Assembly (NCBI GenBank): GCA_049602155.1 | Contig: JBMYRH010000009.1 | Span: 95,391 to 159,390 of the forward strand | DNA length: 64,000 nt | Origin: Myxococcota bacterium | Lineage (GTDB): Bacteria > Myxococcota_A > UBA9042 > PHBI01 > JBMYRH01 | Reading direction: 5' to 3' | Shown: piece after piece, positions 1 to 64,000 of the stretch | Position numbering within the stretch: position 1 is the first letter of the stretch | Layout: each line of letters opens with the position of its first letter | The notes under the pieces: model-generated | Told to the model about the DNA's origin: nothing | Databases searched by the model: none | Seen by the model: the letters and a program-made list of their open reading frames with translations, nothing else | Translations under genes and position numbers: made by a program

Positions 1-1237
1 GAGGGCGGCCGTCGCCTTTGGAGGGATGGAGGCGATCGAAGTCATGCAGTCGAAGGAGCTGATGGAAGCGAATGGGCGCTGCGCCTCCGACGCTGATCTG
101 CTCCAGCGGTCCTATTGCGCGGCGGTGCACCAGCGACGCCATCTCAGCATAGGCCACCTCGACTTGGGCAGAGGCATGAAGAGGGTGAAGGGTAAAGGTC
201 ACCCCTCGAATGTCCTCTAGGGGGGCGTCTAAGCCGATGTCGTCGCTCTCGACTCGCGCATCCGGTGGAGAGGCCACGAGCGCGGAGGTGGCGGACGAGT
301 CCCTAGGGGCTCGCCAGTCGAGGTCCCCTACGAAACGCGCGAGGGTGCGTGGCGTGACGCGGAGACGTTGGTCGAAGAGGTAGGTCAGCAGGGCCTCGCG
401 GAAGGAGGCAGCATTCGGGTAGCGGGCGCTTGGGTCTTGTGCGAGCGCGCGCCGCAGGATGAGCTGAACACCGTCTGGGATGTAGGGGTGTCGGGCGAGC
501 TTCTCGTCTAACCGCGCCCCCCGAATGTTGTTCAGGGTCTCTGGGTCGGAGGCTCCGAGGAAGAGGCGCTTCAGCGTGAGGGTCTCGAAGAGGACGACGC
601 CGAGCGAGAAGAGGTCCGAGCGATGGTCAACGGGTTGGCCGGTGACTTGTTCGGGTGACATATAGCCGAGCTTGCCCTTCAGGCTGCCTTGGGTGTCGTC
701 GACCGCGCGCTGTCTCCCGGGGCGCGCGAGGTCCGCTCGGGCGACACCGAAGTCCATGAGCTTTACGCCACCGTCCTCGCTGATGAGGATGTTGGAGGGG
801 CTGACGTCTCGGTGAATGAGGTTGAGTGGTCGTCTTTGGCTGTCTGTGGCTTTGTGGGCGTAGTCGAGGCCATTGCAGACTTCGCTGACGACGTAGAGGG
901 CGAGCCCCAAGGGGATGCGCAGGCCTGTGCGGGTGGCCGACGTCAGGATCCCCAAGAGATCGGGGCCAGGCACGTACTCCATGGCGATATAATGTTGGCC
1001 GTCGCTTTCACCCAGCTCGAAGGTCTGGACGATGTTGGGGTGATGCAGCATCGAGCTGACCCGCGCTTCGGCCACCAGCATCCGGACGAAGTGGTGGTTC
1101 GTCGCGAACTCGGGGAGGATCTTCTTGATGACGAGGGTGCGCTCCACGCCTTCAGGGCTTACAGCGCGGGCCTTATAGACCTCGGCCATACCGCCGACGC
1201 CGATCTTCTCCGTGAGCTCGTAGCCGCCGAAGCGCAA
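1..1237 (-). CDS. Ser/Thr protein kinase (eukaryotic-like), partial. The C-terminus runs off the window start. A TTG start at 1237 is proposed because the first in-frame ATG lies inside the Gly-loop.
   Basis: Minus-strand translation gives GYELTEKIGVGGMAEVYKA (Gly-loop with VYKA Lys), ...LNLIHRDVSPSNILI (catalytic loop) and DFGVA. The ORF is open to position 1 and is absent from the ORF track because no stop lies in the window. An in-frame TGA sits at 1280-1282. Confidence 0.8.
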   Translation of the reverse strand, partial: MRFGGYELTEKIGVGGMAEVYKARAVSPEGVERTLVIKKILPEFATNHHFVRMLVAEARVSSMLHHPNIVQTFELGESDGQHYIAMEYVPGPDLLGILTSATRTGLRIPLGLALYVVSEVCNGLDYAHKATDSQRRPLNLIHRDVSPSNILISEDGGVKLMDFGVARADLARPGRQRAVDDTQGSLKGKLGYMSPEQVTGQPVDHRSDLFSLGVVLFETLTLKRLFLGASDPETLNNIRGARLDEKLARHPYIPDGVQLILRRALAQDPSARYPNAASFREALLTYLFDQRLRVTPRTLARFVGDLDWRAPRDSSATSALVASPPDARVESDDIGLDAPLEDIRGVTFTLHPLHASAQVEVAYAEMASLVHRRAIGPLEQISVGGAAPIRFHQLLRLHDFDRLHPSKGDGRP

Positions 1238-1247
1238 GGGATCCTCG

Positions 1248-1487
1248 TTACTGAACCTTCTCGAGGCTCTCGACCAGGTTCAAGGCGACCTCACAGGACC
1301 GCCGCTCCTCTGTCGAGGCACGGGAGGCCATGGTCTGCAGGCGGGTACATTCCTCGCTCTCCGAGCCGGCGGTGGCGCATGCCTTCTCTGCGATCACCGC
1401 GCATGGATTGGCACAGCCCCCGGCTAGAACCGAGGCTGTGAGCACCATGAATAGCCACCGCTTTGTCATCGCAATCCTCGCCCTCAT
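1248..1487 (-). CDS. Small secreted/lipoprotein-like Cys-containing protein (79 aa); hypothetical.
   Basis: It fills the 317-bp gap between the PP2C and kinase genes on the same strand. The N-terminus MTKRWLFMVLTASVLAGGC looks like a signal peptide with lipobox-like LAGGC, and there are 5 Cys. There is no homology-based support. Confidence 0.4.
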   Translation of the reverse strand: MRARIAMTKRWLFMVLTASVLAGGCANPCAVIAEKACATAGSESEECTRLQTMASRASTEERRSCEVALNLVESLEKVQ

Positions 1488-1554
1488 CGCCGTGTGAACG
1501 ATCTATCACCCTGCGTTTCGCAGAGCAACCGGCATCCCATCGCCCCTGCCGACC

Positions 1555-2361
1555 TTACGCGTGGACGTCGATGATCATAACGGTGACATTGTCGACGCCG
1601 CCCAGGTCAAGGGCGTCCGCGACCAAGGCCTCCGTGGCGTTCTTGGCGCCCTTGACGTCAGCCAAGATGGCCGCCATCTCGTCATCGCTGACGAGGTCGG
1701 TGAGGCCATCGCTGCATAGCAGGAAGCGATCCCCCGGTTTGGCGGTCCGGAAAAACGAGTCGACCTCGACCTCTTCTTGAAGTCCGAGGGCACGTACGAT
1801 CACGTTCTTATATGGGAAAGAGGGCAGATCCTCGGGCTTGAGCACGCCGAGTCGAATGAACTCGTTAGCGAGCGAGTGATCTTCCGTGAGCTGTTCGAGG
1901 GAGTCACCACGCATCCGGTAAACGCGACTGTCCCCGACGTAGGCGCAGTACACACGGCTCCCCGAGAACGCGATGCTGACGACGGTTGTGCCCATGTCGT
2001 TAAAGCGGGTGTCACGCGATGCGGCTGCGAAGATCTGACGATTGCCGAACTCGACCGCCGTGCGGAGCCGGTACTCGTCGAAGTTCGACAGCGCGCTGTC
2101 TGCCTCCTCGCCCTCGCCCGCCTCCTCGCTCTTCTCTTTCAGCGTCTTGTAGCTCGCACGGAGCGAATCGTGGCGCGCGGGATCAGCGTAGAACTCCGCG
2201 ATGGACTCCACAGAGATGCGGCTGGCGACCTCGCCACACGCATGGCCTCCCATGCCGTCAGCGACGACATAGACCTGTTGGTCTGGGAGGACCAAGCAGT
2301 CATCCTCATTGTGTTGGCGAACACGGCCAACATCAGAGAGGACGAACACGTCGTGGGTCAT
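1555..2361 (-). CDS. PP2C-family Ser/Thr protein phosphatase.
   Basis: 268 aa. Motifs: SDVGRVRQHNED, VVADGMGGHACGEVAS, LLCSDGLTD and DNVTV. ATG at 2361. Its start overlaps the stop of the upstream tldD-like gene by 4 nt. Confidence 0.9.
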   Translation of the reverse strand: MTHDVFVLSDVGRVRQHNEDDCLVLPDQQVYVVADGMGGHACGEVASRISVESIAEFYADPARHDSLRASYKTLKEKSEEAGEGEEADSALSNFDEYRLRTAVEFGNRQIFAAASRDTRFNDMGTTVVSIAFSGSRVYCAYVGDSRVYRMRGDSLEQLTEDHSLANEFIRLGVLKPEDLPSFPYKNVIVRALGLQEEVEVDSFFRTAKPGDRFLLCSDGLTDLVSDDEMAAILADVKGAKNATEALVADALDLGGVDNVTVMIIDVHA

Positions 2362-4073
2362 GGACCATCCTGGGCCGGAGCTGGGGCATTTAGGAGCGGC
2401 TTTTGGCCGCGAGCACGTGCGGTGCGCTGGAGTTCCACTTCGGAGAAGACCAAAGCAGGAGCGACTGTACTGACGGGTACCATACCGGATTCAGCGCCGC
2501 AATAACCGTTGAAGACCCCGACGCTCTGACCTGCAGCGGTGATCTTGGCGAGCGTCGCGAGGGGGGTGCCCACCAGATCCACGCCGCGCACGAGGGTCTT
2601 CTCCCCGGTTTTTGCGTCGACCTTGTAGACCATTCGTGCCTCCCCTTTGAAGGCTTGATAGCCATAGGAGGAGGTGTTTGTCTGCCCGCCAGAGAGGTCT
2701 CGGATCCACAAGCCGAAGGGCTTGCCCTGCTTGCGGACCTCAGCGAGGAGGCGCTTCAGGAGCGTGCGGTCCGAGACGGTCCGGTGAGCGTGGACAATCA
2801 GGTTACCCATTCGGGCCGTGGGGCGCATGACCCCTGCGGCGCGGCCATGCCCATTGGAGCTGTCGAAGCCCGGCGCCGGACGGCGGCCCATCAGGAAACC
2901 GCGCAGGACGCCACGATCAACGAGGGTGGTGCGCTCGGAGCGGACGCCCTCGTCATCGATAGCATATGTCCCATTCAAGGGCGTCGCGCCGAGGTGAGCC
3001 CGGCTCGGGTCATCGTAGACAGAGAGGAAGGTGGGCACGACGCGCTTGCCGAGGTGATCGGCGAAGGTCTGACCTTCGTCTTCGGAGTCTTGTCGGTGTG
3101 CCTCGAGGCGATGGCCGAGGACCTCGTGGAAGAACACGCCCGCGGCGCGGGGAGCGAGGAGCGCTGGTCCGGTGTAGGGCCCGAGCTCTGGCGCGTTTCG
3201 GAGCGCCTCGAGCTCAGTGAGCATCTGTGCAGTGGCATCGATGAGCTGGTCGTCGGTCGGCAGCTCAGCCTCAACGGGTGCGTAGCGATCCACCGAATGT
3301 TCGAGGAGCATACCGTCGTCGGCGCGAGTGCGAGCGAGCACATGGATTTGAACGAACGGGGTTTGGGTTCGTACGCGGACACCCTCGCTGTTGACGAACC
3401 AGCGGACGGTGCGGCCCGAGCGGAACTCGACCTCACTGTCGAAGACCTCGGGGCTGTCGGCGGCTTGAGCACTCAGGCGTCGCGTGATGGCGCGCCAGCG
3501 TGACAGGTCTACGGTGACGTCGTTCAAGGGAGCGTAGTCAACGACCGCGGGGGCGCGCGAATGGCTGACGCGCTCGCGCTTGGGTGCGGCTTCGAACAGG
3601 CGCCGGCCTTTGAGGCGTAGGTAGGAAGAGGCAGCTTGTTTGTATCGCAGGTCCGTCAGGAGCCAGAGGGCGTGCTGTATGGCAGTCGGCGAGTCGGCGA
3701 GGGGGACGGAGCGCAGGGGCTCGAAGTCTGGGGCCTCCGCCCACTCGGCTTGCTCGTCCTCCGAGTTGTCGAAGGCGTAGTCGCCTACCCGGACGTCGAC
3801 GTACGCGTCCCGTGTGCGATCGACATCGTCGAGGAGCATCGCGCCCTGCTTGGCCGCGATGCGGTGCGTCTGAAGATCGTGGACGGTGTAGGACACGTAA
3901 TAGGGCGCCGGATATTGGTCGTCACCGAGCTGCGTCATGGCCCGTGAGAGCTCCGCCGTCATCGCGGTGATCACGGGGTCGGTGTGTTCGGTCGCCAGGC
4001 TGGTCGCGCTCAGAGCGCCGGACAGGGCCGTCGTGCACAGAAGGACGTAGAACTTTGATCTGAACGCAATCAT
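2358..4073 (-). CDS. TldD/PmbA-family (peptidase U62) metalloprotease, secreted.
   Basis: 571 aa with an N-terminal signal peptide (MIAFRSKFYVLLCTTALSGALSA). It carries FFHEVLGHRLE (HExxxH-like) and a Gly-rich C-terminal region typical of TldD/PmbA. GAGG lies 12 nt upstream of ATG 4073. Confidence 0.8.
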   Translation of the reverse strand: MIAFRSKFYVLLCTTALSGALSATSLATEHTDPVITAMTAELSRAMTQLGDDQYPAPYYVSYTVHDLQTHRIAAKQGAMLLDDVDRTRDAYVDVRVGDYAFDNSEDEQAEWAEAPDFEPLRSVPLADSPTAIQHALWLLTDLRYKQAASSYLRLKGRRLFEAAPKRERVSHSRAPAVVDYAPLNDVTVDLSRWRAITRRLSAQAADSPEVFDSEVEFRSGRTVRWFVNSEGVRVRTQTPFVQIHVLARTRADDGMLLEHSVDRYAPVEAELPTDDQLIDATAQMLTELEALRNAPELGPYTGPALLAPRAAGVFFHEVLGHRLEAHRQDSEDEGQTFADHLGKRVVPTFLSVYDDPSRAHLGATPLNGTYAIDDEGVRSERTTLVDRGVLRGFLMGRRPAPGFDSSNGHGRAAGVMRPTARMGNLIVHAHRTVSDRTLLKRLLAEVRKQGKPFGLWIRDLSGGQTNTSSYGYQAFKGEARMVYKVDAKTGEKTLVRGVDLVGTPLATLAKITAAGQSVGVFNGYCGAESGMVPVSTVAPALVFSEVELQRTARARGQKPLLNAPAPAQDGP

Positions 4074-4314
4074 ACGTAGCTCGGTACCTCAAATTGGGAC
4101 GAAGTGTCAATAAGGTTAGGGGGTTATGTGTTTCCCAGGGGCGATGTTGTCATTTTTATTAAAACAACGACTTATATGCTTTTTATTTAAAAAATGGCTG
4201 GATTGAGACTGTCGTGTTTCACGTGAAACATGAGTTTTTTAAAACATCTTGTGTTAACTACTGCTCACCGTAAAACAGGCTAAAGAGCCAATAGCGGCGT
4301 AATTAGGAGGCTTT
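4074..4314. promoter_or_regulatory. AT-rich intergenic island between divergent operons; holds parS and presumably the divergent promoters.
   Basis: The region is ~35-40% GC in a ~65% GC context, with T/A runs (ttttattaaaacaac, ttttatttaaaaaatgg). A perfect AGGAGG lies 5 nt before the parA ATG. Confidence 0.5.
4215..4230. promoter_or_regulatory. parS: parS centromere-like site (ParB binding).
   Basis: Exact 16-bp palindrome TGTTTCACGTGAAACA, identical to the consensus parS (tGTTNCACGTGAAACa). It sits 85 bp upstream of parA. Confidence 0.85.
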
Positions 4315-5124
4315 ATGGCCCGCACGATTGCCATCGCCAACCAGAAGGGAGGCGTCGGAAAAACCACGACCGCCGTGAACCTCGCGGCGTCTCTTGCGGT
4401 CGCCGAGCAGCGTGTGTTGCTCGTCGACCTGGACCCACAGGGCAACGCTACCTCCGCCTATGGCGTCGAGAAGGCCCAGCTCTCTGCGCACGCTTATCAC
4501 GTGCTTGTGGACGGCCTACCCGCCCACGATGCCATCGCTCAGACCGAGCTTGAGGGCTGCGATATTCTGCCTACCAACACGGACTTAGTGGGCGCCGAGC
4601 TTGAGCTCGTCACGGGTCACGGCCGCGAAACGCGCCTCCGCGATGCCTTGGCTCCCCTCGCTGATGGCTATGACTTGATCCTCCTCGACTGTCCGCCATC
4701 CTTGGGCCTCTTGACCCTCAATGGCCTAACGGCCGCCGATGGCGTCTTGATTCCGCTTCAATGCGAGTACTACGCCATGGAGGGCATGAGTCACTTGCTG
4801 CGCACCATCGATCTCGTCAAGGCGCGCCTCAACCCAGGCCTCTCCTTAGACGGCATCGTGCTGACCATGTACGACAAGCGAAATCGCCTCACGTTCCAGG
4901 TCGAGACCGAGGTCGTGAATCACTTTGGACCCCTCGTCTGGCCCACGCGCATCCCTCGGAATGTGCGGCTCAGCGAATCGCCCTCATTTGGAAAACCGGC
5001 GCTCCTCTATGACGTCGCAGCGCCCGGTACGGCAGCTTATCTCGCCCTCGCGGACGACCTTTTGGCGCGTCAGCCGAAGGCCCCCGTGTCGTCCTCATCA
5101 TCGCAGGAGGTCTTCGGACAATGA
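4315..5124 (+). CDS. parA: Chromosome partitioning ATPase ParA/Soj.
   Basis: 269 aa. Deviant Walker A motif NQKGGVGKTTTAVNL. DLDPQGNAT is typical of ParA/Soj. Confidence 0.95.
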   Translation: MARTIAIANQKGGVGKTTTAVNLAASLAVAEQRVLLVDLDPQGNATSAYGVEKAQLSAHAYHVLVDGLPAHDAIAQTELEGCDILPTNTDLVGAELELVTGHGRETRLRDALAPLADGYDLILLDCPPSLGLLTLNGLTAADGVLIPLQCEYYAMEGMSHLLRTIDLVKARLNPGLSLDGIVLTMYDKRNRLTFQVETEVVNHFGPLVWPTRIPRNVRLSESPSFGKPALLYDVAAPGTAAYLALADDLLARQPKAPVSSSSSQEVFGQ

Positions 5125-6008
5125 GCACTGGAAGACAGACACTAGGGAAGGGCCTTGGTGCCCTCCTGCCGGCGCCCGAGTACGCGGCACATCGTGATGA
5201 CTATTTCCTCTGCCCTGTGGCCGAGGTCCACCCAGATCCGGGCCAACCTCGCCGTCACTTTGACGACGCGGCGCTCGATGAACTCGTCGTCAGCGTGCGT
5301 GAGAAGGGGATCTTACAGCCCCTCGTCGTGCGGACCCGCCCGGACGGCCCAGGCTATCTGCTGATCGCAGGTGAGCGTCGCCTGCGCGCTGCTCAGCGCC
5401 TGCGCCTCCGCGACGTGCCCGTCCTGGTCAAAGAGGTGGCCTCTGATGAGGCCTTTGAGCTGGCCCTGATCGAGAACATTCAGCGTGAGGACCTCAACCC
5501 TATCGAGGAGGCCCTCGCCTTTGAGAGGCTCCTCAGCGCGGAGGGCATGACTCAAGAGACCCTCGCCCTGCGGATCGGGAAGAGCCGGTCCTCTATCGCG
5601 AACGCCTTGCGCCTCTTGAAGCTCTCAGAGGTCCTCCAGGCTCACGTCGAGCAGGGGCTCTTGAGCTCCGGTCATGCGCGCGCCTTGCTCTCCCTCGATG
5701 ACCTTGCCCGTCGCGATGAGCTGGGCGCGAAGGTGATCGAGGAGAAGCTCTCAGTTCGGGAGACAGAGCGGCTCGCCAAGCTCTGGAATCGCGGCGAGCC
5801 TCGCGTCAGAGGTCCGCGTAAACCGGGTCCCCTTGCACCTTATCTCGAGGGCCTCGCGGACGAGATCGGGACCGCGCTGGACCTGCAGGCGACCGTCAAG
5901 TTGCGTGGACGTCAGGGCAAGCTCACCCTTCAATTTCACGGCGTCGAGCAGCTCCGAACTTTGCGGGATTTCTTGGTGCAATCTGCGGAGGCTGATGCCT
6001 CCCGATAG
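5121..6008 (+). CDS. parB: Chromosome partitioning protein ParB/Spo0J.
   Basis: 295 aa. GERRLRAAQ (ParB box II), LIENIQREDLNP and an HTH region. Its ATG overlaps the parA stop. Confidence 0.95.
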   Translation: MSTGRQTLGKGLGALLPAPEYAAHRDDYFLCPVAEVHPDPGQPRRHFDDAALDELVVSVREKGILQPLVVRTRPDGPGYLLIAGERRLRAAQRLRLRDVPVLVKEVASDEAFELALIENIQREDLNPIEEALAFERLLSAEGMTQETLALRIGKSRSSIANALRLLKLSEVLQAHVEQGLLSSGHARALLSLDDLARRDELGAKVIEEKLSVRETERLAKLWNRGEPRVRGPRKPGPLAPYLEGLADEIGTALDLQATVKLRGRQGKLTLQFHGVEQLRTLRDFLVQSAEADASR

Positions 6009-6021
6009 GCCTCGCCCCGTC

Positions 6022-8274
<2,253 letters not shown>

Positions 8275-8334
8275 GACTTCTCTCCCCGCCTGGTTTTCTG
8301 GCCTACGTTCAGGCTGCCTTCTACACTTCGTGCG

Positions 8335-9855
8335 ATGGGACCACCATCTGTGTTCAAGAGGCAAGGGCGTCTTCTACGCGCGCGAGCGCGTTCGCTCACG
8401 CGCGCGGCCGTTGCCCTCTTGCTCACGGTCGCCACCTGCTGGGTCAGCGCATATTTTTGGACACATACAACATCCGGCCAGGGGCAGATCATCTCGGTCG
8501 CCGAGCGCCGTTTCGATCACGCGCTGGTTCGCCTCGACGGCCTGGGTTGGGGGCCGTCCCCTCTGCGCTGGTGGACGCGGGGCCTCGTGATAGCTGAGCA
8601 CCCTGAGCAGCCCGTGCTGAGCGCTGGTGTCGCTGTGATCGAGCTGGATCTCGCGACAGCGTGGTCCGAGACCGTCAGCGTGACGCGTATGACGGCGAAG
8701 GATGTGGGGGTTCACCTGACTTGGGACGCCTCAGGGCGCTCAAACTTGGCGCGACTGCGGCGCCCAGCGGATCCCACCGAGCCGGCGCGTGATCCCCGCC
8801 CCTGGGTGTTTCAGGTCGTCGATCTGTCCGGTGGCGTCGTCAGCCTGACGTGGCCAACGTGGGGGCTTCACTTTGATGCCGTGGACTGCGCGGGCTCGAT
8901 TCGACGCGCGCCGCCCGAGGGCCTTGTGATCGCGGCGGACCTAGAGGGCGCTGAGGCCTCTTTGAGGGTCGGTGATCGGGTTCAACGCTTCGATGCCCAC
9001 GCTATCGAGGGGTTTGAGTGGCGCTCGCGAGCCCTAGAGGCCAAGCGCGTGGTGGTGAGTTCCACGGCAGGGGCAGAGCTCATGCTCGCTGGTGAACTGG
9101 GGTTCGATGGTGGGACCTCGGCGGACCTCCGTGGTCACGCGACGCTCCCAGTGGATGCGGGAGATGAACTGCTCACCCAGTGGTTCCCTCAGGGAGGCGG
9201 AGCGCGAGCCATCACTGTGTCACGCACCGCTGGGGCACCATGGTCCTTCGGCGTCACGGAGGCTGTGATCCCCACCCTGAGCATGGGTGATTGGCAGGCC
9301 TCCGGGCTCGCCGCCTCTTTTGATGCAGAGGTTGGGCGTGGTGGTGTGGTGCCTTCTCTGGGGTTAAGGACGGAGGGCGCGACGGCGCAGTCGATTGCTT
9401 ATGGGACGAGGTGGCGCGTAGACGGCGTACGGGCTGGCTCGGTGAACTTGAGCCTTGGGGTGGCCACTGAGGCCAAGATCTCCGCCCTGAGAGCGTCTGA
9501 TTTTCAGCTCTCAGGGGAGCGCGTGACCTCTCCCGTCTTTGAGGGAGGGCTCGTCGCCAATATGGGGGGCGGCGCTCTGAACGCCTCTCTGACGACCGCG
9601 ATGGGGACGGTGACGGTCTCAGGGCCGATCGAGACGAGCCTCTTGCGGCGTCGGGTCGGTGCGCAGCTCTCTTGGCGCTTTGCGGATGTCCAGGGCGGCT
9701 TAGCAGGCTTGCTTCGTCGGGCACTGCCCGGTGGGGAGACGCCCGATGATTTCGAGGTCCTCGACGGTCGCGCAACGTCAAGATTCGGCGTCGCTGCTGC
9801 GGGACCTGTGACGTGGTCTTGGACTGACGTGGAGTGGACGGGAGGTGAGCCATGA
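8335..9855 (+). CDS. Hypothetical membrane-anchored protein (506 aa), first gene of the TamB/Omp85 cluster.
   Basis: The N-terminal TM is RAAVALLLTVATCWVSAYFW. Start 8335 is chosen to avoid overlapping the divergent maeB start. Its stop overlaps the downstream start (ATGATG). No recognisable catalytic motifs. Confidence 0.5.
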   Translation: MGPPSVFKRQGRLLRARARSLTRAAVALLLTVATCWVSAYFWTHTTSGQGQIISVAERRFDHALVRLDGLGWGPSPLRWWTRGLVIAEHPEQPVLSAGVAVIELDLATAWSETVSVTRMTAKDVGVHLTWDASGRSNLARLRRPADPTEPARDPRPWVFQVVDLSGGVVSLTWPTWGLHFDAVDCAGSIRRAPPEGLVIAADLEGAEASLRVGDRVQRFDAHAIEGFEWRSRALEAKRVVVSSTAGAELMLAGELGFDGGTSADLRGHATLPVDAGDELLTQWFPQGGGARAITVSRTAGAPWSFGVTEAVIPTLSMGDWQASGLAASFDAEVGRGGVVPSLGLRTEGATAQSIAYGTRWRVDGVRAGSVNLSLGVATEAKISALRASDFQLSGERVTSPVFEGGLVANMGGGALNASLTTAMGTVTVSGPIETSLLRRRVGAQLSWRFADVQGGLAGLLRRALPGGETPDDFEVLDGRATSRFGVAAAGPVTWSWTDVEWTGGEP

Positions 9856-12800
9856 TGGCTGCGCTCTTCCGCGCGCTGCGCCGTACGCTCTACCTTGGCT
9901 TCAAGCTGGTGATGACGGGCCTCTTCATGGCCTACCTGCTCGTCGCGCGGAGCTTCCTCTACATCTTGACCCTTTACGTCGCTGTGTACTTCGTCAGCGG
10001 CCACTCGGCGACGAAGCATTTCGTGCAGCAGGCGGTGTCGTCTGAGGTGCCAGGCTTCATCACGGTGGGCACCATGCAGTGGGGGCCGATGCCTTGGAGC
10101 ATCACCTTGGCTGGATCACGGGTTCATGGAGAGCACACCCAGCAAGTGATCCACGTGGAGATGTTTGAGGCTGAGGTCGACTGGGCTTCGACGGCTGCGG
10201 CTGTGACACGGATGATGGTGGTGCCTGACGCGCCGATCCCGATCTTGATGCGGCACGTGCACATCGTGAAGCCGACGATCCACATGACGTCGAGTGAGGA
10301 GGGGTTGGACTTTACCCGAGCGTTCCACATCCCCACTGGTGGTCCATCGAACCCGCCGAAGAAGACGATCCGGATAGATCACGCCACGATTGAGGGGGCG
10401 CGTATACGCATCGACTTCCCCGAGATACGCATGGACGCGGAGGGCATTGACCTCCACCTCGCACATTTCCTGCTCGAGAACATCGATGACGTGAACTTCC
10501 TCGTGTCCCGGGCGCATATCGACACCTTCGATTTTCATATGCGACCACACTTTAGGCCCTTCCCGAGCCTCGATCGGCTCACGATGCCGGTCCGCAACCT
10601 CGCGATCACACGCTTTCAGTTCGTCTTGAACCGCTTTGAGGCCTTGAAGGTCGAAGGTGAACTCGACGGCGGCAAGATGCTGGCGTCGATCGCGATGGAC
10701 TTCGTGCGAGGTCAAACGCCGCTTTGGAAGACTCGAATGAACCTCGACCTCCCAGAGACCTCCACCATCTTACCGGATCTCTTCGGTGGGCATGTGCGGG
10801 GGGCGTTAACGGCCGACATCGAGGGGCAAGGCTCGATGGACGAGCTTAACCTCGCGATCTCGGGGCGCTCACCGACGATGAAGCTCCTGGGCCATGACGT
10901 CGCGGACTTGGCGATGGAGCTCACGATCGCGCCAGAGGTCACGCCTGAAGGTCGGATCAACCACCCGTTTGTCCTCCACTCACTGTCAGGCGACACCTTG
11001 GGGGGGCGTGTCGAGGCGGGTCCGTTTCGGTATGTCATGCGTTGGGCCGAGCCCGCTGCACCGAATGCCCAAGGGCTCACGATGCCGGGCCATGGGACTC
11101 GCCACGCCTTTGGTGGCACGCTCAAGCTGGACGGCGTCGACCCCTGGGAGTTCCTGCAGCCCCTCGATCTTGGGCTAGATCTTGAGTCGCTACCGCTCCT
11201 GAGTGGATCAGCGGTGGGGACGCTCCACGTCAACGGTTATATCGATGAGGAGACTCACCGCTTTGTACTCGACGGTGCGACCGATCGGTTGGGCTACAGT
11301 TGGAATGGGGCATCGAATTGGCCTCTGAACAAGGTCTTCGAATTGAGCGGTGGCCTCGGCCTCTCGCTCGGTGAGGTTGGCTCCACAGACCCGGTCGACG
11401 GTGTCTTTGCGCCTCACCGCCTCCTCACGTTTGAAGAGATGCGCCTGACGAGTAGCGGAGACGCGGTGGTCCTAGACGCTGAGCTGGACCTCACCCGTGG
11501 TCGCGTCGACGCCTACGCAGATGTTCGGGTCCGTGAGCTTCGACGCTTCTTGGCGCCCTTTGGGGTCGACACTGTTGCAGGGCGAGCTCACCTCGCTCGA
11601 CTGCGGATCACCGAGACGTTTACAAACCCGACAGTCGAGACCTTCGCGACGATCAATGGTGCGGAGCTCTCGGGGAACCCGATGGGGACGCTGACCAGCC
11701 ATGTCGCGCTGCATGACGGCCTTCTCAAGATCAAGGGCATGAAGACAGAGGCGCCTTGGGGGAAAGCCTCTGCGAATGGACATATGCAGCTCTGGAATGG
11801 CGCGATCACATCGCCAGACCCGAACCTGCCCTTCGTCGTCAACGACGCCCGTGTCGACAACTTACAGCTCAAGAACCTGCTCCCACAGATCGGCCTCAGC
11901 GCCCGTGTCTCCGTCAACGCGGATCGGATCTCCGGCAAGGCGGTGAGGCTCATCGATACGGTCGAGGGATCGGGCACTGTTCGGGCGACTGACCTGAAGA
12001 TGGGGCCGGACTCAGCCAAGCTGTTCACCGCAGAGCTTATCGCCAATTCACGGATGCTGAAGGCGAAGGAGGTGGAGATCACCCTCGCCTCTGGAGACCT
12101 GATCCAGGGCAACGTCATGATGACAAAGGGAGGCCGACAGTTCTCAGCTCAGCTCAAGACTGACGAGCTCCCGCTCACCGCGATCAAGTGGTTTGGTCAG
12201 CAAGGTGTGAACCTCGGTGGTCGTGTGAGCGCTGATCTGAGCTTGGATGGGACGCTCGAGAAGCCGATCTTAATCGGCACGTTGGCGACCTATGACTTCT
12301 CCCTCGACCCGATCTTTATGGGGGATGGCAGCTTCAGTATTACGACCGCTCAAGATGGGCGTATCGAGCTGTCGGCCTTGGAGAACTTCCCCGGCATGTC
12401 GCTGCTCGAGGGCTCCCATGTGGTCGTCAATCGAGGGGTCCCGACGTACGCTAACTTCCGGGTCAAAGCTGAGGACGCCAAGGTCTACGAGGTCCTTCCG
12501 TTCCTCGCCATTGACGACACGGAGCTGACAGCGACGGCCATGGTGGAGATCGATCTTTGGCCCGGTCGTGACGGAGACACCTGGCAGGTCTTGGTGGACG
12601 CGATGCCCGGTGACGTCGGCTTGTCGCTCTTTGATGGAGAGCTGGAGTACGACAACCTGTCTGAGCTGTTCATGGTGATGACGCCGCGCGAGCTGCTCAT
12701 TGAGCCAGTCGCGCTAGGGGTGGATCTCGACGATGCCATTTTGGTCTGTGGGACCTTCCAAGAGGAGGCCCTCTGGGACCTTCAGGTCGGAGGTCGCCTT

Positions 12801-14255
12801 AACATGGGGCTCCTGCGCTTCATGAAGGACATGTTCAGTGTCATGGAGGGGCACATCATCGTGGCCCCGGATCGGTCGACAGCCCTCGCGCTCGGAGACG
12901 ACGCTTGTCTGCCTCGCGGTGGCGACGTCACGGAGGTCGACCCTAGCGTCTTACGGCTCCAAGGAGAGCTCTTGAGCCCTAAGCTGAGCGGTAAGCTTGA
13001 GATGTCCAAGATCCTCCTCACACCTCGAAACTTTGGCAGGGATGTCGAGCTCGCCGATGGCTCGACGGTCATCTTACGGCCGGGCACAGAGCCCGGCATG
13101 CAGAGGGTCTCCCTAGGCAAGGACAAGGACTCTCGTGTGAAGGGCACCTTGGAGGACGGTCAGTTCGAGGTCTGGGGTGAGCTGATGTTGAAGCACCTCT
13201 TCTTAGACTCGGCGGAGATTAAGGCTGTCGGGACCGAGATCTTCTATGCCTCTCCAGGTGAGTACAACATCACGATTAACCCGGAGCTGAGCTTGGCGGT
13301 CACCGACTTCATGGATGACGAGCGCCGTAAGCTCTTGCTCTCCGGCAAGACACAGATCACCGAGGGGATGTACTACAGGAGCTTTGACTCTCTCGGCCAA
13401 GCGATCGGAAATATCGCGGGGAGTGGCGGTGGCAAGACTCATGAGTTGCCCCTCGTCGAGCGCGTCCCCTGGCTCAAGTCCTTGGTGATGGACCTCAACG
13501 TCTTCGGCAGCACCTTCGAGATCACAAGCCCTTACACGGGGGGCTCGGCGGCGGTTGATTCGCGCTTTGATCTCCGGGTGACCGGGACCCTCGAGGAGAT
13601 GTCGATCTATGACCGGCTTCAGCTCATCCCTGGTGGCATCGTCAGCTACGACCTGATCGACCGAGAGTTCGAAGTGGTCCAAGGGACTGTGGACTTCCGA
13701 GGTGACCTTGGGGCACCCGAGATCGACCTCGAATTGGCGACCGACGTCGCCTATGAGATCACGACCGGGGTCGAAGATCAGGTGGAGGAGCGCGAGGTGA
13801 CTGTCAGCGTGCGCATCTCTGGGATCCCCCCGAACCTCGACATCGAATTCTGGTCCAAGGACAGCACGGGCTTGGACCAAGCTGACCTGCAGTCACTCAT
13901 CTTGACCGGTAGCCCGCGCACAGAATCGGCCTCGCTTCAGGATTCGTTAGGTATCAGCTTTGATTTTAGTCAGTTCCTCTCATCGGTGCTCAAGGCGCCT
14001 TTCTTTGAGGCGTTCAAGGCGCGCGTCGGTCCGCAAGGTACAGTCACGACGCAGATCGTGACGGAGTTCGGGCGCGCCGTGCAGCTTCACACCAAGGTCA
14101 CCCAGGCGGCGACCGAGACGCGAGTCCGCGCCGGCTTCCAGTTTCAGCTCTCGGACAACTTGTCTCTGGAGGGCACCCTGCAGCGGACAGATAGAGCCCA
14201 GAACCCGACTCAGACCTATGAAGCTCGCTTCAAGTACAGGATCCCAATCGACTGA
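9852..14255 (+). CDS. TamB/AsmA-like giant inner-membrane-anchored translocation-and-assembly protein (1467 aa).
   Basis: N-terminal signal-anchor (LYLGFKLVMTGLFMAYLLVARSFLYILTLYVAVYF). The rest is long, beta-rich and low in Cys. It is translationally coupled (TGATG) to the downstream Omp85 gene. Assignment is by architecture and neighbourhood, not by a named motif. Confidence 0.55.
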   Translation: MMAALFRALRRTLYLGFKLVMTGLFMAYLLVARSFLYILTLYVAVYFVSGHSATKHFVQQAVSSEVPGFITVGTMQWGPMPWSITLAGSRVHGEHTQQVIHVEMFEAEVDWASTAAAVTRMMVVPDAPIPILMRHVHIVKPTIHMTSSEEGLDFTRAFHIPTGGPSNPPKKTIRIDHATIEGARIRIDFPEIRMDAEGIDLHLAHFLLENIDDVNFLVSRAHIDTFDFHMRPHFRPFPSLDRLTMPVRNLAITRFQFVLNRFEALKVEGELDGGKMLASIAMDFVRGQTPLWKTRMNLDLPETSTILPDLFGGHVRGALTADIEGQGSMDELNLAISGRSPTMKLLGHDVADLAMELTIAPEVTPEGRINHPFVLHSLSGDTLGGRVEAGPFRYVMRWAEPAAPNAQGLTMPGHGTRHAFGGTLKLDGVDPWEFLQPLDLGLDLESLPLLSGSAVGTLHVNGYIDEETHRFVLDGATDRLGYSWNGASNWPLNKVFELSGGLGLSLGEVGSTDPVDGVFAPHRLLTFEEMRLTSSGDAVVLDAELDLTRGRVDAYADVRVRELRRFLAPFGVDTVAGRAHLARLRITETFTNPTVETFATINGAELSGNPMGTLTSHVALHDGLLKIKGMKTEAPWGKASANGHMQLWNGAITSPDPNLPFVVNDARVDNLQLKNLLPQIGLSARVSVNADRISGKAVRLIDTVEGSGTVRATDLKMGPDSAKLFTAELIANSRMLKAKEVEITLASGDLIQGNVMMTKGGRQFSAQLKTDELPLTAIKWFGQQGVNLGGRVSADLSLDGTLEKPILIGTLATYDFSLDPIFMGDGSFSITTAQDGRIELSALENFPGMSLLEGSHVVVNRGVPTYANFRVKAEDAKVYEVLPFLAIDDTELTATAMVEIDLWPGRDGDTWQVLVDAMPGDVGLSLFDGELEYDNLSELFMVMTPRELLIEPVALGVDLDDAILVCGTFQEEALWDLQVGGRLNMGLLRFMKDMFSVMEGHIIVAPDRSTALALGDDACLPRGGDVTEVDPSVLRLQGELLSPKLSGKLEMSKILLTPRNFGRDVELADGSTVILRPGTEPGMQRVSLGKDKDSRVKGTLEDGQFEVWGELMLKHLFLDSAEIKAVGTEIFYASPGEYNITINPELSLAVTDFMDDERRKLLLSGKTQITEGMYYRSFDSLGQAIGNIAGSGGGKTHELPLVERVPWLKSLVMDLNVFGSTFEITSPYTGGSAAVDSRFDLRVTGTLEEMSIYDRLQLIPGGIVSYDLIDREFEVVQGTVDFRGDLGAPEIDLELATDVAYEITTGVEDQVEEREVTVSVRISGIPPNLDIEFWSKDSTGLDQADLQSLILTGSPRTESASLQDSLGISFDFSQFLSSVLKAPFFEAFKARVGPQGTVTTQIVTEFGRAVQLHTKVTQAATETRVRAGFQFQLSDNLSLEGTLQRTDRAQNPTQTYEARFKYRIPID

Positions 14256-17200
14256 TGTCTTCGGCCCTCCCCATACTCATCGCGCTGGCCGCGGTCGCCC
14301 AGAGTCCGGCGCCGTCTACGGCCGCTCCGTCGCTGGATCCACAGCCGGTTGAGGAGGCGGCGACCGAGGTGAAGGAGTTGCCTTCGCTGGACGAGGTCGC
14401 GCCGACGCTAGAGGTCACACAGCCCGTCGAGGCTGCGCCGCCTCACCCCTGTGTTGGCACATCGCTCTACTCGGTGCGCTTGGCGGGCTGTCGTGGACCT
14501 GTCTGCGACTCGGGAGAGATGCGCGCGGGCTTTGTGACCATCACCGACATCGAGCCGGGCCAGACCCTCTCTGCGAATGATGTGTCAGTGGCTATCGCGC
14601 GCCTTGAGGCGACGGGTTTCTTCCGGAGCGTGGCCCTAAAGTGCACGCGAAAGGGAGATCAACTGGCCCTCGTTGTGACGGTTGCGCCGCATCGCTTCGT
14701 CCGCAAAGTCTCGATCCGAGGCAACCAATTCTTCCGTGAGAGCGAGCTGTCTAAGCGCGTGACATTGCACAGCGGCGACGCCTTGAACGTCGAGCCGGGG
14801 CAAGAGTCAGACAGCGAGACCTTGAAGCGGCTCGTGGAGAGCTTGAAGGCCCTCTATTACAAGGAGGGACTTGAGGATGTGCGCTTTGACGTGAAGGTCG
14901 CGCTGATCGATGAGACCACGGTCGACCTCTCTGTCGAAATCACGGAGGGTGAGCGAGACCGCGTACGCTCCTTGGACATCGCCCATCAGCCGGCGGTCGT
15001 CACGCAGCGTGGCGCGATGAAGTGCCCCAGCGTGGAGCCTCGCAAGCTGAGCGCGCTCGTCGGCGTGAACGTTGGAGAGGTGGTCACGGAGCGTCAGCTC
15101 CGCGAGATGAAGCGGCGCCTGAAGAACTTCTTCCAATCGATTGGATTTGAGCGGCCTGACATCGAGGCTGATATCGTCGGCGATCCCTTGGTGCTCCGCG
15201 TCCGTGTCAAGACGAACCAATGCTGGCTGGTTCGAGTGTGGGAGCGTGAAGCCACTTCCTTGAGCGCCTCCCGTGCGGAGCCCGCGTTTCGCTTTCGTGA
15301 CCCGGTGGATACCGACGAGAGCTTCACGGACCCCGCACCGTATGAGCGCAGTCGACTTGAGCCATGGCGCGGCCTCTTGCCCTTCTATGAGTCCGGCGTC
15401 TTTGAGCGTGAAGAGGCGCTGCGTGGCGTGGAAGTGATTCGCGCGATTTTGGCCAGCCAGGGATTCCTCTTCGCCGATGTACGGCTTGAGCATCGGGTGT
15501 TGCAGACGCGCGATAAACGTCGCAATTCGGTGGGTGCATCGCCTGTGATGGGCACGATCGATTACTACCTCACCCGGAACTATGAGCGCCGACTTCAGGG
15601 GCTGACCTTTGAAGGACTGGAGAGCTTTGAAGAGGAGGTCTTGCTGAGCGTGATGGATACCCAGATGTATGATTTCTTGGGTGACCCTGGCGCGATTCAG
15701 ATCCAGAAGGTCCTCTACGACCTCACGAAGGTGAAGCGCTATTATCAAGAGCGTGGCTTCTATGCGTTCCGTTATGCGCTGACTGGAGAGCCTGAGCAGC
15801 GGAGCCCTCGGCGTGTGCGGCGCACGGAGGGCGACTCTGTCGTGTGGGAGTACCGCTTCCGAGATCGTGGCTTCAGGATCCGAAAGCGTAAGGGGCAGAT
15901 GGTCCTCTATCTAGAGATCCCGCTCATCGAGGGGCCGCAGACAAAGGCGACCAAGATCAACATCTTCGGGGCTAAGAGCTTGCCACCGATTTTGGCCAAG
16001 CTGTTGCTTGAGATTGAGACAGGAGGGGCCTACGGAAAGGTCATGCTTGAGTCGGGCCTCAAGCGTATCAAGCTCTGGTACTCCCAACGCGGCTACCATC
16101 AGATGAAGGTCTTCCCCACCTGCAAGGCCTATGATCCGGAGCCTGAGAACGGCGATTGCGACCCCTTCAACGTGCGCTCAGGCAAAGTGGAGATGGTCTA
16201 TCGCATCGATGAAGGCCCTCAAAGCAGCGTCGGTGAGATCTTCTGGCGCGGCAATTTCCGCACGGATCCAGAGGTCTTATTGCGCGACCTGCCACAGCCT
16301 GGTGATCCGTATCGTGCAGAGGATATCGCGACGGCTGCTCGGAAGCTCCGTAACCTTGGCGTCTTCAATTCGGTCAAGATCACCCCCATCGGCATCGATG
16401 AGACCCCGGCGCGAGATGAGATCGCGCTCCTCGTCACGGTCGAAGAGGGTAGGACGCGCTTCATCGATCTCGCGGTTGGTTTCCGCACCATCGATCGGGA
16501 CAGTGACGCGGGCACAAAGGCGCCCGCGTGGTTGGGCTCGATCATCGGTCAAGCGACAGCAGCCTCTGACCGATCCACCAACGGGTTGGCGCGGGGCAGG
16601 GCGCTCGGCTTGCCCGATGTCTTGCTCAAGGTGGAGGCGGAGTACCTTGAGTACAACTTCCTGGGCTTGGGCTGGCAGTTCACTTTGCCCGTGCAGTACG
16701 GGTTCTCGACGAGCGATCCGCTGCGCCTTGGTTCGTTGACCCCGACCATCCGTATCCCGCGGCCAGGGGGCACGGACTTGGAGACGGAGATTAAGCTCCT
16801 CGCGGAGATCGACCGGGTCAATGACCAGATCGATCGCACCGAATTCGGCCTCTATTCGTCACTCAATTGGCCGCTCATGGATCAGATGACCCTGGGGTTC
16901 GCGCTCGACTTTGGGATGATCTGCTTTAAGCAGCCGGGAGACAGCAACCCGATCTGTGATCTGGATGAGTACTCTCCTCAGTTCCGACCCTCAATCCGTT
17001 GGCGCTGGGACACTCAGAACAACCCCCTTAACCCCACCAAGGGCTTCACGCTCTCGGGCGAGTTTAAGTACATCTTCGGGCGCAGCAGTGACGAACTTAT
17101 CGGCCTTGAGACCGCCAATGATTTGGGCACCGAGTACGCCAATTTCTTGAAGTGGGAGACCAGCGCCGAGGTCGTGATAGACACGCGCATCGGACCGATC

Positions 17201-17761
17201 ATCGCGGCCTTTGTACGCTACGGTGGCAGCCATCAGATCGGCGGAGATGGTACGTCACTGCTCCCCGCCAACGAGATCTTCACGCTGGGGGGATCCAACG
17301 GTGTGCGAGGGTATACCGACCACGCCATCGGTCGCTATGACGCCGCTGGGCTCCTCGACCGTGGCTGGCTCGATGCGAACGGAAACCGCGTCGGCGCCAT
17401 CTACGATTATCGTCAAGATGGTGGCGGCAACGTGGTCCTCAACGGAAGCATGGAGGTTCGAATCCCGCTCGTGAAGCGAATTGGGCTCTGGGCGGCGACC
17501 TTTGTGGACGCAGGGGCGATCGCCCGAACGCACTCCGATATTCACCTTGAGAGCTTCCGTTTCTCCGCGGGCGCCGGCATTCGCTACCTCATCGGCAATC
17601 AGATCCCCGTGCGGCTCGACTGGGGGTTTGCGTTGGGCGACCCGCGCTGCACGGCTTGGTCCAGGACGGCGGACCTGTCCTCGGACACGCTCGCGGCGGA
17701 CGCCTGCGCCAAGGAAGAGGAGGGCAACCGCATTCACTTTGACCTGCTCTATCCGTTCTAG
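14255..17761 (+). CDS. Omp85-family outer-membrane protein (BamA/TamA-like) with extended N-terminal POTRA region.
   Basis: 1168 aa with a signal peptide (MSSALPILIALAAVAQSPA) and a Pro-rich linker. Repeated POTRA-like segments are followed by a C-terminal beta-barrel ending ...RIHFDLLYPF (terminal aromatic beta-signal). Confidence 0.75.
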   Translation: MSSALPILIALAAVAQSPAPSTAAPSLDPQPVEEAATEVKELPSLDEVAPTLEVTQPVEAAPPHPCVGTSLYSVRLAGCRGPVCDSGEMRAGFVTITDIEPGQTLSANDVSVAIARLEATGFFRSVALKCTRKGDQLALVVTVAPHRFVRKVSIRGNQFFRESELSKRVTLHSGDALNVEPGQESDSETLKRLVESLKALYYKEGLEDVRFDVKVALIDETTVDLSVEITEGERDRVRSLDIAHQPAVVTQRGAMKCPSVEPRKLSALVGVNVGEVVTERQLREMKRRLKNFFQSIGFERPDIEADIVGDPLVLRVRVKTNQCWLVRVWEREATSLSASRAEPAFRFRDPVDTDESFTDPAPYERSRLEPWRGLLPFYESGVFEREEALRGVEVIRAILASQGFLFADVRLEHRVLQTRDKRRNSVGASPVMGTIDYYLTRNYERRLQGLTFEGLESFEEEVLLSVMDTQMYDFLGDPGAIQIQKVLYDLTKVKRYYQERGFYAFRYALTGEPEQRSPRRVRRTEGDSVVWEYRFRDRGFRIRKRKGQMVLYLEIPLIEGPQTKATKINIFGAKSLPPILAKLLLEIETGGAYGKVMLESGLKRIKLWYSQRGYHQMKVFPTCKAYDPEPENGDCDPFNVRSGKVEMVYRIDEGPQSSVGEIFWRGNFRTDPEVLLRDLPQPGDPYRAEDIATAARKLRNLGVFNSVKITPIGIDETPARDEIALLVTVEEGRTRFIDLAVGFRTIDRDSDAGTKAPAWLGSIIGQATAASDRSTNGLARGRALGLPDVLLKVEAEYLEYNFLGLGWQFTLPVQYGFSTSDPLRLGSLTPTIRIPRPGGTDLETEIKLLAEIDRVNDQIDRTEFGLYSSLNWPLMDQMTLGFALDFGMICFKQPGDSNPICDLDEYSPQFRPSIRWRWDTQNNPLNPTKGFTLSGEFKYIFGRSSDELIGLETANDLGTEYANFLKWETSAEVVIDTRIGPIIAAFVRYGGSHQIGGDGTSLLPANEIFTLGGSNGVRGYTDHAIGRYDAAGLLDRGWLDANGNRVGAIYDYRQDGGGNVVLNGSMEVRIPLVKRIGLWAATFVDAGAIARTHSDIHLESFRFSAGAGIRYLIGNQIPVRLDWGFALGDPRCTAWSRTADLSSDTLAADACAKEEEGNRIHFDLLYPF

Positions 17762-18663
17762 AGGGGCGGGTCGCGCACCTCTTGCCGCGCGCGGAGGGCG
17801 TCGACGTAGTAGTGGGTGTCTTGACCCGGTTGGAGCTCCCCTGTTGAGATCTGAGCCTCAAGCCAAGCGATGAACTCGCCGACCTGAGGGCCAGGCTTGA
17901 TGTTCATGTCGCTGCAGAGCGCGCTCCCGAGCCGCGGAGGGAGGGTCGGTGCGGCGTTCGCTTTCGCATTCATCCGGGCGATCCGCTCGGTGAGCTCGGC
18001 CAGCTGGGCGCGAATCCTGCTCGCGCGCCTCGGCCGCTTGGTTGTGTAATCCGCGCTGCTAAATCGAAGCATGTCCTCAAGGTGCTCGCCTGCATCTCGG
18101 ATCAACCGTCGGATGGCGCGATCGCTCCAGCTCCCTTCGTACGCGTTCACGCGCGCGTGGTGCTCTACGACGAAGGCGATGCGCTCACGGCGCGCATCGG
18201 GCATATGAAGTCGTGCAGCGATGCCGTGGGTGAGCCAGGCCCCGAGCTTCTCGTGACCATGAAAGCTCACTTGGCCATGCCCAAAGATCGCGCGCGTCGC
18301 CACCTTGCCGATGTCATGGAGCAGTGCGACCCACCGCAGATCTGCGTCCACTGGGGTGCGCTCTAAGACCTCGAGCGTATGTGACCAGAGGTCTTTGTGA
18401 TGCACCGGCGAACTCAAGTGAAAGTTCACCAAGGCGTGCACCTCGGGGAGCCACACTGCCAACGCCCCTGTGGACTCCAACCACTGAAGTGCCGCCCCCG
18501 CGTTCGGACCCGTGAGCACCGTGTCTAGGCACGTCAGGGCACCAGGGGACTGCACATCGATGAGCCTGCCGATGTCACGGCGAATGCCTGCCTCAGTCGG
18601 AGGGGCAGTCGTCCCATTGGCGATGGCTGGGGCGAGCGTCAGGATGTCGGCGGGCACCGTCAT
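17758..18663 (-). CDS. HD-domain phosphohydrolase family protein.
   Basis: 301 aa. H..HTLEV....ALLHDIGK (HD motif) and VVEHHARV. Its stop overlaps the Omp85 stop region (convergent). Confidence 0.65.
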   Translation of the reverse strand: MTVPADILTLAPAIANGTTAPPTEAGIRRDIGRLIDVQSPGALTCLDTVLTGPNAGAALQWLESTGALAVWLPEVHALVNFHLSSPVHHKDLWSHTLEVLERTPVDADLRWVALLHDIGKVATRAIFGHGQVSFHGHEKLGAWLTHGIAARLHMPDARRERIAFVVEHHARVNAYEGSWSDRAIRRLIRDAGEHLEDMLRFSSADYTTKRPRRASRIRAQLAELTERIARMNAKANAAPTLPPRLGSALCSDMNIKPGPQVGEFIAWLEAQISTGELQPGQDTHYYVDALRARQEVRDPPL

Positions 18664-18687
18664 GGGCCGTGCTTACGCGAACGTTCG

Positions 18688-18996
18688 TCAGTTGGCCAGG
18701 ATCGGTTGCATGTCGAGGTACGCGAAGAGGGTGTCGAAGTAGGCCCGCACCAGCGTCTCTTGGACCTCAAGGGGCGAGCCAGCGACCCATTCACGTTGCT
18801 CTCTCGCGTCCCCAGAGGTCTCCACAGCATCGACGACCGTTCGAAGCCTTGCGGCAGCATCGGGTGACAGGGATGGACCATCTGCGCGACGCATCGTGAA
18901 GCGCACCAGCTCTGGCTCGAAGAGGGGGTGATGACCACTCAACCCTTGGCAAAGCAAGGTGCCCCAAGCGTCGGATTCTGTACGCGGAGATAACAT
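18688..18996 (-). CDS. Hypothetical small protein (102 aa).
   Basis: Non-low-complexity ORF downstream of... upstream of the HD gene on the same strand. No motif support. Confidence 0.3.
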   Translation of the reverse strand: MLSPRTESDAWGTLLCQGLSGHHPLFEPELVRFTMRRADGPSLSPDAAARLRTVVDAVETSGDAREQREWVAGSPLEVQETLVRAYFDTLFAYLDMQPILAN

Positions 18997-19093
18997 GCCA
19001 TATATGGCACCATAGGTGTCGCGTCCTGTCCAGTGGGGTTTCGATACGCGTCAACCTTGAATCCAGGGTGGAGGATCGACTAGCTTCGTGGCC

Positions 19094-20392
19094 ATGAATG
19101 CACGCCCCCTATTGTTCGCCTTGTCCCTCTTTTTGCTCCCGTCTGCAGGCGCCTGCGTGGACGTCGGGACTGACCCTGGCCCCGAGCCCACGGTGCCGGA
19201 CATCGAGGAGCCTACGGTGGAGGGCTGCGAAGAGGCGGAGCAGCAGACGTATCGATGCCGCGACAACGAAGAAGAGGTCCAGATCTGTAAAGAGGCCGCT
19301 GTGGGTGAGTTCGTCTGGGATACGATCGACTTCTGCGAGGAGGATCAGGGCTGCTTTGCGAGCCCCTTGAACGCCTACCCCGCCTGCATGTCGAAGTTCG
19401 ACTGCTATTCTGTGGTCTACGAGCTGATCTCATGTGACAGCGCCCCTCAGCTGGGCGCTTATGATCGCATTGAGTGCAGAAACGGTGTGGAGCGCCTGGC
19501 CCTCGATGATAGCTATCAGGACCTCTACACCTGCTATTACGACTTCAACTGCCACGAGACGAAAAACCCGACCGACTGCGTCATGGAGCGGTGCAGTGAC
19601 TTGCTCCTCGCGTGCGTGGAGGGTGAGGCAGGCCCCCCAAGAGCCGGTAGTGAGGCATCGAGCCCAGAGCCCAGCATCCCAGATGAGGGTGGAGCCGACG
19701 TGTCAGAGGAAACGGAGGATCCCGGGGTGGGAGCCGATGCGTCGAATGATGAAAGTGTCGATGCCGTCTCAGCCGAGAACCCTCCCGGAGCACTTGAGGT
19801 GCCCGAGGGGTGCGAGGTGGACTTCATCACCTGCGTCTCGGGTTGCGTGCCGACCTGCCTCGCAGACTGTGACTCCAGTACCGAGGGCCCGGTGACGGAC
19901 TACGCGCACGGCCTTTGTCAGCAAGAGTGTCCCTCGAGCTGTGTCGAGACGTGCGCAGCGGAAGAAGATCATATGGGGCCGATGGAGCTCTTGGGCATGG
20001 GGAACTGTGCGACCCAATGCGCCAACGTCTCGGGCATGTCGATTCAAGCATGTTTGCTGCAGCAATGCCCTCAGGCTGTCGCGCCTTGCTTCCAGGGCAC
20101 CTTTGGGAGCTCAGAGGTGTGCTCGGAGACCGTTGAGTGTCTGTTCCAGTCAGTCTCTGCTGAGCCTGTCACCTCGACCCTTGAGTGCGCCGCAGAGGCT
20201 ACCCAAGACACCCTGGATCAGGCGGTCGCAGTGCTCGCCTGTGTGTCTGAAGCGACCCGGGCAGGCGAGCCATGCGCTTGGGATGCCTCCTCTCTCCCGT
20301 GGGCCGATCATGTGGCCGCGGAGGCCGCGTGCTTCGCCGAGGCTTGCGGTCCTGAGCTCTACAGTTGTCCCAGCGACCTGTTCGGTAACTGA
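19094..20392 (+). CDS. Acidic Cys-rich lipoprotein, hypothetical (432 aa).
   Basis: Signal peptide plus lipobox (MNARPLLFALSLFLLPSAGAC). About 40 Cys spaced as CxxxC/CC pairs. There is a central acidic low-complexity linker (PEPSIPDEGGADVSEETEDPGVGADASNDES). ATG 19094 is chosen over the upstream GTG 19088. Confidence 0.7.
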   Translation: MNARPLLFALSLFLLPSAGACVDVGTDPGPEPTVPDIEEPTVEGCEEAEQQTYRCRDNEEEVQICKEAAVGEFVWDTIDFCEEDQGCFASPLNAYPACMSKFDCYSVVYELISCDSAPQLGAYDRIECRNGVERLALDDSYQDLYTCYYDFNCHETKNPTDCVMERCSDLLLACVEGEAGPPRAGSEASSPEPSIPDEGGADVSEETEDPGVGADASNDESVDAVSAENPPGALEVPEGCEVDFITCVSGCVPTCLADCDSSTEGPVTDYAHGLCQQECPSSCVETCAAEEDHMGPMELLGMGNCATQCANVSGMSIQACLLQQCPQAVAPCFQGTFGSSEVCSETVECLFQSVSAEPVTSTLECAAEATQDTLDQAVAVLACVSEATRAGEPCAWDASSLPWADHVAAEAACFAEACGPELYSCPSDLFGN

Positions 20393-20408
20393 GCTTCGAG
20401 AACAGGCC

Positions 20409-23400
20409 TCAGGAGATCTTCTGACCCGTGAGGCCAAGGATGGCCTCATTGTCCGGCGTGCTGACCCACGTCTTCCGCTTCTCAGCGTCCTCGATCGTGC
20501 CGGCGATACTGCGGAGCGCGTCGACGGCTTGCAGCATCAACGCGTCTGCTGCCTGCTTCCGCCCCACGCCTCGCCTCGCCCGACTCAGGACGAAGAGCAG
20601 CTGATGGGTAAAGCGCGTCCAACCCGTCTTCCGTTGACCTAACTGAAGGGCGTCCTCTGCGAGCTGCAGTCCTTCGACAGGCTTCCCTGCCTTGATGAGC
20701 GCTTGAGAGCCGTAGGCAGAGGCGCGCGCAGCGCGACCAAACGCCTGGCGTCTCGTCGCTTGAATGACCAAAGAGTGCGCCTCTTTGGCCATCTTCGCCG
20801 CGACGGCCGCGGGGGCCTTCTGGAGGCTGAGGTTCATCAGCCCGAGGCGCGCGTCGGCCATCAGCATCCAATCAGGTGTGTCGCGCACGATCGCCGTGAC
20901 CCTCTGGAGTCGGTCAGCCGCCTCACCACGACGGCGCTCAAGCTGAAGGGCCGCGGCTTCGGCCAAGAGGGCCTGGCCCATGGCCACGGCGTCCGCGTCG
21001 CGCTCGCCGAGCTGGGCAGCTTGCTCCGCATGATCCCGGGCGGAGGCCGCCCAGCCGAAGTCGACATGGAGACGCGCGAGGTCAAGCTCGACACGAGAGG
21101 AGAGCCCGCGCACGTGGTCGGCTGGCAGCTCGATAGAGACCTCGATGAGCGCCTCTAGGGCGGCCTCTGGTCTCCCTGCCTGGACGAGCAAGCGCGCAGC
21201 TAAGATATCTGCGGTGAGTTCATGGTTGCGCTCTCCAGCTTGCTCTGCTGCGGTGCGGTACTCATCGACAGCTTGCTGAGCATCACGAGTCCACTCAAGC
21301 TCCGTTAAGATCTCCGCCAAGGCGCCCATCAGCCGCATCCATACTGCAGGCCGAGGACGTTCACCCTTGCGCGCGTCCTGGATCGCCTGAAGCGCGCCGG
21401 CCGTGTCACCTGTAGCATAAGCGCTCATGACGCGCGCCCAGCTCCGCAGACCGAGGGCATCCACACCGGGGCGACCAGGCTCAAGGGCGACGCGCGCCTC
21501 GGCCTGTCGCGCCATTCGTGTCCAATCCTTTTGCTCAAAGGAGGAGACCACCTGGGTCTCCAGAGCGAAGGCGAGGGTGGGCATATGGGCGGCCTCGGTG
21601 CCCACCTCGACGAGCGCTGCGCTGGCCTTGTCGAAGGCGTCGAGATCTCCCTCCTGCATCGCATGACGGACACGGGCCTTATAGAGCATCGCCCGCCATC
21701 GCCACGCTTCATCAGCCTCCTCGGGTCCAAGTTGCCGCTCGAGCAGCTCCTCCGCTTGATCGAGGAGCGCCGCGGAATGCGCTGCAGCGTCTGCGCCTCC
21801 GGACTCTGACGCGGCGACGACGAGGTGGGGGGCGGCGAGCACAGGCCGGTCGGAGAGGATGAGGTGATCGGCGACGAGCTTACGTTGGCCGTTGAAGCGC
21901 TCCTCAGCGTGGATAGCGCGGGCCAGCCGGCGGTGGAGCTGTTGACGCTCCCCGCTGGGCAGCGACTCATAGATGCCCTGCCGCCAGCGATCGTCACTGA
22001 CCAGCAGCATGCCGTCGCCTTGTGACGCTAAGACGCCATCGGTCAGCAGCGAAGGTACGTACTCGGCGTCGTCGTCGAAGTAGCGCTCAATGATGGTCTC
22101 AGGGAGCGCCTGCTGGAGGATCGCGAGGAGGGCGTCTAGACGCCCAATCTCGTCGCCGCTTGGTGCAGCCAGGGTCGCGTCGACACCCGCTTCCAAGACA
22201 TAGCCGCCGCCCACGCGCTTCAATGTGCCGCGTCGGAAGAGGTCGTGCATGACGGCGATGAGGCCCGCGGGGGCCCCCTTAGCGGACTCGTGGAGGCGCT
22301 TGAGCTGCTCGGGGCCGATGACCCCGCGACCTACGGTTCGCTCCATCCACAGCGCGGTTTGCTCTAAGCTGATGGGTTGAAGGGGGACGACCGTCGCCTC
22401 TTCCATCTTGATGAATTGTTCGAAGGCGTCTGGCGCCGTCGGCTCCTCGTCTGGGTTCACGCTGGCCATGACGCGCAGCTTCTCGTTTCTCGCTGCAGTG
22501 AGGGCAGCCTGTAACACCGCGATACTTGAGCGGTCGGCGCGCTGCAGGTCCTCGATCACCAAGAGCGTCGGGCCATGAAGCCGCGTCAGCATGGTCGCCG
22601 CACCACTGCAGCCTCGAAGCAGCTCCTCATTCTCGTCAGGGTTCTCTGCTTGTCGCAGCCTGCTGAAGATGTCGATGGCGGGCTTGAGGCATTCCAGTGG
22701 ACCTTCTGTGCCCGTGAACCGGAGGCGAATGACGCGCGATCCACCGACCGCGCCTCGGTCTGCGAGCTCATGGAGCAACCAAGAGGCGTCGTATCCGCCG
22801 GGCGCGCGCGCGACGAGCAGCCGGGGTCGGTCGGTCTCGATCGCCATGCCTGGCTTGAGCCAGGAGAGGCAGCTGTCGCCGGCCCCCAAGAAGTCATCAC
22901 GGCCTGGAAATGGGCTCGACTGCAGGTGCTTACCGAAGGCGCTCTCGGTCTCGATCAGCGGCGTCTGCTCTGTGGCCTCGCAAAGACGCACGAGCACCTC
23001 GTGGGCGTGCGATGGTCGGTTGTCTGGGTCGGGTGACAGCAGCTCATAGATGAGCGCCTCGACGCCTGGGGGGCAGTCCGGGTGGGAGATCTTCGGCGGC
23101 TGGTTCTTGAGGCGCGCTTTGAGGAGCTCGTTCTCGTCGCTCCCTGACCAGGGGCGCTTCCGCTCCACCAGCTCGTAGAGGACCAAACCGAACGCGTAGA
23201 GGTCAGAGCGCTGATCGAAGGGGTCGCCGGCGAGCATCTCGGGGGCACAGTACTCGGGCGTCCCGATGAAGAACCCCTCTGGGGCCTTACCCAATCGGGT
23301 AGCGACCCCGAGGTCGATCAGACGGCAGGCCCGGTCTCCCGTGTCTTGCATGTCGACGAGGACGTTGCCTGGCTTCAGATCTCGATGCAGCCACCCCATG

Positions 23401-23771
23401 CGATGGATGTAGTCGAGGGCGCGTAAGAGCTGTGTCATCCACGGCCAAGAGTCTTGAAGGCGCTTTACACGTCGGATCGCTAGGATCAGCGGGATTCCGC
23501 GACAGTACTCGAGTGAGAAGTAGGGCACCTCACCCCCGCGCGGGTGCTTGGCGAAGCCAAAGTCATGGACGCGCGGGATGTTGGGGTGGTCGAAGCCTCG
23601 CTGGGCGACGAACTCGTCGAGGAAGGTCCCAATGGAGTGGCGAAATTCGGGGAGCAATATCTTGATGGCGACGGGATCCGAGGCCTCAGCGAGGTCTCGC
23701 GCCAACAAGACACGCCCCATCCCACCCTCACCGAGGGTGCGCTGGAGTTGGTAACGACCGTCCCAAGTCAC
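20409..23771 (-). CDS. Ser/Thr protein kinase fused to an AAA/STAND-like NTPase and a TPR-like C-terminal region (1120 aa).
   Basis: Kinase motifs: GEGGMGRVLLA, VAIKIL, HRDLKPGNVLV, DLGVA, GTPEYCAPE. The ~700-aa Ala/Leu-rich C-terminal region is typical of the NTPase/TPR regions of myxobacterial kinases. The GTG start at 23771 overlaps the stop of the upstream HTH gene (GTGA). Confidence 0.85.
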   Translation of the reverse strand: MTWDGRYQLQRTLGEGGMGRVLLARDLAEASDPVAIKILLPEFRHSIGTFLDEFVAQRGFDHPNIPRVHDFGFAKHPRGGEVPYFSLEYCRGIPLILAIRRVKRLQDSWPWMTQLLRALDYIHRMGWLHRDLKPGNVLVDMQDTGDRACRLIDLGVATRLGKAPEGFFIGTPEYCAPEMLAGDPFDQRSDLYAFGLVLYELVERKRPWSGSDENELLKARLKNQPPKISHPDCPPGVEALIYELLSPDPDNRPSHAHEVLVRLCEATEQTPLIETESAFGKHLQSSPFPGRDDFLGAGDSCLSWLKPGMAIETDRPRLLVARAPGGYDASWLLHELADRGAVGGSRVIRLRFTGTEGPLECLKPAIDIFSRLRQAENPDENEELLRGCSGAATMLTRLHGPTLLVIEDLQRADRSSIAVLQAALTAARNEKLRVMASVNPDEEPTAPDAFEQFIKMEEATVVPLQPISLEQTALWMERTVGRGVIGPEQLKRLHESAKGAPAGLIAVMHDLFRRGTLKRVGGGYVLEAGVDATLAAPSGDEIGRLDALLAILQQALPETIIERYFDDDAEYVPSLLTDGVLASQGDGMLLVSDDRWRQGIYESLPSGERQQLHRRLARAIHAEERFNGQRKLVADHLILSDRPVLAAPHLVVAASESGGADAAAHSAALLDQAEELLERQLGPEEADEAWRWRAMLYKARVRHAMQEGDLDAFDKASAALVEVGTEAAHMPTLAFALETQVVSSFEQKDWTRMARQAEARVALEPGRPGVDALGLRSWARVMSAYATGDTAGALQAIQDARKGERPRPAVWMRLMGALAEILTELEWTRDAQQAVDEYRTAAEQAGERNHELTADILAARLLVQAGRPEAALEALIEVSIELPADHVRGLSSRVELDLARLHVDFGWAASARDHAEQAAQLGERDADAVAMGQALLAEAAALQLERRRGEAADRLQRVTAIVRDTPDWMLMADARLGLMNLSLQKAPAAVAAKMAKEAHSLVIQATRRQAFGRAARASAYGSQALIKAGKPVEGLQLAEDALQLGQRKTGWTRFTHQLLFVLSRARRGVGRKQAADALMLQAVDALRSIAGTIEDAEKRKTWVSTPDNEAILGLTGQKIS

Positions 23772-24604
23772 GCCTCAGCACCTCCCATGGTCGCTGAGAG
23801 CCACAAAGGGACGACGGTCCGGGCATCTCGAGAGAGCTGAGTCTTGAGTCGGGCCGCTGTGGGGGCACCGCGGGCCACCTCGTACAGGTACGTCACAGAC
23901 CAGGGGCCGTTTCCAGGTGTGACTGCGATCATCGCCCCGCTCGCCCTTGCGCGCTTGAGTTGCTTGGGCGTGGGTGGGCTTGAGGAGTGATCGCCGGGCA
24001 CTTGAACGCTGAATTCGATCGCGTCGGAGGTGACGGAGAGGGCGACTCGGGGGCGATCGAGGAATCCAGGGGCTCCTTCACCCTCTGCCCACGTCATCGT
24101 GACGTGGTCGATAGACTTCATATGGGCTTCGAGCCGCCACGCAGACGTCCTGTTGGCCTCGGACGGAGAAGGATGCAATCGGTCGTTAGAGAGGCGCACC
24201 AACGTGGGGTGGAGCGCGTCCCCTAACGCAGCGAGGCCATCCCTCACTTGCTGGCGAAACAGGTTGTGCGTGGGATCGGCCGCGTGATGCCCAAGGGACA
24301 TCAAAGCGTCGCGGCTCACGAAGGGCGTCTCATCATCGTTCGCTGGCAAGATCACCGTCTCTGCGCTGTCGAACGCGACCCTCTCCTCGGGCTCAGCGAC
24401 CGCTTTGATGGGCGCGACGACGGGGGTTGGGATGAGGAGCGGACCCTGAGCGCTCAGCCAAGTGAGCACATCCTGGCTGATGAACCGCACCTGATCGGCG
24501 ATCACCACCCGTGGCATATCAGTCTCCTGAATCAGGCGAGCCAGGAGAGGTGGGTCGATTTGAAGGAGCTTCGCCAACTCCACGTCGGTCAACACCGGTG
24601 CCAT
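23768..24604 (-). CDS. Hypothetical protein with N-terminal excisionase/MerR-like HTH; co-transcribed with the kinase.
   Basis: 278 aa. The N-terminus LTDVELAKLLQIDPPLLARLIQETDMPRVVIADQVRF resembles an HTH_17/excisionase-like DNA-binding helix. There is a 4-nt overlap with the kinase start. Confidence 0.55.
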   Translation of the reverse strand: MAPVLTDVELAKLLQIDPPLLARLIQETDMPRVVIADQVRFISQDVLTWLSAQGPLLIPTPVVAPIKAVAEPEERVAFDSAETVILPANDDETPFVSRDALMSLGHHAADPTHNLFRQQVRDGLAALGDALHPTLVRLSNDRLHPSPSEANRTSAWRLEAHMKSIDHVTMTWAEGEGAPGFLDRPRVALSVTSDAIEFSVQVPGDHSSSPPTPKQLKRARASGAMIAVTPGNGPWSVTYLYEVARGAPTAARLKTQLSRDARTVVPLWLSATMGGAEA

Positions 24605-24702
24605 GGCCTGGAGTCTAGCCCGACCAGAGGGCTCTGCCTAGGTCCCCTTGGGACCATTTTTACGATCGCGCGGTCGTGTCGACCCAAGACGGGTTGGTTT
24701 GC

Positions 24703-26229
24703 TCAGCGCGTGCGCGACCTGCGCATCTGCTTTCCAGCTTTTGGTGCTGCCTTCTCTTTGCTCTTTTTCTTCGCCTTTTGGGGGATCACGTTGACGGACG
24801 GAGGGGCAGGTGCCCGCCTGGTGACTGGACGCTTGGGTACAGCTGTCCGTGTCCGTTTAGGGGTCACCCGTCGCGATCGGGTCGCCGGTGGTGCCACGAT
24901 TTTACGTGTCGTCGTTCGTGGACGCACGGCGGGCCGTGTCGGGCGCGTCGTGCGGGTCGCTTTGGGTCGTGGCGCGGGTCTCGGCGCTGGGCGCTGGGCG
25001 GCAGGTCGCCGTGGTGCTGCGCGTCGCGCTGCTGGCCGCTCCGGCGCTGCACTGCGGCGCCGTTGAGCAGCAGGAGGCTCGCGTGTGGGACGTGACTGAC
25101 CGCTGGGGCGTGCATCTCTCCGACGCTCTGGAGGTTGAGCGTAGCGTGGGTTTGTCGCAGGGAGTGGGCGTCGAGGTTCAGCACGTCGGGTCTCTTCCTC
25201 TTCGTCGTCGCCTCTGTCTTCGGGGCGATACGGCTTGGCCGTCTCGGACCACAGGTGTGTGGCTGCCTCCTCGGTCTTTTTGGGCTTCACGACGACGGTC
25301 GGCGTCGCAGGGCTGTGGCCCTTCGGCTTCACGACGACGGTCGGGGTACTGGATGCCTCGGCATATCGCGCGGCGCGGGTGCGTGTGTGATGGTGAACAT
25401 GACCGTGGCCGTGCGCGTGGTGGTAGTGGGCGTAGTGTCCGTAGAGCAAATGCCCAGGTCGATGCCACGTCCCAGCGACCCAATGGCCTGGGAGCCAGCG
25501 ATGGCCGTCCCAACAGCCGGGGGCCCAGGAGTAACCATGGCGGTGTGCGGGCCGCCAATAGCCCAGCCCCCATACGTAGTTCGTGGCGTAACCGGGGACC
25601 CAAATGAAGCCTGATCGGCGCGTGATTGGTGACCAGTAGCCGCCGTACCAGACGCCGTCTGCGTAGTAGCCGTTGACCCAGGCGTAGCCGTCCATGCTCG
25701 AGGGTCGCCAAAACCCAATCCGCCAAAGGCGCTGTGGGCCCAGGACGTGACCGGGGACCCAGACGGACTCGATCCGGTCGGTCGTGGGGCGCCAGTGACC
25801 TGAGATCCACGCACCGTCATCATCGTAATAGCCGTCGATCCACTCGAAGCCTTCGGCAACCTCGACGCGCCAGAAGCCCTGGACCCACACGCCATCATCG
25901 GCGCGGTGACCGCGCACCCACCGGTAGGTCTCACCGTCTTGAGGCGCCTCGGGGATCCACTGACCGGGGACGTTGAGTCCGTAGTCGTCGACATGAGGTG
26001 GGATCCAACGCTCATCGGGGCGCTCAGGTTCCCTGTAAAACCCCTGAATCCACGTCTCGTCTGCCGCGCGATGTCCAGGGACCCAGACCCACCCATCCGC
26101 TTCGGCTGCAGCGGCGTCAGAGCTATGTGTGATGGACGCGGGCGCTTGCGCATACGCCGGAACAGAGGCGGCACATATGAGCGCCGTCAGCGCGGCTGCG
26201 AGGGTGTGGTTGATTGAAGGGCTGGGCAT
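24703..26229 (-). CDS. Secreted YXWGXW-repeat protein with His-rich tract and basic Pro/Arg/Lys-rich C-terminal tail.
   Basis: Signal peptide MPSPSINHTLAAALTALICAASVPAYAQA, with AGGAG 6 nt upstream of ATG 26229. About 12 Trp/Gly repeats (WVPGHRA, WVRGHRADDGVWVQGFW, GYWSP, GYWRP, WLPGHWVAGTW). His tract HYAHYHHAHGHGHVHHH. The ~170-aa C-terminal tail is rich in R/P/K/T/A. Confidence 0.7.
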   Translation of the reverse strand: MPSPSINHTLAAALTALICAASVPAYAQAPASITHSSDAAAAEADGWVWVPGHRAADETWIQGFYREPERPDERWIPPHVDDYGLNVPGQWIPEAPQDGETYRWVRGHRADDGVWVQGFWRVEVAEGFEWIDGYYDDDGAWISGHWRPTTDRIESVWVPGHVLGPQRLWRIGFWRPSSMDGYAWVNGYYADGVWYGGYWSPITRRSGFIWVPGYATNYVWGLGYWRPAHRHGYSWAPGCWDGHRWLPGHWVAGTWHRPGHLLYGHYAHYHHAHGHGHVHHHTRTRAARYAEASSTPTVVVKPKGHSPATPTVVVKPKKTEEAATHLWSETAKPYRPEDRGDDEEEETRRAEPRRPLPATNPRYAQPPERRRDARPSGQSRPTREPPAAQRRRSAAPERPAARRAAPRRPAAQRPAPRPAPRPKATRTTRPTRPAVRPRTTTRKIVAPPATRSRRVTPKRTRTAVPKRPVTRRAPAPPSVNVIPQKAKKKSKEKAAPKAGKQMRRSRTR

Positions 26230-26404
26230 TGGAGCTCCTAGGTCGCGGGCGTCTGAGAACTCAGACGATGGCCCCCGCGATTTATTCAACGCGCCCTGCA
26301 AGCATGTCGACCCGCGGGTCTCCAGGCAAGACAAAGGCCCCGAAGCTAGGCGCGTGATGGCCAGCCTCGGAGCCCTTGTGGAGACTCACGATCGCGTCGG
26401 TCCG

Positions 26405-29400
26405 CTAGGGAGCGACGACGTGGATATTACCGACCATCATCGGGTGGAACTGACAACGGTAGTTGTAGTAGCCCTCGGTCGCCATGGTGACGGTCACGTT
26501 GCTCGTCGCACCGTCCTGCGCGTCGAAGATCGTGTCCTCAGCACACAGCAACTCGAAGGGATGACCCCCAGAGGCCTCGATGGTCACCGTTTGACCGACC
26601 GCGACGCGTAAGCATTTGGTCGAGTACGGAGAGCCTGCGCCCATGATCGCGACATCGATCGTCCCCTCCATGGCGGTCATATCACCAGCGACGAAGTCCT
26701 CCTCTGTGCAGTCCGCGTAGTCCGCCTCGCAGGCGAACGCGGGCGCGTCCGCCTCACAGACGCCTGCGTTGCAGCTCTCGCCGTCACCGCAAGTGCCACA
26801 GTCGATGGTGCCGCCGCAGCCGTCGGTCTCGGTGCCACAGGTGACGCCGTCGGAGCAGGCGATGGCCGGGGTGCAGTCCGCCTCACAGACGCCCGCGTTG
26901 CAGCTCTCGCCGTCTCCGCAGGTGCCACAGTTGACGGTGCCGCCGCAGCCGTCGTCCATGGTGCCGCAGACCATGCCCTCGGTGCACTCGGTGGCCGGGG
27001 TGCACGTCTCACACGCGCCGCATGTCCCTACACCGTCCGCGAAGCACACAGGCCCCACATCAACGGTCACGCCGCTGTTGACGTCGTCGGCGCCGACCTC
27101 GAAGAAGTAGTTGTTGTTCTCGGTGTCGAAGCTGCACTCGTCGGGTGCGCTGGAGATCACAGACCATGCACCGATGGTGGGCTTCCATTGCCAGGTCTTC
27201 GGTGAGAGGTACTGAGTGAAGCTGTAGATGCCGTCCATATCGGTGTCAGTGCCCGTGTTTGAGCAGGAGCCACACCATTCGTTGAACTCTCCTTGGAAGT
27301 TAGGTGCAGCGCTCGCATCGTAGCTGTTCATGTCGACGTGGAGCTCAACGTGAGCCCAACCGCAGACAGTGGACTCGCCACACTCCCACCATGCGCTTGT
27401 TGCCGTACAGGCCTCGCCATCGAAGCAACCCATGCAATCGCTGGGGCAACCGTTGGCGGCGAACGTCGGCTCATCGCTGACGCATGCACCGTCGGTGCAG
27501 GTCTCACCCTCGCCACAGGCGGGGTCGCACGCCACGGGAGCTTCACAGGCGCCGCAGGTGCCGAAGCCGTCTGCGAAGCACACAGGGCCGACCGCGACAA
27601 CCTCGCCGCTGTTGACGTCGTCTTCGGTGACCTCGAAGAAGTAGTTGCTGTCCTCAGCGTTGAACCGACACCCCTCAGGTGCGCTGGAGATCACAGTCCA
27701 CGATCCGATGCTCGGCTTCCACTGCCAGGTCTTGGGTGAGAGGTACTGCGTGAAGCTGTAGACGCCGTCCATGTCGTCGTCAGTGCCCGTATTGAAGCAG
27801 TCACCGCACCAGTCGTTGAACTCACCCTGGAAGTTGGGCGCAGCGTTCATGTCGTAGTTGTTCATGTCGACGTGGAGCTCGACCTGAGCCCAGCCGCAGA
27901 CAGTGGACTCACCGCAGGTCCACCACTCGTCGGTGGTCGTGCAGGTCGCGCCGTCGTAGCAGCCTTGGCAATCGGTGGGGCAGCCGTTCGCGGCCATGGG
28001 GGTCTCATCCGCCATGCACATGCCCGCGGTGCAGGTCTCGCCGTCGGCGCAGGTGCCGCACTCAAGGGTGCCACCACAGCCGTCGTCCATAGTGCCGCAG
28101 TTCATCGCGCCGCAATCAGCAGCAGGAGTGCATTCTGCGGTGCACATGCCCTCGGAGCAGGTCTCACCGTCGGCGCAAGTGCCGCACTCAATGGTGCCGC
28201 CGCAGCCGTCATCCATGGTGCCGCAGTTCATGGCCTCACCGCACTCGGTCGCTGGCTCGCAAGGATCGCTGCACGCGCCATCGACACAAAGCTGACCGTT
28301 CTCGGAGCAGTCCGTGGTCACGGCGGTGAACTCGCCACAGTCGTCCGCATCCTCATTACAGGACGCGTCGTATTCGGTGAGGATGTCGCCATCACAGGTC
28401 GCCGCTTGCTCACAGAGCGTCGCGGTCATCTCGTGGCCACAACCGTCGGCGTCACAGGTGGGGGCGTAGGTCCGGACCTCGGCCAAGCCGTTGGCTCCGA
28501 CGCACTCGCTGGCCTTCGGGACGTCGCAGTCCTCCACGTCGCTCGTGGTGTACTCACATGCGGTGCCCTCGGCGTTACAGGCGCCGGTGGCCTCGTACGC
28601 CACGATCATCAAGCCCATGCAGCCGTTCGCTTTCGCGTCCGAGCAGAGGCTGATGGTCTCGTCTTGGCCGCACACTCCGTCATCACAGGAGGGGGCGTAG
28701 GTCCAGGTCTGGGCTGCGACGGTGGTCGTGCACAGACCGTCGGTGCAGACCGCATCATCGTCGGCGCAGGGCGTGTCGTCGTCACAGGCGTCGCCCGTGA
28801 GTGAGGTCACGCATGCATCGTCTTGGGCGATATCGCAGTCCGTCGTAGCCTCTTCGTAGCTGCAGGGATCCGAGTCGTCCTCGGTCTCGGCGCAGACGCC
28901 AACTTGGGCGTAGGTCGTCGCCATCAGCCCATCGCAGCTGTCTGCGGGGGGCGCTTCACAAGCGACAGGGGTGTCGACACAGGCGCCAGTGGCGGTCTCG
29001 CAAGCTGAGGTGACGCAGTCGCCAGCGCTCGCGGCGCAGTCGACCTCGCTGTTCGGGACAGGCTTGCACTCACCGGTCTCTTCACCGACGAACTTCTGGC
29101 ATGACCAGATGCCGTTGCACATGTCGCCGTCGTCCAGGGACGCGCAGTCCTCTTCGGTGGTGCAGGCGGCGCAAGGCTCACCGTTACCTGGCTTACATGT
29201 GCCGTTTTGGCAGTAGTCGCCGTCGTTCTCGCAGTCTGCGCCGGGGGCGCAGCCTGTGCAGGGATCGCCGTCATCGCAGGCGAGGTAGTTCTCGACCGGA
29301 GTCAACTCGCACGCGCCCGTGCCTGGGTTGCACGCATTCGTGCGGCATCCACCGTTGTCGGAGCCCTCGGAGCAGGTGACCTCGCTGTCGGCCACTGGGG

Positions 29401-30085
29401 CGCAACTGCCCTCGACACAGCCCCAGAGTCCGTTGCAAAGGTCACCATCGTCGTAGATGGCGCACTCTGCGTCGGTCGAGCATGTGCAGATGTCACCGTC
29501 TTCGGTGACGCCGTTGATCTCTGCCCCTGCGCACGCGCCCTCGGCGCAGACATCGCCGCTCGTGCAGGGGTTGCCGTCGTCGCACACGGCTGCGTTCGCC
29601 GTGTTTGCACAGTCGCCAGTCTCGGCGTCGCAGGTGTCGTCAGTGCAGGGGTTGTCGTCGTCGCAGAGCACCGTCGACACGTCCACACAGAGGCCGCTCG
29701 CGCACTCGCCAATCGTGCACGCCGTCCAGTTCTCCTCGTTGCACGGCGTCCCGTCATCGGACGTCCGCACGACACATTGGCCACTGTCATTGCAGTAGCC
29801 GCCTTCGCAGGTCCCTGCGTCGGGGTGGTCGCATGAGGCCCATGTGCTGCGGGTCTGCTTCACGCAGGTGCCTGCATCACAGACTGCGTCCTCGCACGGC
29901 GTCAGGTCTGAGAAGGTGTCAGCGCACTCGGCGTCATACCCACACTCATGGTCTGGCGTCGGGATGTCCGTCGTGGCCGTCGAGCCAGCATCGGTCGTGG
30001 TGTCGATACCGCCGTCGTCGCTGCAAGCGATGAGCGCTGAGAAGCCAACGAGGATGGCGAGGGTAAAGATTCTGTTGGGCGTCAT
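26405..30085 (-). CDS. Giant Cys-rich multidomain lipoprotein (~1226 aa) with two CBM20/48-like modules and a C-terminal cupredoxin (amicyanin/pseudoazurin-like blue-copper) domain.
   Basis: ATG at 30085 with GGAGGT 9 nt upstream. Lipoprotein signal MTPNRIFTLAILVGFSALIACSDDGG. The N-terminal ~550 aa are myxo-type Cys-rich repeats (CDDDNPCTDDTCD, CDDGNPCTSGDVC, CDDGDPCTGC). There are four CGTMDDGCGGTxECGTCxDGExC modules and two ~145-aa modules with GEFNDWCG...DGVYSFTQYLSPKTWQWKPSIGSW (CBM20/48-like). The C-terminus ...IEASGGHPFEL...EGYYNYRCQFHPMMVGNIHVVAP fits the Y-x-Y-x-C-x-x-H-P-x-M type-1 copper signature. Confidence 0.8.
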   Translation of the reverse strand: MTPNRIFTLAILVGFSALIACSDDGGIDTTTDAGSTATTDIPTPDHECGYDAECADTFSDLTPCEDAVCDAGTCVKQTRSTWASCDHPDAGTCEGGYCNDSGQCVVRTSDDGTPCNEENWTACTIGECASGLCVDVSTVLCDDDNPCTDDTCDAETGDCANTANAAVCDDGNPCTSGDVCAEGACAGAEINGVTEDGDICTCSTDAECAIYDDGDLCNGLWGCVEGSCAPVADSEVTCSEGSDNGGCRTNACNPGTGACELTPVENYLACDDGDPCTGCAPGADCENDGDYCQNGTCKPGNGEPCAACTTEEDCASLDDGDMCNGIWSCQKFVGEETGECKPVPNSEVDCAASAGDCVTSACETATGACVDTPVACEAPPADSCDGLMATTYAQVGVCAETEDDSDPCSYEEATTDCDIAQDDACVTSLTGDACDDDTPCADDDAVCTDGLCTTTVAAQTWTYAPSCDDGVCGQDETISLCSDAKANGCMGLMIVAYEATGACNAEGTACEYTTSDVEDCDVPKASECVGANGLAEVRTYAPTCDADGCGHEMTATLCEQAATCDGDILTEYDASCNEDADDCGEFTAVTTDCSENGQLCVDGACSDPCEPATECGEAMNCGTMDDGCGGTIECGTCADGETCSEGMCTAECTPAADCGAMNCGTMDDGCGGTLECGTCADGETCTAGMCMADETPMAANGCPTDCQGCYDGATCTTTDEWWTCGESTVCGWAQVELHVDMNNYDMNAAPNFQGEFNDWCGDCFNTGTDDDMDGVYSFTQYLSPKTWQWKPSIGSWTVISSAPEGCRFNAEDSNYFFEVTEDDVNSGEVVAVGPVCFADGFGTCGACEAPVACDPACGEGETCTDGACVSDEPTFAANGCPSDCMGCFDGEACTATSAWWECGESTVCGWAHVELHVDMNSYDASAAPNFQGEFNEWCGSCSNTGTDTDMDGIYSFTQYLSPKTWQWKPTIGAWSVISSAPDECSFDTENNNYFFEVGADDVNSGVTVDVGPVCFADGVGTCGACETCTPATECTEGMVCGTMDDGCGGTVNCGTCGDGESCNAGVCEADCTPAIACSDGVTCGTETDGCGGTIDCGTCGDGESCNAGVCEADAPAFACEADYADCTEEDFVAGDMTAMEGTIDVAIMGAGSPYSTKCLRVAVGQTVTIEASGGHPFELLCAEDTIFDAQDGATSNVTVTMATEGYYNYRCQFHPMMVGNIHVVAP
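27000..28080. repeat. Intragenic tandem duplication, 2 copies of ~537 bp at ~85% identity, encoding the two CBM-like modules.
   Basis: Nearly identical stretches. Copy 1 (27181..): gcttccattgccaggtcttcggtgagaggtactgagtgaagctgtagatgccgtccat. Copy 2 (27711..): gcttccactgccaggtcttgggtgagaggtactgcgtgaagctgtagacgccgtccat. Similar antisense ORFs 26769..27110 and 27369..27644 in the track reflect the same repeat. Confidence 0.7.
28080..28300. repeat. Intragenic short tandem module (2 x ~117 bp) encoding CGTMDDGCGGTxECGTCADGETC. A second pair lies at about 26690..27000.
   Basis: Antisense ORF 27975..28295 shows two internal copies of VSPSAQVPHSxVPPQPSSxVPQF, and 26769..27110 shows two copies of LSPSPQVPQ..VPPQPS. 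The protein has four near-identical GC/GT Cys modules. Confidence 0.5.
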
Positions 30086-30298
30086 GAGGGCCGACCTCCG
30101 TGATTTGGGCCGCGTCACAGTATCCGAAGGTTGTGCCCGGGACAACAAGCGCCTGACACCCAATGGTCACTTGTCGTGATTCTGTGCCCGATATCATCAT
30201 AAGTGCTTGTTTACGCTGGTGAATAAAGTTTGGCAATGTGGGTTCGGATCGCCGTACTTCGGTGCCTCAGCAGAGTGATAAAAGAGGCACGACCGCCG

Positions 30299-32608
30299 TC
30301 AGGGGGCCAAGTAGGGGATCCACCGGAGGGGTAGCGGCACCGCAGTGCGGCCCTGCCAATCGAGGCGCTCGATGACCCCAGCCTTCTCTTTGCCGACCCG
30401 AAGGTGTTGGCTCGGGGCCTTGGGCCGAGCGCCTTTGAGGGCCTTCTTCGAGGGCGGCGCCGGGCGCCAGAACCCGAGCTCGTAGCGGACGCGATCTCGC
30501 CACGCGTTCAGCCCCGAGTAGACCCTGACCACGATCAGGCGGCCCTTTTTCCAGGTCCCTTCGGCGCTCAACGTCCTCGCGTTCATCGGCATCTTGGCCT
30601 CTGGTCCATCTTCGTTGAGGGGACGAGAGAGGCGGTTCAAAAAGGGGCGCCATCCCGCGCCAGGGTCGCGGCGGACCTCGAAGACGGCCTCAATCACTTC
30701 ACCATCGCGGTGCATGCTGTGGATGCGGTAGCCGTGGAGTGAGAGCTTCCCACCATAGCGCAGCGCTGGATCGAGGACGGTGCCCAGGGGGGCGAGCCAA
30801 GAGGCGACCTCCGCAGGGGTTTCATTCAGTTGAACCGCCAAGTTGTGGGCTGCGGCGTGCTGCCGGAGGGTCTCTGGTGGCGGGGCGCCCTCGCGGCGGC
30901 TCTCGGCCTGACTCTCATGCCCGGTCGCGAGCAACATCTCTGCTTCGAGCCAGGGGTCTCTCACCAGCGTTTGAGGCGGGTAGACGTGGCTTACGAGCCA
31001 GCGGTGCATCAGGTCGGCGGGCTCAGACTTGAGCCGGAGCCAAGTCACGTCTGGGGTGCTCACGGTCTCCCGCAGATCGATCACCAAGAAGTCCTCGATC
31101 ACGGTCACGGGGTGTTGGCTCATCGCGTCCGTCTGGAGCGCAGGGATCGCGAGCTGGGGGGCGCTCCTGAGGTCCACAACCGCCATCGCAGATCGCGCGA
31201 CGTTCTTTAACACCTTCGTACGCTCTGTGACCTTGATGCGGCGGAACCTTCGGTCCAAGTAGAAGGCAAACTGGAACTTCGCAGTGAGCATCTCATCGTG
31301 GACCGCGATCTGGTCGTCAGGGGTCGTCTGCGTGTGGATCCAGCGCGCCACCACGGCGTGACGTCGTCGGTAGTCTTCACCCTCTTTGGGGGCTGGATCG
31401 GCGAAGCGTGTGCGGTAGTGCGTCCCCGCGATCCCCGACGCACCCTGTAAGAGGATCAAGCCGGTGGCCACCGAGAGGGTGATCGCTCTGGACCACCTTG
31501 GGCCAGGGCGCCACTGAGCCGCGCGCCGAGCCACCTCTGTGAGGGCCACGATCACGTCGGCCCCGGCGATCACGAAGTACACGGCCGCGAACATGGGCCA
31601 GAAGTCGTGGACCCACGCCCCCTGCCTGAAGATCACGACCCACGCAGTCCCCAGCCCCAAGAACGCGAGCGCCGCGTTGTGCTTCATCCCCCATCGCCCC
31701 TCCTTCGCGTCTCGCCGGGCGATCCATGGCCAGAAGAGACCCGCCAGGACCAGGGTAGGGGTCATGAGGTCGACCCATCGAGGCCCTTGGCGGCTCAAGA
31801 CATGAGCCACAGTCTTGCCCTTGCCGTTTTGACGAAAGCGCCCGACGTCTCGAAAGGCTTGGATGAAGTCGTCGCCGCCGTAGAGCTCAGAGAGGTGCCA
31901 CAGGACACCGAAGAAGCCGATGAGTACGGCGGCACAGAAGGGCGCGATCCAGCCCCACTCGATGCGCCGCCGCTTCAGCATGGGGACCGCGACTGTGCAG
32001 GCCAGCCAGAAGGCGAAGACAAACCAAGGCCAGTCTGACCAGGCCCCCAAGATCGCCACCCCTGCGCTCGCTGCGACCCACCTGCGTTGATGCGTCTCAC
32101 ACCACCGCATCCACGTCCAAAGGCTCGCTAGGCAGAAGAGCAGCACCAGGGCCTCTTGATTCACGAAGGGACCGTAGTAGGCGAGCATCGGTGTGGTGAT
32201 GAAGAGGATCATGGCCGCCCAGCGGCCCGGCCCGGAGGGCCACCATCTGCGCGCCATATCCGCGAAGAGTAGGAAGCCTAAGAGCATCAAGATCGCGGGG
32301 ACGAGCCGCGCTTGCCATTCACCGACACCGAAGACGCTGAACGAGGCACCTACGAGCAGGTGAATGCCCACCGGGTGATGCCAGTAGTGCTTAAACTCAT
32401 CTGGCTTGGCCCTTGGGTCGAGGTTCTCGACCGGGCCGTACTTCGCCTTCTCAAACCCGTGCCGCACGAAATTGCGGGCGGCGACGGCGCGTCGCGCGGC
32501 GCACCAACCTTTGTGGCCAAAGAGGAACTCTTCATTCACGCTCTGGAGGTTCACCGCCACAGAGAGGGCGAGGCAGAGGCCCAAGCCGATGCGGTGAAGC
32601 CGTGTCAC
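30299..32608 (-). CDS. Polytopic membrane protein, putative GT-C-fold (PMT/ArnT-like) glycosyltransferase with ~300-aa C-terminal soluble domain.
   Basis: GTG start 32608 immediately after the rlmD stop (32605-32607); the longer track start at 32812 would overlap rlmD by 200 nt. At least 10 hydrophobic helices in the first ~450 aa (LGLCLALSVAVNL, LVPAILMLLGFLLFADM, AAMILFITTPMLAYYGPF, LVLLFCLASLWTWM, ...). The function call is by architecture only. Confidence 0.55.
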   Translation of the reverse strand: MTRLHRIGLGLCLALSVAVNLQSVNEEFLFGHKGWCAARRAVAARNFVRHGFEKAKYGPVENLDPRAKPDEFKHYWHHPVGIHLLVGASFSVFGVGEWQARLVPAILMLLGFLLFADMARRWWPSGPGRWAAMILFITTPMLAYYGPFVNQEALVLLFCLASLWTWMRWCETHQRRWVAASAGVAILGAWSDWPWFVFAFWLACTVAVPMLKRRRIEWGWIAPFCAAVLIGFFGVLWHLSELYGGDDFIQAFRDVGRFRQNGKGKTVAHVLSRQGPRWVDLMTPTLVLAGLFWPWIARRDAKEGRWGMKHNAALAFLGLGTAWVVIFRQGAWVHDFWPMFAAVYFVIAGADVIVALTEVARRAAQWRPGPRWSRAITLSVATGLILLQGASGIAGTHYRTRFADPAPKEGEDYRRRHAVVARWIHTQTTPDDQIAVHDEMLTAKFQFAFYLDRRFRRIKVTERTKVLKNVARSAMAVVDLRSAPQLAIPALQTDAMSQHPVTVIEDFLVIDLRETVSTPDVTWLRLKSEPADLMHRWLVSHVYPPQTLVRDPWLEAEMLLATGHESQAESRREGAPPPETLRQHAAAHNLAVQLNETPAEVASWLAPLGTVLDPALRYGGKLSLHGYRIHSMHRDGEVIEAVFEVRRDPGAGWRPFLNRLSRPLNEDGPEAKMPMNARTLSAEGTWKKGRLIVVRVYSGLNAWRDRVRYELGFWRPAPPSKKALKGARPKAPSQHLRVGKEKAGVIERLDWQGRTAVPLPLRWIPYLAP

Positions 32609-33981
32609 TGCGCAGCTCGGCGCAGGGCCACCCCGACCTCCACGTGTGGGGTGTGGGGGAACATGTCGAAGGTCGCGACGTCGGTGATGACGAACCCAGC
32701 GTCGATCAAGCGCTTGAGATCCCGGCTCAGGCTTCTTGATTCGCATGAGGCGTAGATCACCGTGACCTCGCCTTTCAGCGCCGTGATCGCGTCGATGACA
32801 GCCGGCGCGCACCCTGCGCGAGGGGGATCTAGGATGACCGCGTCCGCCCCCTCGGCGAGGACGCGTGGGGCGGCTGTCGCGGCGTCCTCGGTGATGGCGG
32901 TGACTGCGGAGGCCTCAAGCAGCTCGATGTTCCGCATCGAGTCCTCGGAGGCGAGCGGGTGACTCTCGATGAGGGTCACTCGGTCGGCGCGCGCGCGGCT
33001 CGCGAGCCCTAAGACGCCGGCGCCGGCGTAGAGATCGACCAGGTGTGTCATCCGCTCAGGGAGCCACTGCCCCAGGGTCGTCACCATGGCCTCTGCCATG
33101 TCATGTCGCGTCTGTATAAAAGAGGTCGGCCCCACCTGGAGGTTGAGATCGCCGTAGGAGACGCTCTGCCGCCGCTTGCCTCGCAGATGGACGTTCCGTT
33201 CGCCGAGCATCGGCCCAGAGCCCTTGGGGTTGATGTTGGCGTGGACGCCGCAGACCCCCTCGATCCGGATCAACTGTTGAGCGGCCTGAGCGACCTTGGG
33301 GCCCGGCTTGACCGAGAGGATGAGGGTCAGGATCCCCTCCTCGCGGCCCGGATCGACCCGATACAGGAACCCACGGATCACCCCAGGGCGCTCTTCACTT
33401 CGCCATGTCGGCCAGTCAAGCCGTGCCAAGATGTGGTGAGCGTGCTTGAGGACGCTGTTGACCCGTCGATGTTGAATGACGCAGCTGTCGACCGGGACCA
33501 AGTCCTGGGTCCCCGGCGCATAAAACCCCATCCGCATGGATCCACCGCGATGCCGAAGCACCATGAGCGCACGGGTGCGGTACCCGAGGCTGTACTCCGG
33601 ACCAATCCACCCATGATGCCGGGTCGCGTCGTCGCAAAGGGGCGCCAAGAGCTCCTTCACCTGAGTGGCTCGAACCTCTCTCTGCAGCGACATCGAGGCG
33701 GGCTGCCAGGGGCATCCACCGCAGCTCGTGACGACCGGGCAGGGCGCCTCGACCCGATATTTAGAGGGCTCAGTCAGCGTCTGAATTTGCCCCACGTTGA
33801 TGTGCTTGCCCGTGTGCGTAATACGCAGCTGAGCGGAGTCGCCAGGCACGCCGCCTAGGACGCGCACCTCAGCGTCTCCGACCCGCGCCAGTGAGCCACC
33901 ACGTCGCTCGAGCGACGTGATGGTGGCCTCCACCAAGTCACCTTGATTGAAGGGTCGCTTACGCCGAGGTGACTTGGCCAT
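32605..33981 (-). CDS. rlmD: 23S rRNA (uracil-C5)-methyltransferase RlmD/RumA-like (TRAM plus 4Fe-4S plus SAM methyltransferase).
   Basis: The internal ATG (MAKSPRRKRPFNQGDLVEATITSLERRG) is chosen. TRAM-like N-terminus, Cys cluster CPVVTSCGGCPW, SAM-MTase motifs DLYAGAGVLG and ILDPPRAG, and C-terminal VIYASCES. Confidence 0.85.
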   Translation of the reverse strand: MAKSPRRKRPFNQGDLVEATITSLERRGGSLARVGDAEVRVLGGVPGDSAQLRITHTGKHINVGQIQTLTEPSKYRVEAPCPVVTSCGGCPWQPASMSLQREVRATQVKELLAPLCDDATRHHGWIGPEYSLGYRTRALMVLRHRGGSMRMGFYAPGTQDLVPVDSCVIQHRRVNSVLKHAHHILARLDWPTWRSEERPGVIRGFLYRVDPGREEGILTLILSVKPGPKVAQAAQQLIRIEGVCGVHANINPKGSGPMLGERNVHLRGKRRQSVSYGDLNLQVGPTSFIQTRHDMAEAMVTTLGQWLPERMTHLVDLYAGAGVLGLASRARADRVTLIESHPLASEDSMRNIELLEASAVTAITEDAATAAPRVLAEGADAVILDPPRAGCAPAVIDAITALKGEVTVIYASCESRSLSRDLKRLIDAGFVITDVATFDMFPHTPHVEVGVALRRAAQ

Positions 33982-33983
33982 GA

Positions 33984-37538
<3,555 letters not shown>

Positions 37539-37692
37539 GTAAGGCCTCCGATTCAGCTCCGCAGCGGTCTTCTGCGGGCAAAGGGCGGCCTATCCAAGCA
37601 GCAAACTCGCGCGCGAGCAATATGGATCCCATTGACGGCGTCCGTGCCCCTCGTTATGCAGGGCAGGAACCTTGCCTAAAGGGAGCCTGGCC

Positions 37693-38634
37693 ATGTCCTT
37701 TCGCGAGCTCGTAGAACGTTACGCTAAGACCTACCCGGCGCTCGGCCTCGTCGGCAACACGCCGCTGGTGCGGGTGGACCTCTTTAAGGATGAATTTCCT
37801 GATGTCGAGGTCTACGCCAAGGTGGAGAGCTTCAACCCAGGGGGCTCCCTCAAGGACCGCCCTGTCCTCTACATGCTCTTGAGCGCCTTGGAGGACGGTC
37901 GACTGGACGCCTCGAAGACCATTATGGACAGCTCGAGCGGTAACGCAGGGATCGCCTATGCGTGGATCGGCCAAGTGCTCGGTGTGCCGGTCAAGCTCGT
38001 GATCCCCGACAACGCGAGCGCCGAGCGAAAGAAGCGCATGCGGTCGCACGGGGCTGAGATTCATCACACCAGCGCGCACGAAGGTTATGATGAGGCGCTG
38101 CGCGAGGTACGCCGCCTCGCGGCCGCCGATCCGGACACGATCTTCTTCTGCGATCAGTACGGTAACGACTTCAACTGGCGCGCGCACTACGAGACGACCG
38201 CTGAGGAGATCTGGGAGCAGACCTCGGGGCGCATCACGCACTTCGTCTGTGGCGTCGGGACCGGCGGAACCCTGACAGGGACGTCGAAGCGCTTGAAAGA
38301 GCTGAACCCTGCCATCCAGACCGAGTGCTGTGTCCCGGACGCGTTCCCTGGCGTGGAGGGGCTCAAGCCTCTGAAAGATCCGGAGGACATCGTCCCGGAG
38401 ATCTTGGACAAGACGCTCATCGACCGCATGTGGGACACGGACGTCGATGTGGCCTGGGAGATGAGCCAGAAGCTCGCCAAGGCCGGGCTCTTCGCCGGGC
38501 AGTCCTCGGGGGCCTACATGGCGGGCGTTTATGACGTCGCCAAGGACCTCCACCAACGAGGAGAGCCAGGTGTCATCGTCACGTTGCTCTGCGACATCGG
38601 CGAGCGGTACATGTCGACCCGCCTCTGGGATTGA
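37693..38634 (+). CDS. Cysteine synthase family PLP enzyme (CysK/CysM-like).
   Basis: SFNPGGSLKDRP (PLP lysine motif), SSGNAGIAYA, GVGTGGTLTG. ATG 37693 is preferred (AAGGGAG 9 nt upstream) over the track TTG start at 37672. Confidence 0.85.
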   Translation: MSFRELVERYAKTYPALGLVGNTPLVRVDLFKDEFPDVEVYAKVESFNPGGSLKDRPVLYMLLSALEDGRLDASKTIMDSSSGNAGIAYAWIGQVLGVPVKLVIPDNASAERKKRMRSHGAEIHHTSAHEGYDEALREVRRLAAADPDTIFFCDQYGNDFNWRAHYETTAEEIWEQTSGRITHFVCGVGTGGTLTGTSKRLKELNPAIQTECCVPDAFPGVEGLKPLKDPEDIVPEILDKTLIDRMWDTDVDVAWEMSQKLAKAGLFAGQSSGAYMAGVYDVAKDLHQRGEPGVIVTLLCDIGERYMSTRLWD

Positions 38635-38644
38635 GATACTCCGC

Positions 38645-39265
38645 TTAGTCGAGCGACAGCTCGCTGGCCCCGAGGGCGCGCGCAAGCATTCGAACGATCG
38701 TCTGATTGTCCCCCGAGCCGGGCACGATCAAGTCCGCCTCTCTCCTTGAGCGATGCCCAAATTGCTCATGCATCGGGCGCACGGTCTCAAGGTATTGATG
38801 CAGCACGCCATCAACGTCGCGTCCACGCTCCGCGATGTCTCGCTGCACACGACGGGCTAAGCGTATGTCGTCTGGGGTCTCGACATAGATCTTCACGTCC
38901 AGCAGGTCAGTCAGCTCCGGGAAGACGAAGACCAAGATCCCCTCGACCAGAATGACGGGCCGCGGCTCGATGACCTCGCCGCCGCTCATCCGCGCGTGGT
39001 GGGCGAAGTCATAGCGCGGCGCGGTCACACTGTGTCCCGCGCGAAGTGCCCGCAGCTGATCGGCGAAGAGCTGCGCGTCGATGCTCTCGGGGTGGTCGAA
39101 ATTGACGGTCGCGCGCGCCTCGACGCTGAGGCCAGACAGGTCGCGGTAGTAATTATCCTGACTGACCGTGGCGCAGCGCTCTGCTCCGAGCGCGCGGGCC
39201 AGTCGCCTCGCGAGAGTGCTCTTCCCGGAGGCGGTGCCCCCGGCGATCCCGATCAAATGAGGCAT
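38645..39265 (-). CDS. udk: Uridine kinase.
   Basis: 206 aa. P-loop IGIAGGTASGKST. DNYY...FDHP and LVEGI are typical of Udk/PRK. Confidence 0.9.
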   Translation of the reverse strand: MPHLIGIAGGTASGKSTLARRLARALGAERCATVSQDNYYRDLSGLSVEARATVNFDHPESIDAQLFADQLRALRAGHSVTAPRYDFAHHARMSGGEVIEPRPVILVEGILVFVFPELTDLLDVKIYVETPDDIRLARRVQRDIAERGRDVDGVLHQYLETVRPMHEQFGHRSRREADLIVPGSGDNQTIVRMLARALGASELSLD

Positions 39266-39274
39266 GCCAGCGAC

Positions 39275-40294
39275 CTACCAGGCCTGATCCGCATCAGCCG
39301 CCAAGGCCACGTGCTGCCCGGTGCCGATCCTGCGGTGAGTGCCGGTGTCCGAGGAGTACCCCAGCTGTGAGAGCTCGGCGATGTGCTGTGCGACCTCGTC
39401 GCGTTGCTCTACGGCCGAGGGGTCTTGCACATAGATGCGGTAGTGGTGAAGCGCTTCGCGGACGCGCCCGGTTGTCTCAAGCGCCCGAGCATACGCCAGG
39501 TGACACTCCGGGAAGACGGACCGGAGCCCGAGGGCCTCTTGGAATGCCGCGATCGCCTCGTCGAGGCGGGCACTCCGAGCCAACGCCTGCCCAATGGCGA
39601 AGTGAGCGCGGGCGTGCCGTGCATCGAATTCAAGGATCGTCTGGTAGGCATCGAGCGCGAGGTCGATGTGGCCACTCTTCAGGTAGCAGTTGCCGAGGTT
39701 GTAGTATGCCTTCACGTAGGTCGGTGATTGATGGATTGTGCGGCGGTACTGCTCGACTGCCTCGTCGTTGAGGTCCATCAGTGCGTAGACATAGGCCAGC
39801 ATGAAGCGGGCCTTGTAGAATCGTGGTTCGCTCGCGAGCGCGCGGCGGAACGCCCCCGCAGCGGCCTGCAGCAGGCCCTTCTCTTTGAAGGCGTGCCCCA
39901 GGTTGAAGTGGGCGCGAGAGTAGTCGGGGCGCAGCTGGATCGCGCCGCGGTAGGCGCGGAGCGCGAGGTCGATCTCGCCACACTCGAAGTAGACGTTCCC
40001 GAGGGCGAATGCTGTCTCGGCGTTGCTCGGATCGAGGCGATTGGCTCGGGCGAAGGCGATGCGGCTGCCCTCAAGCCGGCCCAAGGCGCTCATTGTCGTG
40101 CCGAGGGCGAAGTGCCCCTCCGCGCTATCGGGCTCCAGCTGAGTAGCGAGGTAGAGCCGCTCGGAGGCGTCGTTTAGTTGGCCGGCGTCGTGTAGCGCCA
40201 GGCCCAGGTGTCGATGGTGGCTCGCCTGCCCAGGCTGAAGGCGCGCAGCGCTGCGCCAGTAGATGATCTTCAGCGCTGTAAGGGCACGCTTCAC
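39275..40294 (-). CDS. TPR-repeat protein.
   Basis: 339 aa with ~8 TPR units (AEGHFALGTTMSALGRLEGS, AETAFALGNVYFECGEIDLALRAY, SRAHFNLGHAFKEKG, VKAYYNLGNCYLKSG, ARAHFAIGQALARS). GTG start. Confidence 0.8.
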   Translation of the reverse strand: MKRALTALKIIYWRSAARLQPGQASHHRHLGLALHDAGQLNDASERLYLATQLEPDSAEGHFALGTTMSALGRLEGSRIAFARANRLDPSNAETAFALGNVYFECGEIDLALRAYRGAIQLRPDYSRAHFNLGHAFKEKGLLQAAAGAFRRALASEPRFYKARFMLAYVYALMDLNDEAVEQYRRTIHQSPTYVKAYYNLGNCYLKSGHIDLALDAYQTILEFDARHARAHFAIGQALARSARLDEAIAAFQEALGLRSVFPECHLAYARALETTGRVREALHHYRIYVQDPSAVEQRDEVAQHIAELSQLGYSSDTGTHRRIGTGQHVALAADADQAW

Positions 40295-40552
40295 ACGATC
40301 TCCGGCTGACGGTAGCGAGGGGTGAAGAGGGCATCGGCCCCGATCGACGCTCGGTTCCGATCATCACCCTAACCTGCTCCGCAGAGCAGTTGATATCAGA
40401 GCGACCTCTTCATTGTAGCACGAGCCCACGTTGACTGGTAGATTCCGCGGCCGCTGAGCCGGCACCCGTCGGCATGGCAAGATCGGAATCATTACACGGC
40501 GCCTTTTTGAAGCGCGGGCATGCCCTGCGTGACGAGGCCGGGACGAGAGATC

Positions 40553-41572
40553 ATGGGCGAAGGTGAAGTCGAAATCGAAGGGGGCATCCAGGTCGCCGTC
40601 TACGGAGCTACCGGTGCCCTAGGGCGTGAGGTCTTGCTCTCGCTCGAGGGCCACGGACTCCCCGTGGAGAGCTTAGTCGCCGTCGGTGGCACACAGTCTG
40701 CCGGGCGCGAAGCGTACTGGCGTTCACATCCCATCACAGTGATCGGCGAACAGCATGTCGACGTTGGGGAACTGGATGTCGCGATCTTGGCGGTCCCCGC
40801 TGAGGCGGCTGAGGCTCTCCGCGCGACGCTTATCGACGCGGGTGTCTTCGTCGTGGACCTCTCTGCAGGTGGCGGAGAGCGGCCGCTACCGCTGGTCTGG
40901 CCAACCTTTGATCTTAGCGGCCTCGAGACCCACCCCGGTGGCGTCTCTTTGCCCTGCGGGATCGCCGGGGCCCTAGCGCCTTTCCTGCGCGCCCTGAACA
41001 CCCTGGGGACCCTCGCTGACCTCGACGTCACCGCGATGATGAGCGCCCAGGCGGCAGGTCGTCGCGGTGAAGAGGCGCTGTCGGCGCAGACCGTCGCGCT
41101 CTTGAATCAGCGGTTACCGACCGCGGACGTCTTTGGCGGCGTCTTGGCGTTCAACCTGTTGCCGCGTTCACCCGCTGCCATCGGCGCCGAAGACCCGGTG
41201 GTGCGCCAAGCGCTCGACGAGCTTCACCGCATCCTGCCCGCTGCCGCAGAGGTCAAGACCACGATCCGAGTGATGCAGGTCCCAGTGTTCGCAGGCCTCG
41301 GGCTCACCGTGCGGGTCGCATTTGAGGGCACGCCGCCGACGCGTGCTCAACTCGACGCCTGCCTTGAGGCAATCGACGAGCTTCGGCCGATCCCTGACGA
41401 AGGGCGCCTCGCCCTGCGCGACACGATGGAGCGAGACGCCGTCTTCTTGGCCGACCTCTCCTTGCGTGACGATGGGGTCTTACACGCCTTCGTAGCGACC
41501 GATCCCTTGCACCGCTCGGCGTGGGCGTCTGGCGCTGTGCTGGAGCACGTGTTGGCAGAAGATCTCTGGTAG
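40553..41572 (+). CDS. Aspartate-semialdehyde dehydrogenase-family protein (semialdehyde DH NAD-binding fold); catalytic Cys motif atypical.
   Basis: IQVAVYGATGALGREVLLSLE (Rossmann GxxGxxG) at the N-terminus, and VSLPCGIAGALAP in place of the canonical Asd active site. The internal ATG (MGEGEVEIEGG) is chosen. Confidence 0.55.
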   Translation: MGEGEVEIEGGIQVAVYGATGALGREVLLSLEGHGLPVESLVAVGGTQSAGREAYWRSHPITVIGEQHVDVGELDVAILAVPAEAAEALRATLIDAGVFVVDLSAGGGERPLPLVWPTFDLSGLETHPGGVSLPCGIAGALAPFLRALNTLGTLADLDVTAMMSAQAAGRRGEEALSAQTVALLNQRLPTADVFGGVLAFNLLPRSPAAIGAEDPVVRQALDELHRILPAAAEVKTTIRVMQVPVFAGLGLTVRVAFEGTPPTRAQLDACLEAIDELRPIPDEGRLALRDTMERDAVFLADLSLRDDGVLHAFVATDPLHRSAWASGAVLEHVLAEDLW

Positions 41573-41593
41573 CCATCAAGAGTCCGATCATTT

Positions 41594-41606
41594 TGACAAA
41601 ATGTCA
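41594..41606. promoter_or_regulatory. Perfect palindrome TGACAaaaTGTCA in the intergenic region upstream of the secreted-protein/beta-barrel operon; candidate operator.
   Basis: Seen directly at 41594..41606 in a locally AT-richer stretch. Two TTGACA hexamers lie nearby. Confidence 0.3.
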
Positions 41607-41833
41607 GACCAGTGGTCCCTTTTCTTATGGATTGACAGGTTGGCACGTTGGCGTCGCAACCGCGGCACCCGCGCATCAACCCAAACAGCTGCCTGGTCTC
41701 TGATTCAATACAGACTCCGGAGTGGCATGGCGCTTGCAGACTCCTCACGTCTTACACGTGTGACGGACGCAGGCGTTCCCGAATGAGACGGCGACGACAG
41801 GCGAGACGAGGCACGCCAGGAGGACTGGCTTAG

Positions 41834-43057
41834 ATGGTCAAGACAGAGCACAAACGGATCGTATTTGCCGGGCTTCTCGGCATGTTCTGCCTGGTGGGGC
41901 AACCCGCGCTGGCGGACATCGACGGGTTTGAGATCTTGGAGATCTCCCCGGTCGGCGATGTCAGCCTGAATAGCCGGCTGGGCACGACATCGAGCGCGAC
42001 AGAGCACCTCATCAACATCGCCGACTGCGAATCTTACGCAGACGGGACGGTCCAGATTGAGATCGGGGTCGACACGAGCAACTACGTCTCCTTTAGCTAC
42101 GGGGTGGCTGTCGCGTTGCCAGGTTCGACGTGCAACGCGGACTCCACCGACTTCGCTGGTAGCGATGACACGGTCTGTAAAGTGCTCGAGTCGGCGGGAG
42201 AGCTCGACACGAGCTTTAAAGTCACGGTGGACCTCGATCGACTCACCGGGGGTGATTGCACCTCAGGCACCGAGGCATCTTCAGTACTCTACGTGGTCGT
42301 CGCAGACTCGGACGCCGCGAACTCGGCCAAACAAGAGGTGCTCTTCAACGTGGATCTGCTTCGCCCCGCTGCGCCGACCATCACAGAGGTCATCGGCGGC
42401 GATGGTCGCCTTGAGGTGCTCTTCGACGACTCGGATAACGAGACCGAAGAGGGGTTGAGCTATGACATCTACTGGAGCACGACCTCTATCCCGGAGACCC
42501 CGGGCAGCGACGTGAGCAGCGGCTCGACCTCGTCGACGACCTACGAGATCGATGACGAGTCCATCGTCAATGGCTTGACCTACTACGTCCGCGTTGGCGC
42601 CACCGACAGCGCTGACAATGACAGCGCCCTCTCCGATGAGCTGAGCGTCGTGCCTGTCCCTACGACGGACTTCTGGGAAGCGTATAAAGCGGCCGGCGGG
42701 ACCGACCCCGGAGGCTTTTGCTTTATCGCGACCGCCGCCTACGGCTCACCGATGGGGGCAGATCTCGATCTCCTGCGGGCCTTTAGGGACCAGATCTTGT
42801 GGCCCACTGCGCTCGGTCGGAGCTTCGTCCGCAGCTACTACAGTTGGGGGCGTCATGCGGCCGCGTGGATCGCAGCGCGCCCTGTGGCCAAGGCCGTTGT
42901 CCGCGTCGCTCTACAGCCCTTGGTGTGGGTCGCAGCGCTGACCACCACGATCGGTGCGCTCGGGACACTGCTGCTCTTTGGCTTGGTGCTCAGCGCGGTG
43001 ATGCTCTTGTGGCGGCACCGTCGTGAGCGCGCGGTGCATGCTCTGGAGGTGAGCTAA
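41834..43057 (+). CDS. Secreted cell-surface protein with CFIATAAYGS motif and C-terminal TM/basic anchor (407 aa).
   Basis: AGGAGG 12 nt upstream. Signal peptide MVKTEHKRIVFAGLLGMFCLVGQPALA. Ser/Thr/Asp-rich beta-type domains, GGFCFIATAAYGSPMGADLDLLRAFRDQIL, then the hydrophobic helix ALTTTIGALGTLLLFGLVLSAVMLLW followed by RHRRER. Confidence 0.7.
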   Translation: MVKTEHKRIVFAGLLGMFCLVGQPALADIDGFEILEISPVGDVSLNSRLGTTSSATEHLINIADCESYADGTVQIEIGVDTSNYVSFSYGVAVALPGSTCNADSTDFAGSDDTVCKVLESAGELDTSFKVTVDLDRLTGGDCTSGTEASSVLYVVVADSDAANSAKQEVLFNVDLLRPAAPTITEVIGGDGRLEVLFDDSDNETEEGLSYDIYWSTTSIPETPGSDVSSGSTSSTTYEIDDESIVNGLTYYVRVGATDSADNDSALSDELSVVPVPTTDFWEAYKAAGGTDPGGFCFIATAAYGSPMGADLDLLRAFRDQILWPTALGRSFVRSYYSWGRHAAAWIAARPVAKAVVRVALQPLVWVAALTTTIGALGTLLLFGLVLSAVMLLWRHRRERAVHALEVS

Positions 43058-43776
43058 TGAAGACCCTTCGCCTCTTAGCCCTCGCGGGTGCGATGTTGTT
43101 GGTCTTGTCGCCGTCGGCGTCAGCAGAGTCCTCACGCTCCATGATGCTCGAGCTTCATGCTGGGCCCTATACCCCGCAGATCGACCGCGCCTTTCTGTAT
43201 TCGACGCCCTACGCCGACTACTTCGCTGAGACACCGATGGTGATGCTCGGGATGCACTTGGATTACCAGGTGTGGCAGGGCTTCGGTAGCCTCGCTGTCG
43301 GGGCCGGCGCTCGCATCGGTTGGTCCGACGGGCTGGCGGTCAGCCAAGACGGGTCGACGTCGTCCGATACGACGAGCTTGAACGTCGTACCTTTGACGGC
43401 GACGGTGACCTATCGCTTTGACTGGCTCGCGCAGAACGTGGGGATCCCGCTGGTCCCCTACGCCAAGGTGGGGATGACCTACTCTGTGTGGTGGGTCACC
43501 AACGGCAGTGGCGAGATAGCCAACACCTACGACCTCGATGGTGTGGGGCGCGCCGGGTACGGAGGCACCTTTGGCTTCCATGCCGGCGGTGGTCTGCAGT
43601 TCCTGCTCGATTGGTTCGGAGCCGGTATGGCTGCCGAGTTTGACGCCGAGATTGGGGTCAACAACAGCTACATCTTCTTCGAGTACGCCTATCACAGCGT
43701 GAATGACTTCGGCTCGGAGACGAGCTTTGACTTGGGCGACGCTAACTTCAGCGCTGGCCTGATGTTTGAGTTCTAG
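43057..43776 (+). CDS. Small outer-membrane beta-barrel protein (239 aa), translationally coupled to the upstream gene.
   Basis: TAATG overlap with the upstream gene. Signal peptide MKTLRLLALAGAMLLVLSPSASA. Alternating amphipathic beta-strands and a C-terminal ...SAGLMFEF ending in Phe. Confidence 0.65.
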   Translation: MKTLRLLALAGAMLLVLSPSASAESSRSMMLELHAGPYTPQIDRAFLYSTPYADYFAETPMVMLGMHLDYQVWQGFGSLAVGAGARIGWSDGLAVSQDGSTSSDTTSLNVVPLTATVTYRFDWLAQNVGIPLVPYAKVGMTYSVWWVTNGSGEIANTYDLDGVGRAGYGGTFGFHAGGGLQFLLDWFGAGMAAEFDAEIGVNNSYIFFEYAYHSVNDFGSETSFDLGDANFSAGLMFEF

Positions 43777-43781
43777 AGCTG

Positions 43782-44594
43782 GTGTCCTCTGAAGCTCCCC
43801 TTCGCAACATTCGCCTGCTCGTTCAATACGAAGGGACGGACTTCTGCGGTTGGCAGCGCCAGGACGGGCTTCGCACCGTACAGGGCGAGCTGACGCGCGC
43901 CGTTCAGGAGATGGTGCATCACCCGGTGAAGCTCGGGGGCAGCTCGCGTACGGACGCAGGGGTCCACGCTGTGGGTATGCCTTCGAACTTTAAGACCCAC
44001 CGTGACATCCCCCTCATCGGCTTTGTCCGAGGGTTGAACGATAAGCTAGACCGCGACGTCGCGGTCCTTGAAGCTGTCGAGGTCCCTGCGGAATGGGATG
44101 CCCGCGACGCCGCGGTCGCGAAGAAGTATTGTTACCGCTATCTGCTGGGTGAGAGTCGTATGCCGCTCTGGGATAGGACGAGCTGGTGGGTGAAGCGTCA
44201 GTCTCTGGACGTGGAGGCGATGCACGAGGCAGCCCAGGCCTTTGTGGGCTCTCATGACTTCAGCTCGTTTCGAGCCTCGAAGTGCGTCGCGCGTACACGC
44301 CGCCGCTTGATGCACTCGCTTGATGTCTCTCGCTCGCAGGATGGCTCGCAGGTGGTCTTGAGGATCGTCGGTAACGCCTTCCTCACGCACATGGTTCGGA
44401 TCATGGCGGGGACGTTGTTTCGCGTCGGGGTAGGGCAGACACGTATCGATGAGGTCGCCGAGATCCTCGCAGCGAAAGAGCGCTCACATGCCGGGATGAC
44501 GGCGCCTTCTCGCGGCCTGACCCTCGAGAAGGTGTATTTCGAGGGGTATCCTCGGATCGGCAAAGTCACCACAGACTCAACCGCTGCACCTTGA
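43782..44594 (+). CDS. truA: tRNA pseudouridine(38-40) synthase.
   Basis: LLVQYEGTDFCGWQRQ, GSSRTDAGVHA (catalytic Asp), GNAFLTHMVR. GTG start 6 nt after the upstream stop. Confidence 0.9.
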   Translation: MSSEAPLRNIRLLVQYEGTDFCGWQRQDGLRTVQGELTRAVQEMVHHPVKLGGSSRTDAGVHAVGMPSNFKTHRDIPLIGFVRGLNDKLDRDVAVLEAVEVPAEWDARDAAVAKKYCYRYLLGESRMPLWDRTSWWVKRQSLDVEAMHEAAQAFVGSHDFSSFRASKCVARTRRRLMHSLDVSRSQDGSQVVLRIVGNAFLTHMVRIMAGTLFRVGVGQTRIDEVAEILAAKERSHAGMTAPSRGLTLEKVYFEGYPRIGKVTTDSTAAP

Positions 44595-44626
44595 CCAGGC
44601 CTAGTACCGCTTGCTAGCACGGAGCT

Positions 44627-45787
44627 ATGGCTGATCTCGCTGAGTTGATTGCCAGCCGCGATACGATCGTCGTGGTCGGCCCGGGTGGTGTGGGGAAGAC
44701 GACGACTTCGGCGTCCTTGGCGCTGCATGCTGCGCGCACTGGGCGCAAGGTGCTCGTCTTGACCGTCGACCCCGCTCGGCGCCTCGCGACCTCTCTTGGG
44801 TTGGATGATCTGGGTGCCACGGAGCAGCGCGTCTCACCCGCTCACTTCGCCGCCGCCGGCGTGGAGCTCGGTACGGGGGCACTTTACGCAATGATGTTGG
44901 ACACGAAGACAACCTTTGATGCGCTTGTCAGACGTCATGCGGGCTCGCCAGAAGCGCGCGATCGCATCCTGAACAACCGGTTCTATAAGCAAACATCGAC
45001 CACCCTCGCTGGCTCTCAGGAGTACATGGCGATGGAGAAGCTTTATGAACTGCGAGTAGAGCGAGACTACGACTTGATCGTGCTCGACACACCGCCTGCA
45101 GTGAACGCCGCAGACTTCTTCGATGCCCCGGAGCGGCTCAACAACTTCTTGGACTCGGGCTCACTGGGGATGCTCCTCACAGGGGTGCGTCGCGCCAGCC
45201 GCTTTGGATTCGGGCTCTTCAATTCGCTGCTGTCCCGGGTCATGAATCGCTTTATAGGCGCGGGGACCTTCGTCGATCTGCTCGATTTCCTTGAGTCATT
45301 CACCAGCATGTTTGGCGGGTTCAAGCTCCGGGCGAAGCGCGTCGCTGCGATGCTTCGGGCTCCGTCGACAGGCTTCGTGATCGTCAGCTCGACGGAGGTC
45401 GTCTCTCTCGATGAGGCCGTGGTGCTGCGTGAGCAGCTGGAGAGGACAGGCATGCCCTTCGGGGCGCTCCTCATCAACCGGGTGCGCTCCCCTTATCTCG
45501 ACCCTGAGGGTCTGGAGGGGCTCCAAGCGCGGTTCGCTGATGCGGCTGCGGACCTGAGCGGGGATGCGTCCTTGAGCGCGACGGCTATCGAGGGCGTATC
45601 GGAGCAGGTGGCGCGCGCCTGCCAAGATTACGCCGTGCTCGCAGAGGTGGACGCAGCCCGCGTGGAGGCTGTGACCCGCCGCCTAGGCGCTGACGGAGAG
45701 CAGGTTTGGACCGTCCCGCTCTTTGATGGGGACGTCCACGATCTCGAGAGCCTCGCTGCGTTTGCGGACCACGTCTTCGCGGATTAG
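44627..45787 (+). CDS. ArsA/GET3-family P-loop ATPase.
   Basis: VVVGPGGVGKTTTSASLAL (ArsA-type Walker A), VLVLTVDPARRL, DLIVLDTPP. Confidence 0.85.
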   Translation: MADLAELIASRDTIVVVGPGGVGKTTTSASLALHAARTGRKVLVLTVDPARRLATSLGLDDLGATEQRVSPAHFAAAGVELGTGALYAMMLDTKTTFDALVRRHAGSPEARDRILNNRFYKQTSTTLAGSQEYMAMEKLYELRVERDYDLIVLDTPPAVNAADFFDAPERLNNFLDSGSLGMLLTGVRRASRFGFGLFNSLLSRVMNRFIGAGTFVDLLDFLESFTSMFGGFKLRAKRVAAMLRAPSTGFVIVSSTEVVSLDEAVVLREQLERTGMPFGALLINRVRSPYLDPEGLEGLQARFADAAADLSGDASLSATAIEGVSEQVARACQDYAVLAEVDAARVEAVTRRLGADGEQVWTVPLFDGDVHDLESLAAFADHVFAD

Positions 45788-46548
45788 AGGAATTCGACGC
45801 GCAGCAGTTGTCGTCCGATGAAGACGTAGTCACCGTTGGACAGTGGGACCTCGGACTTGATCCGGAAGTATGTCCCATTGCGGCTGTTGAGATCCCGGAG
45901 CAGGGTCTCATGCTGGCTGACCTCAAGTCGTGCGTGGTGGTGGCTTATAAAGCGATCATGAGGGAAGTTGATGTCGCAATCATCGCGTCCAATGCTGACC
46001 TGTGGTCGCCGGATGCAGTGAGCTTGGCCCACTTGTCCGCCGTTGTGCAGCTGCTCTAGACGGAATGACCATGGGGTCACAGGGGTGCCACAAAAGACCG
46101 CGCCGTCGTCGCCCACGCGAACTGCAGCGGGGTTGTAGCAGGTGTAGCGCAGGACCTGCTCGCCGACGAGGAAGACCTCTCCGTCAGTCACTGGGACGGG
46201 CTCTTTGACTCGGATGAAGGTCCCGTTTCGGCTCCCCTCATCCCGGACGAAGAGCCTCCCGTCTGCATAGTAGAACGAGGCATGGATCGGGGAGACCGTC
46301 AGGTCCTCCGGGAAGAGGATGGGGCCCTCGCTTCGCCCGGCATAGTGGGACGTGGCATTGAGCTCAAAGACCATGCCATCTGTCGCGTCGCCTCGGATCA
46401 GCCTCAGGCGCGCCCGTCCAACCTCTGGCGCCTCAGAGTAGACGCTCTCCGCTGGTCGTGACTCTTTGGTCGCACGTAAAGGTTGGCCACAGGACCCGCA
46501 AAAGCGGTGCCCAGGTTCAACTTCGTGGCGACATGATTGGCACCTCAT
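45784..46548 (-). CDS. Zinc-ribbon plus tandem FHA-domain protein.
   Basis: N-terminal CQSCRHEVEPGHRFCGSCG zinc ribbon. Two FHA cores: GRSEG...SPIHASF...RDEGSRNGTFI and IGRDDCDINFP...ISHHHARL...RDLNSRNGTY. Confidence 0.85.
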   Translation of the reverse strand: MRCQSCRHEVEPGHRFCGSCGQPLRATKESRPAESVYSEAPEVGRARLRLIRGDATDGMVFELNATSHYAGRSEGPILFPEDLTVSPIHASFYYADGRLFVRDEGSRNGTFIRVKEPVPVTDGEVFLVGEQVLRYTCYNPAAVRVGDDGAVFCGTPVTPWSFRLEQLHNGGQVGQAHCIRRPQVSIGRDDCDINFPHDRFISHHHARLEVSQHETLLRDLNSRNGTYFRIKSEVPLSNGDYVFIGRQLLRVEFL

Positions 46549-46625
46549 TTCGCTCTCACTCCGCAGCGGTATGCACTTGTCTTGGACTATAGGAGCGGCC
46601 TCGAAAGAGCGTCAAGGCGTCGCGC

Positions 46626-49600
46626 TCAATGGGGCGATGAACCGCGCCAAACCGGGCTCTCTTTATGGGCCGCCTGCGCGGCGCTGAGGAGCGCCCTCGC
46701 TGCGGGGTGACCGGAGCGCCTCAGTGCGTCAAGCGCCTCGCGTGCGACATCGGCGATAGGATCGTTGATGAGATCCGCCAGGGTAGGCAGGAGTGGCGCC
46801 AAGTCGCGCGCTTTGGCGCTCCGGATAGCGGCAAGTCGCACTGAAGAGCCCTTGTCTCGGAGGAGACGTTGCATGATCGTGATCTGCATTGGACTTTGAG
46901 GTGCCGTCATCACCCCTGACGCTCGAGCCATCGCTGCTCGGACCTCCGTCGAGCGCTCGGCTCCGAGGTACCAGTCCATGAGCGCATGAGCGTGATGAGC
47001 ACTCGCTGTCGCAGAGTCAGGCGGGGGGGCGTGGGCGAGGACAGCGATCGCCGCCGATTGCAGCTCTGGCCATGGGCTTTGGAGCGCGCCTTTCGCGTGC
47101 CCCACGACGGTCGGCGTCATGGCTGCGGGTTCGAGCCGTGACAAGAGCTGAAGAGCTTTGGCTTGCGCCGACCCTCCCGCGCTACCCCCCGCCAACTCGA
47201 CCAACGCGTCGCGGGACGATTCCCAGAGGCGCGTCAGGACCTCCTGAACTTGGCTTTGATTCGTGGTCGCGGGGATTAAAGGGTGAAGCATCAGCGCACC
47301 GTGGGGACCCAGGCATGCGTCCAAGGCCTCGTTGATCTCCTCCACCGTCCCGTTACGCAACAGAGACGTCAGGCGGGCTTCAAGGAGCGGCAGCAGCGTG
47401 ACAGCTCGTCTGAGCCGCTCAGTCGCTGATGGAGGCGCGGGGAGTGTGGTCGCGATCAGCAGTCCTCTGTCAGTGCTGAGCCGTCCTCGTTCTTCGTCGA
47501 TCATCGCCGCGTACACATCCCGAACCTCTGACAAGTCGGGGGCGTTTCGTACGCTCGTGAGCGCCATGCCGAGGTGCCCTATCGGTCGACCGTCAGCGCG
47601 CCATAAACGCGCGATCAGGCGGCGCTGGGCGGCGGTCGTCCCCACCGCATTCAGGCCTCGACTGGCCAGGCGCCGCTCAAGCGGGTCGGCCGAGGCCAAC
47701 GCGCCGCCGAGGGTCAGTTCAACGGCGGGGCTCGGGGTCTGGCCGAGGGCCCAGACCGCGGCAATGCGTTGGCGCACGTCGGCGCTTCGGGCGAGGCGCT
47801 TGAGCGTTGGAGTCGCCGAAGGATCAGCCCTCGCGCCCATCGCCCAAGCGGCGAGGATCCGATGCTGCGGGTGCCGTGAATTCGCGATCTCAGCGAGCTT
47901 CTCTTGTGCTTTCGGTGCGCGGGCCAGCCCGAGCGCCCAGATCGCCACCCGCTGTCCATGACCGGTCGCCTCATCATAGAGCCGCCCGAGGGCGTCGACC
48001 GCAGAGGCGGTTCCGATCGCACCTAGGGCCGCAGCGACGGTCAGTCGAACGGCTGGGCTCTGGCCAAGCAAGATACGGGTCAACGCGGGGACGGCTCCTG
48101 GGGGGTGTGTCGCGCCGATCACCTCCAGTGCGCGCGCGCGGAGGGCGACATCGGCGCCGGTGAGGGCCTCTAGTAGAGGGCGCAGTGCTCGCTCTCCCAG
48201 GGCCTCAAGTTGCCGAGTTTTGATGTCTTTTGTCGGGCCGGACCAGCGGATCGCGCGCGCCGAGGCTAAGAAGACGTCGATCAAGAGCTTCAGGTACACG
48301 TCGCTTCGTCCCGAGCGCCTTACAGCCAGCGGTCTTAGCGCATCTTCGACGTCCCTGAGGCCTCGCGTCGCGATGGCCACCTGCAACAGCCGTCGCCCCG
48401 CCTTGAGAGCGTCCGAAGGTTGAGGGGTCTCACGGACGATATGGATGAGCTCCTGACGCTCGCGATCGGGCTGCTCGAGGGTGCGATACATATCGGCGAG
48501 CTTGAAGCGGACGGTGTCGTTTCTGGGATCGAGCAGCAGGACCTGCCGCCAGGCCTCGATGGACTCTTGCATGCGCCCCATGCGCCGATAGAGATCGCCG
48601 ACGCGGTCGTGGGCGGTCGGGGCCGCGGGGTTTAGGGCGACGACGCGCCGTGTGGTCTCAAGCGCACCCTTAAGATCACCACGGGCTAGGGCGAGGTCTG
48701 CAGCACGGTGCAGATAGTCGTATGCCTCTCTCGGGTTCAGCCGCGCCAGGGTCTCGAGGACCTCGATGGCGTCGACGACGCGGTCGCTGCGTGTGTAGAG
48801 CTGCTCGAGCGCTGTCAGCGTCTCGAGTCGCTTCGGAGCCAGCTGGCGGAGGCGCTCGAGCACGGCCTGTGCGCGTGTATCGTTGCGCTGGAGCAAGACG
48901 ACCTCGACGAGGAAGAAGCCGGCCTCGAGATCGGGTGGCTTTGCGTCGAACCGCGCGGTGAGTTCGCGCTCTTTTTGCCTCAGGGTGCCCGCGCGCTGCC
49001 AGAGCTGCACCACGCGCCGCCGTGCTTCAATGGACTTGGCGCTCTGTGATTCAGTGTCCAGGACGCGGCGCCATGCGGCGAGGGCCCCAATCGACTCCTT
49101 TTGTTGCTCTAAGAACGTCGCAAACGCGCGCAAGAAACGCGGATCATCTGGGCTCTTAGCGATCGCCGCTTCATACGCTTTCCGAGCCTCTTTGATCAGG
49201 CCGTGGTCCCTAAGGACTTCCGCGTGGCTCAAGTGGCCCGCCCCGCTCTTGGCGGCGAGCTTCCCCAGCGTGTGCCACGTGCGCTTCGCTCTCTCCCGAT
49301 CTCCTGTGCTCCACCAGTACTCACCGAGGCTGATAATGTGACCCTCTTCGCGCGGCTCGAGTTTCATGAGGGTGCGATAGGTCCGCTCTATGCGCGGTCG
49401 CTCTTTGTCGCCGCCATAGCGCATGGTCAGATCGATGATGCGCTGATGCACGCCAGGGTCATTGCGATAGCGTCGCCCGAGCGTGTCGAGCAGCCGGAAG
49501 CCCTTCGTGGTCTCATCCTGCTGAAAGTAGAGGTGGGCCAGGTTGAGCTCATGGCGCGGCTCACCCCGCGCGACCTTTACGAGGGCCTCGTGCTGAGCCA

Positions 49601-50669
49601 GCAGGGCCTTGGGGGGCCCGGTGCGCTCGAGGATACGGATCAGGCGGAGGCGTGTGGCGACGTCTCTTGTGTTGTTCGCGAGCGCCTTCTCTAGCCAGCG
49701 CCGCGCGAGGTCATCGCGGCCGAGCTCCTCATAGAGGTGCGCCAGAGTCAGCTGAGTGTGGCGATCCCGCACGCGCCCTCTCTCCAGCTCCTCCACGAGC
49801 GCTGGGAGGGCGTCTTTGCGTCGGTAGACGCTGACGAGCCCCTCGAGGAAGGCTGGACGGGCCCAATGGCTGGAAGACAGCGCCTTGAGGCCCTCGCGCC
49901 ACGTCGCCTCCGCGGCGCTAAGATCGCCCAGCTCCTCTTGGAGTGTCGCGACCTGCCTCCAGACGACGACTCGATGCTTGAGGGCGCTCCCGACCGCCTC
50001 TTGGACCTCAAGCCAGGCGGTCAGCGCAGCCCTTGGGAAGCCGCGACGGCTAAGGGTCGCTGCGGCCTCCATGTGCACGAAGGGTTTCCGAGGCGTCGCG
50101 TCACGGAGGGTGCTGTAGTAGCTCAGGGCACGTTGGAGTGATTTTGCTTCCAGGGCTGTGTCGGCTGCCTCTTGCCAGAGCGTGATTCGATCGTCGCGCT
50201 TTCGAGCGCGGCTGAGCGCGCTGTCAAAGGCGGCGAAGCTGTCCGTCCAGTCATGGGTGTGCCGCCACAGCCGCGCGAGCGCGAGGTGAGGTCTCCAGTC
50301 TTTCGGTGCGCCCGTGGCGGCCTTCTTGTAGGCGTCGACGGCTTGTGGGTGTCGATCGCCCGCGCGGTACAGGTGGCCAAGGACCACCCAGGTGCTGATC
50401 TGATCGGGGGTCGCTTTGGCGCGACCTTCGTAGGTGGTGATCACCCCGGAGAGGCCTCCCTGGGTGTGGGAGACCTCGAGGAGGCGTCGGAGGGCGTACG
50501 GTTGATAGGGATCGTCGCGCAGCATCGCCTCGTAGGTCGAAAAGAGCGCGCGGTCGCGGGCGTCTCGATCGGCCGTCTCTGCGTGAGGGCTGGCGCTAAA
50601 GAGCACCACAGTGAGCGCAAACGAGGCGCTCTGAAGCGATCGGCTGGTGATGGATGAGGAGACTGTCAC
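46626..50669 (-). CDS. Large TPR plus HEAT/PBS-lyase repeat protein (1347 aa), probably exported.
   Basis: GTG 50669. N-terminal hydrophobic segment SASFALTVVLFSASPHA. The N-terminal ~900 aa are TPR-like repeats. The C-terminal third has HEAT-like repeats (PAVRLTVAAALGAIG, RVAIWALG, RILAAWAMG, RIAAVWALG). Confidence 0.8.
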   Translation of the reverse strand: MTVSSSITSRSLQSASFALTVVLFSASPHAETADRDARDRALFSTYEAMLRDDPYQPYALRRLLEVSHTQGGLSGVITTYEGRAKATPDQISTWVVLGHLYRAGDRHPQAVDAYKKAATGAPKDWRPHLALARLWRHTHDWTDSFAAFDSALSRARKRDDRITLWQEAADTALEAKSLQRALSYYSTLRDATPRKPFVHMEAAATLSRRGFPRAALTAWLEVQEAVGSALKHRVVVWRQVATLQEELGDLSAAEATWREGLKALSSSHWARPAFLEGLVSVYRRKDALPALVEELERGRVRDRHTQLTLAHLYEELGRDDLARRWLEKALANNTRDVATRLRLIRILERTGPPKALLAQHEALVKVARGEPRHELNLAHLYFQQDETTKGFRLLDTLGRRYRNDPGVHQRIIDLTMRYGGDKERPRIERTYRTLMKLEPREEGHIISLGEYWWSTGDRERAKRTWHTLGKLAAKSGAGHLSHAEVLRDHGLIKEARKAYEAAIAKSPDDPRFLRAFATFLEQQKESIGALAAWRRVLDTESQSAKSIEARRRVVQLWQRAGTLRQKERELTARFDAKPPDLEAGFFLVEVVLLQRNDTRAQAVLERLRQLAPKRLETLTALEQLYTRSDRVVDAIEVLETLARLNPREAYDYLHRAADLALARGDLKGALETTRRVVALNPAAPTAHDRVGDLYRRMGRMQESIEAWRQVLLLDPRNDTVRFKLADMYRTLEQPDRERQELIHIVRETPQPSDALKAGRRLLQVAIATRGLRDVEDALRPLAVRRSGRSDVYLKLLIDVFLASARAIRWSGPTKDIKTRQLEALGERALRPLLEALTGADVALRARALEVIGATHPPGAVPALTRILLGQSPAVRLTVAAALGAIGTASAVDALGRLYDEATGHGQRVAIWALGLARAPKAQEKLAEIANSRHPQHRILAAWAMGARADPSATPTLKRLARSADVRQRIAAVWALGQTPSPAVELTLGGALASADPLERRLASRGLNAVGTTAAQRRLIARLWRADGRPIGHLGMALTSVRNAPDLSEVRDVYAAMIDEERGRLSTDRGLLIATTLPAPPSATERLRRAVTLLPLLEARLTSLLRNGTVEEINEALDACLGPHGALMLHPLIPATTNQSQVQEVLTRLWESSRDALVELAGGSAGGSAQAKALQLLSRLEPAAMTPTVVGHAKGALQSPWPELQSAAIAVLAHAPPPDSATASAHHAHALMDWYLGAERSTEVRAAMARASGVMTAPQSPMQITIMQRLLRDKGSSVRLAAIRSAKARDLAPLLPTLADLINDPIADVAREALDALRRSGHPAARALLSAAQAAHKESPVWRGSSPH

Positions 50670-50714
50670 ACTGGGATCTTCCCGAGGGCGTCATCTGCGG
50701 TCAATCTTCGCTGC

Positions 50715-52508
50715 ATGGCCAGAGGCTCCTCTTCGGTTATGATGGGCACAATGACAGGCACGACCACCCTCTATCCCCTCGAACTCTTCCGTCTCCTTGA
50801 GGTGATGTGGGAGGATCGCTTCGCCGGCAGCGTGATCTTGCGCGCTCGAGATGAGACGACGGTGCTCTACCTCGATGACGGTCAGGTCCGTTATGCGACG
50901 ACGACTGAGGTGTCCGGAACATTCCCCGGGTACCTGCTGACCGAGCAGTTCTTCTCTCGTGATCAAGTCCATGAGTGGCTTCAACACTGTGGAGAGGGGC
51001 AGACGACCCTCGAGGATCATTTGCTGTCCCAGCAGGTTCTAGACGCGCGTGCGGTCGTCGCGATGAAGACAGACCTTTGCCACGGGATCTTCGCGCGCGC
51101 CTTCTCGGTGGGCTCCACTGCCGAGGTGAAGCCCACACGGGGGGATCCTCTGCTCTTCGGCGACCTGGTACTGAACCCCTACGAGGGGCTCTTTCAGTGC
51201 GTCAGCGAAGGGCAAGCTCTCCCTCATCGGCTCAATGACCTGAGCGAGTATCTCGATCGCGGCCGCTTGATCCGTAGCCACGCATTCTTTCGTCTTTGGC
51301 CCCTGTTCAAGCGATGGTTCGATCCCTCCTTTGTCGGCCCGCTCTTCGCCTCCCCAGATGGGCTGAGGTCCGTCGGCTCCTCTCGCAAAGAGCGCTCGCT
51401 GTTGCTCACCTACACGTACCTGCTCCGTGAGACAGGGATGGCGTCCTTCGAGGACGAATCTCCGCGCTCGGCGTCGATGAGCAGCGCTCGTGCAGCCCCT
51501 ACACAACCTCCGGTGAAGGCCCCATCAGCAGCCCCTGCCGCGACGAAGTCTCTGCGCCGAGAGGCGACAGTCCCGGGCGGCTTCCCAGTCATCTCGGTCC
51601 CTAACAAGCCGGGGCCCTTATCCCCGCCCCCGCCGGCGAACCCAAGTCGTCGCGCTGCCCCAGCACCTCGCGCCAGCCGCCCATCCCCGACCCCCGTCGC
51701 GACGGTTGACCCATCAGAGTCCTTCGCTGACTTGCGCGGTAACCTCGTCGGCGCCGATTTGATCGCGTCTGCTGAGGATGCGCGCGGTCAGAGTTGTTAC
51801 GCCTTCTTGGAGATCGAGCCGCAGGCTGCACTGAGCGAGGTTCGGGCTGCTTGGCAGATGATGCGTCGGCGCTACGAGGAGGACCGTCACCGTGGCTTGA
51901 TGCTCAGGAATGAAGCAAAGACAGCGCTTAAGGAGCTTCAGAAGCGGACGGAGGCTGCGTATGACACCCTGACTGACCTCCGTCGACGGTTAGATCATGA
52001 CGCCCGCTTCGCGGTTGAGAACGTTCAATCCAAGCAAGTCCTTGAGGACGTCTTCTACGCCGAAGGCCTGTTTAAGGCGGCTCAGATTCGATTGACTGAA
52101 GAGCGCTATGTCGAGGCAGCGCAGCTCTTGGATGAGGCCTTTATCCGGAACCCGATGGAGCCCGAGTACCTCTCCTACCTCGCCTTCACCCTCTTTAACG
52201 GTCGTCTCGTCGGTGTGACCGTCGGCTCAGAAGATGAGGAGCCGGAGGGGCTCTTGACCCGGGCGTTAGCGATGAACAGCAGGTTGGAGAGTGCGTGGCT
52301 CTTCCGCGCACGCATCGCCGATCAAACGGGGCACGCTTCGCGCGCGATGGGCGCGTACATGACTGTGCTTGATATCGACGCGCATAATGACGAGGCGCGA
52401 CGGGCCGTGCGCGCCTTTAAAGAGGCTGGGGTCAGCCCTGCGGGGCGTTTGCGTCGAGAGCTCGCGCAGCGCCTGGGACGCTTGCTGGGTCGACGCGGAG
52501 CCGGCTGA
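50715..52508 (+). CDS. DUF4388 (PatA-like) N-terminal domain protein with Pro-rich linker, J-domain-like segment and TPR C-terminus.
   Basis: The N-terminus LYPLELFRLLEVMWEDRFAGSVIL resembles a DUF4388 response-regulator-like fold. Pro/Ala/Ser linker. QSCYAFLEIEPQAALSEVRAAWQMMRRRYEEDRH is J-like but lacks a clear HPD. C-terminal TPR-like repeats. Confidence 0.6.
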   Translation: MARGSSSVMMGTMTGTTTLYPLELFRLLEVMWEDRFAGSVILRARDETTVLYLDDGQVRYATTTEVSGTFPGYLLTEQFFSRDQVHEWLQHCGEGQTTLEDHLLSQQVLDARAVVAMKTDLCHGIFARAFSVGSTAEVKPTRGDPLLFGDLVLNPYEGLFQCVSEGQALPHRLNDLSEYLDRGRLIRSHAFFRLWPLFKRWFDPSFVGPLFASPDGLRSVGSSRKERSLLLTYTYLLRETGMASFEDESPRSASMSSARAAPTQPPVKAPSAAPAATKSLRREATVPGGFPVISVPNKPGPLSPPPPANPSRRAAPAPRASRPSPTPVATVDPSESFADLRGNLVGADLIASAEDARGQSCYAFLEIEPQAALSEVRAAWQMMRRRYEEDRHRGLMLRNEAKTALKELQKRTEAAYDTLTDLRRRLDHDARFAVENVQSKQVLEDVFYAEGLFKAAQIRLTEERYVEAAQLLDEAFIRNPMEPEYLSYLAFTLFNGRLVGVTVGSEDEEPEGLLTRALAMNSRLESAWLFRARIADQTGHASRAMGAYMTVLDIDAHNDEARRAVRAFKEAGVSPAGRLRRELAQRLGRLLGRRGAG

Positions 52509-53061
52509 GCATCTCTACCGCTAAGGTCAGAGCGTCCTCGCTCTTCGTGCGCCACTTCACCGTCACGATGGCGGTGATTGTGCCGCCGCCGTAGCTCGCG
52601 AACAGGGCGAAAGAGCGGCGCTTCATCCCAAAGGCGCGTCGCGTGACAGAGAGTCGCACGGTCTGCCACTGACCCTGCTGCAGGAGCCACTGACTGCTGC
52701 GAGCTTCGCAGATAGGTGTCAGGTGTGTCGGTCCAAGCTCGAGCAACTCAACGTCTCGACGTATGCGATCGAGCTGATCCTCTTGGCCAGCTCGCCCCCA
52801 GCGAATACTGGCCCATGCCTGGCCATCCGATGCTTCAAGGCTGAGGGTGCTGCCGTCCTGTCTGGCGCTCCAATCGGCGGGGTGACTGACGCGCACCCCG
52901 CTCTCCTTCAACGCTGTCTCTTTCCACCCCTCTCTCGGGGATGCGTCCGGCGTCTCGGTGACCAGAGGGCAGCCTAAGAGGTCCGTCGTAGGTGGTAACG
53001 CAGAGGCGGCGGGTGTGATGCAGACACAGAGCGCGAGCCCTGCTAAGACCCCGCGGCTCAC
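52432..53061 (-). CDS. Putative lipoprotein (209 aa); the GTG start overlaps the gshB stop.
   Basis: GTG 53061 (GTGA overlap with the gshB stop 53058-53060). N-terminus VSRGVLAGLALCVCITPAASA (lipobox-like LALC). The longer track ORF 52432..53280 is rejected. The 3' end overlaps the convergent 50715..52508 gene by 77 nt. Confidence 0.45.
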   Translation of the reverse strand: MSRGVLAGLALCVCITPAASALPPTTDLLGCPLVTETPDASPREGWKETALKESGVRVSHPADWSARQDGSTLSLEASDGQAWASIRWGRAGQEDQLDRIRRDVELLELGPTHLTPICEARSSQWLLQQGQWQTVRLSVTRRAFGMKRRSFALFASYGGGTITAIVTVKWRTKSEDALTLAVEMLSRLRVDPASVPGAARALDANAPQG

Positions 53062-54002
53062 CGTCGCGCTTGGAGGCGTCGCTCCACAGCGTCGAGGATC
53101 AACCCTTCGATGCAGATGCCGTCGAACTGATTGATCTCGTGGATGCACGTGGGGCTCGTGACGTTGACTTCGGTCAGGTACCGCCCAATCACGTCGATCC
53201 CGACGAAGATCTGACCCGCCTCCTTGAGCGCTGGGCCGATGGCGGCGCAGATCTCCAAGTCGCGCTCTGACATGGTGCAAGGGGCGACCCGAGCTCCCAC
53301 GTGAATGTTCCCTCGGTGATCGACCCCGTCAGGGATCCGCAGGCATGCACCCACGGCCTCTCCATCGACTAAGATGATCCGCTTGTCCCCCTCCTTCGCC
53401 TCTGGGAGATAGCGCTGCGCCAGGATCACACGCCCCTCATGGCGGGTGGAGGTCTCGAGGATGACACCGACGTTTGGATCGTCTGGTCGGACGATGAAGA
53501 CACCCTCTCCGCCGTTCCCATCGAGGGGCTTGACGACGATAGGGCCGATCTCCTCCATCATCGCGCGCAGGCGACGCTGAGAGCGCGTGATCAAGGATGG
53601 CGGCACCAGGTCCGGGAACTGTAGCGTCCAGGCCTTCTCATTAAAGGCTCGGAGTCCATCTGGGGCGTTCACGACGAGGGCGCCGCTCTGTGCCAAGTCG
53701 AGCAGGTACGTGTTGAAGATGTACCCCATATTGAATGGGGGATCTTTGCGCATCCAGACGACATCGTGGTCCGACAGCTTCACTTCCTTCGCCGGGCCCA
53801 ATGTCGCGTGGTCTCCTTGGGTGGGCTGGACGGTCACAGTGTGGGCGTTCGCCCAGGCACAGCCGGCCTCTCCGTAAAGCTCATCTACGGTCGCGTAGAC
53901 CAGTTCGTGACCACGACGCTGCGCTTCGAGCATCAACGCGAATGTTGAGTCGAGATCGACGCGGATCTCCTCAATGGGATCCATGAGGAAGAGGTGCCTC
54001 AC
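53058..54002 (-). CDS. gshB: Glutathione synthetase (prokaryotic ATP-grasp type).
   Basis: MRHLFLMDPIEEIRVDLDSTF matches the GshB N-terminus. ATP-grasp motifs VVKPLDGNGGEGVF and KRIILVDGE. GTG 54002 overlaps the upstream stop. Confidence 0.9.
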   Translation of the reverse strand: MRHLFLMDPIEEIRVDLDSTFALMLEAQRRGHELVYATVDELYGEAGCAWANAHTVTVQPTQGDHATLGPAKEVKLSDHDVVWMRKDPPFNMGYIFNTYLLDLAQSGALVVNAPDGLRAFNEKAWTLQFPDLVPPSLITRSQRRLRAMMEEIGPIVVKPLDGNGGEGVFIVRPDDPNVGVILETSTRHEGRVILAQRYLPEAKEGDKRIILVDGEAVGACLRIPDGVDHRGNIHVGARVAPCTMSERDLEICAAIGPALKEAGQIFVGIDVIGRYLTEVNVTSPTCIHEINQFDGICIEGLILDAVERRLQARR

Positions 54003-54829
54003 GGTCCGACGCCAGTTTCCTCGGCGCCGCCATCGGCCTCTGATGCGCCATCGCCGCTGCCGCCGGCGTCAGCCTCATCGACCGGCTTGGGCTCCGGGAC
54101 GGTCCAGGTCCAATCCTCAAGGAGGAGTCCGCGTCGCCCTGCTTTGATGCTGATGAGCGTGCCGGCGCCGTCGCCGCACAGGGTCGCGACTTCGGCGCCG
54201 CCGGCCCACGCTTTCCAGCAGAAGAGGTTCGCAGCTTTGCCATCCGGATCTCCCACCGTGGTGCCTGTCGTAGGCGCTAAACGCGCGGTCACAGATGCGC
54301 GCTGAGTGATGTCGAGGACCTTGAATGAGACCTCACCGGCTCTTGACGCCATCTGTAGCCAGAGGGCCAGGCCCGAGAGCATGCTGGGATCCCAGATGTG
54401 GTGCTCACTGGCTTTGGGGATCTCTACGGCCTCAAATTTTTGGTTGATCCCGGCGATGCGGATCCCGACGCCGCGGCGGAAGGCGCGCACACCCTTGCCT
54501 AGGCGCACGTCTGTTTTACGCATGTATTTGCGGAGGGTGCCGTCTGCATCCCGCTCCTGAAACGAGGTCACGCGAGGGCTCTCCTTGATCTTCTCGGGCA
54601 CGACCTCGATCGAGGTGTACTGCTTTTTCTTGCTGCTCAGGACGCGCTTCATGCGCTCGACGCCCGTGACAGCGCCAGCTTCGCTGGTCACCCACACCGC
54701 CTCACTCTTGATCGCCTCAGGCTTCGGGGCCTCCTCTTTGGCGGTACTCTCGGCCATCACAGGGCCCGCGAGGCTGATAATGATCATCGCGCTCATCCAC
54801 GCGATGGCTCTTCGAGTTTGCTCGGTCAT
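53999..54829 (-). CDS. Hypothetical secreted protein (276 aa) in operon with gshB.
   Basis: Signal peptide MTEQTRRAIAWMSAMIIISLAGPVMA. Lys-rich N-terminal third and Gly/Asp/Ala-rich C-terminus. No motif assignment. Confidence 0.5.
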   Translation of the reverse strand: MTEQTRRAIAWMSAMIIISLAGPVMAESTAKEEAPKPEAIKSEAVWVTSEAGAVTGVERMKRVLSSKKKQYTSIEVVPEKIKESPRVTSFQERDADGTLRKYMRKTDVRLGKGVRAFRRGVGIRIAGINQKFEAVEIPKASEHHIWDPSMLSGLALWLQMASRAGEVSFKVLDITQRASVTARLAPTTGTTVGDPDGKAANLFCWKAWAGGAEVATLCGDGAGTLISIKAGRRGLLLEDWTWTVPEPKPVDEADAGGSGDGASEADGGAEETGVGP

Positions 54830-54877
54830 GGTCCTCCCCGTTACGCTCGGGTCCCAACCCCTCAACTGTCATAGAGC

Positions 54878-55720
54878 ATGTGGGATTTCATCAAATATCA
54901 TGGCCTTGGTAATGACTTCGTCCTCCTGGACGGAGGGCTCTCAGGGCGCTCTGAACCAACAACTGCACAGGTGATAGCGATCTGCGACCGGAGGACAGGC
55001 GTGGGCGCTGATGGCGTGATGTGGGCTCGCCCAAGTGCGGTCGCTGATCTCAAGATGACCCTGATCAACAGTGATGGCACCATGCCGGAGATGTGCGGCA
55101 ACGGACTTCGCTGCCTCGTGAAGCACGCTGTCGACGACCTGGGCTTCACGGCGAACCCGCTCCACGTCGAGACCGGCGCCGGGATCTTAGCTTGCCAATG
55201 GCGGCGTGATTCTAAAGATCGCGTCGACCGCGTGGAGGTCGCGATGGGGCCACCCACTTTCAGGCGAGAGCGCATCCCGATGACGGGTCAGGGCGAAGCG
55301 TTGGATGTGGGCGTCGAGGTGCCAGGGCGCTCTTTTAATGCCACCGGTGTCGGGACAGGTAACCCACATATGGTCATCTTTGGCGACGCCTCTATTGCCT
55401 TCGCGACGACCTGGGGTCCGGCGCTCACGGATCACCCGATGTGGCCGCAAGGGACGAACGTCGAGTTTACAGAGGTGCTCAGCCCCACCCACCTCAAGGT
55501 GACCGTTTGGGAGCGAGGCTGTGGTCTGACTCAGGCCTGCGGCACCGGCGCGACGGCCGCCGCTGCAGCCGCAGTGAAGCGCGGGCACAGCCCAAGCGCC
55601 ACGCCGATCAGCGTGAGCTTGCCTGGCGGCGATCTTACGATCCGCGTGGCCGCAGACTTCCACGAAGCGTGGATGGATGGCCCGGCGGTCGAAGTCTATC
55701 GCGGTCAGCTGTCGCCCTAG
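54878..55720 (+). CDS. dapF: Diaminopimelate epimerase.
   Basis: YHGLGNDFVLLD, MCGNGLRC (first catalytic Cys), ERGCGLTQACGTGATAAA (second catalytic Cys). Confidence 0.9.
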   Translation: MWDFIKYHGLGNDFVLLDGGLSGRSEPTTAQVIAICDRRTGVGADGVMWARPSAVADLKMTLINSDGTMPEMCGNGLRCLVKHAVDDLGFTANPLHVETGAGILACQWRRDSKDRVDRVEVAMGPPTFRRERIPMTGQGEALDVGVEVPGRSFNATGVGTGNPHMVIFGDASIAFATTWGPALTDHPMWPQGTNVEFTEVLSPTHLKVTVWERGCGLTQACGTGATAAAAAAVKRGHSPSATPISVSLPGGDLTIRVAADFHEAWMDGPAVEVYRGQLSP

Positions 55721-55744
55721 AGCGACAGCCACCCGAGAGCGACT

Positions 55745-56386
55745 TTAAGCCAAGGACGGCGCGACGGTGACGAGGCTGTTCTTGGCTCCAGGCACGGCGC
55801 CCTTGACCAGCAGCACGTTGTCATCGGCGTGGATGGCGACGACGGTCAAGCCGCGCACGGTGATGCGCTTGTTGCCCATCTGGCCGGCCATCTTCTTGCC
55901 CTTGATCACGCGAGCCGGGTAGGCCGAGCAACCGATGGAGCCAGAGTGGCGCTTGTACTCGTGCGTACCATGCGTCATCTCTTTGGCGCCCTTGAATCCG
56001 TGGCGCTTGACCACACCCTGGTAACCACGGCCCTTGCTGGTGCCGGTGACGTCGATCTTTTCGCCGGGGCTGAATTGGGTCACCTTGATGGCGTCGCCGA
56101 CCTTCATGTCGGAGACCTCATCGGCGTCGACGCGGAACTCTGCGAGGTTCTGGTACGGGTCGACGTTGGCCCGCAGAAACACACCACCCTCAGGGCGGTT
56201 GAGCTTCTCGAAGGACGTGGAGCCGTAGCCCACTTTGATGGCGTCGTAGCCATCTGCGCCCTCTGAGGACTTGATCTGAACGACAGCGTTGGGGCCGAGC
56301 TCAAGGATCGTGACGGCGACGAGATCGCCCTCCAGGTCGAACACCTGCGTCATTCCGAGCTTCTTACCAAGTAGTCCAATAGCCAT
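55745..56386 (-). CDS. rplC: 50S ribosomal protein L3; a stand-alone gene not in an S10 operon context.
   Basis: MAIGLLGKKLGMTQVF, VTGTSKGRGYQGVVKRHGF, KGKKMAGQMGNKRITV and LLVKGAVPGA all align to L3. AAGGTGA RBS. Confidence 0.9.
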   Translation of the reverse strand: MAIGLLGKKLGMTQVFDLEGDLVAVTILELGPNAVVQIKSSEGADGYDAIKVGYGSTSFEKLNRPEGGVFLRANVDPYQNLAEFRVDADEVSDMKVGDAIKVTQFSPGEKIDVTGTSKGRGYQGVVKRHGFKGAKEMTHGTHEYKRHSGSIGCSAYPARVIKGKKMAGQMGNKRITVRGLTVVAIHADDNVLLVKGAVPGAKNSLVTVAPSLA

Positions 56387-56569
56387 GGTCTCACCTTTTG
56401 TGTCGTCGGGTGTACACTCACGGGATTGTGAGGCGGTCCAGCCGTCGACGGCTCCCTTTACAAGGGGGCGCGGAAGCTAGCAGTGGCTCTAGACCGTGTC
56501 AATCTAGAAACTTAGTGCAGCCAGCCCGCCATTTAGGCCGGGCCTCGAGGGCCCGACAGTGGGGTCCCT

Positions 56570-58237
56570 TTAGCGCAGCGTAATGGGGTAGTTTACCGAC
56601 ATCTGGGCGGCAGCAAAGGGCGGGAATTTCGTGCCCTTAAGCGCACTTGAGATGCACCGCAGGACGCCCGCGGACGCGCCGCCTCCAGAGGTGATGCGGA
56701 CCGACTTGACCGATCCGGAGCCCGCCACGACGAGCGACGTGTTCACCGTGATCCCCCCAGCCGGCCGATCGGCCATCTTCTTGTAGCACCCACCGAAGGT
56801 GCCGCGCTTTCTCCGGAGGGTGCTCCGCAGCTTGGAGGAGCTCAGGCGTTGCGGGAGCGACCCGGCCGCCGGTGCCGCGCTGCCACCGCTGTCCGCCGAT
56901 TTGTTCTTGTTCAAGGTCGCGAGCAACGCGTTGACGTCCTTTTTAGGGCCAGGCTTTGCGGCAGGTGTTGGCGTGGGTGCCGGCTTTGCAGGGGCCTCGG
57001 CCACCGCGGGTGCAGGTTTCGGGACGACAGGCTTGGCCGGCTCAGCCTTCGATGTGCTCGCCTTTGAGGCGCCTCCCTGCGCTTTTGCCTCTCGTTGACG
57101 CTCTCTGCGCTCTTGCCGTCGCTTCTTCCGGAGTTCTGCGGCGCTCAGCTTCTCAGGCTCGGCGTCCTCGGCGGCGGGTTTCTTCTCGGGCTCCGGCGCG
57201 GCTGCTTTAGCCACCTCTGCCTTTGGGACCTCTTTGTTCTTCGTTGGGGCCACGGCTGCCGCGGCCTTTGGCGCCTCCTTGGCCGGCGCAGCCTTGGCAG
57301 GCTCTGGGGTCTTCGCTGCAGGTGCCGGGGCAGCGGCGACCGCCGCCGGTTGTGGGCCGGTGGACGCTGGTGCGTTCATCATCTGCATCGCAGCGAATGC
57401 TCCACCGCCGAGCACGGCGACCGCTGCGATGACGATAGGGACGGTGTTTGAGCGGCGCTTGATCACCGGGACAGCGATGGTGGTCGTGCCGGGCTCTGCG
57501 GCGCGCGAGGCGGGCGCAGGCCCGTCATCGAAGGGGCTCTGTGTCAGAGGGCGCCGTCGATTGCCGCTGCGCGGCTTCGTCGCGCGCACATCGATTAGGC
57601 CGCTGTATTCACCGTCTTGGCCCGGCTCGAAGGTGACACCCGGGAGGGGGTTGTTCGTCGACTTCGCGAGGTCGTCCAAGCTGAAGAGCACGGAGGTGTC
57701 TGCGCGCTCGTGCATCGGCGCTGAGGACTCAAGTGGCGCATTTTGATCGAAGAGATCGTCGAGCATGGAGCCCGTCTCGGACGGCGCTGAGGCCGCCGAG
57801 GCGCTTTCCGCGGCCGCGTCCTCCGCGGCCATCGCCGCGTGCGCGGCCTCCAGCTCTGAGCGTGACACCATGGTGGTGTCGTCGCTGATATCTTCAGGCT
57901 CGCTGTGGTCTGCATCGCTCGGGCCGCTGAGGACGCTTGCCAGCTCGGTGATGGTCTGAAGGGGCTCCCACCCAGCCATCCCTTGGCACCATGCGAGGCT
58001 CTCGAGGGTCACCGTGCCGTCCTTGAGGTGTGCTGCGATCGCGGCACCGTCGACGGGACCTCGTCGATCTCGCCCGACTGCGAAGTACCACTTCGCCTCG
58101 GATTCACCGCCGATCCCTTTGATCATAATCGGTGCGCTGCACTGCCTGCACGTCACCTTGAACGTGCGACCCGATCCTTGGATCTTGTCTTCGGGCACTG
58201 AGTATTTCGCGCCGCAGCCTTCGCAAGCGACCTTCAT
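56570..58237 (-). CDS. AgmX/GltJ/PglI-like protein with zinc ribbon, GYF-like (DUF4339), TM, Ala/Pro/Lys-rich linker and AgmX-type C-terminal domain.
   Basis: The internal ATG (MKVACEGCGAKYSVPEDKI, MJ0042-type zinc ribbon) is chosen. WYFAVGRDRRGPVDGAAIAAHL is GYF/DUF4339-like. TM segment IVIAAVAVLGGGAFAAM. A ~200-aa A/P/K/E-rich linker. The C-terminus GGCYKKMADRPAGGITVNTSLVVAGSGSVKSVRITSGGGASAGVLRCISSALKGTKFPPF resembles the AgmX/PglI C-terminal domain. Confidence 0.65.
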   Translation of the reverse strand: MKVACEGCGAKYSVPEDKIQGSGRTFKVTCRQCSAPIMIKGIGGESEAKWYFAVGRDRRGPVDGAAIAAHLKDGTVTLESLAWCQGMAGWEPLQTITELASVLSGPSDADHSEPEDISDDTTMVSRSELEAAHAAMAAEDAAAESASAASAPSETGSMLDDLFDQNAPLESSAPMHERADTSVLFSLDDLAKSTNNPLPGVTFEPGQDGEYSGLIDVRATKPRSGNRRRPLTQSPFDDGPAPASRAAEPGTTTIAVPVIKRRSNTVPIVIAAVAVLGGGAFAAMQMMNAPASTGPQPAAVAAAPAPAAKTPEPAKAAPAKEAPKAAAAVAPTKNKEVPKAEVAKAAAPEPEKKPAAEDAEPEKLSAAELRKKRRQERRERQREAKAQGGASKASTSKAEPAKPVVPKPAPAVAEAPAKPAPTPTPAAKPGPKKDVNALLATLNKNKSADSGGSAAPAAGSLPQRLSSSKLRSTLRRKRGTFGGCYKKMADRPAGGITVNTSLVVAGSGSVKSVRITSGGGASAGVLRCISSALKGTKFPPFAAAQMSVNYPITLR

Positions 58238-58465
58238 CGAGCCACCTTTAGCTCCCTCGGGAACCATAGCCTTTCGTTGTTCGTCTACTGTGGGGTGAGG
58301 GGTGCGCCTCTCATGAACGCACCTCGCGCTCCCCAACATTCCCTCATCATTGAGGCGATATCTGCCCTCTACGCCGCGCGCACGCCACGCAGTGCTCGAC
58401 TATACGAGAGGGGGGCGAGGCTCAGCAAGCCCCTCGGGTCCTCTTGGCTATCCTTACAGGGGTGG

Positions 58466-59830
58466 CTACGCGTGATTCGTGCCACGAAGGCGGTGAACTC
58501 TTCGCCGCAGACCGACCCTGTCCATGGGATCAAGGGCGCCGATGACCGTAATTTGTGCCCCGGTGGGGGTCAGATGTCGGGTCACGACGTCTCGGACGTC
58601 TTTTGGTGTGAGCTCGAGGAACTTCGCCTTCGCGCTCTCGATCGCAAGATCTCGCCCATAGAAGGCTGCGAGCCCGAGTCGATAGGAGACCTCGGAGGCC
58701 CCATCGATGGCGATGGCGAGATCGAAGCCATAGCGTCGCCGCATCCGAGACCATTCGTTCGAGGTCGCGTCCTCCGAGGCGAGCTGGGCGACCTCCTCGA
58801 ATACTGCGTCCAAGACGGCCAAGACGTTGTCGTGGGAGATGTCCGCCTCGATCACGAGGAGCGCGCGGTCCGTGAAGGCCTCGAGGCTGCTCCCGACGTG
58901 ATAGGCGAGGCCGTCGTCGTCTGTGATTCGTCGCCTTAGACGTCCGCAGGTGCCGTCGTCCAGGAGGCGCTGAATGGCGGTGAGCGCCGGCCAGTCTGGC
59001 GAGGCGGGCGGTGGGACAAGCCAAGCCACTTGGACACTCGTCTGACTGCCACCATGCGATACGTACTCCAGGGCAGGTAGGTCGCCCCGAACTGCCATGT
59101 CTGTCGGCGCCAATGGGGACCCGGGGCGCAGGCTTCCCAAGCTGGCCTCCGCCATGGCGACGACGGCGTCATGGGCGAGGGGGCCGGCGACGCTTAGCAC
59201 CAGGTTCTGAGCGCCATAGCAGGCCTCGAACCAGCGCTGACAGTCCAAGGCGCTGAAGCGCTTCACTTGAGGGATGTCACCTCCGATCTTCCGCCCTGCG
59301 CCGCAATTGGGCATCAGGGTGAGCTTGGCGACGTTGTCGACGTCGATGTCCCGTCCATTCTCATCGAGCTCATCTTGGAGTTCCTCCACGATGATCCGCT
59401 GCTCGATGTCGAGGTCTGCCCATGTGGGCGCACTGAGCATCGCCCCGACGAGCGCGAGGAGCTCCGAGACATGGTCCGGGCCACAGAGTGCATCAAGGGT
59501 CACGAACTCGCGATAGGTCGCCGCGCCCAGACCGAGAGAGCAGGACTCGACGGCCTCGTTAAAGGCGCGCGCGGATGGGAAGCCTTTGCATCCGCGGAAG
59601 AGGCCGTGCTCGACGAGGTGGCTCAGGCCATTGTCCTCTGCGCGCTCGTAGCGAGGACCTCCAGGCGCGAAGACGCTGATGGCGACGGTGTGAAGGTGGC
59701 TGAGCGTGGCGCTCACGACCGTGAGCCCGTTTGAGAGCACGCTTCGAGCCTCAAAGTATGGCTCTGGACCAGAAAAAGCGGAGTTTTTATCAGCGCTTAC
59801 AGCTGATTTAAAGCTAGCGTTTGTCATCAT
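58466..59830 (-). CDS. M16-family (pitrilysin/insulinase-like) zinc peptidase.
   Basis: NGLTVVS...GLSHLVEHGLFRG carries the inverted HxxEH zinc motif. Length ~450 aa. Confidence 0.85.
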   Translation of the reverse strand: MMTNASFKSAVSADKNSAFSGPEPYFEARSVLSNGLTVVSATLSHLHTVAISVFAPGGPRYERAEDNGLSHLVEHGLFRGCKGFPSARAFNEAVESCSLGLGAATYREFVTLDALCGPDHVSELLALVGAMLSAPTWADLDIEQRIIVEELQDELDENGRDIDVDNVAKLTLMPNCGAGRKIGGDIPQVKRFSALDCQRWFEACYGAQNLVLSVAGPLAHDAVVAMAEASLGSLRPGSPLAPTDMAVRGDLPALEYVSHGGSQTSVQVAWLVPPPASPDWPALTAIQRLLDDGTCGRLRRRITDDDGLAYHVGSSLEAFTDRALLVIEADISHDNVLAVLDAVFEEVAQLASEDATSNEWSRMRRRYGFDLAIAIDGASEVSYRLGLAAFYGRDLAIESAKAKFLELTPKDVRDVVTRHLTPTGAQITVIGALDPMDRVGLRRRVHRLRGTNHA

Positions 59831-59954
59831 CGATTCATCTCGCTATGGTCCGCCACCCTTTAAAGTAGATGTTCACGCTTGAACTCGCCGTAAATCGGCG
59901 GATTCGAGGGATATTCGAGGCCTGAACATCTCACCCGGCACACGCGAATAGGCG

Positions 59955-61115
59955 ATGGAAGTGACTGACGTCAACCACCACGTAGACGCAAGCTCAAACC
60001 GAGTGATCCGTGCGGCAGCACCGGCCACAGTGAGCGGCATCTTTACCGACCTCGATCTGCAGGCGCTGCGCCTGCTGCTCTTGGGGGGATCGGTCGTGGA
60101 CTGGCGTCGCCTCTCGTTTCGTGAACCCGGTGAGGTGGCTCAATTCCTCGCCGCCAATGGGTACGACGTTGAGAACTCGATCGAGATGGACCGCTTGTCG
60201 GCGTTGCATGGTCGAGCCCTTCAGTACTTAGAGGAGACCTACGAGCTGTCGATCCCGGATCGCGTACGAACCCCCAAGGATGTCACGGAGCTCTTCCTGA
60301 CGGCCTCAGGTGTGAACGCTGATCAGGATGAGCAGCAGGCCGCTTGCGCGGTGCTCAAGGTCATCCACGTCCTCAATCACCTTGAGGCTCGCCGCCTCGT
60401 GCACCACTTGAGCTTGAGTGAGCGCGCGCTCTTTTTGGCTGCGGCGAACAAGGTGGATGCGCTGATCGGTGAGATGCAGAGCGCTGGGTTTGGGATCGCG
60501 GAGTACGAGCCGAGCACCAAGACGGATCACAGCCTCATCACGAAGCTGATCTCCAAGCCGCGGGTCACCGCTGCGCAGATCTTCGACAAGCTGCGCTTTC
60601 GCCTCATCACCGAGTCGCGGGAAGATCTCTTGCCGGTCATTCAATGGCTGCTGCGTCAGCTCTTCCCATTCAATCACGTCATCGCGGGCGAGTCTCACAA
60701 CACGATCCTCACCGAGGAGGAGCTGCGAGACTGCTTAGCGCCACACCTTGAGCACCCGGACGGAGATCCCTCGGCGCACTTTGGGGGCTACCAGCCTAGC
60801 AACCCGGCGACCTCCCCCAGCTTCCGGATGATCAACTTCGTGGTCGATCTGCCCGTGCGCATCAACCGCCTCTGCACCCCTGCGGAGCTCGTTCGATTAA
60901 GCCACTTGGGCCACTTGGTCCACGTCACGCTGGAGTTCCAGCTCTTCGATAAAGCGACGGTGCTGGCGAATGAAGCCGGTGAAGGCAACCACGGGGCTTA
61001 CAAGCAACGGCAGTTAAACCTCGTGAGTGAGCGCCTTTGGGGCGGCCTCAAGCCGCGCCTCACCGCGCGCGACCAAGTCTCCCGTCAGGTCTTCGATGAC
61101 AGCGACGCAGGCTGA
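59955..61115 (+). CDS. Conserved hypothetical protein (386 aa).
   Basis: Non-repetitive, well-formed ORF, divergent from the M16 peptidase gene across an AT-richer ~120-bp region. No motif recognised. Confidence 0.55.
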   Translation: MEVTDVNHHVDASSNRVIRAAAPATVSGIFTDLDLQALRLLLLGGSVVDWRRLSFREPGEVAQFLAANGYDVENSIEMDRLSALHGRALQYLEETYELSIPDRVRTPKDVTELFLTASGVNADQDEQQAACAVLKVIHVLNHLEARRLVHHLSLSERALFLAAANKVDALIGEMQSAGFGIAEYEPSTKTDHSLITKLISKPRVTAAQIFDKLRFRLITESREDLLPVIQWLLRQLFPFNHVIAGESHNTILTEEELRDCLAPHLEHPDGDPSAHFGGYQPSNPATSPSFRMINFVVDLPVRINRLCTPAELVRLSHLGHLVHVTLEFQLFDKATVLANEAGEGNHGAYKQRQLNLVSERLWGGLKPRLTARDQVSRQVFDDSDAG

Positions 61116-61121
61116 GCGCCT

Positions 61122-62087
61122 CTAGAGCATCTGCGCGATGAACCATGTGGCGGTCCACAGGGCGAGCCCAAGCGCTGCGCTGAGGACGATCCAGGCGTGG
61201 CGTCCCTCGCGCTCAACTTCCTCAGGCCTCCCCGCGGACTGACCGAGGGCCGCGGTGAGCCAGCGTCGCCATGCAGCCCCGCCGTTTGGGGTCGCGCATG
61301 CTGCAGCGATCTCTCTGATCGCAGCAGCGTCTCTCGGTCGGGCCGTCGGGTCGGAGGCGACGCAACGGCTGATCAACGCACCCATCTCGGTCCCGCTGAG
61401 CGGAGAGGAATTCGGGAGCTGTCGAGGTGACTCTGTGGGCCAGCGCCGCCCTGCTGCCAGCTCCCAAAGCAGGACGCCGAGGCTGTAGACGTCACCGGCG
61501 GTCGACAAGGGGGCGCCGGGTTGGCGCTCCGGGGGGCTGTAGCGTGGGGTGCCACCATCGCCGCTCACGACGCCGACTGGCGCCGCCGAGCCTAGATCGA
61601 CCAAGGTCGTCGTCCCGTCCTCACGGGCCAGGAGGTTCCCAGCGCTCAGGTCGCCGTGGACGAGACAGGGAGCCTGGGCCTCGTGGAGCACATTCAGCCC
61701 CTCGGTGAGGCTCAGCGCCGCGGCGGCCAGGGCTGCCTCCGACAGGAGAGGTTCAGGGTGACGCTCCAGGAGTTCACGAAGGCTCTGACCCTTCACACGT
61801 TGCATGACGAGGCACGCGTCTCCGGGTCGCCCCTCGTCTGCGCTTGGCCCGGTGATCACCTCAACACCGCGCACTAAGGCGGGGTGTGTTTGGTTCATGA
61901 CGAGCGTGATCTCGCGTTCGAAGCGTGCGCGCTGCTCGGGGTCCTCCCAGGCGTGAGGTAGCGCGCGCTTTATCACGACCCTGGCGCCGCTCTCGCGATG
62001 CTCGGCCTCGTACACCTCCGAGTTGCTCGAGAGGCCCAAGCGCTCAAGGAGCACATACGGACCGAGTTGCCGCATGGGCGAGCTCAC
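61122..62087 (-). CDS. Divergent protein-kinase-like protein with C-terminal TM helix (possible pseudokinase), operonic with dnaJ.
   Basis: Kinase features present: VVIKRAL (VAIK-like), FEREI (alphaC Glu), [12 protein letters not shown] (HGD replaces HRD; catalytic Asp and Asn retained), VDLGSA (DLG replaces DFG), YSPPER. The Gly-loop LGLSSNSEV is degenerate. C-terminal [22 protein letters not shown]. The GTG start overlaps the dnaJ stop. Confidence 0.65.
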
Positions 62088-63127
62088 AGCCCAGCGTCTC
62101 TGAGCTGCTCTACGAGGTCGCGCTGGGCCTTGTTTAGGCTCTTGGGGACCGCCAGGTTGACCTGCACGAAGTGGTCGCCTTGGCCTCGGCGCCCGATCTT
62201 CTCGATGCCGTGTCCGCGCAGGCGAACGACGGTGCCAGAGCGCGTCCCTTTGGGGACATCAAAGCTCTCATCGCCGTGGATGGTCGGGACGGTGATGTTG
62301 GCGCCGAGCAGCGCGTCGCTGATCGGGATCTCGATCTCGGAGTACACGTCGGCGCCGTCGCGCTGGAAGGTCTCGTGACCCGCGACTTGGATAAACACGT
62401 AGAGGTCGCCGCGACCGCCTGCTCCGCCTTCACCTTCGCCAGTGACCCGAAGCCGGTTGCCGTTGTCGACCCCCGGAGGGATGGTGACCGTGACCTTCCG
62501 CTCCACGTTTTGATGACCGGCCCCTCGGCACTCACCGCAGTGGTCCGTGATGATGCGCCCCGCACCTCGGCAGACCGGGCAGGTTGTCTGCACCATGAAG
62601 AAGCCCTGCTGCCGAGAGACTCGGCCGGACCCTTGGCAGCTCCCACAGGTCTTGGGTGTGGTCCCTGGTGCTGCCCCCGAGCCCTGGCAGGGTTCGCAAG
62701 ACTCTTGTCGCGGGAAGACGATCTCACGCTTGAGCCCGAAGGCGGCCTCTTCAAAGCTGAGCTCAAGGTCGTAGCGGAGATCTGACCCTCGCCGCGCGCG
62801 CTGGCGCCCGCCACCCCCGTTGAACCCCCCAAAGATGTCCCCGAAGATGTCCGAGAATTGTCCGAAGATGTCGTCGAAACCGCCACCGCCGCCACCGGCG
62901 CTCAGCCCCGCATGACCGTGGTGGTCGTAGATGCGTCGTTTTTCAGGATCAGAGAGTACCTGATACGCCTCTGAGGCCTGCTTGAAGAGCTCCTCAGCCT
63001 CGGCGTTGCCCTGATTGCGATCGGGGTGATGCTGCATCGCCAGCTTTCGGTAGGCGCGCTTGAGATCAGCGGCGTCTACATCGCGTGACACACCCAAGAC
63101 CTCGTAATAATCGGCCTTCGCGCTCAT
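62084..63127 (-). CDS. dnaJ: Molecular chaperone DnaJ.
   Basis: J-domain [11 protein letters not shown]...[13 protein letters not shown] (HPD motif), a G/F-rich region, four CxxCxGxG zinc-finger repeats ([32 protein letters not shown]), and a C-terminal substrate-binding domain. Confidence 0.95.
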
Positions 63128-63148
63128 GTCGCTGTCTTCTGATCCATG

Positions 63149-63177
63149 GGGGACAACACCTGTCTCGCTCAGTGCCG
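63149..63177. promoter_or_regulatory. Inverted repeat CTCAGTGC-N13-GCACTGAG upstream of dnaJ, between the divergent dnaJ and lipoprotein genes; candidate operator.
   Basis: Seen directly. It does not match the CIRCE consensus (TTAGCACTC-N9-GAGTGCTAA). Confidence 0.3.
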
Positions 63178-63303
63178 CCGTATCGTATGCACTGAGGCCG
63201 GGGAATCAACCTCGGCGTGCGCCATCTCGCCGCGCGTGACACTCTGTGCATCGCTGTGGGTGCACCAATCGACTGCCTGCATTACACTGTCCCTCGTGTT
63301 CAC

Positions 63304-64000
63304 CATGCGCCTGACATTTCAATCCCCCGCGCTCTTCATGTGCGCCGCTGGATTTCTTCTCCTCTCCTCTGGATGCAGTCCGTCCGACTCGAATGGATCG
63401 GGCTCAGACGCGGTCCTCGACGTCGATCCCGGATCAGACATTGAGGCCAACGCGACTGACGACACTTCGTCCGATGGTGGTGTGCCGGGCGATGCGTCTG
63501 CGGACGCCGCTGTGACCGCAGACGTGGGACCCGCTGATACGGCGGCCCCTGACAGCACGGACGACGACGCCGGTTCGCCGGGCGATGACGCCTCGGACAG
63601 CGAGGTGAGCGCAGAGGACGTGGATCCCGGTGATGCTCAGGTCGACGATGCGACCGAGGATGTCGCCACGCCAGAGGACACGAGCACCCCTGACGAGGAC
63701 ACGGACGCTGAGGATGACGTCAGTGTGTCCGAGGACGTCGCCTCGCCAGAGGTCGAGTGCGAGTCGGACTCCGACTGTGACGCGGAGGTCTCTTGTGCAA
63801 CCCAGACCTGTGACCTGGCGACGGGGACGTGTCAGTCGGCACCGCATGCGGATGGCACACCGTGTGACGACGGGACAGTTTGCAGCGAGGCTGACACGTG
63901 CCAGGGGGGGGTGTGCTTGGGCGGTGTCGCCCTCGTGTGTGACGACGGGAACGTCTGCACCGACGACATCTGTGACCCTTCGACAGGGTGTGTCTACGCT
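63304..64000 (+). CDS. Acidic Cys-rich lipoprotein, partial; the 3' end runs off the window.
   Basis: ATG 63304. Lipoprotein signal MRLTFQSPALFMCAAGFLLLSSGCS. A ~130-aa D/E/S/T/A-rich low-complexity region is followed by Cys repeats CDLATGTC, CDDGTVCSEADTC, CDDGNVCTDDICD (the same repeat class as the 26405..30085 lipoprotein). The frame is open to position 64000. It is absent from the ORF track because it lacks a stop. Confidence 0.7.

Follow-up and report, generated by a model that had tools for sequence, protein, structure and literature searches.

A Myxococcota TamB-Omp85 operon that encodes a seven-POTRA BamA-type protein and a predicted short AsmA-like paralog of TamB

Operons in which a DUF490 gene is followed by the gene for an Omp85 protein with seven POTRA domains have been described in Bdellovibrio (bd2494-bd2495), Bacteriovorax, and M. 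xanthus (MXAN_5764-5763) (PMC3983030), and an Omp85 of ~1000-1170 residues with seven POTRA domains that is encoded after tamB is normal in the Myxococcota and Bdellovibrionota (PMC3983030, PMC4494059, PMC2878562). It is common for tamB and bamA to share an operon that lacks tamA, and spirochaetes also have the TamB-BamA order (PMC4494059). The DUF490 domain of Borrelia TamB binds POTRA2/3 of BamA (PMC11361582). TamA and the last strand of TamB together make up a hybrid barrel, and phospholipid is carried in the TamB groove (PMC12800296). Phospholipid transport is a function that AsmA-like proteins perform redundantly (PMC8593681, PMC8912898). The BamA subfamily is defined here by a 16-strand barrel with an L6 (V/I)RG(Y/F) motif and by multiple POTRA domains, canonically five, with three to seven known.

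The window, that is, the whole 64-kb stretch of Myxococcota DNA that was analyzed (GC content 63%), contains three co-directional overlapping open reading frames, designated genes 1-3, that encode proteins of 506, 1467, and 1168 residues (Table 1). They are chained by their stop and start codons much as an earlier note on this DNA had described, through an ATGA overlap between genes 1 and 2 and a TGATG junction between genes 2 and 3 (...GAGCCATGATGGCT... and ...GACTGATGTCT..., respectively). Although the frame of gene 1 is open as far upstream as a GTG at 8239, the downstream ATG is assigned as the start: a gene beginning at the GTG would overlap with the divergent malic-enzyme gene, and full-length homologs have 501-506 residues. 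The three genes have GC3 values of 0.76-0.77 and their products are conserved in other contigs, with tblastn identities of 23-27% for gene 1, 28-40% for gene 2, and 36-50% for gene 3; they are therefore not chance open reading frames. A promoter and terminator scan identified no terminator-like sites at the gene junctions; the scan was uninformative, giving zero promoter-like sites and a number of terminator-like sites below that of shuffled sequences. Given the common strand, the two overlaps, and the absence of terminator-like sites at the junctions, genes 1-3 are predicted to constitute one translationally coupled operon, the neighbors of which are the divergent malic enzyme and an HD protein.

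Table 1. Positions in the window of genes 1-3, their junctions, and the domains assigned to their products
Feature	Position	Strand	Length or residues	Basis or remark
Gene 1, short AsmA-like protein, N-terminal TM anchor and ~440-residue all-beta groove body	8335..9855	+	506 aa, ATG at 8335	Paralog of gene 2 N-terminal third
Gene 1 membrane anchor	8404..8463	+	~24-43	Sequence, family alignment, helix in model
ATGA overlap, gene 1 stop (9853-9855) and gene 2 ATG (9852-9854)	9852..9855	+		Translational-coupling signature
Gene 2, TamB family, predicted inner-membrane-anchored and beta-rich, C-terminal DUF490	9852..14255	+	1467 aa	Pfam PF04357, NCBIfam local match, homologs
Gene 2 hydrophobic signal-anchor	9888..9995	+	~13-48	Sequence, hhalign alignment with gene 1 anchor, family alignment
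Gene 2 DUF490/TamB C-terminal domain	13569..14231	+	1240-1460	Pfam, family alignment
TGATG junction, gene 2 stop (14253-14255) and gene 3 ATG (14255-14257), one base in common	14253..14257	+		
Gene 3, BamA-subfamily Omp85, seven POTRA	14255..17761	+	1168 aa	Pfam, TIGR03303, PDB matches
Gene 3 signal peptide and Pro/Ala/Glu-rich linker	14255..14449	+	1-65	Sequence, alignment, AF2
Gene 3 seven POTRA	14450..16456	+	~66-146, 147-233, 236-322, 323-442, 443-561, 562-654, 655-734	
Gene 3 Omp85 beta-barrel	16457..17758	+	735-1168	L6 motif G-V-R-G-Y (1016-1020), C-terminal Phe

The product of gene 2 is assigned to the TamB family from its sequence. Its C-terminal region matches the Pfam TamB family with 54.2 bits (gathering cut-off, 22.4), and its N terminus has a weak Pfam match to DUF748 of the AsmA clan. 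The match to the NCBIfam TamB equivalog model NF047952, a proteobacterial model, is local and reaches 25.2 bits as compared with a cut-off of 825, so the protein is a divergent family member rather than an E. coli TamB equivalog. A sequence search of the PDB gave no matches for gene 2. Basic residues precede the N-terminal hydrophobic stretch, which is conserved in homologs, as read from the sequence and the alignment. At the other end of the protein, a strongly conserved motif, YEAR[FC][KR]YRIP[IL][DE], overlaps the end of DUF490 and runs to residue 1467 (nucleotide 14252). The homologs have 1385-1640 residues and are encoded directly upstream of an Omp85, next to it and with overlapping codons as in the window, in loci L001-L007, L010, L012, and L013. 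From this family membership, the region between the anchor and DUF490 would be expected to form a long hydrophobic beta-groove.

The product of gene 3 is identical (100%) to an NCBI protein annotated as 'MAG: POTRA domain-containing protein [Myxococcota bacterium]', and its sequence places it in the BamA subfamily of Omp85 as a divergent member distinct from TamA. Pfam matches were obtained for POTRA (139.3 bits) and for Omp85 (PF01103, 97.5 bits against a cut-off of 24, residues 801-1129). The best-scoring family by far was the BamA model TIGR03303, at 223.6 bits, which is below the equivalog cut-off of 297.15, and the best PDB matches were all BamA (E 9e-11). The barrel carries the L6 motif, in which Arg1018 and Gly1019, like the C-terminal Phe1168, are invariant, and the protein combines an Omp85 barrel of the BamA type with multiple POTRA domains. 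An AF2 model of gene 3 had a pLDDT of 57, too poor for a fold search, and its secondary structure alone was used; this comprises seven beta-alpha-alpha-beta-beta units, of which units 4 and 5 bear insertions. In profile-profile comparisons, unit 6 matched every other unit at 95-98.5%, as compared with 0.5% or less for controls. Assignment as TamA is ruled out by the presence of seven rather than three POTRA domains, by a score of 48.1 bits against the cut-off of 625 for the TamA model NF047950, and by a PDB E value of ~1e-4, as compared with ~1e-10 for BamA. TamL is likewise ruled out: the first cysteine of gene 3 is residue 66, so that the signal peptide has no lipobox Cys, and the TamL model scores 49.3 bits against a cut-off of 400. 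TpsB transporters carry two POTRA domains, and the seven found here, together with the BamA-type scores, exclude that family as well.

The earlier description of a TAM/BAM-like cluster in which a 1467-residue TamB/AsmA-like protein is followed by an Omp85 with POTRA domains is thus borne out by the Pfam matches, namely DUF490 above threshold and an AsmA-clan N terminus on gene 2 and both expected domains on gene 3. The same description gave the large gene 3 a long Pro-rich N terminus and extra POTRA-like repeats. The Pro-rich part is only a linker of ~48 residues (17-64, with 10 Pro, 8 Ala, and 7 Glu), unconserved and predicted to be disordered, and it explains little of the extra size. That size arises instead from the POTRA domains, of which there are seven and not three to five and of which two bear insertions, and from a slightly larger barrel. 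Because gene 3 belongs to the BamA subfamily, the canonical TamA of 580 residues is the wrong yardstick for it.

Gene 1 had been left without an assignable function, but it can be placed among the AsmA-like proteins by profile comparison with the gene 2 family and by a structural match. In hhalign, the gene 1 family aligned with the TamB family of gene 2 at 98.8% (E 4.7e-17, 318 columns), an alignment that covers the first ~350 residues of gene 2; this homology is visible at the profile level only, because a BLASTP comparison of gene 1 with gene 2 was not significant (E 0.21). The predicted model of gene 1 is confident, and the lipid-bridge protein LPD-3 was the only structure to match it significantly. 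The model shows the AsmA-like pattern of one TM anchor at the N terminus and then an elongated beta-groove. An Arg/Lys-rich N terminus precedes the anchor, conserved 'YFW' and 'WGPxP' motifs follow it, and the C terminus of the family is conserved and Trp-rich. Against the Pfam families of the AsmA clan, gene 1 gave no match above threshold (DUF748, 21.5 bits as compared with a gathering score of 50); DUF748 was nevertheless matched by all eight members of the gene 1 family, with a best E of 3.3e-9, over the first ~150 of the 1037 profile positions only. A PDB sequence search with gene 1 had no matches. Taken together, the profile alignment and the model indicate that gene 1 encodes a short, TM-anchored AsmA-like paralog of the TamB N-terminal region. 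That it might be a chance or shadow open reading frame is ruled out by its conservation in six loci and by the confident model.

Gene 1 was found in the window and in six of the seven genome-scan loci (L002-L007), always in the same position despite identities of 23-27%. It is absent from the TamB-Omp85 loci L001, L010, L012, and L013, which implies that in these relatives the TamB-Omp85 module works without it. The order TamB then long Omp85 was itself observed in eleven related MAG or metagenome loci, among them the ten named above with gene 2 homologs; L012 is from a Myxococcota MAG and L013 from a Bradymonadales MAG. A third homolog search, with a 25-sequence profile, returned mostly the same matches. 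Two further loci, L008 and L009, have the opposite order, with the Omp85 gene before TamB, an intervening gene, and a BON gene after. The intervening gene encodes ~260 residues and looks SurA-N-like; a relationship between it and gene 1 was excluded (hhalign, 0.2%).

These comparisons alter what is to be regarded as new in the cluster. The earlier note drew attention to a reversed gene order and an oversized Omp85; both features are real, but neither is an anomaly for the phylum because both are normal, and already published, in the Myxococcota and Bdellovibrionota. Its suggestion of a lineage-specific machine for outer-membrane biogenesis or lipid transport named the right class of system, with the qualification that only gene 1, which as judged from its distribution appears limited to one sub-clade, is lineage-specific. 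The new element is therefore the gene 1 paralog, the gene order and the large Omp85 having been documented before.

The operon probably encodes an envelope-spanning TamB-Omp85 module for outer-membrane biogenesis. In the arrangement that we propose, the N-terminal helix of gene 2 would anchor the protein in the inner membrane and its groove would span the periplasm. The E. coli TamAB and Borrelia TamB-BamA pairs suggest, by analogy, that the conserved DUF490 C terminus may dock on gene 3 at its POTRA arm and its barrel seam. Gene 3 would be the seven-POTRA BamA-subfamily Omp85 in the outer membrane. [quoted passage not shown] For gene 1, a role at the inner-membrane end would be most likely: the protein could be a partner of TamB, with an accessory or a lipid-loading role, or it could be a second AsmA-like lipid handler, shorter than TamB and expressed together with it.

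Within this arrangement, we somewhat favor a gene 3 that is a dedicated partner of TamB, a BamA-derived functional analog of TamA that operates beside another BamA encoded at a different place in the genome. A plausible but less probable alternative is that gene 3 is the single essential housekeeping BamA, in a seven-POTRA form, and that the gene 2 TamB docks on BAM, the operon then being a tamB-bamA operon. The best HMM and PDB matches of gene 3 agree with this alternative, as do the failure to find a second Omp85 within the 64-kb window, the occurrence of tamB and bamA without tamA in many phyla (PMC4494059), and the seven POTRA domains that reviews give for M. xanthus BamA (PMC6604945, PMC2878562). 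However, gene 3 falls below the BamA equivalog cut-off, groups in a rough NJ tree with TamB-linked Omp85 proteins of Myxococcota apart from the canonical BamAs, and does not have around it the skp, lpxD, and fabZ genes that characterize the canonical bamA locus (L014); in addition, myxobacteria have several BamA-subfamily paralogs, in three groups (PMC4104836). Genetic results with relatives conflict. Attempts to delete the Bdellovibrio Omp85 gene (Bd2495) failed, from which its authors inferred that it is essential (PMC3983030), whereas the M. xanthus genes were deleted: a preprint, citing a thesis, reports that deletion of MXAN_5763-5765 caused no T4P motility defect (bioRxiv 10.1101/2024.03.11.584430). 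The first of these results favors a sole BamA and the second a dedicated TamB partner.

For gene 1, it is unlikely, though worth weighing, that the protein lies outside the machine as an independent short AsmA-like protein that owes its place upstream of tamB to a local partial duplication. Such independence would be consistent with its own TM anchor, with its absence from four loci in which TamB-Omp85 persists, and with the several stand-alone short AsmA-like paralogs of E. coli (PMC8593681, PMC10345924); against it are the ATGA overlap with gene 2, the unchanged position that it keeps, at such low identity, across the window and six related loci, and the conserved Trp-rich C terminus. The stronger proposal that gene 1 is an obligate third subunit is itself rather doubtful; in it, gene 1 would be a short copy of the TamB N-terminal groove with an anchor of its own, and would pair with TamB at the inner membrane to serve, for example, as a funnel for lipid loading or as a second lane. 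Were it correct, the complex would be a heteromeric AsmA-like bridge docked on a seven-POTRA BamA paralog, a three-component composition that has not been described previously, with YdbH-YnbE as the nearest precedent (PMC11126948). It is very improbable that the cluster is a specialized export device for particular surface proteins, of a two-partner-secretion-like or a motility- or predation-linked kind. For the Bdellovibrio operon, Milner et al. described a link with a polar TPR/MglA hub and suggested that predation proteins are exported (PMC3983030), and the original description of TAM was as a factor for autotransporter assembly (PMC4494059), but no TPR gene, TpsA-like cargo, or autotransporter was found beside the operon, its neighbors being those given above, gene 3 is unlike TpsB, and the M. 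xanthus deletion was reported to leave T4P motility unaffected.

With the module taken as a probable TamB-Omp85 system, an uncultured marine or environmental clade of Myxococcota joins the bacteria in which TamB stands beside a BamA-type Omp85 and not TamA, which supports the coupling of TamB to Omp85 proteins as ancient and general. In annotation, the name TamA should be avoided for gene 3, and gene 1 is better described as an AsmA-like paralog of the TamB N terminus than as hypothetical. If gene 1 is a subunit, the operon would offer a simple natural system for the lipid loading of AsmA-like bridges at the inner membrane. Studies of TamB docking on a long POTRA array could make use of the seven-POTRA arm, units 4 and 5 of which bear insertions.

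The closest described systems, as likened by description, are the operons bd2492-bd2494-bd2495 of Bdellovibrio and MXAN_5766-5763 of M. xanthus, which belong to the same broad lineage as the window (the former Deltaproteobacteria) and in which a DUF490/TamB-like inner-membrane gene directly precedes that for a seven-POTRA Omp85 (Milner et al. 2014, PMC3983030); the Bdellovibrio genes are co-transcribed (PMC3983030). Those operons begin with a cytoplasmic TPR protein (Bd2492/SgmX), and that of M. xanthus also includes MXAN_5765, whereas the window has the short AsmA-like gene 1 instead and no adjacent TPR gene. Borrelia burgdorferi resembles the window in the order tamB then bamA, in its BamA-type Omp85, and in the lack of TamA (PMC5582053, PMC11361582). 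It differs in having a single BamA, with five POTRA domains, and in lacking a third AsmA-like gene. The Borrelia proteins are BB0794 (TamB) and BB0795 (BamA). The TAM of E. coli is likewise an envelope-spanning pair of an Omp85 and a TamB that has an N-terminal anchor, a beta-groove, and DUF490 and that functions in phospholipid transport and OMP insertion (PMC12800296, PMC4494059), but there tamA precedes tamB, and TamA has 577 residues and three POTRA domains and belongs to a distinct Omp85 subfamily. In Acidobacteria and Aquificae, second-copy operons encode a BamA-subfamily paralog, in some cases with seven POTRA domains, together with TamB, an arrangement from which TAM has been proposed to have evolved (Heinz et al. 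2015, PMC4494059); their Omp85 gene comes before TamB, which is opposite to the window and the same as in L008 and L009. Gene 1, for its part, is far shorter than TamB, as are the short AsmA-like paralogs of E. coli. The latter have roughly 570-690 residues. With E. coli AsmA, YicH, and YhjG and with the eukaryotic bridge-like lipid-transfer proteins, it shares a single N-terminal TM anchor and a repeating beta-groove (PMC10345924, PMC8593681). Unlike the short E. coli proteins, however, gene 1 is a specific paralog of the adjacent TamB, corresponding to its N-terminal third, and is translationally coupled to that gene.

The three co-directional reading frames of the operon have exactly the coordinates and lengths claimed in the earlier note, and reading of the junction sequences bore out their chaining: genes 1 and 2 overlap as ATGA, and genes 2 and 3 meet at TGATG. 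A GC3 of 0.76–0.77 (window GC, 63%) and conservation of the proteins in other contigs show that all three are real genes. An alternative GTG start of gene 1 at 8239 would enter the malic-enzyme gene, which is divergent, and homologues of full length have 501–506 residues; both make the ATG at 8335 the likely start. The source is a Myxococcota MAG, and gene 3 shows 100% identity to the NCBI protein [quoted passage not shown].

The genes flanking the operon are unrelated to envelope biogenesis. No skp-lpxD-fabZ block, the mark of the canonical bamA locus (L014 provides an example), was found around the operon, and the remainder of the 64-kb window contains no second Omp85 or AsmA-like gene. In many bacteria parAB is close to the replication origin and, given the parA-parB pair two genes upstream, the operon may be origin-proximal; the cumulative GC skew rises steadily over the whole window with no turning point. 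Among related loci, the order of the HD-domain gene, the kinase and the 278-aa ORF is kept in L005–L007, and L001 matches the first two but not the ORF; this block is without functional link to the operon.

Features of the window and of two loci with the opposite gene order
Feature	Coordinates	Strand or direction	Description
Gene 1	8335-9855	same direction as genes 2 and 3	506 aa
Gene 2	9852-14255	same direction as genes 1 and 3	1467 aa
Gene 3	14255-17761	same direction as genes 1 and 2	1168 aa
Upstream of operon			PP2C phosphatase, TldD/PmbA peptidase, parA-parB, divergently transcribed malic enzyme
parA-parB pair	4315-6008
Downstream of operon			convergent HD-domain gene, ORF without known function, Ser/Thr kinase
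HD-domain gene	17758-18663	-	convergent; stop overlaps gene 3 stop
Ser/Thr kinase	20409-23771	-	in downstream block (17758-24604) with 278-aa ORF
Two large proteins	33984-37538 and 26405-30163	-	one a 1184-aa subtilase with FG-GAP repeats, the other a 1252-aa protein with all Pfam matches sub-threshold
TPR/HEAT-repeat protein	46626-50669	-	1347 aa
Opposite-order loci	L008:10001-19327 and L009:2255-11647		Omp85 (1046 or 1092 aa), ~260-aa SurA-N-like periplasmic protein, TamB, BON-domain protein

Gene 2 matches the Pfam TamB/DUF490 model over residues 1240–1460 at 54.2 bits (gathering score, 22.4). Its N terminus starts with a hydrophobic anchor and matches the AsmA-clan model DUF748 weakly, and its C terminus ends in the motif YEAR[FC][KR]YRIP[IL][DE], which is conserved in eight related loci. 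Gene 2 scores far below what the proteobacterial TamB equivalog model requires, and a search of PDB sequences gave no match. It is a divergent member of the TamB family, and the above-threshold DUF490 match and DUF748-like N terminus agree with its earlier description as TamB/AsmA-like; family membership predicts a β-taco groove.

Gene 3 matches the Pfam POTRA (139.3 bits) and Omp85 barrel (97.5 bits) models, and its barrel has the L6 motif GVRGY and a C-terminal Phe. The best curated NCBI model is that of BamA (TIGR03303, 223.6 bits; cut-off, 297), whereas the TamA and TamL models give only 48 and 49 bits, respectively; BamA is also the best match in the PDB sequence search (E ~1e-10 as compared with ~1e-4 for TamA). 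The AF2 model is of low overall quality (pLDDT 57), but its secondary structure has seven β-α-α-β-β units ahead of the barrel. When a 25-sequence family alignment was split into these units and the profiles were compared, unit 6 matched each of the other six with 95–98.5% probability, whereas the controls (N-terminal linker and barrel) gave ≤0.5%, which supports seven POTRA domains; units 4 and 5 carry insertions. Gene 3 owes its size to the presence of seven POTRA domains instead of three or five. With TamB/DUF490, POTRA and Omp85 domains present, the earlier note was right to class the cluster as TAM/BAM-like and to read extra POTRA-like repeats in the Omp85, but its "long Pro-rich N-terminus" is a linker of only ~48 residues, unconserved and predicted to be disordered. 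Cys pairs 79/84 and 623/635 are invariant or nearly so in the family alignment (23–47% identity), suggesting that POTRA1 and POTRA6 contain periplasmic disulfides that are conserved.

Gene 1, previously considered to have no assignable function, matches DUF748 at a sub-threshold 21.5 bits when taken alone, and all eight members of its family match this model. The AF2 model from the eight sequences is confident (pLDDT 81) and has some 30 antiparallel strands after a long N-terminal helix. Its one significant Foldseek match in the PDB is LPD-3/BLTP1, a bridge-like lipid-transfer protein (9cap_A, E 1.6e-5, probability 0.98). Over 318 columns, the family profile is collinear with the N-terminal ~350 residues of the gene 2 family (hhalign 98.8%, E 4.7e-17), and the alignment begins at the anchor helix and the common YFW and WGPxP motifs. 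Gene 1 can therefore be assigned as AsmA-like, a short paralogue, anchored in the membrane, of the N-terminal groove of TamB. This sub-clade-specific, translationally coupled paralogue is the only new element of the operon.

A scan of a genome collection gave seven loci (L001–L007), all from Myxococcota or "Deltaproteobacteria" MAGs, and in every one a TamB homologue of 1450–1640 residues is directly upstream of an Omp85 of ~1110–1210 residues; most share the flanking malic-enzyme, HD and kinase genes. Gene 1 was found by tblastn in L002, L003, L004 and L007, and in L005 and L006 it is represented by divergent open frames that share its anchor and motif. It is absent from L001, a close relative (Tara Oceans MAG) with a gap of only 388 bp between the malic-enzyme gene and tamB (L001:5067-5455), and so is dispensable or was lost there. 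An exhaustive HMMER search yielded about 60 cluster representatives of 1000–1250 residues that are collinear with gene 3. The more distant relatives L010, L012 (Myxococcota MAG) and L013 (Bradymonadales MAG) have TamB followed by Omp85, with overlapping or abutting codons and without gene 1. In L008 and L009, from other lineages, the order is opposite and a SurA-N-like gene lies between Omp85 and TamB; it was ruled out as a relative of gene 1 (hhalign 0.2%). One further locus (L011:560-6292) has a single 1910-aa ORF (P0202, GCA_043741015.1) with TamB, POTRA and Omp85 Pfam matches; either TamB and Omp85 are naturally fused there, or the two genes have been joined by a frameshift or an assembly artefact. 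In L012, the pair is directly followed by a giant ORF (L012:13445-23285, 8470 aa as called) that runs past the locus end and gave no match in a Pfam search.

Gene 3 is probably a dedicated partner of TamB beside another BamA. A less probable but quite conceivable reading, that it is the sole BamA of the organism, would fit its BamA-like scores and the failure of attempts to delete bd2495 of Bdellovibrio (PMC3983030), but the gene context is non-canonical and a rough NJ tree built from POTRA7 and the barrel, without support values and indicative only, places gene 3 with TamB-linked Myxococcota proteins, apart from canonical BamAs. Also counting against the sole-BamA reading are the presence in myxobacteria of three BamA-subfamily groups that differ in POTRA number, one vertical in origin, one a delta-specific duplication and one horizontal (Heinz & Lithgow 2014, PMC4104836), and a deletion of MXAN_5763-5765 that, according to a preprint citing a thesis, leaves T4P motility unaffected (bioRxiv 10.1101/2024.03.11.584430), implying that the mutant is viable. 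Certain TamB and Omp85 proteins of deltaproteobacteria fall into clusters with early-branching phyla (Heinz 2015, PMC4494059).

In E. coli, the TamB groove carries phospholipid, and the last β-strand of TamB joins the first strand of TamA in a hybrid barrel, TamB also contacting the POTRA domains (PMC12800296); in Borrelia, TamB DUF490 binds POTRA2 and POTRA3 of BamA (PMC11361582). By analogy, gene 2 would reach across the periplasm, from the anchor in the inner membrane as far as gene 3 with its POTRA arm and barrel, moving phospholipid outward and aiding barrel insertion. AsmA-like proteins transport phospholipid redundantly and are essential as a group (PMC8593681, PMC8912898), and heteromeric bridges such as YdbH-YnbE exist (PMC11126948). 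With an anchor of its own and a groove of only ~440 residues, gene 1 is probably not long enough to cross the periplasm by itself; it would most likely act together with TamB at the inner-membrane end, or else separately as a short AsmA-like protein.

The order and the size of the Omp85, regarded in the earlier note as reversed and oversized, are expected here because the same features have been published for these lineages: TamB followed by a 7-POTRA Omp85 is normal for the phylum. TamB is far more widely distributed than TamA; where tamA is absent, tamB and bamA often share one operon, in the order TamB-BamA in spirochaetes and BamA-TamB in Acidobacteria, and BamAs linked to TamB often carry six or seven POTRAs (Heinz et al. 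2015, PMC4494059). With queries from Fusobacterium, Thermus and M. xanthus (Mxan5763), Arnold et al. 2010 (PMC2878562) looked for Omp85 proteins that have 4, 6 or 7 POTRA domains; a later review gives 7 for M. xanthus BamA (PMC6604945). A TPR protein precedes the pair in Bdellovibrio, M. xanthus and Bacteriovorax marinus (PMC3983030). In Myxococcus and Bdellovibrio this protein (SgmX/Bd2492) is directly upstream of tamB-omp85, whereas the window has no adjacent TPR gene; the gene for its 1347-aa TPR/HEAT-repeat protein is 29 kb away. The Bdellovibrio genes bd2494 (DUF490) and bd2495 (7-POTRA Omp85) are co-transcribed, and Milner et al. 2014 (PMC3983030) reported that their synteny is conserved in Bacteriovorax marinus and in M. 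xanthus (MXAN_5764-5763). This is the same pair, in the same broad lineage, as genes 2 and 3, and architecture, taxonomy and synteny suggest orthology with the Myxococcus and Bdellovibrio proteins.

Follow-up and report, generated by a model that had tools for sequence, protein, structure and literature searches.

A Ser/Thr kinase with a degenerate STAND module and its overlapping helix-turn-helix partner gene in uncultured Myxococcota

Introduction

Does a large signalling kinase, whose gene overlaps that of a helix-turn-helix (HTH) protein, act on transcription through this partner, or do the two genes just share a place on the chromosome? The question is raised by a gene pair in a 64,000-nucleotide stretch of Myxococcota DNA (the window), whose host clade consists of uncultured, mostly marine members of the phylum. 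Fusions of kinase and TPR domains are common in myxobacteria (PMC11032199), in agreement with the sequence-only reading of this DNA, which had called large kinase-NTPase fusions a hallmark of the group. The soluble Hanks-type Ser/Thr kinase PknK of Mycobacterium tuberculosis, of about 1100 amino acids and with a C-terminal STAND-type regulatory region, phosphorylates the DNA-binding transcription factor VirS, encoded nearby, in a one-step signalling route (PMC4601284).

Results

The pair is composed of two minus-strand open reading frames, found at the coordinates and lengths expected from the ORF list. Gene 1 (23768..24604 including the stop, ATG start) encodes a 278 amino acid protein with an HTH_17 and a DUF1054-fold domain, and gene 2 (20409..23771 including the stop, GTG start) a soluble 1120 amino acid protein composed of a Ser/Thr kinase, a degenerate STAND-type nucleotide-binding-domain fold (NOD) and a TPR-like sensor; both assignments combine the reading frame, the homologues and an AF2 structural model. 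The junction reads gcGTGAct, with the TGA stop at 23768-23770 and the GTG start at 23769-23771, so that the four nucleotides GTGA (23768..23771) are common to both genes, as the sequence-only reading had described. A Shine-Dalgarno-like GGGAGG element (23781..23786) lies in the 3'-terminal part of gene 1, 9 nt before the GTG, and has purine-rich counterparts in the related lineages L001, L002 and L005. GTG 23771 is the earliest start available in the kinase frame, and no other start retains subdomain I of the kinase together with the Gly-rich loop (TWDGRYQLQRTLGEGGMGRV), a segment kept in homologues starting at the same position. A 4-nt overlap, GTGA or ATGA, is also found in L001-L004 and in the P0002 contig, while the genes are spaced by 1 nt in L006 and L010 and by 33 nt in L005 (-4, -4, -4, +1, +1 and +33 nt across lineages). 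Both frames are real genes: the HTH protein has 21 homologues (55-96% identity) and the kinase tail 31 (32-91% identity). As gene 2 starts inside the stop of gene 1, behind GGGAGG, translation of the two frames is probably coupled, and the co-translation proposed earlier is likely.

A promoter-like element of its own, TAGGCA-17-TAGACT, precedes the pair on the minus strand. The candidate -35 hexamer TAGGCA (24635..24640) is part of the block CTAGGCAGAG, conserved in the window and L001-L004 with a variable spacer sequence, and the exact pattern TAGGCA-N17-TAGACT occurs in the same set. The candidate -10 hexamer TAGACT (24612..24617) lies 7 nt ahead of the ATG of gene 1; six lineages (window, L001, L002, L005, L006 and L010) carry TAGACT or TATACT (TAnACT) 6-7 nt before the start codon, despite divergence of the sequence around it. 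A sigma-70 consensus scan made no call at TAGGCA-17-TAGACT, and inspection of the sequence ahead of the HTH ATG gave no convincing Shine-Dalgarno element. With only 7 nt between the -10 hexamer and the ATG, the mRNA of the pair is probably leaderless or nearly so.

The Hanks-type Ser/Thr kinase domain of gene 2 (residues 1-274; 22950..23771) matches Pkinase over residues 7-259 (E=1.8e-40), and its best sequence relatives in the PDB are PknB and PknA. All Hanks catalytic residues are intact, with K37, E53, H129, D131, K133, N136, D153, G155, P177, D190 and R252 invariant in 30 of 30 sequences, and the kinase is thus catalytically complete as judged by motif.

The kinase is followed by the NOD (residues 275-468; 22368..22949), an arm of helical and winged-helix-like structure (residues 469-605; 21957..22367; model positions 195-330) and the sensor, a TPR-like alpha-solenoid of about 25 helices resembling MalT domain III (residues 606-1120; 20412..21956). 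The sensor, of about 500 amino acids, begins at a conserved HRRLARAIH motif. The AF2 model of residues 275-1120 has a pLDDT of 88.3 and matches 6mfv_A in Foldseek (E=1.8e-10); the arm falls inside the structural matches to MalT and PH0952, and in structure comparison the sensor's nearest relatives are MalT domain III and the peptide-binding receptors Rap, AimR and NprR. Sequence comparison gave no match to a solved STAND. The earlier description of an N-terminal kinase, a C-terminal TPR-like region and an HTH partner is therefore borne out by the Pkinase match, by HTH_17 in the partner family and by the folds.

The term NTPase, given to the same protein earlier, fits its STAND fold and not its active site. 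Where a Walker A motif would be expected, after beta1 and before alpha1, stands the remnant APGGYDAS (residues 323-330; 22782..22805), with neither the lysine nor a conserved Ser/Thr: G326 and D328 are nearly invariant in the family, column 329 holds G19 A8 T1 D1 V1 and column 330 A12 G6 S4 and others. In a check of the Walker motifs set beforehand, neither [AG]x4GK[ST] nor GK[ST] occurred in the window protein or its 29 relatives (0 of 30), and in four of the 30 the NOD is entirely devoid of lysine. The sole surviving motif is the Walker-B-like strand LLVIED (residues 403-408; 22548..22565; model strand E128-133), in which position 407 is E or D in 29 of 30 members and the second acidic position, 408, is not conserved (G11 N11 D6 H2). 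The profile search proposed for AAA_16 had a similarly divided outcome: the Pfam model matches weakly in 14 of 14 NOD segments tested, and in the window protein, the one for which match coordinates are given, the sub-threshold match spans profile positions 106-161 of 167, that is the Walker-B half, on LLVIED, leaving the P-loop half uncovered. The NOD keeps the STAND fold, yet with the Walker A lysine and Ser/Thr lost throughout the family its sequence indicates that it cannot act as a canonical ATP-hydrolysing switch.

The family of the HTH protein has about 22 clusters among 1.84 billion representatives (AF2 model of the window protein, pLDDT 77.5). Residues 1-56 (24437..24604) form a winged helix-turn-helix of the excisionase/MerR type. 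The window protein reaches 17.4 bits with HTH_17, under the Pfam cutoff of 27; the domain is confirmed by matches in 18 of 21 family members and by the fold. This part resembles the excisionases RdfS, Xis and AlpA, with a weak match to TIGR01764 'excise' (E=0.16). The linker (residues 57-90; 24335..24436) is predicted to be disordered (pLDDT below 50) and varies in sequence and length among homologues. Two thirds of the protein, absent from the earlier description, are a YktB/DUF1054-fold domain (residues 91-278; 23771..24334) with the conserved motif NLxRxQxRD...RTSPWR. Its fold matches YktB / DUF1054 (UPF0637; PDB 2a8e and 3mqz), which are stand-alone chains of about 205-220 amino acids, whereas in the window protein it shares a chain with an HTH and is tied to a kinase. 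Pfam recognises DUF1054 in none of the 21 family members, and in the literature searched only four papers mention DUF1054, each of them outside title and abstract. With no member of this fold characterised, any role for the domain is a guess.

Seven distinct relatives within the clade keep the two genes side by side, and one has them apart. In the window, the P0002 contig, L001, L002-4, L005, L006/7 and L010 the partner immediately precedes the kinase, with identities down to 46% for the kinase and 39% for the partner, and in L006 and L010 the adjacency is kept despite broken downstream synteny. In L012, where the kinase is 48% identical and the downstream HD-Omp85-TamB block is kept, an ABC transporter takes the partner's upstream place, and no partner gene stands beside the more distant kinases of 32-38% identity (L008, L013-L015). 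The locus is part of a conserved housekeeping synteny (tRNA methyltransferase, PMT, HD, Omp85/TamB, malic enzyme), and a convergent gene closes off the pair. No integrase or mobile-element gene is found among the neighbours, and no tRNA or other RNA family matches in 18500-27000. We read the pair as an operon of two genes within the conserved core of the clade's chromosome.

The sequence-only reading had placed the pair directly upstream of a cupredoxin/His-rich cluster. The His-rich gene (24703..26334, same strand) instead lies 5' of the pair, from which it is separated by a 98-nt spacer with the conserved promoter-like element, and no cupredoxin domain is detectable in 24703..26334 or 26405..30163. 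A weak hint that the pair may regulate the His-rich gene, as suggested earlier, is that the His-rich and HTH genes are both present in all partner-bearing loci and both missing in the L012 stretch examined.

Discussion

The reading we favour, and hold to be moderately probable, is that of a kinase and transcription-factor module resembling PknK/VirS or PknL/Rv2175c, analogous routes in M. tuberculosis, in which physical interaction, phosphorylation, DNA binding and the target genes are inferred. The TPR-like sensor and degenerate NOD would keep the kinase inactive until the sensor binds a ligand or protein; the activated kinase would autophosphorylate and then phosphorylate the co-expressed partner, probably in its linker or C-terminal domain at a site that cannot be predicted, thereby altering DNA binding or oligomerisation of the partner and so transcription.

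The likeness to PknK, with the same order of kinase, NOD and MalT-like repeat sensor, is one of architecture and not of sequence alignment, and no orthology is claimed; the window family differs in having no Walker A motif. VirS is an AraC regulator whose gene is merely nearby, whereas the HTH_17/DUF1054-fold partner overlaps its kinase translationally. PknL phosphorylates the excisionase-like winged-HTH protein Rv2175c, of 146 amino acids and encoded by the adjoining gene, at T9 on an N-terminal extension (PMC4601284). A Ser/Thr kinase gene likewise adjoins an excisionase-like winged-HTH gene in the window, whose product lacks this extension and has the DUF1054-fold domain that is missing in Rv2175c. 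PknL is a membrane kinase that is not known to carry a STAND module. MalT of E. coli and PH0952 are STAND regulators with a TPR-like sensor and an HRRLA-type motif at its start; unlike them, the window protein has a degenerate P-loop and an N-terminal kinase as effector. In MalT a canonical P-loop binds ATP, and the protein includes a LuxR-type DNA-binding domain, an output in cis which the separate co-translated HTH protein, if it binds DNA, would supply in trans.

The partner may alternatively be an input to the kinase and not its substrate, with the DUF1054-fold domain or the linker docking in the sensor in the manner of MalK, MalY and Aes on MalT, or of signalling peptides on RRNPP receptors; it would set the kinase on or off, perhaps by the DNA-bound state of its HTH, and the true substrates would be elsewhere. 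The sensor's likeness to MalT domain III and the peptide receptors points this way, coupled translation favours stoichiometric complexes, and the kinases of L012 and more distant ones occur without an adjacent partner. Set against this, the known neighbouring kinase-HTH pairs, PknK-VirS and PknL-Rv2175c, are enzyme and substrate (PMC4601284), and we consider a regulator role unlikely, if plausible; here docking as regulator and docking as substrate are indistinguishable and not mutually exclusive. A pleiotropic kinase might also share its operon with an independent HTH regulator by chance. Because the partner-bearing loci are of one lineage with extensive common synteny (tRNA methyltransferase to HD-Omp85-TamB), kept on a large scale in every related contig, adjacency could be largely inherited rather than selected, and the partner is absent beside the L012 and the 32-38% identity kinases. 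However, the overlap or 1-nt spacing persists across lineages where partner identity has dropped to about 40%, adjacency has outlasted two rearrangements downstream that are independent of each other (L006, L010), and the pair, with a convergent gene at its end, has a promoter-like element dedicated to it; we hold the absence of a direct functional link to be quite improbable.

Architectures of STAND plus effector are common in defence systems, and the PADLOC kinase models mad6, PD-T4-6, MkoA and PglW match the kinase protein, as would suit an anti-phage module, either STAND-based (Avs or NLR-like) or kinase-based, with an HTH regulator. These matches are all confined to the generic kinase domain (residues 3-281), the partner has none, the locus is housekeeping synteny and not a variable island, and mobile elements are absent nearby; moreover, characterised STAND defence proteins require for NTP-dependent oligomerisation the P-loop that this family is missing. 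Such a module is disfavoured as very improbable. To the idea that the HTH protein serves an integrated element as its excisionase or recombination directionality factor, its overlap with the kinase being incidental, we give almost no credence: the N-terminal likeness speaks for it, but the protein has 278 amino acids with a large additional domain, integrase, att-like repeat and tRNA are all absent nearby, and its chromosomal position is constant across diverged genomes.

Of the favoured kinase and transcription-factor module, the adjacency, the intact kinase motifs, the folds, the loss of Walker A and the gene structure are shown. Pairs of kinase and regulator are already known; in this one the kinase carries a NOD devoid of its nucleotide-binding loop, and the putative regulator a DUF1054-fold domain.

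The kinase and HTH genes

The two genes lie on the minus strand and overlap by four nucleotides. Gene 1 (23768..24604, ATG start) encodes the 278 aa HTH protein and gene 2 (20409..23771, GTG start) the 1120 aa kinase, exactly the coordinates and lengths that the sequence-only reading had assigned to them. The minus-strand sequence across the junction reads ...ccatGGGAGGtgctgaggcGTGActtgg, in which the GTGA at 23768-23771 contains both the TGA stop of gene 1 (23768-23770) and the GTG start of gene 2 (23769-23771), confirming the overlap described earlier. A GGGAGG motif at 23781-23786, inside the gene 1 ORF, is located 9 nt 5' of the kinase GTG. A stop/start overlap with a Shine-Dalgarno sequence within the upstream ORF is the arrangement of translationally coupled pairs, and coupling is predicted here on these signals. 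Both are real genes, the HTH protein having 21 homologues of 55-96% identity and the non-kinase portion of the kinase 31 homologues of 32-91% identity, the latter about 1100-1140 aa long with three exceptions (two partial entries, one protein of 1214 aa).

GTG 23771 is the earliest start codon available in the ORF and the only one retaining kinase subdomain I; the sequence TWDGRY..LGEGGMGRV is common to the kinase homologues that start at the equivalent position. About 18 of the 29 database kinase homologues (P0025, P0027, P0028, P0030, P0032-P0035, P0037-P0039 and P0044-P0050) are annotated from a methionine equivalent to M18 (MGRV...), and thereby lose strand beta1 and the Gly-rich loop. Gene callers have probably erred systematically here, misled by GTG or TTG starts overlapping the upstream gene; the TTG start of the kinase at the related locus L010 may be compared.

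The kinase domain matches Pfam PF00069 (Pkinase) over residues 7-259 with 139.5 bits (cutoff 31.7, E=1.8e-40), and among PDB entries PknB and PknA come closest to it in sequence (E ~1e-42). The catalytic motifs are LGEGGMG, K37, E53, H129-R130-D131, K133, N136, D153-L-G155 and A176-P-E178. In an alignment of 30 sequences K37, E53, H129, D131, K133, N136, D153, G155, P177, D190 and R252 are invariant, and R130, A176 and E178 nearly so. With a profile score above the cutoff and all catalytic residues present the protein belongs to the Hanks-type Ser/Thr kinases, and from the invariance of these residues it should be catalytically active.

A STAND module without a P-loop

The remainder of the protein (residues 275-1120) was modelled by AlphaFold2 with a pLDDT of 88.3. 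The model consists of a beta-alpha-beta core of the nucleotide-binding type, a helical and winged-helix region and a solenoid of about 25 helices. This is the layout of the MalT/AAA_16 clade of STAND proteins, in which a P-loop NTPase fold is followed by a helical arm or winged helix and by a C-terminal repeat sensor, and the match ranked first by Foldseek is 6mfv_A (E=1.8e-10). On these structural matches of the predicted model, residues 275-1120 are a MalT-type STAND module by fold, with a nucleotide-binding domain fold (NOD) at residues 275-468, an arm and winged-helix region at 469-605 and a TPR-like sensor at 606-1120. Fusions of kinases and TPR domains are frequent in myxobacteria (PMC11032199), in keeping with the earlier remark on large kinase-NTPase fusions in this group.

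The sequence of the NOD is far removed from that of its structural relatives. A search of its profile against PDB sequences gave chance-level matches only, placing it very distant from solved STAND proteins. Pfam AAA_16 (PF13191) scores 20.4 bits on the whole protein and 28.1 bits on the NOD alone, below the cutoff of 32.6 in both cases; the match is restricted to positions 106-161 of the 167 of the profile, that is the Walker-B half, and it is weak in 14 of 14 family members tested. The AAA_16 check proposed in the sequence-only reading gave a match below threshold.

In the model, strand beta1 corresponds to LLVAR (318-322) and helix alpha1 begins at A329, so that APGGYDAS occupies the loop expected to carry GxxxxGK[ST]. 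A regular-expression scan found neither [AG]x4GK[ST] nor GK[ST] in any of the 30 family members. The position of the Walker A lysine is occupied by G (19 members), A (8), T, D or V (one each), and that of the Ser/Thr mainly by A or G; four of the 30 NODs have no lysine at all. G326 and D328 of the same loop are nearly invariant. The Walker-B-like strand of the window protein is LLVIED (403-408), whose first acidic residue is retained in 29 of the 30 members, the second position being more variable (G11 N11 D6 H2). As judged from the alignment, the NOD fold is conserved and clearly under purifying selection, and canonical P-loop chemistry is predicted to be lost. The protein had previously been called an NTPase, with undetectable Walker motifs named as the ground for withdrawing the label: the STAND fold was found, but Walker A was absent from 30 of 30 members, so that the label holds for the fold and fails for the motif.

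The HTH protein

The AlphaFold2 model of the HTH protein (pLDDT 77.5) has three parts. Residues 1-56 form a winged helix-turn-helix with the elements of the excisionase-MerR type, namely a short strand, the helix-turn-helix, a beta-hairpin wing and a C-terminal helix. HTH_17 (PF12728) scores 17.4 bits on the window protein, below the cutoff of 27, and is matched by 18 of 21 family members (best E=5.3e-8); the L010 orthologue scores 31.1 bits, and precomputed PF12728 matches exist for the homologues P0005, P0007 and P0010. Residues 57-90 are a poorly conserved linker predicted to be disordered, and residues 91-278 have the fold of a YktB/DUF1054 (UPF0637) domain.

The assignment of the C-terminal domain is one of fold. 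The sole trace of it in sequence is a weak profile match to 2a8e (E=0.67) in the same helix-loop segment. Pfam DUF1054 matched none of the 21 family members at E<=1. In the literature searched, four papers mention DUF1054, once each and never in title or abstract. HMMER against the full library of 1.84 billion cluster representatives gave no sequence tie to DUF1054 either: it retrieved about 22 full-length relatives, all within the family, the remaining matches being small HTH proteins aligned through the N-terminal domain only.

NLxRxQxRD and RTSPWR are among the motifs that the wide family conserves. The best-conserved element of the DUF1054-fold domain in the wide-family alignment is E-x-x-R-T-S-P-W-R (residues 149-157, window ~24134-24160), with T153 and W156 invariant. 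The aligned sequence in Bacillus subtilis YktB is HARRS...TW, and on this alignment the element may indicate where the functional site lies in the fold family as a whole. Two threonines were considered as phosphorylation sites and set aside. T83 is invariant among close relatives only, while T153 is invariant family-wide but lies within the motif also present in YktB (RRS), and is therefore more likely a residue of fold or function than a phosphoacceptor.

Genomic context and conservation of the pair

The partner gene is directly 5' of the kinase gene in the window, on the contig of P0002 and at the related loci L001, L002-L004, L005, L006/L007 and L010. The adjacency that characterises cognate kinase/transcription factor pairs such as PknK-VirS or PknL-Rv2175c is thus present in seven distinct relatives, with identities down to 46-50% for the kinase and 39-43% for the partner. 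Close relatives (L001-L004) have GTGA or ATGA overlaps at the junction, L006 and L010 a 1-nt spacer, and L005 a spacer of 33 nt with GGAGG. Searching GTDB genomes for related loci gave six loci with the kinase alignment and no relative with the alignment of the HTH protein; the wide alignment of the HTH protein contained no conserved stretch fit for such a search.

The pair is part of a block that is syntenic across genomes (tRNA U5-methyltransferase, PMT_2, His-rich gene, pair, HD, Omp85, TamB), and its adjacency is therefore in part simply inherited. In L006 and L010 the pair is still adjacent though the downstream block differs, and the tight spacing of the two genes is retained across the partner-bearing lineages; both features go beyond inheritance. 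Counting against an obligatory linkage are L012, where a kinase of 48% identity is followed by HD-Omp85-TamB and preceded by an ABC transporter, without the partner at the locus, and the kinases of 32-38% identity, which have no adjacent partner.

Contrary to the earlier supposition, the pair does not precede the His-rich gene (24703..26334, -) in the direction of transcription: the latter is encoded on the same strand, 5' of the pair. Nor was the cupredoxin assigned to this cluster recovered, no such domain being detectable in 24703..26334 or in the 1252 aa protein beyond. The His-rich product, of about 510-540 aa, looks secreted, with a signal-peptide-like N-terminus, many W/G/H-rich repeats of the W-x-x-G-[HYF]-W-R type, a His-rich block (HYAHYHHAHGHGHVHHH) and, at the end, a long and strongly basic Pro/Arg/Lys tail; Pfam gives no match. 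The gene has a lower GC3 than its neighbours, below the filter of 0.68 that was applied. Every partner-bearing locus has a homologue (36-55% identity) 5' of the HTH gene, and the L012 locus has none, a co-occurrence compatible with a possible regulatory link between the two genes.

Further upstream, the 1252 aa ORF (26405-30163, -) has sub-threshold Pfam matches only (X25_BaPul_like, Dictyostelium CTDC repeat). Over the last ~120 residues it shares 66% identity with the C-terminal end of a Fasciclin-domain protein of L002, just upstream of which is a dual-specificity/Tyr-phosphatase-like gene (DSPc/Y_phosphatase). On the other side of the pair, the convergent gene 19088-20392 (+) encodes a 434 aa Cys-rich, acidic, secreted-looking protein that has no Pfam match and is conserved in L001 (39% identity). 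Beyond it lie two genes that overlap by 1 nt (9852-17761, +), one TamB-like (1467 aa) and the other an Omp85/POTRA gene of unusual length (1168 aa), and the HD-domain gene (17758-18663, -) in convergent overlap at the far end of this block. In L001, L005 and L012 the TamB-like/Omp85/HD block keeps its synteny with the kinase.

Expression signals

In the 98-nt spacer 5' of the HTH gene the blocks CTAGGCAGAG and GGTCGGGCTAGACT are conserved between the window and L001-L004, with variable sequence between them, and can be read as TAGGCA-17-TAGACT (24635-24640 and 24612-24617). L005, L006 and L010 have TATACT 6-7 nt before the start codon in otherwise unrelated sequence. The position of this -10-like hexamer at 6-7 nt in six lineages, together with the lack of a convincing Shine-Dalgarno sequence ahead of the HTH ATG, suggests that the pair has a promoter of its own and an mRNA that is leaderless or nearly so. 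The proposal is made from conservation alone; a sigma-70 consensus scan did not call the candidate promoter. As the next downstream gene (19088..20392, +) is convergent, the transcription unit is predicted to be bicistronic.

A perfect 6-bp palindrome, GGTCCC-N3-GGGACC (24641-24655), abuts the candidate -35; read on the plus strand, it precedes ATTTTT and resembles a terminator. It was discarded as a conserved operator, not being kept in L001-L004. Nothing further of interest emerged when the intergenic region was searched for repeats, and no Rfam family matched in 18500-27000.

Function of the pair

Among mycobacterial kinases, PknK, which is soluble and carries a STAND domain at its C-terminus, phosphorylates the regulator VirS, and PknL the winged-HTH protein Rv2175c (PMC4601284). 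By analogy with these two precedents we propose that the kinase would be gated by its TPR-like sensor and degenerate NOD, and that the co-translated HTH protein would be its dedicated substrate and, as such, would provide the DNA-binding output in trans. The earlier observation of the gene pair is confirmed and its interpretation partly supported.

Other explanations were weighed against phosphorylation of the partner by the kinase. The HTH protein could instead be a regulator that docks in the kinase sensor; we regard this as rather unlikely. Somewhat less likely still is that the genes are neighbours in an operon with no functional relation: the inherited synteny and the partnerless kinases speak for it, and the adjacency in L006 and L010 with the retained spacing against it. 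A defence system is highly improbable and was rejected because the PADLOC matches cover the kinase domain only and the gene context is of the housekeeping type. The N-terminal fold of the HTH protein resembles that of excisionases, and a role as the excisionase of a mobile element is the least credible of these alternatives.

A bolder version of the substrate reading is held tentatively, as a possibility that we would not favour. Here the NOD would be an obligate pseudo-NTPase with a conserved P-G-x-D motif in place of the P-loop and no nucleotide binding or hydrolysis, and kinase and lineage-restricted HTH_17/DUF1054-fold partner would form a dedicated one-step Ser/Thr pathway resembling a two-component system, with the DUF1054 fold as phospho-receiver or docking domain. 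If true, this would give the uncharacterised DUF1054 fold family its first function.

Implications

In this pair a PknK-like kinase, whose STAND switch is degenerate, is tied to an HTH/DUF1054-fold partner restricted to the lineage. Myxobacteria and actinobacteria have many kinase-STAND-TPR proteins of the PknK type, and input, output or partner is known for almost none of them. The protein whose gene overlaps the kinase gene is an obvious candidate partner, and the question of substrate versus regulator can be tested with two purified proteins. The system has its limits, in that its organisms are uncultured, the family has few members and the overall logic, a kinase beside a transcription factor, has precedents; the concrete and testable aspects of this pair are the missing P-loop and the setting of the YktB/DUF1054 fold, which here receives a functional context for the first time. 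STAND-type switching without nucleotide chemistry is debated for some plant NLRs. With the fold selected and the Walker A lysine gone in every member, the family represents a natural experiment on the STAND switch, and raises the mechanistic question of whether such a switch can work without nucleotide chemistry.

Follow-up and report, generated by a model that had tools for sequence, protein, structure and literature searches.

A predicted exported Myxococcota protein with a divergent WXXGXW-type repeat array, a His/Tyr segment and a polycationic tail

The WXXGXW repeats, which some annotations name YXWGXW, have an entry in Pfam (PF12779, 'WXXGXW repeat (2 copies)'), yet the database assigns them no function and the PDB contains no solved structure for the family. 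A literature search for YXWGXW, WXXGXW and PF12779 returned only a survey of repeat modelling together with unrelated plant papers. A second described system is BcpO, an outer-membrane lipoprotein of 73-74 amino acids with a lipobox, encoded in the bcpAIOB contact-dependent inhibition loci of Burkholderia (NCBIfam NF037971; PMC3415462). Its gene is located within a two-partner secretion/CDI operon (PMC3415462).

We have analyzed a 508-amino acid protein encoded in a 64-kb stretch of DNA from a member of the Myxococcota (64,000 nucleotides, referred to here as the window). Like the PF12779 proteins it has tandem W-x-x-G-x-W pairs placed after G-[FY]-x, and an N-terminal signal peptide. It differs from them in having a long and regular array of eight double units of ~26 amino acids, in which the second W is often replaced by Y, H or F, and in the addition of a conserved His/Tyr segment that is followed by a polycationic, predicted disordered tail (~140-250 amino acids). 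The architecture is unusual, and is without a solved structural counterpart.

The open reading frame occupies positions 24703-26229 on the minus strand, with the ATG at 26229-26227 and a TGA stop codon at 24705-24703. Reading the sequence, a Shine-Dalgarno element AGGAG (26235-26239, minus strand) lies 5 nt 5′ to the ATG. Residues 1-28 (26146-26229, minus strand, including the start codon) have the pattern of a Sec-type signal peptide, MPSPSINHTLAAALTALICAASVPAYA followed by QA, with an AxA site at which cleavage is predicted between AYA and QA by the -3/-1 rule. This is the sole hydrophobic segment in the protein, the top score in a Kyte-Doolittle analysis with a 19-residue window being 1.68 from residue 9. 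The homologs P0001-P0004 begin at the same position in the alignment and have similar signal peptides. The reading frame and ribosome binding site of the original prediction are real, the signal peptide is recognizable in the sequence, and there is good support for a genuine gene whose product would be a single pre-protein exported via its Sec signal peptide. Retention of the signal peptide in the homologs suggests a periplasmic location. No second copy of the gene is present in the 64-kb window.

No lipobox is found at the signal peptide, where the site is of the SPase-I type, and a lipoprotein identity was rejected for this reason. A PEP-CTERM or MYXO-CTERM sorting signal was also considered (many of the tails end in RR or RRRR), and was rejected, there being no hydrophobic stretch ahead of the basic terminus. 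The n-region of the signal peptide in the window contains neither Lys nor Arg, which counts against the export reading, and by the positive-inside rule a tail carrying a charge of ~+46 would suit the cytoplasm just as well, were export to fail.

Following the signal peptide, residues 45-258 (25456-26097, minus strand) constitute the Trp/Gly repeat domain, supported by motif counts, matches of single units to PF12779 and AlphaFold2 (AF2) modelling. The domain contains 25 Trp (11.5%) and 14% Gly, and its eight units conform to G[FY]xW[VI]xG[HY]...DGxWxxG[FHY]WRP. Eight strict W..G.W motifs are observed, compared with 0.38 ± 0.6 expected from 5000 composition-preserving shuffles (maximum 4), and 13 of the form W..G[HYFW] compared with 0.9 expected by shuffling. 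Tandem W-x-x-G-x-W motifs are thus present above chance. The AF2 model has a pLDDT of 87.4 and a pTM of 0.71, and contains only strands of 2-4 residues in hairpin pairs, with each W-x-x-G-x-W motif modelled as strand, two-residue turn and strand. The model gives good support to an N-terminal half that is predicted to be a rigid, all-β array of eight double-hairpin units, in which a tight x-G turn would separate the two Trp of each W-x-x-G-x-W. Searches of the PDB with the repeat domain gave no match to any structure, including any carbohydrate-binding or cell-wall-binding fold, and the suggestion of a glycan ligand therefore draws on composition and analogy.

It had been proposed that the array belongs to the YXWGXW family. 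Compared with Pfam, the full-length protein does not match PF12779 even at E ≤ 10 and contains no other domain, and there is no NCBIfam match at E ≤ 10. The 219-amino acid repeat domain similarly fails to match PF12779 at E ≤ 10. Filtering on composition or bias is the probable reason for the missing PF12779 matches. The isolated units match PF12779 as the sole repeat family, with 18.0, 17.5 and 16.6 bits (E 0.003-0.008), against a curated gathering cut-off of 18 bits for this HMM of 26 positions. P0001, the closest ortholog, with 65% identity over the domain, matches at 22.1 bits, above the cut-off. Out of 1.84 billion proteins, 330 are detected with a profile of the repeat domain at E ≤ 1e-3. 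Of these profile relatives 148 were scanned, and 42 are PF12779-positive. Such PF12779-positive proteins are retrieved by the profile with E values of 1e-18 to 1e-24; P0066, for example, has a profile E of 7e-24 and a PF12779 score of 31.9 bits. Homology to bona fide members can thus be demonstrated through P0001 and the profile relatives. The family assignment holds by homology, although direct matching of the full-length protein gives nothing and its isolated units reach 16.6-18.0 bits. Sequence comparison provides good support for regarding the array as a divergent branch of PF12779.

Within the profile family of ~330 members the protein defines a coherent subfamily of modest size, with fewer than a dozen orthologs identified, each from uncultured Myxococcota or 'Deltaproteobacteria'. 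Basic tails are present in 39 of the 68 profile relatives that have tails of at least 40 amino acids. Other subfamilies have acidic tails ending in PLA[LI]PV, or have no tail, and the polycation is therefore not essential to the repeat domain. The genomic neighbourhoods of paralogs with ERRGERMQ-repeat tails revealed no informative theme.

Between the two halves of the protein lies a His/Tyr/Arg segment, identified by comparison of orthologs (residues 263-291, YGHYAHYHHAHGHGHVHHHTRTRAARYAE; 25357-25443, minus strand) and ending in ...RY[AV]. It contains the expected polyhistidine tract following the repeats, HYAHYHHAHGHGHVHHH, at residues 265-281, with 10 His in 17 residues. The pattern HYAxYHHxHGHxY...VRxVRY[VA] is kept in the orthologs at L004, L005, L007, L009, L010, L011, L012, L013, L017 and L019, with exchanges between H, Y and R, and AF2 confidence is low in this segment. 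The alignments argue well for a segment conserved within the lineage.

The number of His residues and the retention of the His/Tyr pattern would suit a periplasmic buffer or chaperone for Cu, Ni or Zn, with the His/Tyr tract as its core and the product of the upstream gene as its partner. That gene (26405-30163, minus strand) encodes a putative cupredoxin lipoprotein, of which the C-terminal 151 amino acids match PF00127 (Copper-bind) marginally, at 21.5 bits against a cut-off of 21.2, and it has the C-x2-H-x2-M type-1 copper signature. The survey of co-occurrence with cupredoxin lipoproteins suggested in the original prediction gives a weak link. L004, the closest relative, is the only one with a complete cupredoxin-bearing gene upstream; L005, which is truncated, has part of this neighbour, and at L007 only a Cys-rich N-terminal part is in common. 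At L001/L016, L009, L010 and L011 the upstream genes encode DUF4920-type and other lipoproteins, and yet most of these keep the His/Tyr segment. Moreover, P0003 lacks the His tract, retaining just ...RAARYAE together with the rest of the protein, and this counts against the idea of metal binding. A metal buffer would also leave unexplained a repeat domain of 210 amino acids and a polycation of 150-357 amino acids. We therefore consider it unlikely that metal homeostasis is the function of this protein.

The segment is connected to the tail by a linker (residues 292-367; 25129-25356, minus strand) recognized by alignment from motifs common to the closest orthologs. It includes TPTVVVKPK twice, HLWSETAKP, an acidic patch DDEEEE, and RPLPATNPRY. 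A 26-nt direct repeat (25280-25305 and 25322-25347) encodes the two copies of TPTVVVKPK, corresponding to a 42-nt in-frame duplication. The remainder, residues 368-508 (24706-25128, minus strand), is a polycationic Pro/Arg/Ala/Thr/Lys-rich tail that is predicted to be disordered on the basis of composition, charge and pLDDT. A basic Pro/Arg/Lys tail of ~170 residues had been anticipated, and by composition the final 169 amino acids are indeed strongly positive, with 24% R, 19% P, 16% A and 7% K and a net charge of +40; the pI of the tail is ~12. The AF2 pLDDT falls below 50 from residue 255 onward. This is good support for a C-terminal half predicted to be an intrinsically disordered polycation.

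Could the tail be an artefact of annotation, such that the real gene stops at the end of the repeat domain or of the His tract, and the tail is merely a frame, never translated, that happens to be open because the DNA is rich in GC? GC3 for the tail in the window is 0.55-0.62, below the 0.73 of the domain, and many spurious open reading frames cross this stretch. However, domain and tail form one reading frame with no stop after the domain in at least nine independent orthologs, the tail continuing in frame for 150-357 codons at L004, L005, L007, L009, L010, L011, L016, L017 and L019. In the high-GC orthologs L007, L009, L010 and L016 the in-frame tail GC3 is 0.87-0.97, equal to that of the domain. 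P0001 and P0002 retain the linker motifs PTV[IV]VKPK, H[IL]WSETA[QK]P and RPLPATNPRY in their protein sequences, the 42-nt duplication preserves the frame, and every ortholog has the basic character. From the single reading frame in the orthologs, the frame-specific GC3 and the conserved motifs we conclude that the tail is very probably coding. The concern that the two parts might be a split or frameshifted gene is dispelled, and the artefact is effectively refuted.

The tail DNA had been described as highly repetitive, and the overlapping reading frames attributed to the repeats. Neither statement is supported by the analysis. Tandem Repeats Finder detects only four marginal arrays (scores 30-38, 18-42 nt), and the sole clear direct repeat is that in the linker. 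The overlapping frames are instead the usual by-product of DNA of 63% GC that is rich in Arg, Pro and Ala codons. The tail DNA is thus compositionally biased, and not truly repetitive.

What the ortholog tails conserve is their length (150-357 amino acids) and their net charge (+11 to +88), with a pI of ~12 in nine out of ten and of 10.6 in L016. There is no conservation of sequence. The tails contain lineage-specific tandem peptide repeats that are unrelated to one another, and are variously RS-, RG-, RE- or KT-rich. This suggests that it is bulk charge and disorder that are selected in the tail, rather than sequence. With such a pI and predicted disorder, binding of a polyanion is plausible. 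The literature on periplasmic cationic disordered regions provided nothing applicable.

These same properties, with charge conserved in place of sequence, could be those of an extracellular matrix or nucleic-acid-condensing protein. On release from the cell its tail would bind eDNA or acidic exopolysaccharide as a 'histone-like' glue, while the array self-associated or attached to a surface. In most orthologs the repeat domain carries a net negative charge (-10 to -30), and this would allow electrostatic head-to-tail association. However, complementarity of an acidic domain and a basic tail was rejected as a family rule when examined over the profile relatives. Nothing supports secretion past the inner membrane; no adjoining secretion-system gene was found, and there is no sorting signal. 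A role in the matrix therefore seems improbable.

The Pro/Arg-rich tail (RPAPRPAPRPKATRTTRP...) might alternatively be cut free from a pro-protein and act in the manner of the proline-rich cationic antimicrobial peptides. Many Myxococcota are predators, and the host belongs to this lineage. The Arg and Pro content of the tail in the window is high, with spacing of the PRP type, and a subtilase gene is located 8 kb from the target gene. The resemblance to proline-rich peptides is one of composition, and the PRP-type spacing is not conserved in the ortholog tails, with their differing RS-, RG-, RE- or KT-rich character. There are no evident processing sites or export route. We regard an antimicrobial or predatory role as very improbable indeed.

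Downstream of the target gene on the same strand lie two genes encoding putative cytoplasmic proteins. The first (23768-24604, minus strand) starts 98 nt past the target stop codon and encodes a protein of 278 amino acids with a weak N-terminal match to Pfam HTH_17 (17.4 bits, below the cut-off). The second (20409-23771, minus strand) encodes a Ser/Thr kinase of 1120 amino acids with a long C-terminal region (Pkinase, E 1.8e-40), and its GTG start codon overlaps the HTH gene stop by 4 nt (GTGA). Neither protein has a transmembrane segment. With PADLOC neither the target nor the HTH protein gave a match, and the kinase gave only generic kinase-domain matches. An intrinsic terminator between the target and HTH genes was rejected because the T-run of the hairpin at 24641-24655 does not lie on the strand required.

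The HTH_17-kinase pair lies downstream of the target at eight loci. The order target, HTH_17, kinase on one strand is found in the window and at L001/L016, L004, L005, L007, L009, L010 and L011. It is kept with short gaps even though the upstream genes differ and the kinases range from 32 to 88% identity (32-50% for the distant loci). Taken with the 4-nt overlap, this might indicate a signalling module, in which the exported protein would be a regulated output or would report the state of the envelope. Yet two proteins without transmembrane segments cannot directly contact an exported protein. The synteny is in part simply inherited, for a longer backbone of TamB-Omp85 ... HD ... kinase-HTH-target is common to the window and L001. 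Furthermore, the orthologs at L008 and L019 lack the HTH-kinase pair, and the 98-nt gap in the window contains a hairpin. Signalling of this kind is a doubtful explanation.

Our tentative preference, and the best explanation overall, is that the exported hairpin array, His/Tyr segment and polycation together make an envelope-associated binder or tether. We infer such a function as a best guess, by which the protein would act in the cell envelope, in the periplasm or at the surface. The aromatic-rich hairpin array would provide a surface for specific binding, the ligand most likely being a glycan of the envelope or a partner protein, and the His/Tyr segment might coordinate a divalent metal ion. 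The tail could adhere by charge to the carboxylates of peptidoglycan, to phospholipid or LPS head groups, to exopolysaccharide or to eDNA. The target gene may share its regulation with the conserved HTH_17-kinase pair downstream, and since both proteins of the pair are cytoplasmic a direct physical link with the exported protein is not expected. A bolder proposal is that the hairpins are a natural, concatenated 'Trp-zipper' array, a β-repeat fold with no solved counterpart, which would combine with a conserved His/Tyr metal clasp and a polycationic disordered brush. The exported envelope 'glue' so formed in Myxococcota would be of a class not described before, condensing or tethering anionic envelope polymers (peptidoglycan, EPS or eDNA), perhaps under HTH-kinase control. 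We think it has only a small chance of being correct.

For now this is a well-described hypothetical protein, and not a new system. It is nevertheless a good point of entry to the WXXGXW/YXWGXW repeats, with a confidently modelled domain that has no match in the PDB, a predicted exported tail in which charge is kept, and a conserved His/Tyr motif. Further study could lead to the first structure and the first ligand for the repeat family, and would provide a test case for highly charged disordered regions outside the cytoplasm of diderm bacteria.

How does this protein compare with known systems? It shares with BcpO the character of an exported small-repeat protein, and the BcpO model NF037971 weakly matches five of the 148 profile relatives (best E 0.0013), although not the target itself at E ≤ 10. 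The target is very different in its 508 amino acids and lack of a lipobox, and has no neighbours of the CdiA/TpsB type. A BcpO-type identity was rejected on the basis of size, the AYA/QA site and the neighbouring genes for the cupredoxin lipoprotein, the HTH_17 protein and the Ser/Thr kinase.

In the tail, the combination of Pro with Arg or Lys resembles the composition of the (KP)n spacer of TonB, the KPAA tails of AlgP-type proteins and the proline-rich antimicrobial peptides, and the VVVKPK motif in the window is similar to the KP stretch of TonB. A TonB-like spacer was rejected, because there is no TonB_C domain and no N-terminal membrane anchor, only a signal peptide that appears cleavable. 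AlgP-type proteins are cytoplasmic.

The choline-binding repeats (CW_binding_1, PF01473) and the GW/ChW-type repeats of Gram-positive bacteria, which are rich in Trp and bind the cell wall or glycans, are likewise aromatic- and Gly-containing β-hairpin repeats of ~20-26 amino acids in exported proteins. The relationship would be a functional analogy only, for there is neither an HMM match to repeats of the PF01473 type nor structural similarity to solved β-hairpin solenoids. Lastly, the designed tryptophan-zipper β-hairpins are synthetic peptides of 12-16 residues with the form WTW-turn-WTW. The resemblance lies in the two Trp flanking a tight, two-residue x-G turn, as predicted by AF2 for the target. 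Where the zippers are designed, the hairpins of this protein would be natural, with 16 arranged in series and packed together into a domain.

The gene is a single minus-strand ORF encoding 508 aa, whose ATG lies at 26229 and whose TGA stop occupies 24705–24703. Its frame stays open upstream as far as a TTG at 26334, but we have chosen the ATG because an AGGAG sequence (26239–26235, minus strand) lies 5 nt upstream of it and homologs begin at the equivalent position. Residues 1–28 (MPSPSINHTLAAALTALICAASVPAYA/QA) are the sole hydrophobic segment and resemble a Sec signal peptide that has an AxA site but no lipobox; conservation of the signal peptide is strongly supported.

Within residues 45–258 (11.5% W, 14% G) we find 25 of the 26 Trp residues, in eight units of ~26 aa with the pattern G-[FY]-x-W-[VI]-x-G-[HY] ... 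D-G-x-W-x-x-G-[FHY]-W-R-P. The strict W..G.W motif occurs eight times, compared with 0.38 ± 0.6 expected from 5000 composition-preserving shuffles (maximum 4), and the repeat is therefore not explained by composition. The original prediction had placed the protein among YXWGXW repeats. A direct Pfam search, the check suggested with it, does not bear this out, since neither the full protein nor the whole repeat domain matches Pfam or NCBIfam even at E ≤ 10, but in substance the assignment holds. Isolated units match PF12779 (WXXGXW repeat), whose cut-off is 18 bits, with scores of 18.0, 17.5 and 16.6; no other repeat family was matched in the single-unit scans, and the closest ortholog, P0001, clears the cut-off at 22.1 bits in a position corresponding to residues 232–253. 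A repeat-domain profile built from six sequences and run in an exhaustive search over 1.84 billion representatives retrieved 330 proteins at E ≤ 1e-3, 43 of them at E ≤ 1e-30. PF12779 matched 42 of the 148 profile relatives scanned (best E 1.2e-13), and no other family recurred among them. Taken together, the matches of the units, of P0001 and of the relatives indicate that the protein probably forms a diverged branch within the WXXGXW/YXWGXW family. Many members of the wider family are short (about 130–180 aa) and tail-less. A BcpO lipoprotein model gave weak matches in five profile relatives; BcpO is a 74-aa lipoprotein of CDI loci (PMC3415462), and we reject this identity for a protein of 508 aa.

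Residues 265–281 read HYAHYHHAHGHGHVHHH. Right behind the repeats the orthologs share the pattern [HY]YAxYHHxHGHxY ... VRxVRY[VA], in which H, Y and R interchange; examples from orthologous loci of our genome scan are GHYAYYHHHHGHHYY...VRRVRYVAY (L007), GYYAHYHWTHGHNHRYHHRHVRSVRYVAE (L009), SYYANYHHRHGHRYTHRHKRVRKVRYNV (L017) and AHYAYYHHRYGHGYDRRHSVVHKVRYAS (L019). The homolog P0003 has lost the His tract and retains ...RAARYAE alone. Because the segment is kept across orthologs, what had been described as a polyhistidine tract is a lineage-conserved motif rather than random low complexity.

A metal buffer acting together with a cupredoxin neighbor was considered. The gene upstream (26405–30163, minus strand) encodes a 1252-aa lipoprotein with lipobox LIAC, many Cys-rich modules and two near-duplicate blocks of ~250 aa with a weak X25/CBM-like match. 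Its C-terminal ~150 aa carry a C-x2-H-x2-M type-1 copper signature, and the last 151 aa marginally clear PF00127 Copper-bind (21.5 bits vs 21.2). The proposed survey of homologs for co-occurrence with cupredoxins was essentially negative: the cupredoxin part adjoins an ortholog in L004 only, L005 being cut off and L007 having just the N-terminal part, and in the remaining orthologous loci DUF4920-type lipoproteins take its place. We consider the metal buffer improbable. The stretch 30299–37538, also on the minus strand, encodes three proteins with envelope or secreted functions: an 837-aa glycosyltransferase of PMT_2 (ArnT-like) type, a 480-aa RNA methyltransferase of U5 type and a subtilase of 1184 aa that bears FG-GAP repeats.

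Downstream, after a 98-nt gap, comes a gene for an HTH_17-like protein (278 aa, weak match of 17.4 bits), whose C-terminal 210 aa matched no Pfam family. Its stop is overlapped, through GTGA, by the gene for a 1120-aa cytoplasmic Ser/Thr kinase with a Pkinase domain, a weak AAA_16 match and a long helical region. The two genes occupy 20409–24604 on the minus strand, and neither product has a transmembrane segment. A perfect 6-bp GC-rich hairpin in the gap (GGTCCC-CTT-GGGACC, 24641–24655) is no obvious terminator for the minus-strand genes because its T-run falls on the opposite, plus strand. The same gene order recurs in L001/L016, L004, L005, L007, L009, L010 and L011 with differing upstream genes, and the HTH/kinase pair is itself conserved across Myxococcota MAGs (kinase identity 32–88%). 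An output of the HTH–kinase module is a role that we think unlikely for the protein. L008 and L019 have the ortholog without the pair, and the arrangement is best read as a conserved neighborhood that is partly inherited backbone. Further along, the window and L001 additionally have HD and Omp85/TamB genes in common; in the window a TamB-like gene (1467 aa) and directly after it a POTRA/Omp85 gene (1168 aa) form a TAM-like pair (9852–17761, plus strand), and the syntenic region of L001 also has an Omp85 gene.

The last 169 aa contain 24% Arg, 19% Pro, 16% Ala and 7% Lys, with a net charge of +40. The DNA encoding this tail is not highly repetitive, as had been thought: Tandem Repeats Finder gave four marginal arrays only (scores 30–38), and the sole clean direct repeat, a 26-nt duplication 42 nt apart (25280–25305 and 25322–25347), sits outside the tail in the linker (residues 292–367), where it encodes TPTVVVKPK twice. 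The ORFs overlapping the gene are the expected product of 63% GC DNA rich in CGN, CCN and GCN codons.

A frameshift or split gene separating the tail from the repeats was the scenario named as refuting the original prediction. Among 5.8 billion proteins, a word-indexed search returned only five homologs, and P0001 and P0002 (48–53% identical) have His tract, basic tail and the linker motifs PTV[IV]VKPK, H[IL]WSETA[QK]P and RPLPATNPRY all in one ORF. The genome scan covered one genome per species and yielded 47 loci; in nine orthologous ones (L004, L005, L007, L009, L010, L011, L016, L017 and L019) the domain frame runs on stop-free for 150–357 codons. Since GC-rich DNA yields long chance ORFs we examined codon-position GC. 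In high-GC orthologs third-position GC is 0.87–0.97 in the tail and 0.93–1.00 in the repeat domain, a frame-specific coding signal; the window's own is weaker (0.55–0.62 vs 0.73). Two further features, the conserved linker motifs and the in-frame 42-nt duplication, likewise favor a translated tail. Together these observations exclude a split gene, and with it an annotation artifact, so far as sequence allows, and the tail most probably belongs to the same protein.

Beyond the His/Tyr segment ortholog sequence conservation disappears while tail character stays. The ortholog tails (150–357 aa) have net charges of +11 to +88, scarce hydrophobic residues and a pI of about 12 in nine of ten (10.6 in L016). 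They bear lineage-specific tandem peptide repeats such as RRTYKRPSKPS (L007), ERRVERPARQP (L009) and RPTRSTRPATS (L008, ~9100–9300); the last is followed by a run of Ns where the assembly breaks within the repetitive tail, and reading past the gap is unreliable. Retention of character despite divergence indicates probable selection for bulk charge and disorder. A polycation of this kind might serve as an extracellular eDNA/EPS glue, which we think unlikely, and a Pro- and Arg-rich tail could belong to a PrAMP-like pro-peptide, which we regard as very improbable.

In most orthologs the repeat domain carries a net negative charge (−10 to −30), but a dipole of acidic domain and basic tail is not upheld as a rule in the wider family. 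Of 68 proteins there with tails of 40 aa or more, 39 have basic ones. In a subgroup (22 of 153 representatives) the C-terminal tail is acidic and ends in a conserved PLA[LI]PV, possibly a short linear motif or a sorting motif (P0028, P0050–52, P0057, P0063/64, P0069, P0076/77, P0083/84/86/87/89, P0093/94, P0112, P0120 and others). A second paralog type, found in many of the same MAGs as the orthologs, joins the same hairpin domain to an ERRGERMQ-type Arg/Glu-repeat tail that looks like a charged single helix or coiled coil (L014, L018, L036, P0004, P0022, P0033); in L018 and L036 it is flanked by methyltransferase-like and lipoprotein genes common to both. In L010 (~7677–8000) and L011 (~7791–8000) the orthologs carry an additional acidic stretch of low complexity between signal peptide and repeat domain, made of DDGQG/QYDDGQG and YEDDGE repeats respectively.

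We are confident of the description: a single ORF with a conserved signal peptide, a PF12779-related hairpin domain, a conserved His/Tyr segment and a conserved polycationic tail predicted to be disordered. More tentatively, the protein would act in the envelope after Sec export, where its aromatic-rich array would specifically bind a glycan or a protein partner, the His/Tyr segment would form a putative metal site and the tail might tether it electrostatically to anionic polymers or membranes of the envelope. As a whole we hold this mechanism to be doubtful; for description and mechanism combined our confidence is somewhat short of even. The metal-buffer, eDNA/EPS-glue and HTH–kinase-output readings overlap with it.

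AlphaFold2 with a six-sequence alignment gave pLDDT of about 75–90 for residues 45–250 and below 50 throughout from residue 255; the repeat domain alone, with 16 sequences, reached pLDDT 87.4 and pTM 0.71. The model contains only strands of 2–4 residues, with strand, 2-residue turn and strand at every W-x-x-G-x-W, and suggests hairpins in which Trp pairs would flank tight turns. A sequence profile compared with all PDB chains gave no match, and PF12779 appears in a 2021 survey's list of repeat families that lack a known structure (PMC8078820). The protein is a new architectural variant inside a known, uncharacterized repeat family, occurring, within the reach of our searches, only in uncultured Myxococcota or 'Deltaproteobacteria' and a few other MAGs. 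This unusual, well-defined architecture offers a plausible route to a first structure and ligand for WXXGXW repeats. The predicted hairpins are reminiscent of designed Trp-zipper hairpins.

Follow-up and report, generated by a model that had tools for sequence, protein, structure and literature searches.

A cysteine-rich lipoprotein of a marine Myxococcota with predicted starch-binding-type modules and a C-terminal type-1 copper domain

The window analysed here, a stretch of 64,000 nucleotides from a marine Myxococcota MAG, encodes on its minus strand a lipoprotein of 1226 amino acids with 140 Cys (ACPGU1_10580 / MGB0590113.1), in which two CBM48/CBM20/X25-like modules and a C-terminal cupredoxin are predicted to follow a lipid-anchored, Cys-rich stalk. 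It appears fairly probable that the protein is a modular envelope lipoprotein that combines an anchored stalk, docking through its CBMs and a distal one-electron copper centre. The coding sequence proposed by the first-pass annotation is real: it occupies positions 26405..30085 (minus strand, as all features below), including the stop codon (26405-26407), and its translation matches exactly the NCBI MAG protein MGB0590113.1, annotated as 'hypothetical protein'. The longest open reading frame (26405..30163) opens at an upstream TTG. The in-frame ATG at 30085 was taken as the start because a Shine-Dalgarno-like GGAGG is located 10-14 nt 5' of it (30095..30099, read from the upstream sequence), because the syntenic orthologue P0003 begins at the equivalent position and because it gives the 1226 amino acids of MGB0590113.1. 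About 110 nt 5' of the ATG a Sigma-70-like match, TTCACC-16-TATGAT (30196..30223), provides weak evidence for a promoter of its own; the motif scan yielded one site against 0.5 expected in shuffles.

The copper domain, residues 1112-1226 (26408..26752), extends to the last residue of the protein, and its assignment as a type-1-copper cupredoxin, already suggested by the first reading, is supported by profiles, fold and ligand conservation. A phmmer search of the PDB gave amicyanin and pseudoazurin as matches of the domain, with E 1e-3, and a family profile of 22 sequences reached amicyanin at E 1.1e-7, with the top nine matches all being amicyanin. When an AF2 model of the domain (pLDDT 74) was submitted to Foldseek, each of the best 50 matches listed was either a blue-copper protein or the cupredoxin domain of the Cu nitrite reductase NirK; the AF2 models are of moderate confidence (pLDDT 74-75), as the alignments behind them were shallow, only 5 and 7 sequences deep. 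The Copper-bind Pfam score of the query, 15.8, lies below the gathering score of 21.2, and two relatives, P0133 and P0139, clear the gathering threshold of PF00127. In the phmmer alignments GGH stands opposite GH of pseudoazurin, and C..H..M opposite C..H..M of amicyanin and pseudoazurin, positions that we take to be the Cu-ligand residues of both proteins. The H/C/H/M set noticed earlier is invariant in a 5-sequence alignment and in 22 homologues otherwise 41-66% identical to the query domain. Hence alignments and model predict a complete type-1 copper site made up of His1175 (codon 26561-26563), Cys1211 (26453-26455), His1214 (26444-26446) and Met1217 (26435-26437), with a short C-x2-H-x2-M loop; from residue positions and alignments, the four predicted codons span 26435..26563. 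The domain has five Cys, from which C1119/C1126 and C1158/C1181 are probably disulfides and C1211 the copper ligand. The residue following the first His ligand is usually Asn in type-1 sites. In the query it is Pro, so the site may have atypical properties.

Amicyanin and pseudoazurin (PF00127, TIGR02657, TIGR02375) share the fold of the domain and are its best profile and fold matches, and the His...Cys-x2-His-x2-Met ligand set and the short loop are common to amicyanin and the query. The identity in fold alignments is nevertheless about 25-28%, and the query is not an amicyanin orthologue, since its TIGR02657 score is 14.7 against a cut-off of 110. It also lacks the methylamine dehydrogenase or nitrite reductase context of those proteins, possesses an additional N-terminal extension and two additional conserved Cys pairs, and shows His-Pro at the first ligand in place of their His-Asn. 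Moreover, amicyanin and pseudoazurin are free periplasmic proteins of ~105 aa, while the query cupredoxin stands at the end of a lipoprotein of 1226 aa.

The two CBM20/48-like modules of the first-pass annotation were recovered as module A (residues 692-848, 27542..28012) and module B (residues 872-1026, 27008..27472), of 155-157 aa each and about 76% identical to each other. In module A a 6-Cys knot at the N-terminal end is joined to a beta-sandwich core, and the module also has the WCGxC motif, which is invariant, and a DxDxDG-like loop. Fold searches with the modeled CBM-like module matched only CBM20/48 modules. The X25 Pfam score of the query (22.5) is below the gathering score of 27; a module of L005, 67% identical, passes the X25 threshold, and more distant QGxFNxWCGxC modules pass those of AMPK1_CBM and CBM_48. 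The profile recovers both A and B, but does so by construction, both being in its source alignment. Profile alignment places FNxW over FNNW of AMPK and QWK over QYK, and the putative sugar-binding residues are W759, K790 and W796 in module A, and W937, K968 and W974 in module B. Sequence and model thus predict that A and B are starch-binding-domain-type beta-sandwiches that keep the Trp/Lys/Trp sugar-contact positions of AMPK beta. The fold and the G-x-F-N-x-W ... Y/W-x-Y/W-K ... G-x-W motif are common to CBM48/CBM20/X25 modules such as those of AMPK beta, SEX4, laforin, STBD1, glucoamylase and pullulanase. The query modules differ from these as a distinct subfamily, with the W-C-G-x-C motif, extra disulfides and the loop mentioned above, to which the 6-Cys knot is added in Myxococcota. 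Relatives of the modules occur together with GH16 and acyltransferases instead of GH13; the enzymes found with them are not only those of alpha-glucans, which argues against assuming alpha-glucan specificity.

The remainder of the protein is built from Cys-rich units, delimited by module parsing. The stalk (residues 22-606, 28268..30022) is acidic and contains 74 Cys. The earlier description of ~550 aa of Cys repeats was right as to its Cys-rich nature and not as to its regularity: only three exact copies of CDDGNPCT are present (at residues 141, 168 and 270), together with a duplicated DGD(L/M)CNG(L/I)W(G/S)C unit, and the stalk is heterogeneous rather than a single repeat type. The myxo-repeat family TIGR02232 invoked for it gave no NCBIfam match at E <= 1, and Pfam returned on the stalk only a sub-threshold match to Dicty_CTDC; PF00526 is carried by thousands of Myxococcota relatives. 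The paired small modules described before are present on both sides of the CBM-like region, namely two of ~42 aa with the pattern CGTMDDGCGGT..CGTC.DGE.C (residues 607-691, 28013..28267, 16 Cys) and two with CG..DGCGGT..CGTCGDGESC (residues 1027-1111, 26753..27007, 16 Cys). The linker between A and B exists and is itself a shortened 4-Cys module (residues 849-871, 27473..27541). CGTMDDGCGGT-type modules stand N-terminal to the cupredoxin also in P0082, P0128, P0129 and P0133. Each module has an even Cys count, with the exceptions of the cupredoxin and the lipobox Cys, a sign that the architecture exceeds chance.

The lipoprotein signal indicated at the outset is found at residues 1-21 (30023..30085), ending in the lipobox L-I-A-C; Cys21 is predicted to be the lipidated +1 residue, and the mature N-terminus reads C-S-D-D-G-G-I. 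Lys at +2 is an inner-membrane retention signal in M. xanthus (PMC3222651), and the Ser found here at that position argues for a location other than the inner membrane. We infer that the protein is surface exposed. The accessory domains across the family, typical extracellular adhesion modules, point outward; against assuming this orientation, the best-known lipid-anchored cupredoxin, gonococcal Laz, was found to lack exposure at the cell surface (PMC6277709).

About 30 cluster representatives of the family were found, counted as 30 single-domain members, with lengths from 196 to 1549 aa, and the only part common to them is the C-terminal cupredoxin, after which nearly all complete members have just 0-3 residues left. 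A loose regex detects a lipobox-like motif at the N-terminus of most of the complete members. The middle varies among CBM48-like, fasciclin, lamin-tail, MAM and EGF domains, P0003 having additional fasciclin and LTD inserts, and most members are without any CBM. The smallest members (196-227 aa) are just lipobox, short linker and cupredoxin, directly comparable to Laz of Neisseria, auracyanin A and halocyanin. An independent member, P0129, has a canonical AMPK1_CBM (51.6 bits) together with this cupredoxin; the pairing of CBM48 and cupredoxin recurs with two different CBM48-type modules. The constant unit, as judged from these sequences, is 'lipid anchor ... C-terminal cupredoxin', and the glycan-binding modules would be one of several interchangeable targeting parts. 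The CBMs and the cupredoxin noted initially are supported, but a glycan link does not define the family, which shifts the emphasis initially given to glycan tethering.

In the envelope-lipoprotein reading the protein would be exported by Sec and then lipidated at Cys21, its other Cys, except Cys1211, becoming oxidised to disulfides. Once sorted to the outer membrane, where it most likely faces the outside, it would carry a copper centre for one-electron redox chemistry at the far end of the stalk. Through the CBM modules the stalk would attach to a glycan, alpha-glucan-like or of another type, belonging to the cell's own matrix, to prey or to the surface of a particle, and the copper domain would swap single electrons with some partner. 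Nothing pointed to an electron source or sink outside the cell. Neither the 64-kb window nor the loci inspected around homologues contained a redox partner gene, a CAZyme, glycoside hydrolase, LPMO, cytochrome, copper enzyme or copper-handling gene. Because such partner enzymes are absent from the context, electron transfer at a polysaccharide surface is something we infer.

A periplasmic, membrane-tethered shuttle between respiratory enzymes, like auracyanin, Laz and other anchored cupredoxins, in which stalk and CBM-like modules would serve as spacers or as contacts to peptidoglycan or periplasmic glucans, is rather unlikely: a disulfide stalk of ~1100 aa with CBM, fasciclin, LTD, MAM or EGF inserts is hard to fit to diffusion between membrane complexes in a narrow periplasm. 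The +2 residue and the lack of adjoining respiratory genes also speak against a shuttle, while the layout of the smallest members, the location of Laz and the lack of a nearby outer-membrane electron conduit speak for it. The copper site, complete and invariant, displayed on varied adhesion scaffolds and with no electron-transfer partner in the contexts inspected, would also suit surface capture, buffering or delivery of copper, whether for copper defence, supply to secreted cuproenzymes or concentration at the prey interface. This is improbable, as a single copper in a protein of 123 kDa makes a poor buffer, the whole protein has only 9 His and no extra His/Met-rich motifs, and type-1 sites, classic centres of electron transfer, keep their copper tightly buried.

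The role first proposed, a CBM-tethered redox partner for oxidative polysaccharide attack (by an LPMO-type enzyme) or for extracellular electron transfer, found no contextual support in the window or homologous loci and is equally doubtful. We know of no route bringing electrons to an outward-facing cupredoxin, LPMO, glycoside hydrolase and cytochrome conduit are missing from those loci, and so is the CBM from most relatives. In its favour are the recurrent CBM48-cupredoxin pairing and the CBM-appended redox proteins Cbp2D/Cbp2E, which can reduce LPMOs (PMC8981238, PMC10916295). Finally, the constant C-terminal position behind very different upstream content would be expected if the beta-sandwich were mainly a sorting or anchoring tag, like C-terminal secretion domains, with no redox role; this is most improbable, because ligand invariance at such divergence is not expected for a mere tag and because it is blue-copper proteins in particular that the fold and profile searches match.

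Cbp2D/Cbp2E of Cellvibrio japonicus and TERTU_3803 of Teredinibacter turnerae link CBMs to small electron-transfer domains (PMC8981238, PMC10916295, PMC12542752), a layout that suggests redox reactions directed at polysaccharide. These proteins share no homology with the query; their domains are c-type cytochrome (X183), YceI-like and X132, combined with CBM2/CBM10, and none has a cupredoxin, a word that occurs 0 times in PMC10916295; their hosts are cellulolytic with LPMOs, a context absent from the query window and related loci. Likewise, Laz belongs to the azurins and its linker is short and of the AAEAP type, whereas the query is amicyanin-like with its long stalk and CBM modules. That no such family had been described, as the first-pass annotation held, is consistent with the NCBI name and with full-text searches, in which no paper on a CBM-cupredoxin lipoprotein, nor any description of a CBM and a blue-copper domain combined on a lipid-anchored stalk, was found. 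Lipid-anchored cupredoxins and CBM-appended redox proteins are known already, and the lipoprotein described here would be a variant of both kinds.

The lipoprotein (ACPGU1_10580) is encoded on the minus strand at 26405..30085. In the ORF listing of the window the frame extends to an upstream TTG (26405..30163), and an in-frame ATG at 30085 gives a protein of 1226 amino acids. The TTG at 30163 was discarded and the ATG accepted because the SD sequence GGAGG is located 10-14 nt 5' of the latter, the syntenic orthologue P0003 begins at the equivalent Met, and the NCBI record MGB0590113.1 ('MAG: hypothetical protein ACPGU1_10580 [Myxococcota bacterium]', 1226 amino acids) is identical in sequence. 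The gene may have its own promoter, as suggested by a weak sigma-70-like site that precedes it by 110 nt. The protein is strongly acidic (pI about 4) and contains 140 Cys (11.4%). Its signal peptide ends in the lipobox LIA-C21 (MTPNRIFTLAILVGFSALIA-C21), which conforms to the pattern [LVI][ASTVI][GAS]C; that of P0003 reads LVVAC. The lipobox is followed by a Cys-rich stalk (residues 22-606), two CGTMDDGCGGT..CGTC.DGE.C modules (607-691), the 157-residue CBM-like module A (692-848), a short linker with four Cys (849-871), the 155-residue CBM-like module B (872-1026), two further Cys modules (1027-1111) and a C-terminal segment of 115 residues (1112-1226) with H1175 and C1211-Q-F-H1214-P-M-M1217. 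All the elements named in the first-pass annotation were recovered in this reading of the sequence, with minor corrections. The stalk of Cys repeats that it described is present, but it is heterogeneous and the literal CDDGNPCT occurs only three times, and TIGR02232, expected there, found no support, NCBIfam returning nothing for it at E <= 1. Dicty_CTDC (PF00526) scored below its curated Pfam threshold on the lipoprotein (21.6 versus 27) and is present in relatives. Homologue searching gave 3863 relatives of the stalk, and domain shuffling is rampant on the Cys-rich surface proteins of Myxococcota. Leaving aside the lipobox Cys, the number of Cys is even in every module but the cupredoxin, where it is five; this parity is expected if every Cys is disulfide-bonded apart from the copper ligand and the one that carries the lipid.

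The cupredoxin fold proposed earlier for the C-terminal segment was borne out by an AF2 model of the domain (pLDDT 74), a predicted Greek-key beta-sandwich. Every one of the best 50 PDB matches listed by Foldseek (E 1.8e-5 to 3e-4) was a blue-copper cupredoxin or the cupredoxin domain of NirK; among them were plastocyanin, amicyanin, pseudoazurin, purple cupredoxin and a cupredoxin_1 protein. Copper-bind (PF00127) scored 15.8 bits (E 0.019) against a gathering threshold of 21.2, a threshold that the relatives P0133 (23.5) and P0139 (21.8) exceed. NCBIfam gave 14.7 bits for amicyanin and 12.7 for pseudoazurin, and phmmer reached both proteins in the PDB at E about 1e-3. In the phmmer alignment the GGH of the lipoprotein falls on the GH of pseudoazurin and its C..H..M on the C..H..M of amicyanin and pseudoazurin, residues that we take to be the copper ligands of those proteins, the placement of the first His against amicyanin being ambiguous by 2-3 residues. 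The predicted ligands H1175, C1211, H1214 and M1217 appear in the canonical order (His, then Cys-xn-His-xn-Met in the C-terminal loop). Their conservation in homologues, on which the earlier claim depended, was found to be complete, both in an alignment of five close copies and in one of 22 cupredoxins of the closest subfamily, where the invariant positions are C4, C11, C43, H60, P61, C66, C96, H99 and M102. The profile built from these 22 sequences reached amicyanin in the PDB at E 1.1e-7, spanning essentially the whole domain, and its nine top matches were amicyanins without exception. The C-terminal domain is predicted to be a type-1 copper cupredoxin, and it very probably binds copper in a type-1 site. 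Since the 14.7 bits miss by far the cut-off of the amicyanin equivalog TIGR02657 (110.2), and mau (methylamine dehydrogenase) genes are absent from the 64-kb window, the domain is amicyanin-like, yet not an amicyanin. In the 22 family members the first ligand His is invariantly followed by Pro (HPF; 26558-26563, residues 1175-1176), at a position usually occupied by Asn in cupredoxins; this Pro may tune the redox potential or the rigidity of the loop.

The CBM20/48 fold and the binding-site aromatics attributed to the two modules of about 145 residues also proved positive, at the sequence and at the fold level. The best 50 Foldseek matches listed for a module were CBM20/48 modules only, and both modules show the beta-sandwich of the starch-binding domains. 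On the Pfam side (gathering thresholds 27 for X25, 26.8 for AMPK1_CBM and 22.4 for CBM_48), the lipoprotein reached 22.5 for X25_BaPul_like against the threshold of 27, and a module from metagenomic locus L005, 67% identical to that of the lipoprotein, reached 36.2 bits for X25, above threshold. A metagenome scan for the signature of the module gave 13 loci. The more distant modules of L011 and L013, which also carry QGxFNxWCGxC, scored 40-45 bits for AMPK1_CBM and 27-40 for CBM_48 at that very position. Sequence searches of the PDB with a single module or with a seven-sequence profile gave nothing meaningful, and a twelve-sequence profile reached pullulanase and AMPK beta, weakly. All twelve sequences have the Trp of FNxW and that of the later G-x-W is at least 90% conserved, and the FNxW, QWK and IGxW of the profile align on FNNW, QYK and DGQW of AMPK beta2. 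The putative sugar-contact residues, judged by sequence alignment only, are accordingly W759 and W937 (FNxW), K790 and K968 (QWK), and W796 and W974 (IGxW), in modules A and B respectively; the aligned AMPK positions are presumably the sugar-contact residues W100/K126/W133 (beta1 numbering). Glycan binding by these putative CBMs is somewhat favoured. The ligand may differ from alpha-glucan, since relatives of the module co-occur with GH16.

These relatives are found in diverse settings. The QGxFNxWCGxC module is flanked by a GH16 catalytic domain and a dockerin (L009 1318-1614, L010), is inserted within a loop of an Acyl_transf_3 membrane protein (L007 2222-2602, L008 4449-4829, L014, L016), or occurs in multi-CBM proteins of low-GC marine contigs, some of them with a C-terminal T9SS sorting tail (L011-L013, L017). 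The gene at L005 3862-6471 encodes an 870-residue lipoprotein with two copies of the CBM48-like module, two further 'TGPWWSW...DEDGDGIY' modules that are also CBM-like, and a beta-sandwich at its centre, without a cupredoxin; hence the module is also used apart from the copper head. Straight after the putative sugar-stacking Trp, an invariant W-C-G-x-C is found in both modules of our lipoprotein (27776-27790 and 27242-27256, residues 759-763 and 937-941). The motif gave weak PDB matches to PDI-type thioredoxin active sites (WCGHC), including TXNDC5. A thioredoxin/PDI-like reading was rejected, as a CBM beta-sandwich surrounds the motif and the TXNDC5 matches span the motif alone. The two Cys probably form structural disulfides with C78 and C116 of the twelve-sequence alignment, the alternative being a redox-active CxxC beside the binding site. 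A DxDxDG-like loop (27758-27775, residues 771-776, DDDMDG; 27224-27241, residues 949-954, DTDMDG), whose Asp positions are invariant (D41 and D45 of the same alignment), is reminiscent in sequence of calcium-binding loops.

Word-indexed homologue searches with single domains gave only two and four matches and missed known relatives, which were recovered instead by pattern scans and by a profile search run exhaustively over 1.8 billion representatives. The latter yielded 1716 relatives, with E <= 1e-30 for 39. In the closest relatives the cupredoxin is always the last domain, with 0-3 residues left after it in nearly every complete protein; a loose regular expression also picks out a lipobox-like motif at the N-terminus of most complete proteins. 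What lies between is variable: just a short linker in P0137, P0148 and P0150 (196-227 amino acids), LTD in P0138, a MopE-type Cys motif in P0139, EGF in P0141 and P0154, MAM with Dicty repeats in P0082 and P0128, DUF7282 in P0132 (annotated 'cupredoxin domain-containing protein'), a canonical AMPK1_CBM (51.6 bits) in P0129, and the Cys-stabilised CBM48-like module in our lipoprotein, P0127 and P0003, the last with the same architecture plus inserted fasciclin and LTD. Two different CBM48-type modules are thus joined to the same type of cupredoxin. The ends are constant and the middle differs between members, so that conservation resides in 'lipid anchor ... distal cupredoxin', with the CBMs as one interchangeable insert among several. 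The same MAG appears, from the adjacent NCBI accession series, to encode another stalked cupredoxin lipoprotein, the paralogue P0132 (MGB0588198.1; DUF7282, acidic linker and cupredoxin); its gene lies at L018 10001-11545, with the gene for a 2525-residue eCIS_core protein about 3 kb downstream (14852-21545) and a PMT_2 gene about 10 kb away. Outside the window, P0135, P0136, P0140, P0143 and others consist of 4-9 tandem type-1-copper cupredoxin repeats with Pro/Ala-rich linkers; in P0135 (1064 amino acids), seven such repeats are flanked by a signal at the N-terminus and a TM helix at the C-terminus. No annotation was found for these tandem proteins, which could be multi-copper 'wires' on the cell surface.

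The 64-kb window contains housekeeping and envelope biogenesis genes (ParAB, malic enzyme, TamB/BamA, Ser/Thr kinases, tRNA enzymes, glutathione synthetase, DnaJ), and no second copy of the cupredoxin or of the CBM elsewhere. In the five loci inspected, synteny was restricted to the close orthologue P0003 and no conserved partner emerged; L002, L004, L018, L019 and the P0082 contig share no neighbour genes. The order in common with the P0003 locus, L001, is S8 peptidase, RumA-like methyltransferase, PMT_2, lipoprotein and Trp-rich protein. The PMT_2-family GT-C glycosyltransferase (30299-32812, minus strand) is directly upstream on the same strand, a position kept in L001, and it could glycosylate the Thr/Ser-rich lipoprotein; the synteny may also reflect merely the close relatedness of the two loci. 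Downstream (24703-26334, minus strand) is the gene for a 543-residue protein with the Trp-rich repeats W.PGH(W/R) and G(F/Y)(Y/W)R, its last 200 or so residues forming a tail in which Pro, Arg and Lys abound. The protein had no match in Pfam and is 60% identical to its L001 counterpart over the available N-terminal part. The syntenic S8 subtilase (33984-37538, minus strand; 1184 amino acids, FG-GAP/VCBS-like repeats) is a possible secreted protease.

The arrangement that would best explain these features is as follows. The lipoprotein would be exported by Sec and lipidated at C21, its other 138 Cys would be oxidised into 69 disulfides, and it would be sorted to the outer membrane. In M. xanthus, Lys at +2 retains lipoproteins in the inner membrane and Ala at +7 directs them to the matrix (PMC3222651); sorting to the outer membrane is suggested here because +2 is Ser, not Lys, and +7 is Ile, not Ala. 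The protein would then face outward, an orientation that seems probable given the long stalk and the extracellular-type adhesion modules of the family. The CBM modules would dock it on a glycan, and the copper head would pass single electrons to a partner. As a whole, an outer-membrane stalked copper head with glycan docking and electron transfer is considered moderately likely, a rating that reflects its modest functional core. The wider proposal, that marine Myxococcota use outward-facing lipoproteins with a blue-copper domain atop long disulfide stalks, aimed by interchangeable modules (CBM48-like, fasciclin, lamin-tail, MAM, EGF), is distinctly unlikely as it stands. If true, there would be a copper-based, iron-sparing redox system that acts outside the cell by contact with glycans, matrix or prey and differs both from multihaem-cytochrome conduits and from known LPMO partners.

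Other arrangements have to be weighed against the outward-facing copper head. Lipid-anchored cupredoxins such as Laz, auracyanin A and halocyanin resemble the lipoprotein in working design, and Laz in gonococci is not surface exposed (PMC6277709); a tethered shuttle of the auracyanin or Laz kind, facing the periplasm, is unlikely here, the length of the stalk and the adhesion modules pointing outward. The first-pass annotation had specifically envisaged a redox partner for oxidative polysaccharide attack, here read as an LPMO partner, or extracellular electron transfer, a role that seems improbable; the 64-kb window contains no CAZyme, LPMO or copper enzyme and no CxxCH cytochrome, and full-text searches of the open-access literature gave no description of cupredoxins as bacterial LPMO partners. 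Capture or delivery of copper would suit a copper-binding head, and its chances are similarly slim. That the cupredoxin is a mere C-terminal sorting tag would accord with its constant terminal position, and is very hard to believe because the copper ligands are invariant.

The likeness to CBM-appended extracellular redox proteins, such as Cbp2D/Cbp2E and TERTU_3803, is by analogy of design only. Proteins of the Cbp2D/Cbp2E type combine cytochrome, YceI and X132 domains with CBM2/10 and have no cupredoxin (PMC8981238, PMC10916295). The lipoprotein does not share that X183 cytochrome/X158 YceI/X132-type composition with CBM2/CBM10, as it contains no CxxCH and Pfam detects no cytochrome or YceI in it. 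It belongs to the cupredoxin and starch-binding-domain superfamilies, and the whole protein to no curated family. Full-text searches of the open-access literature also gave no account of a CBM-cupredoxin lipoprotein; the architecture is real, recurrent and undescribed.

Cupredoxins are classically soluble or short-tethered periplasmic electron carriers, and carbohydrate-binding modules classically accompany enzymes that act on glycans. In the present family, which includes lipoproteins of up to about 1500 amino acids, the distal head is invariably a type-1 copper domain of the amicyanin-like kind, and the middles are swapped. With its QGxFNxWCGxC signature, the CBM48-like module of the lipoprotein represents a new Cys-stabilised subfamily, widespread in marine metagenomes. 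An invariant copper head with middles exchanged among adhesion and glycan-binding modules points to the delivery of a copper redox centre to extracellular targets. If periplasmic, these proteins would still represent an uncharacterised anchored-cupredoxin clade whose second sphere, with its His-Pro, is unusual. If the head acts outside the cell, it would constitute a copper-based alternative to cytochrome extracellular electron transfer in iron-poor seawater, and it might be a new redox partner in polysaccharide or prey attack.
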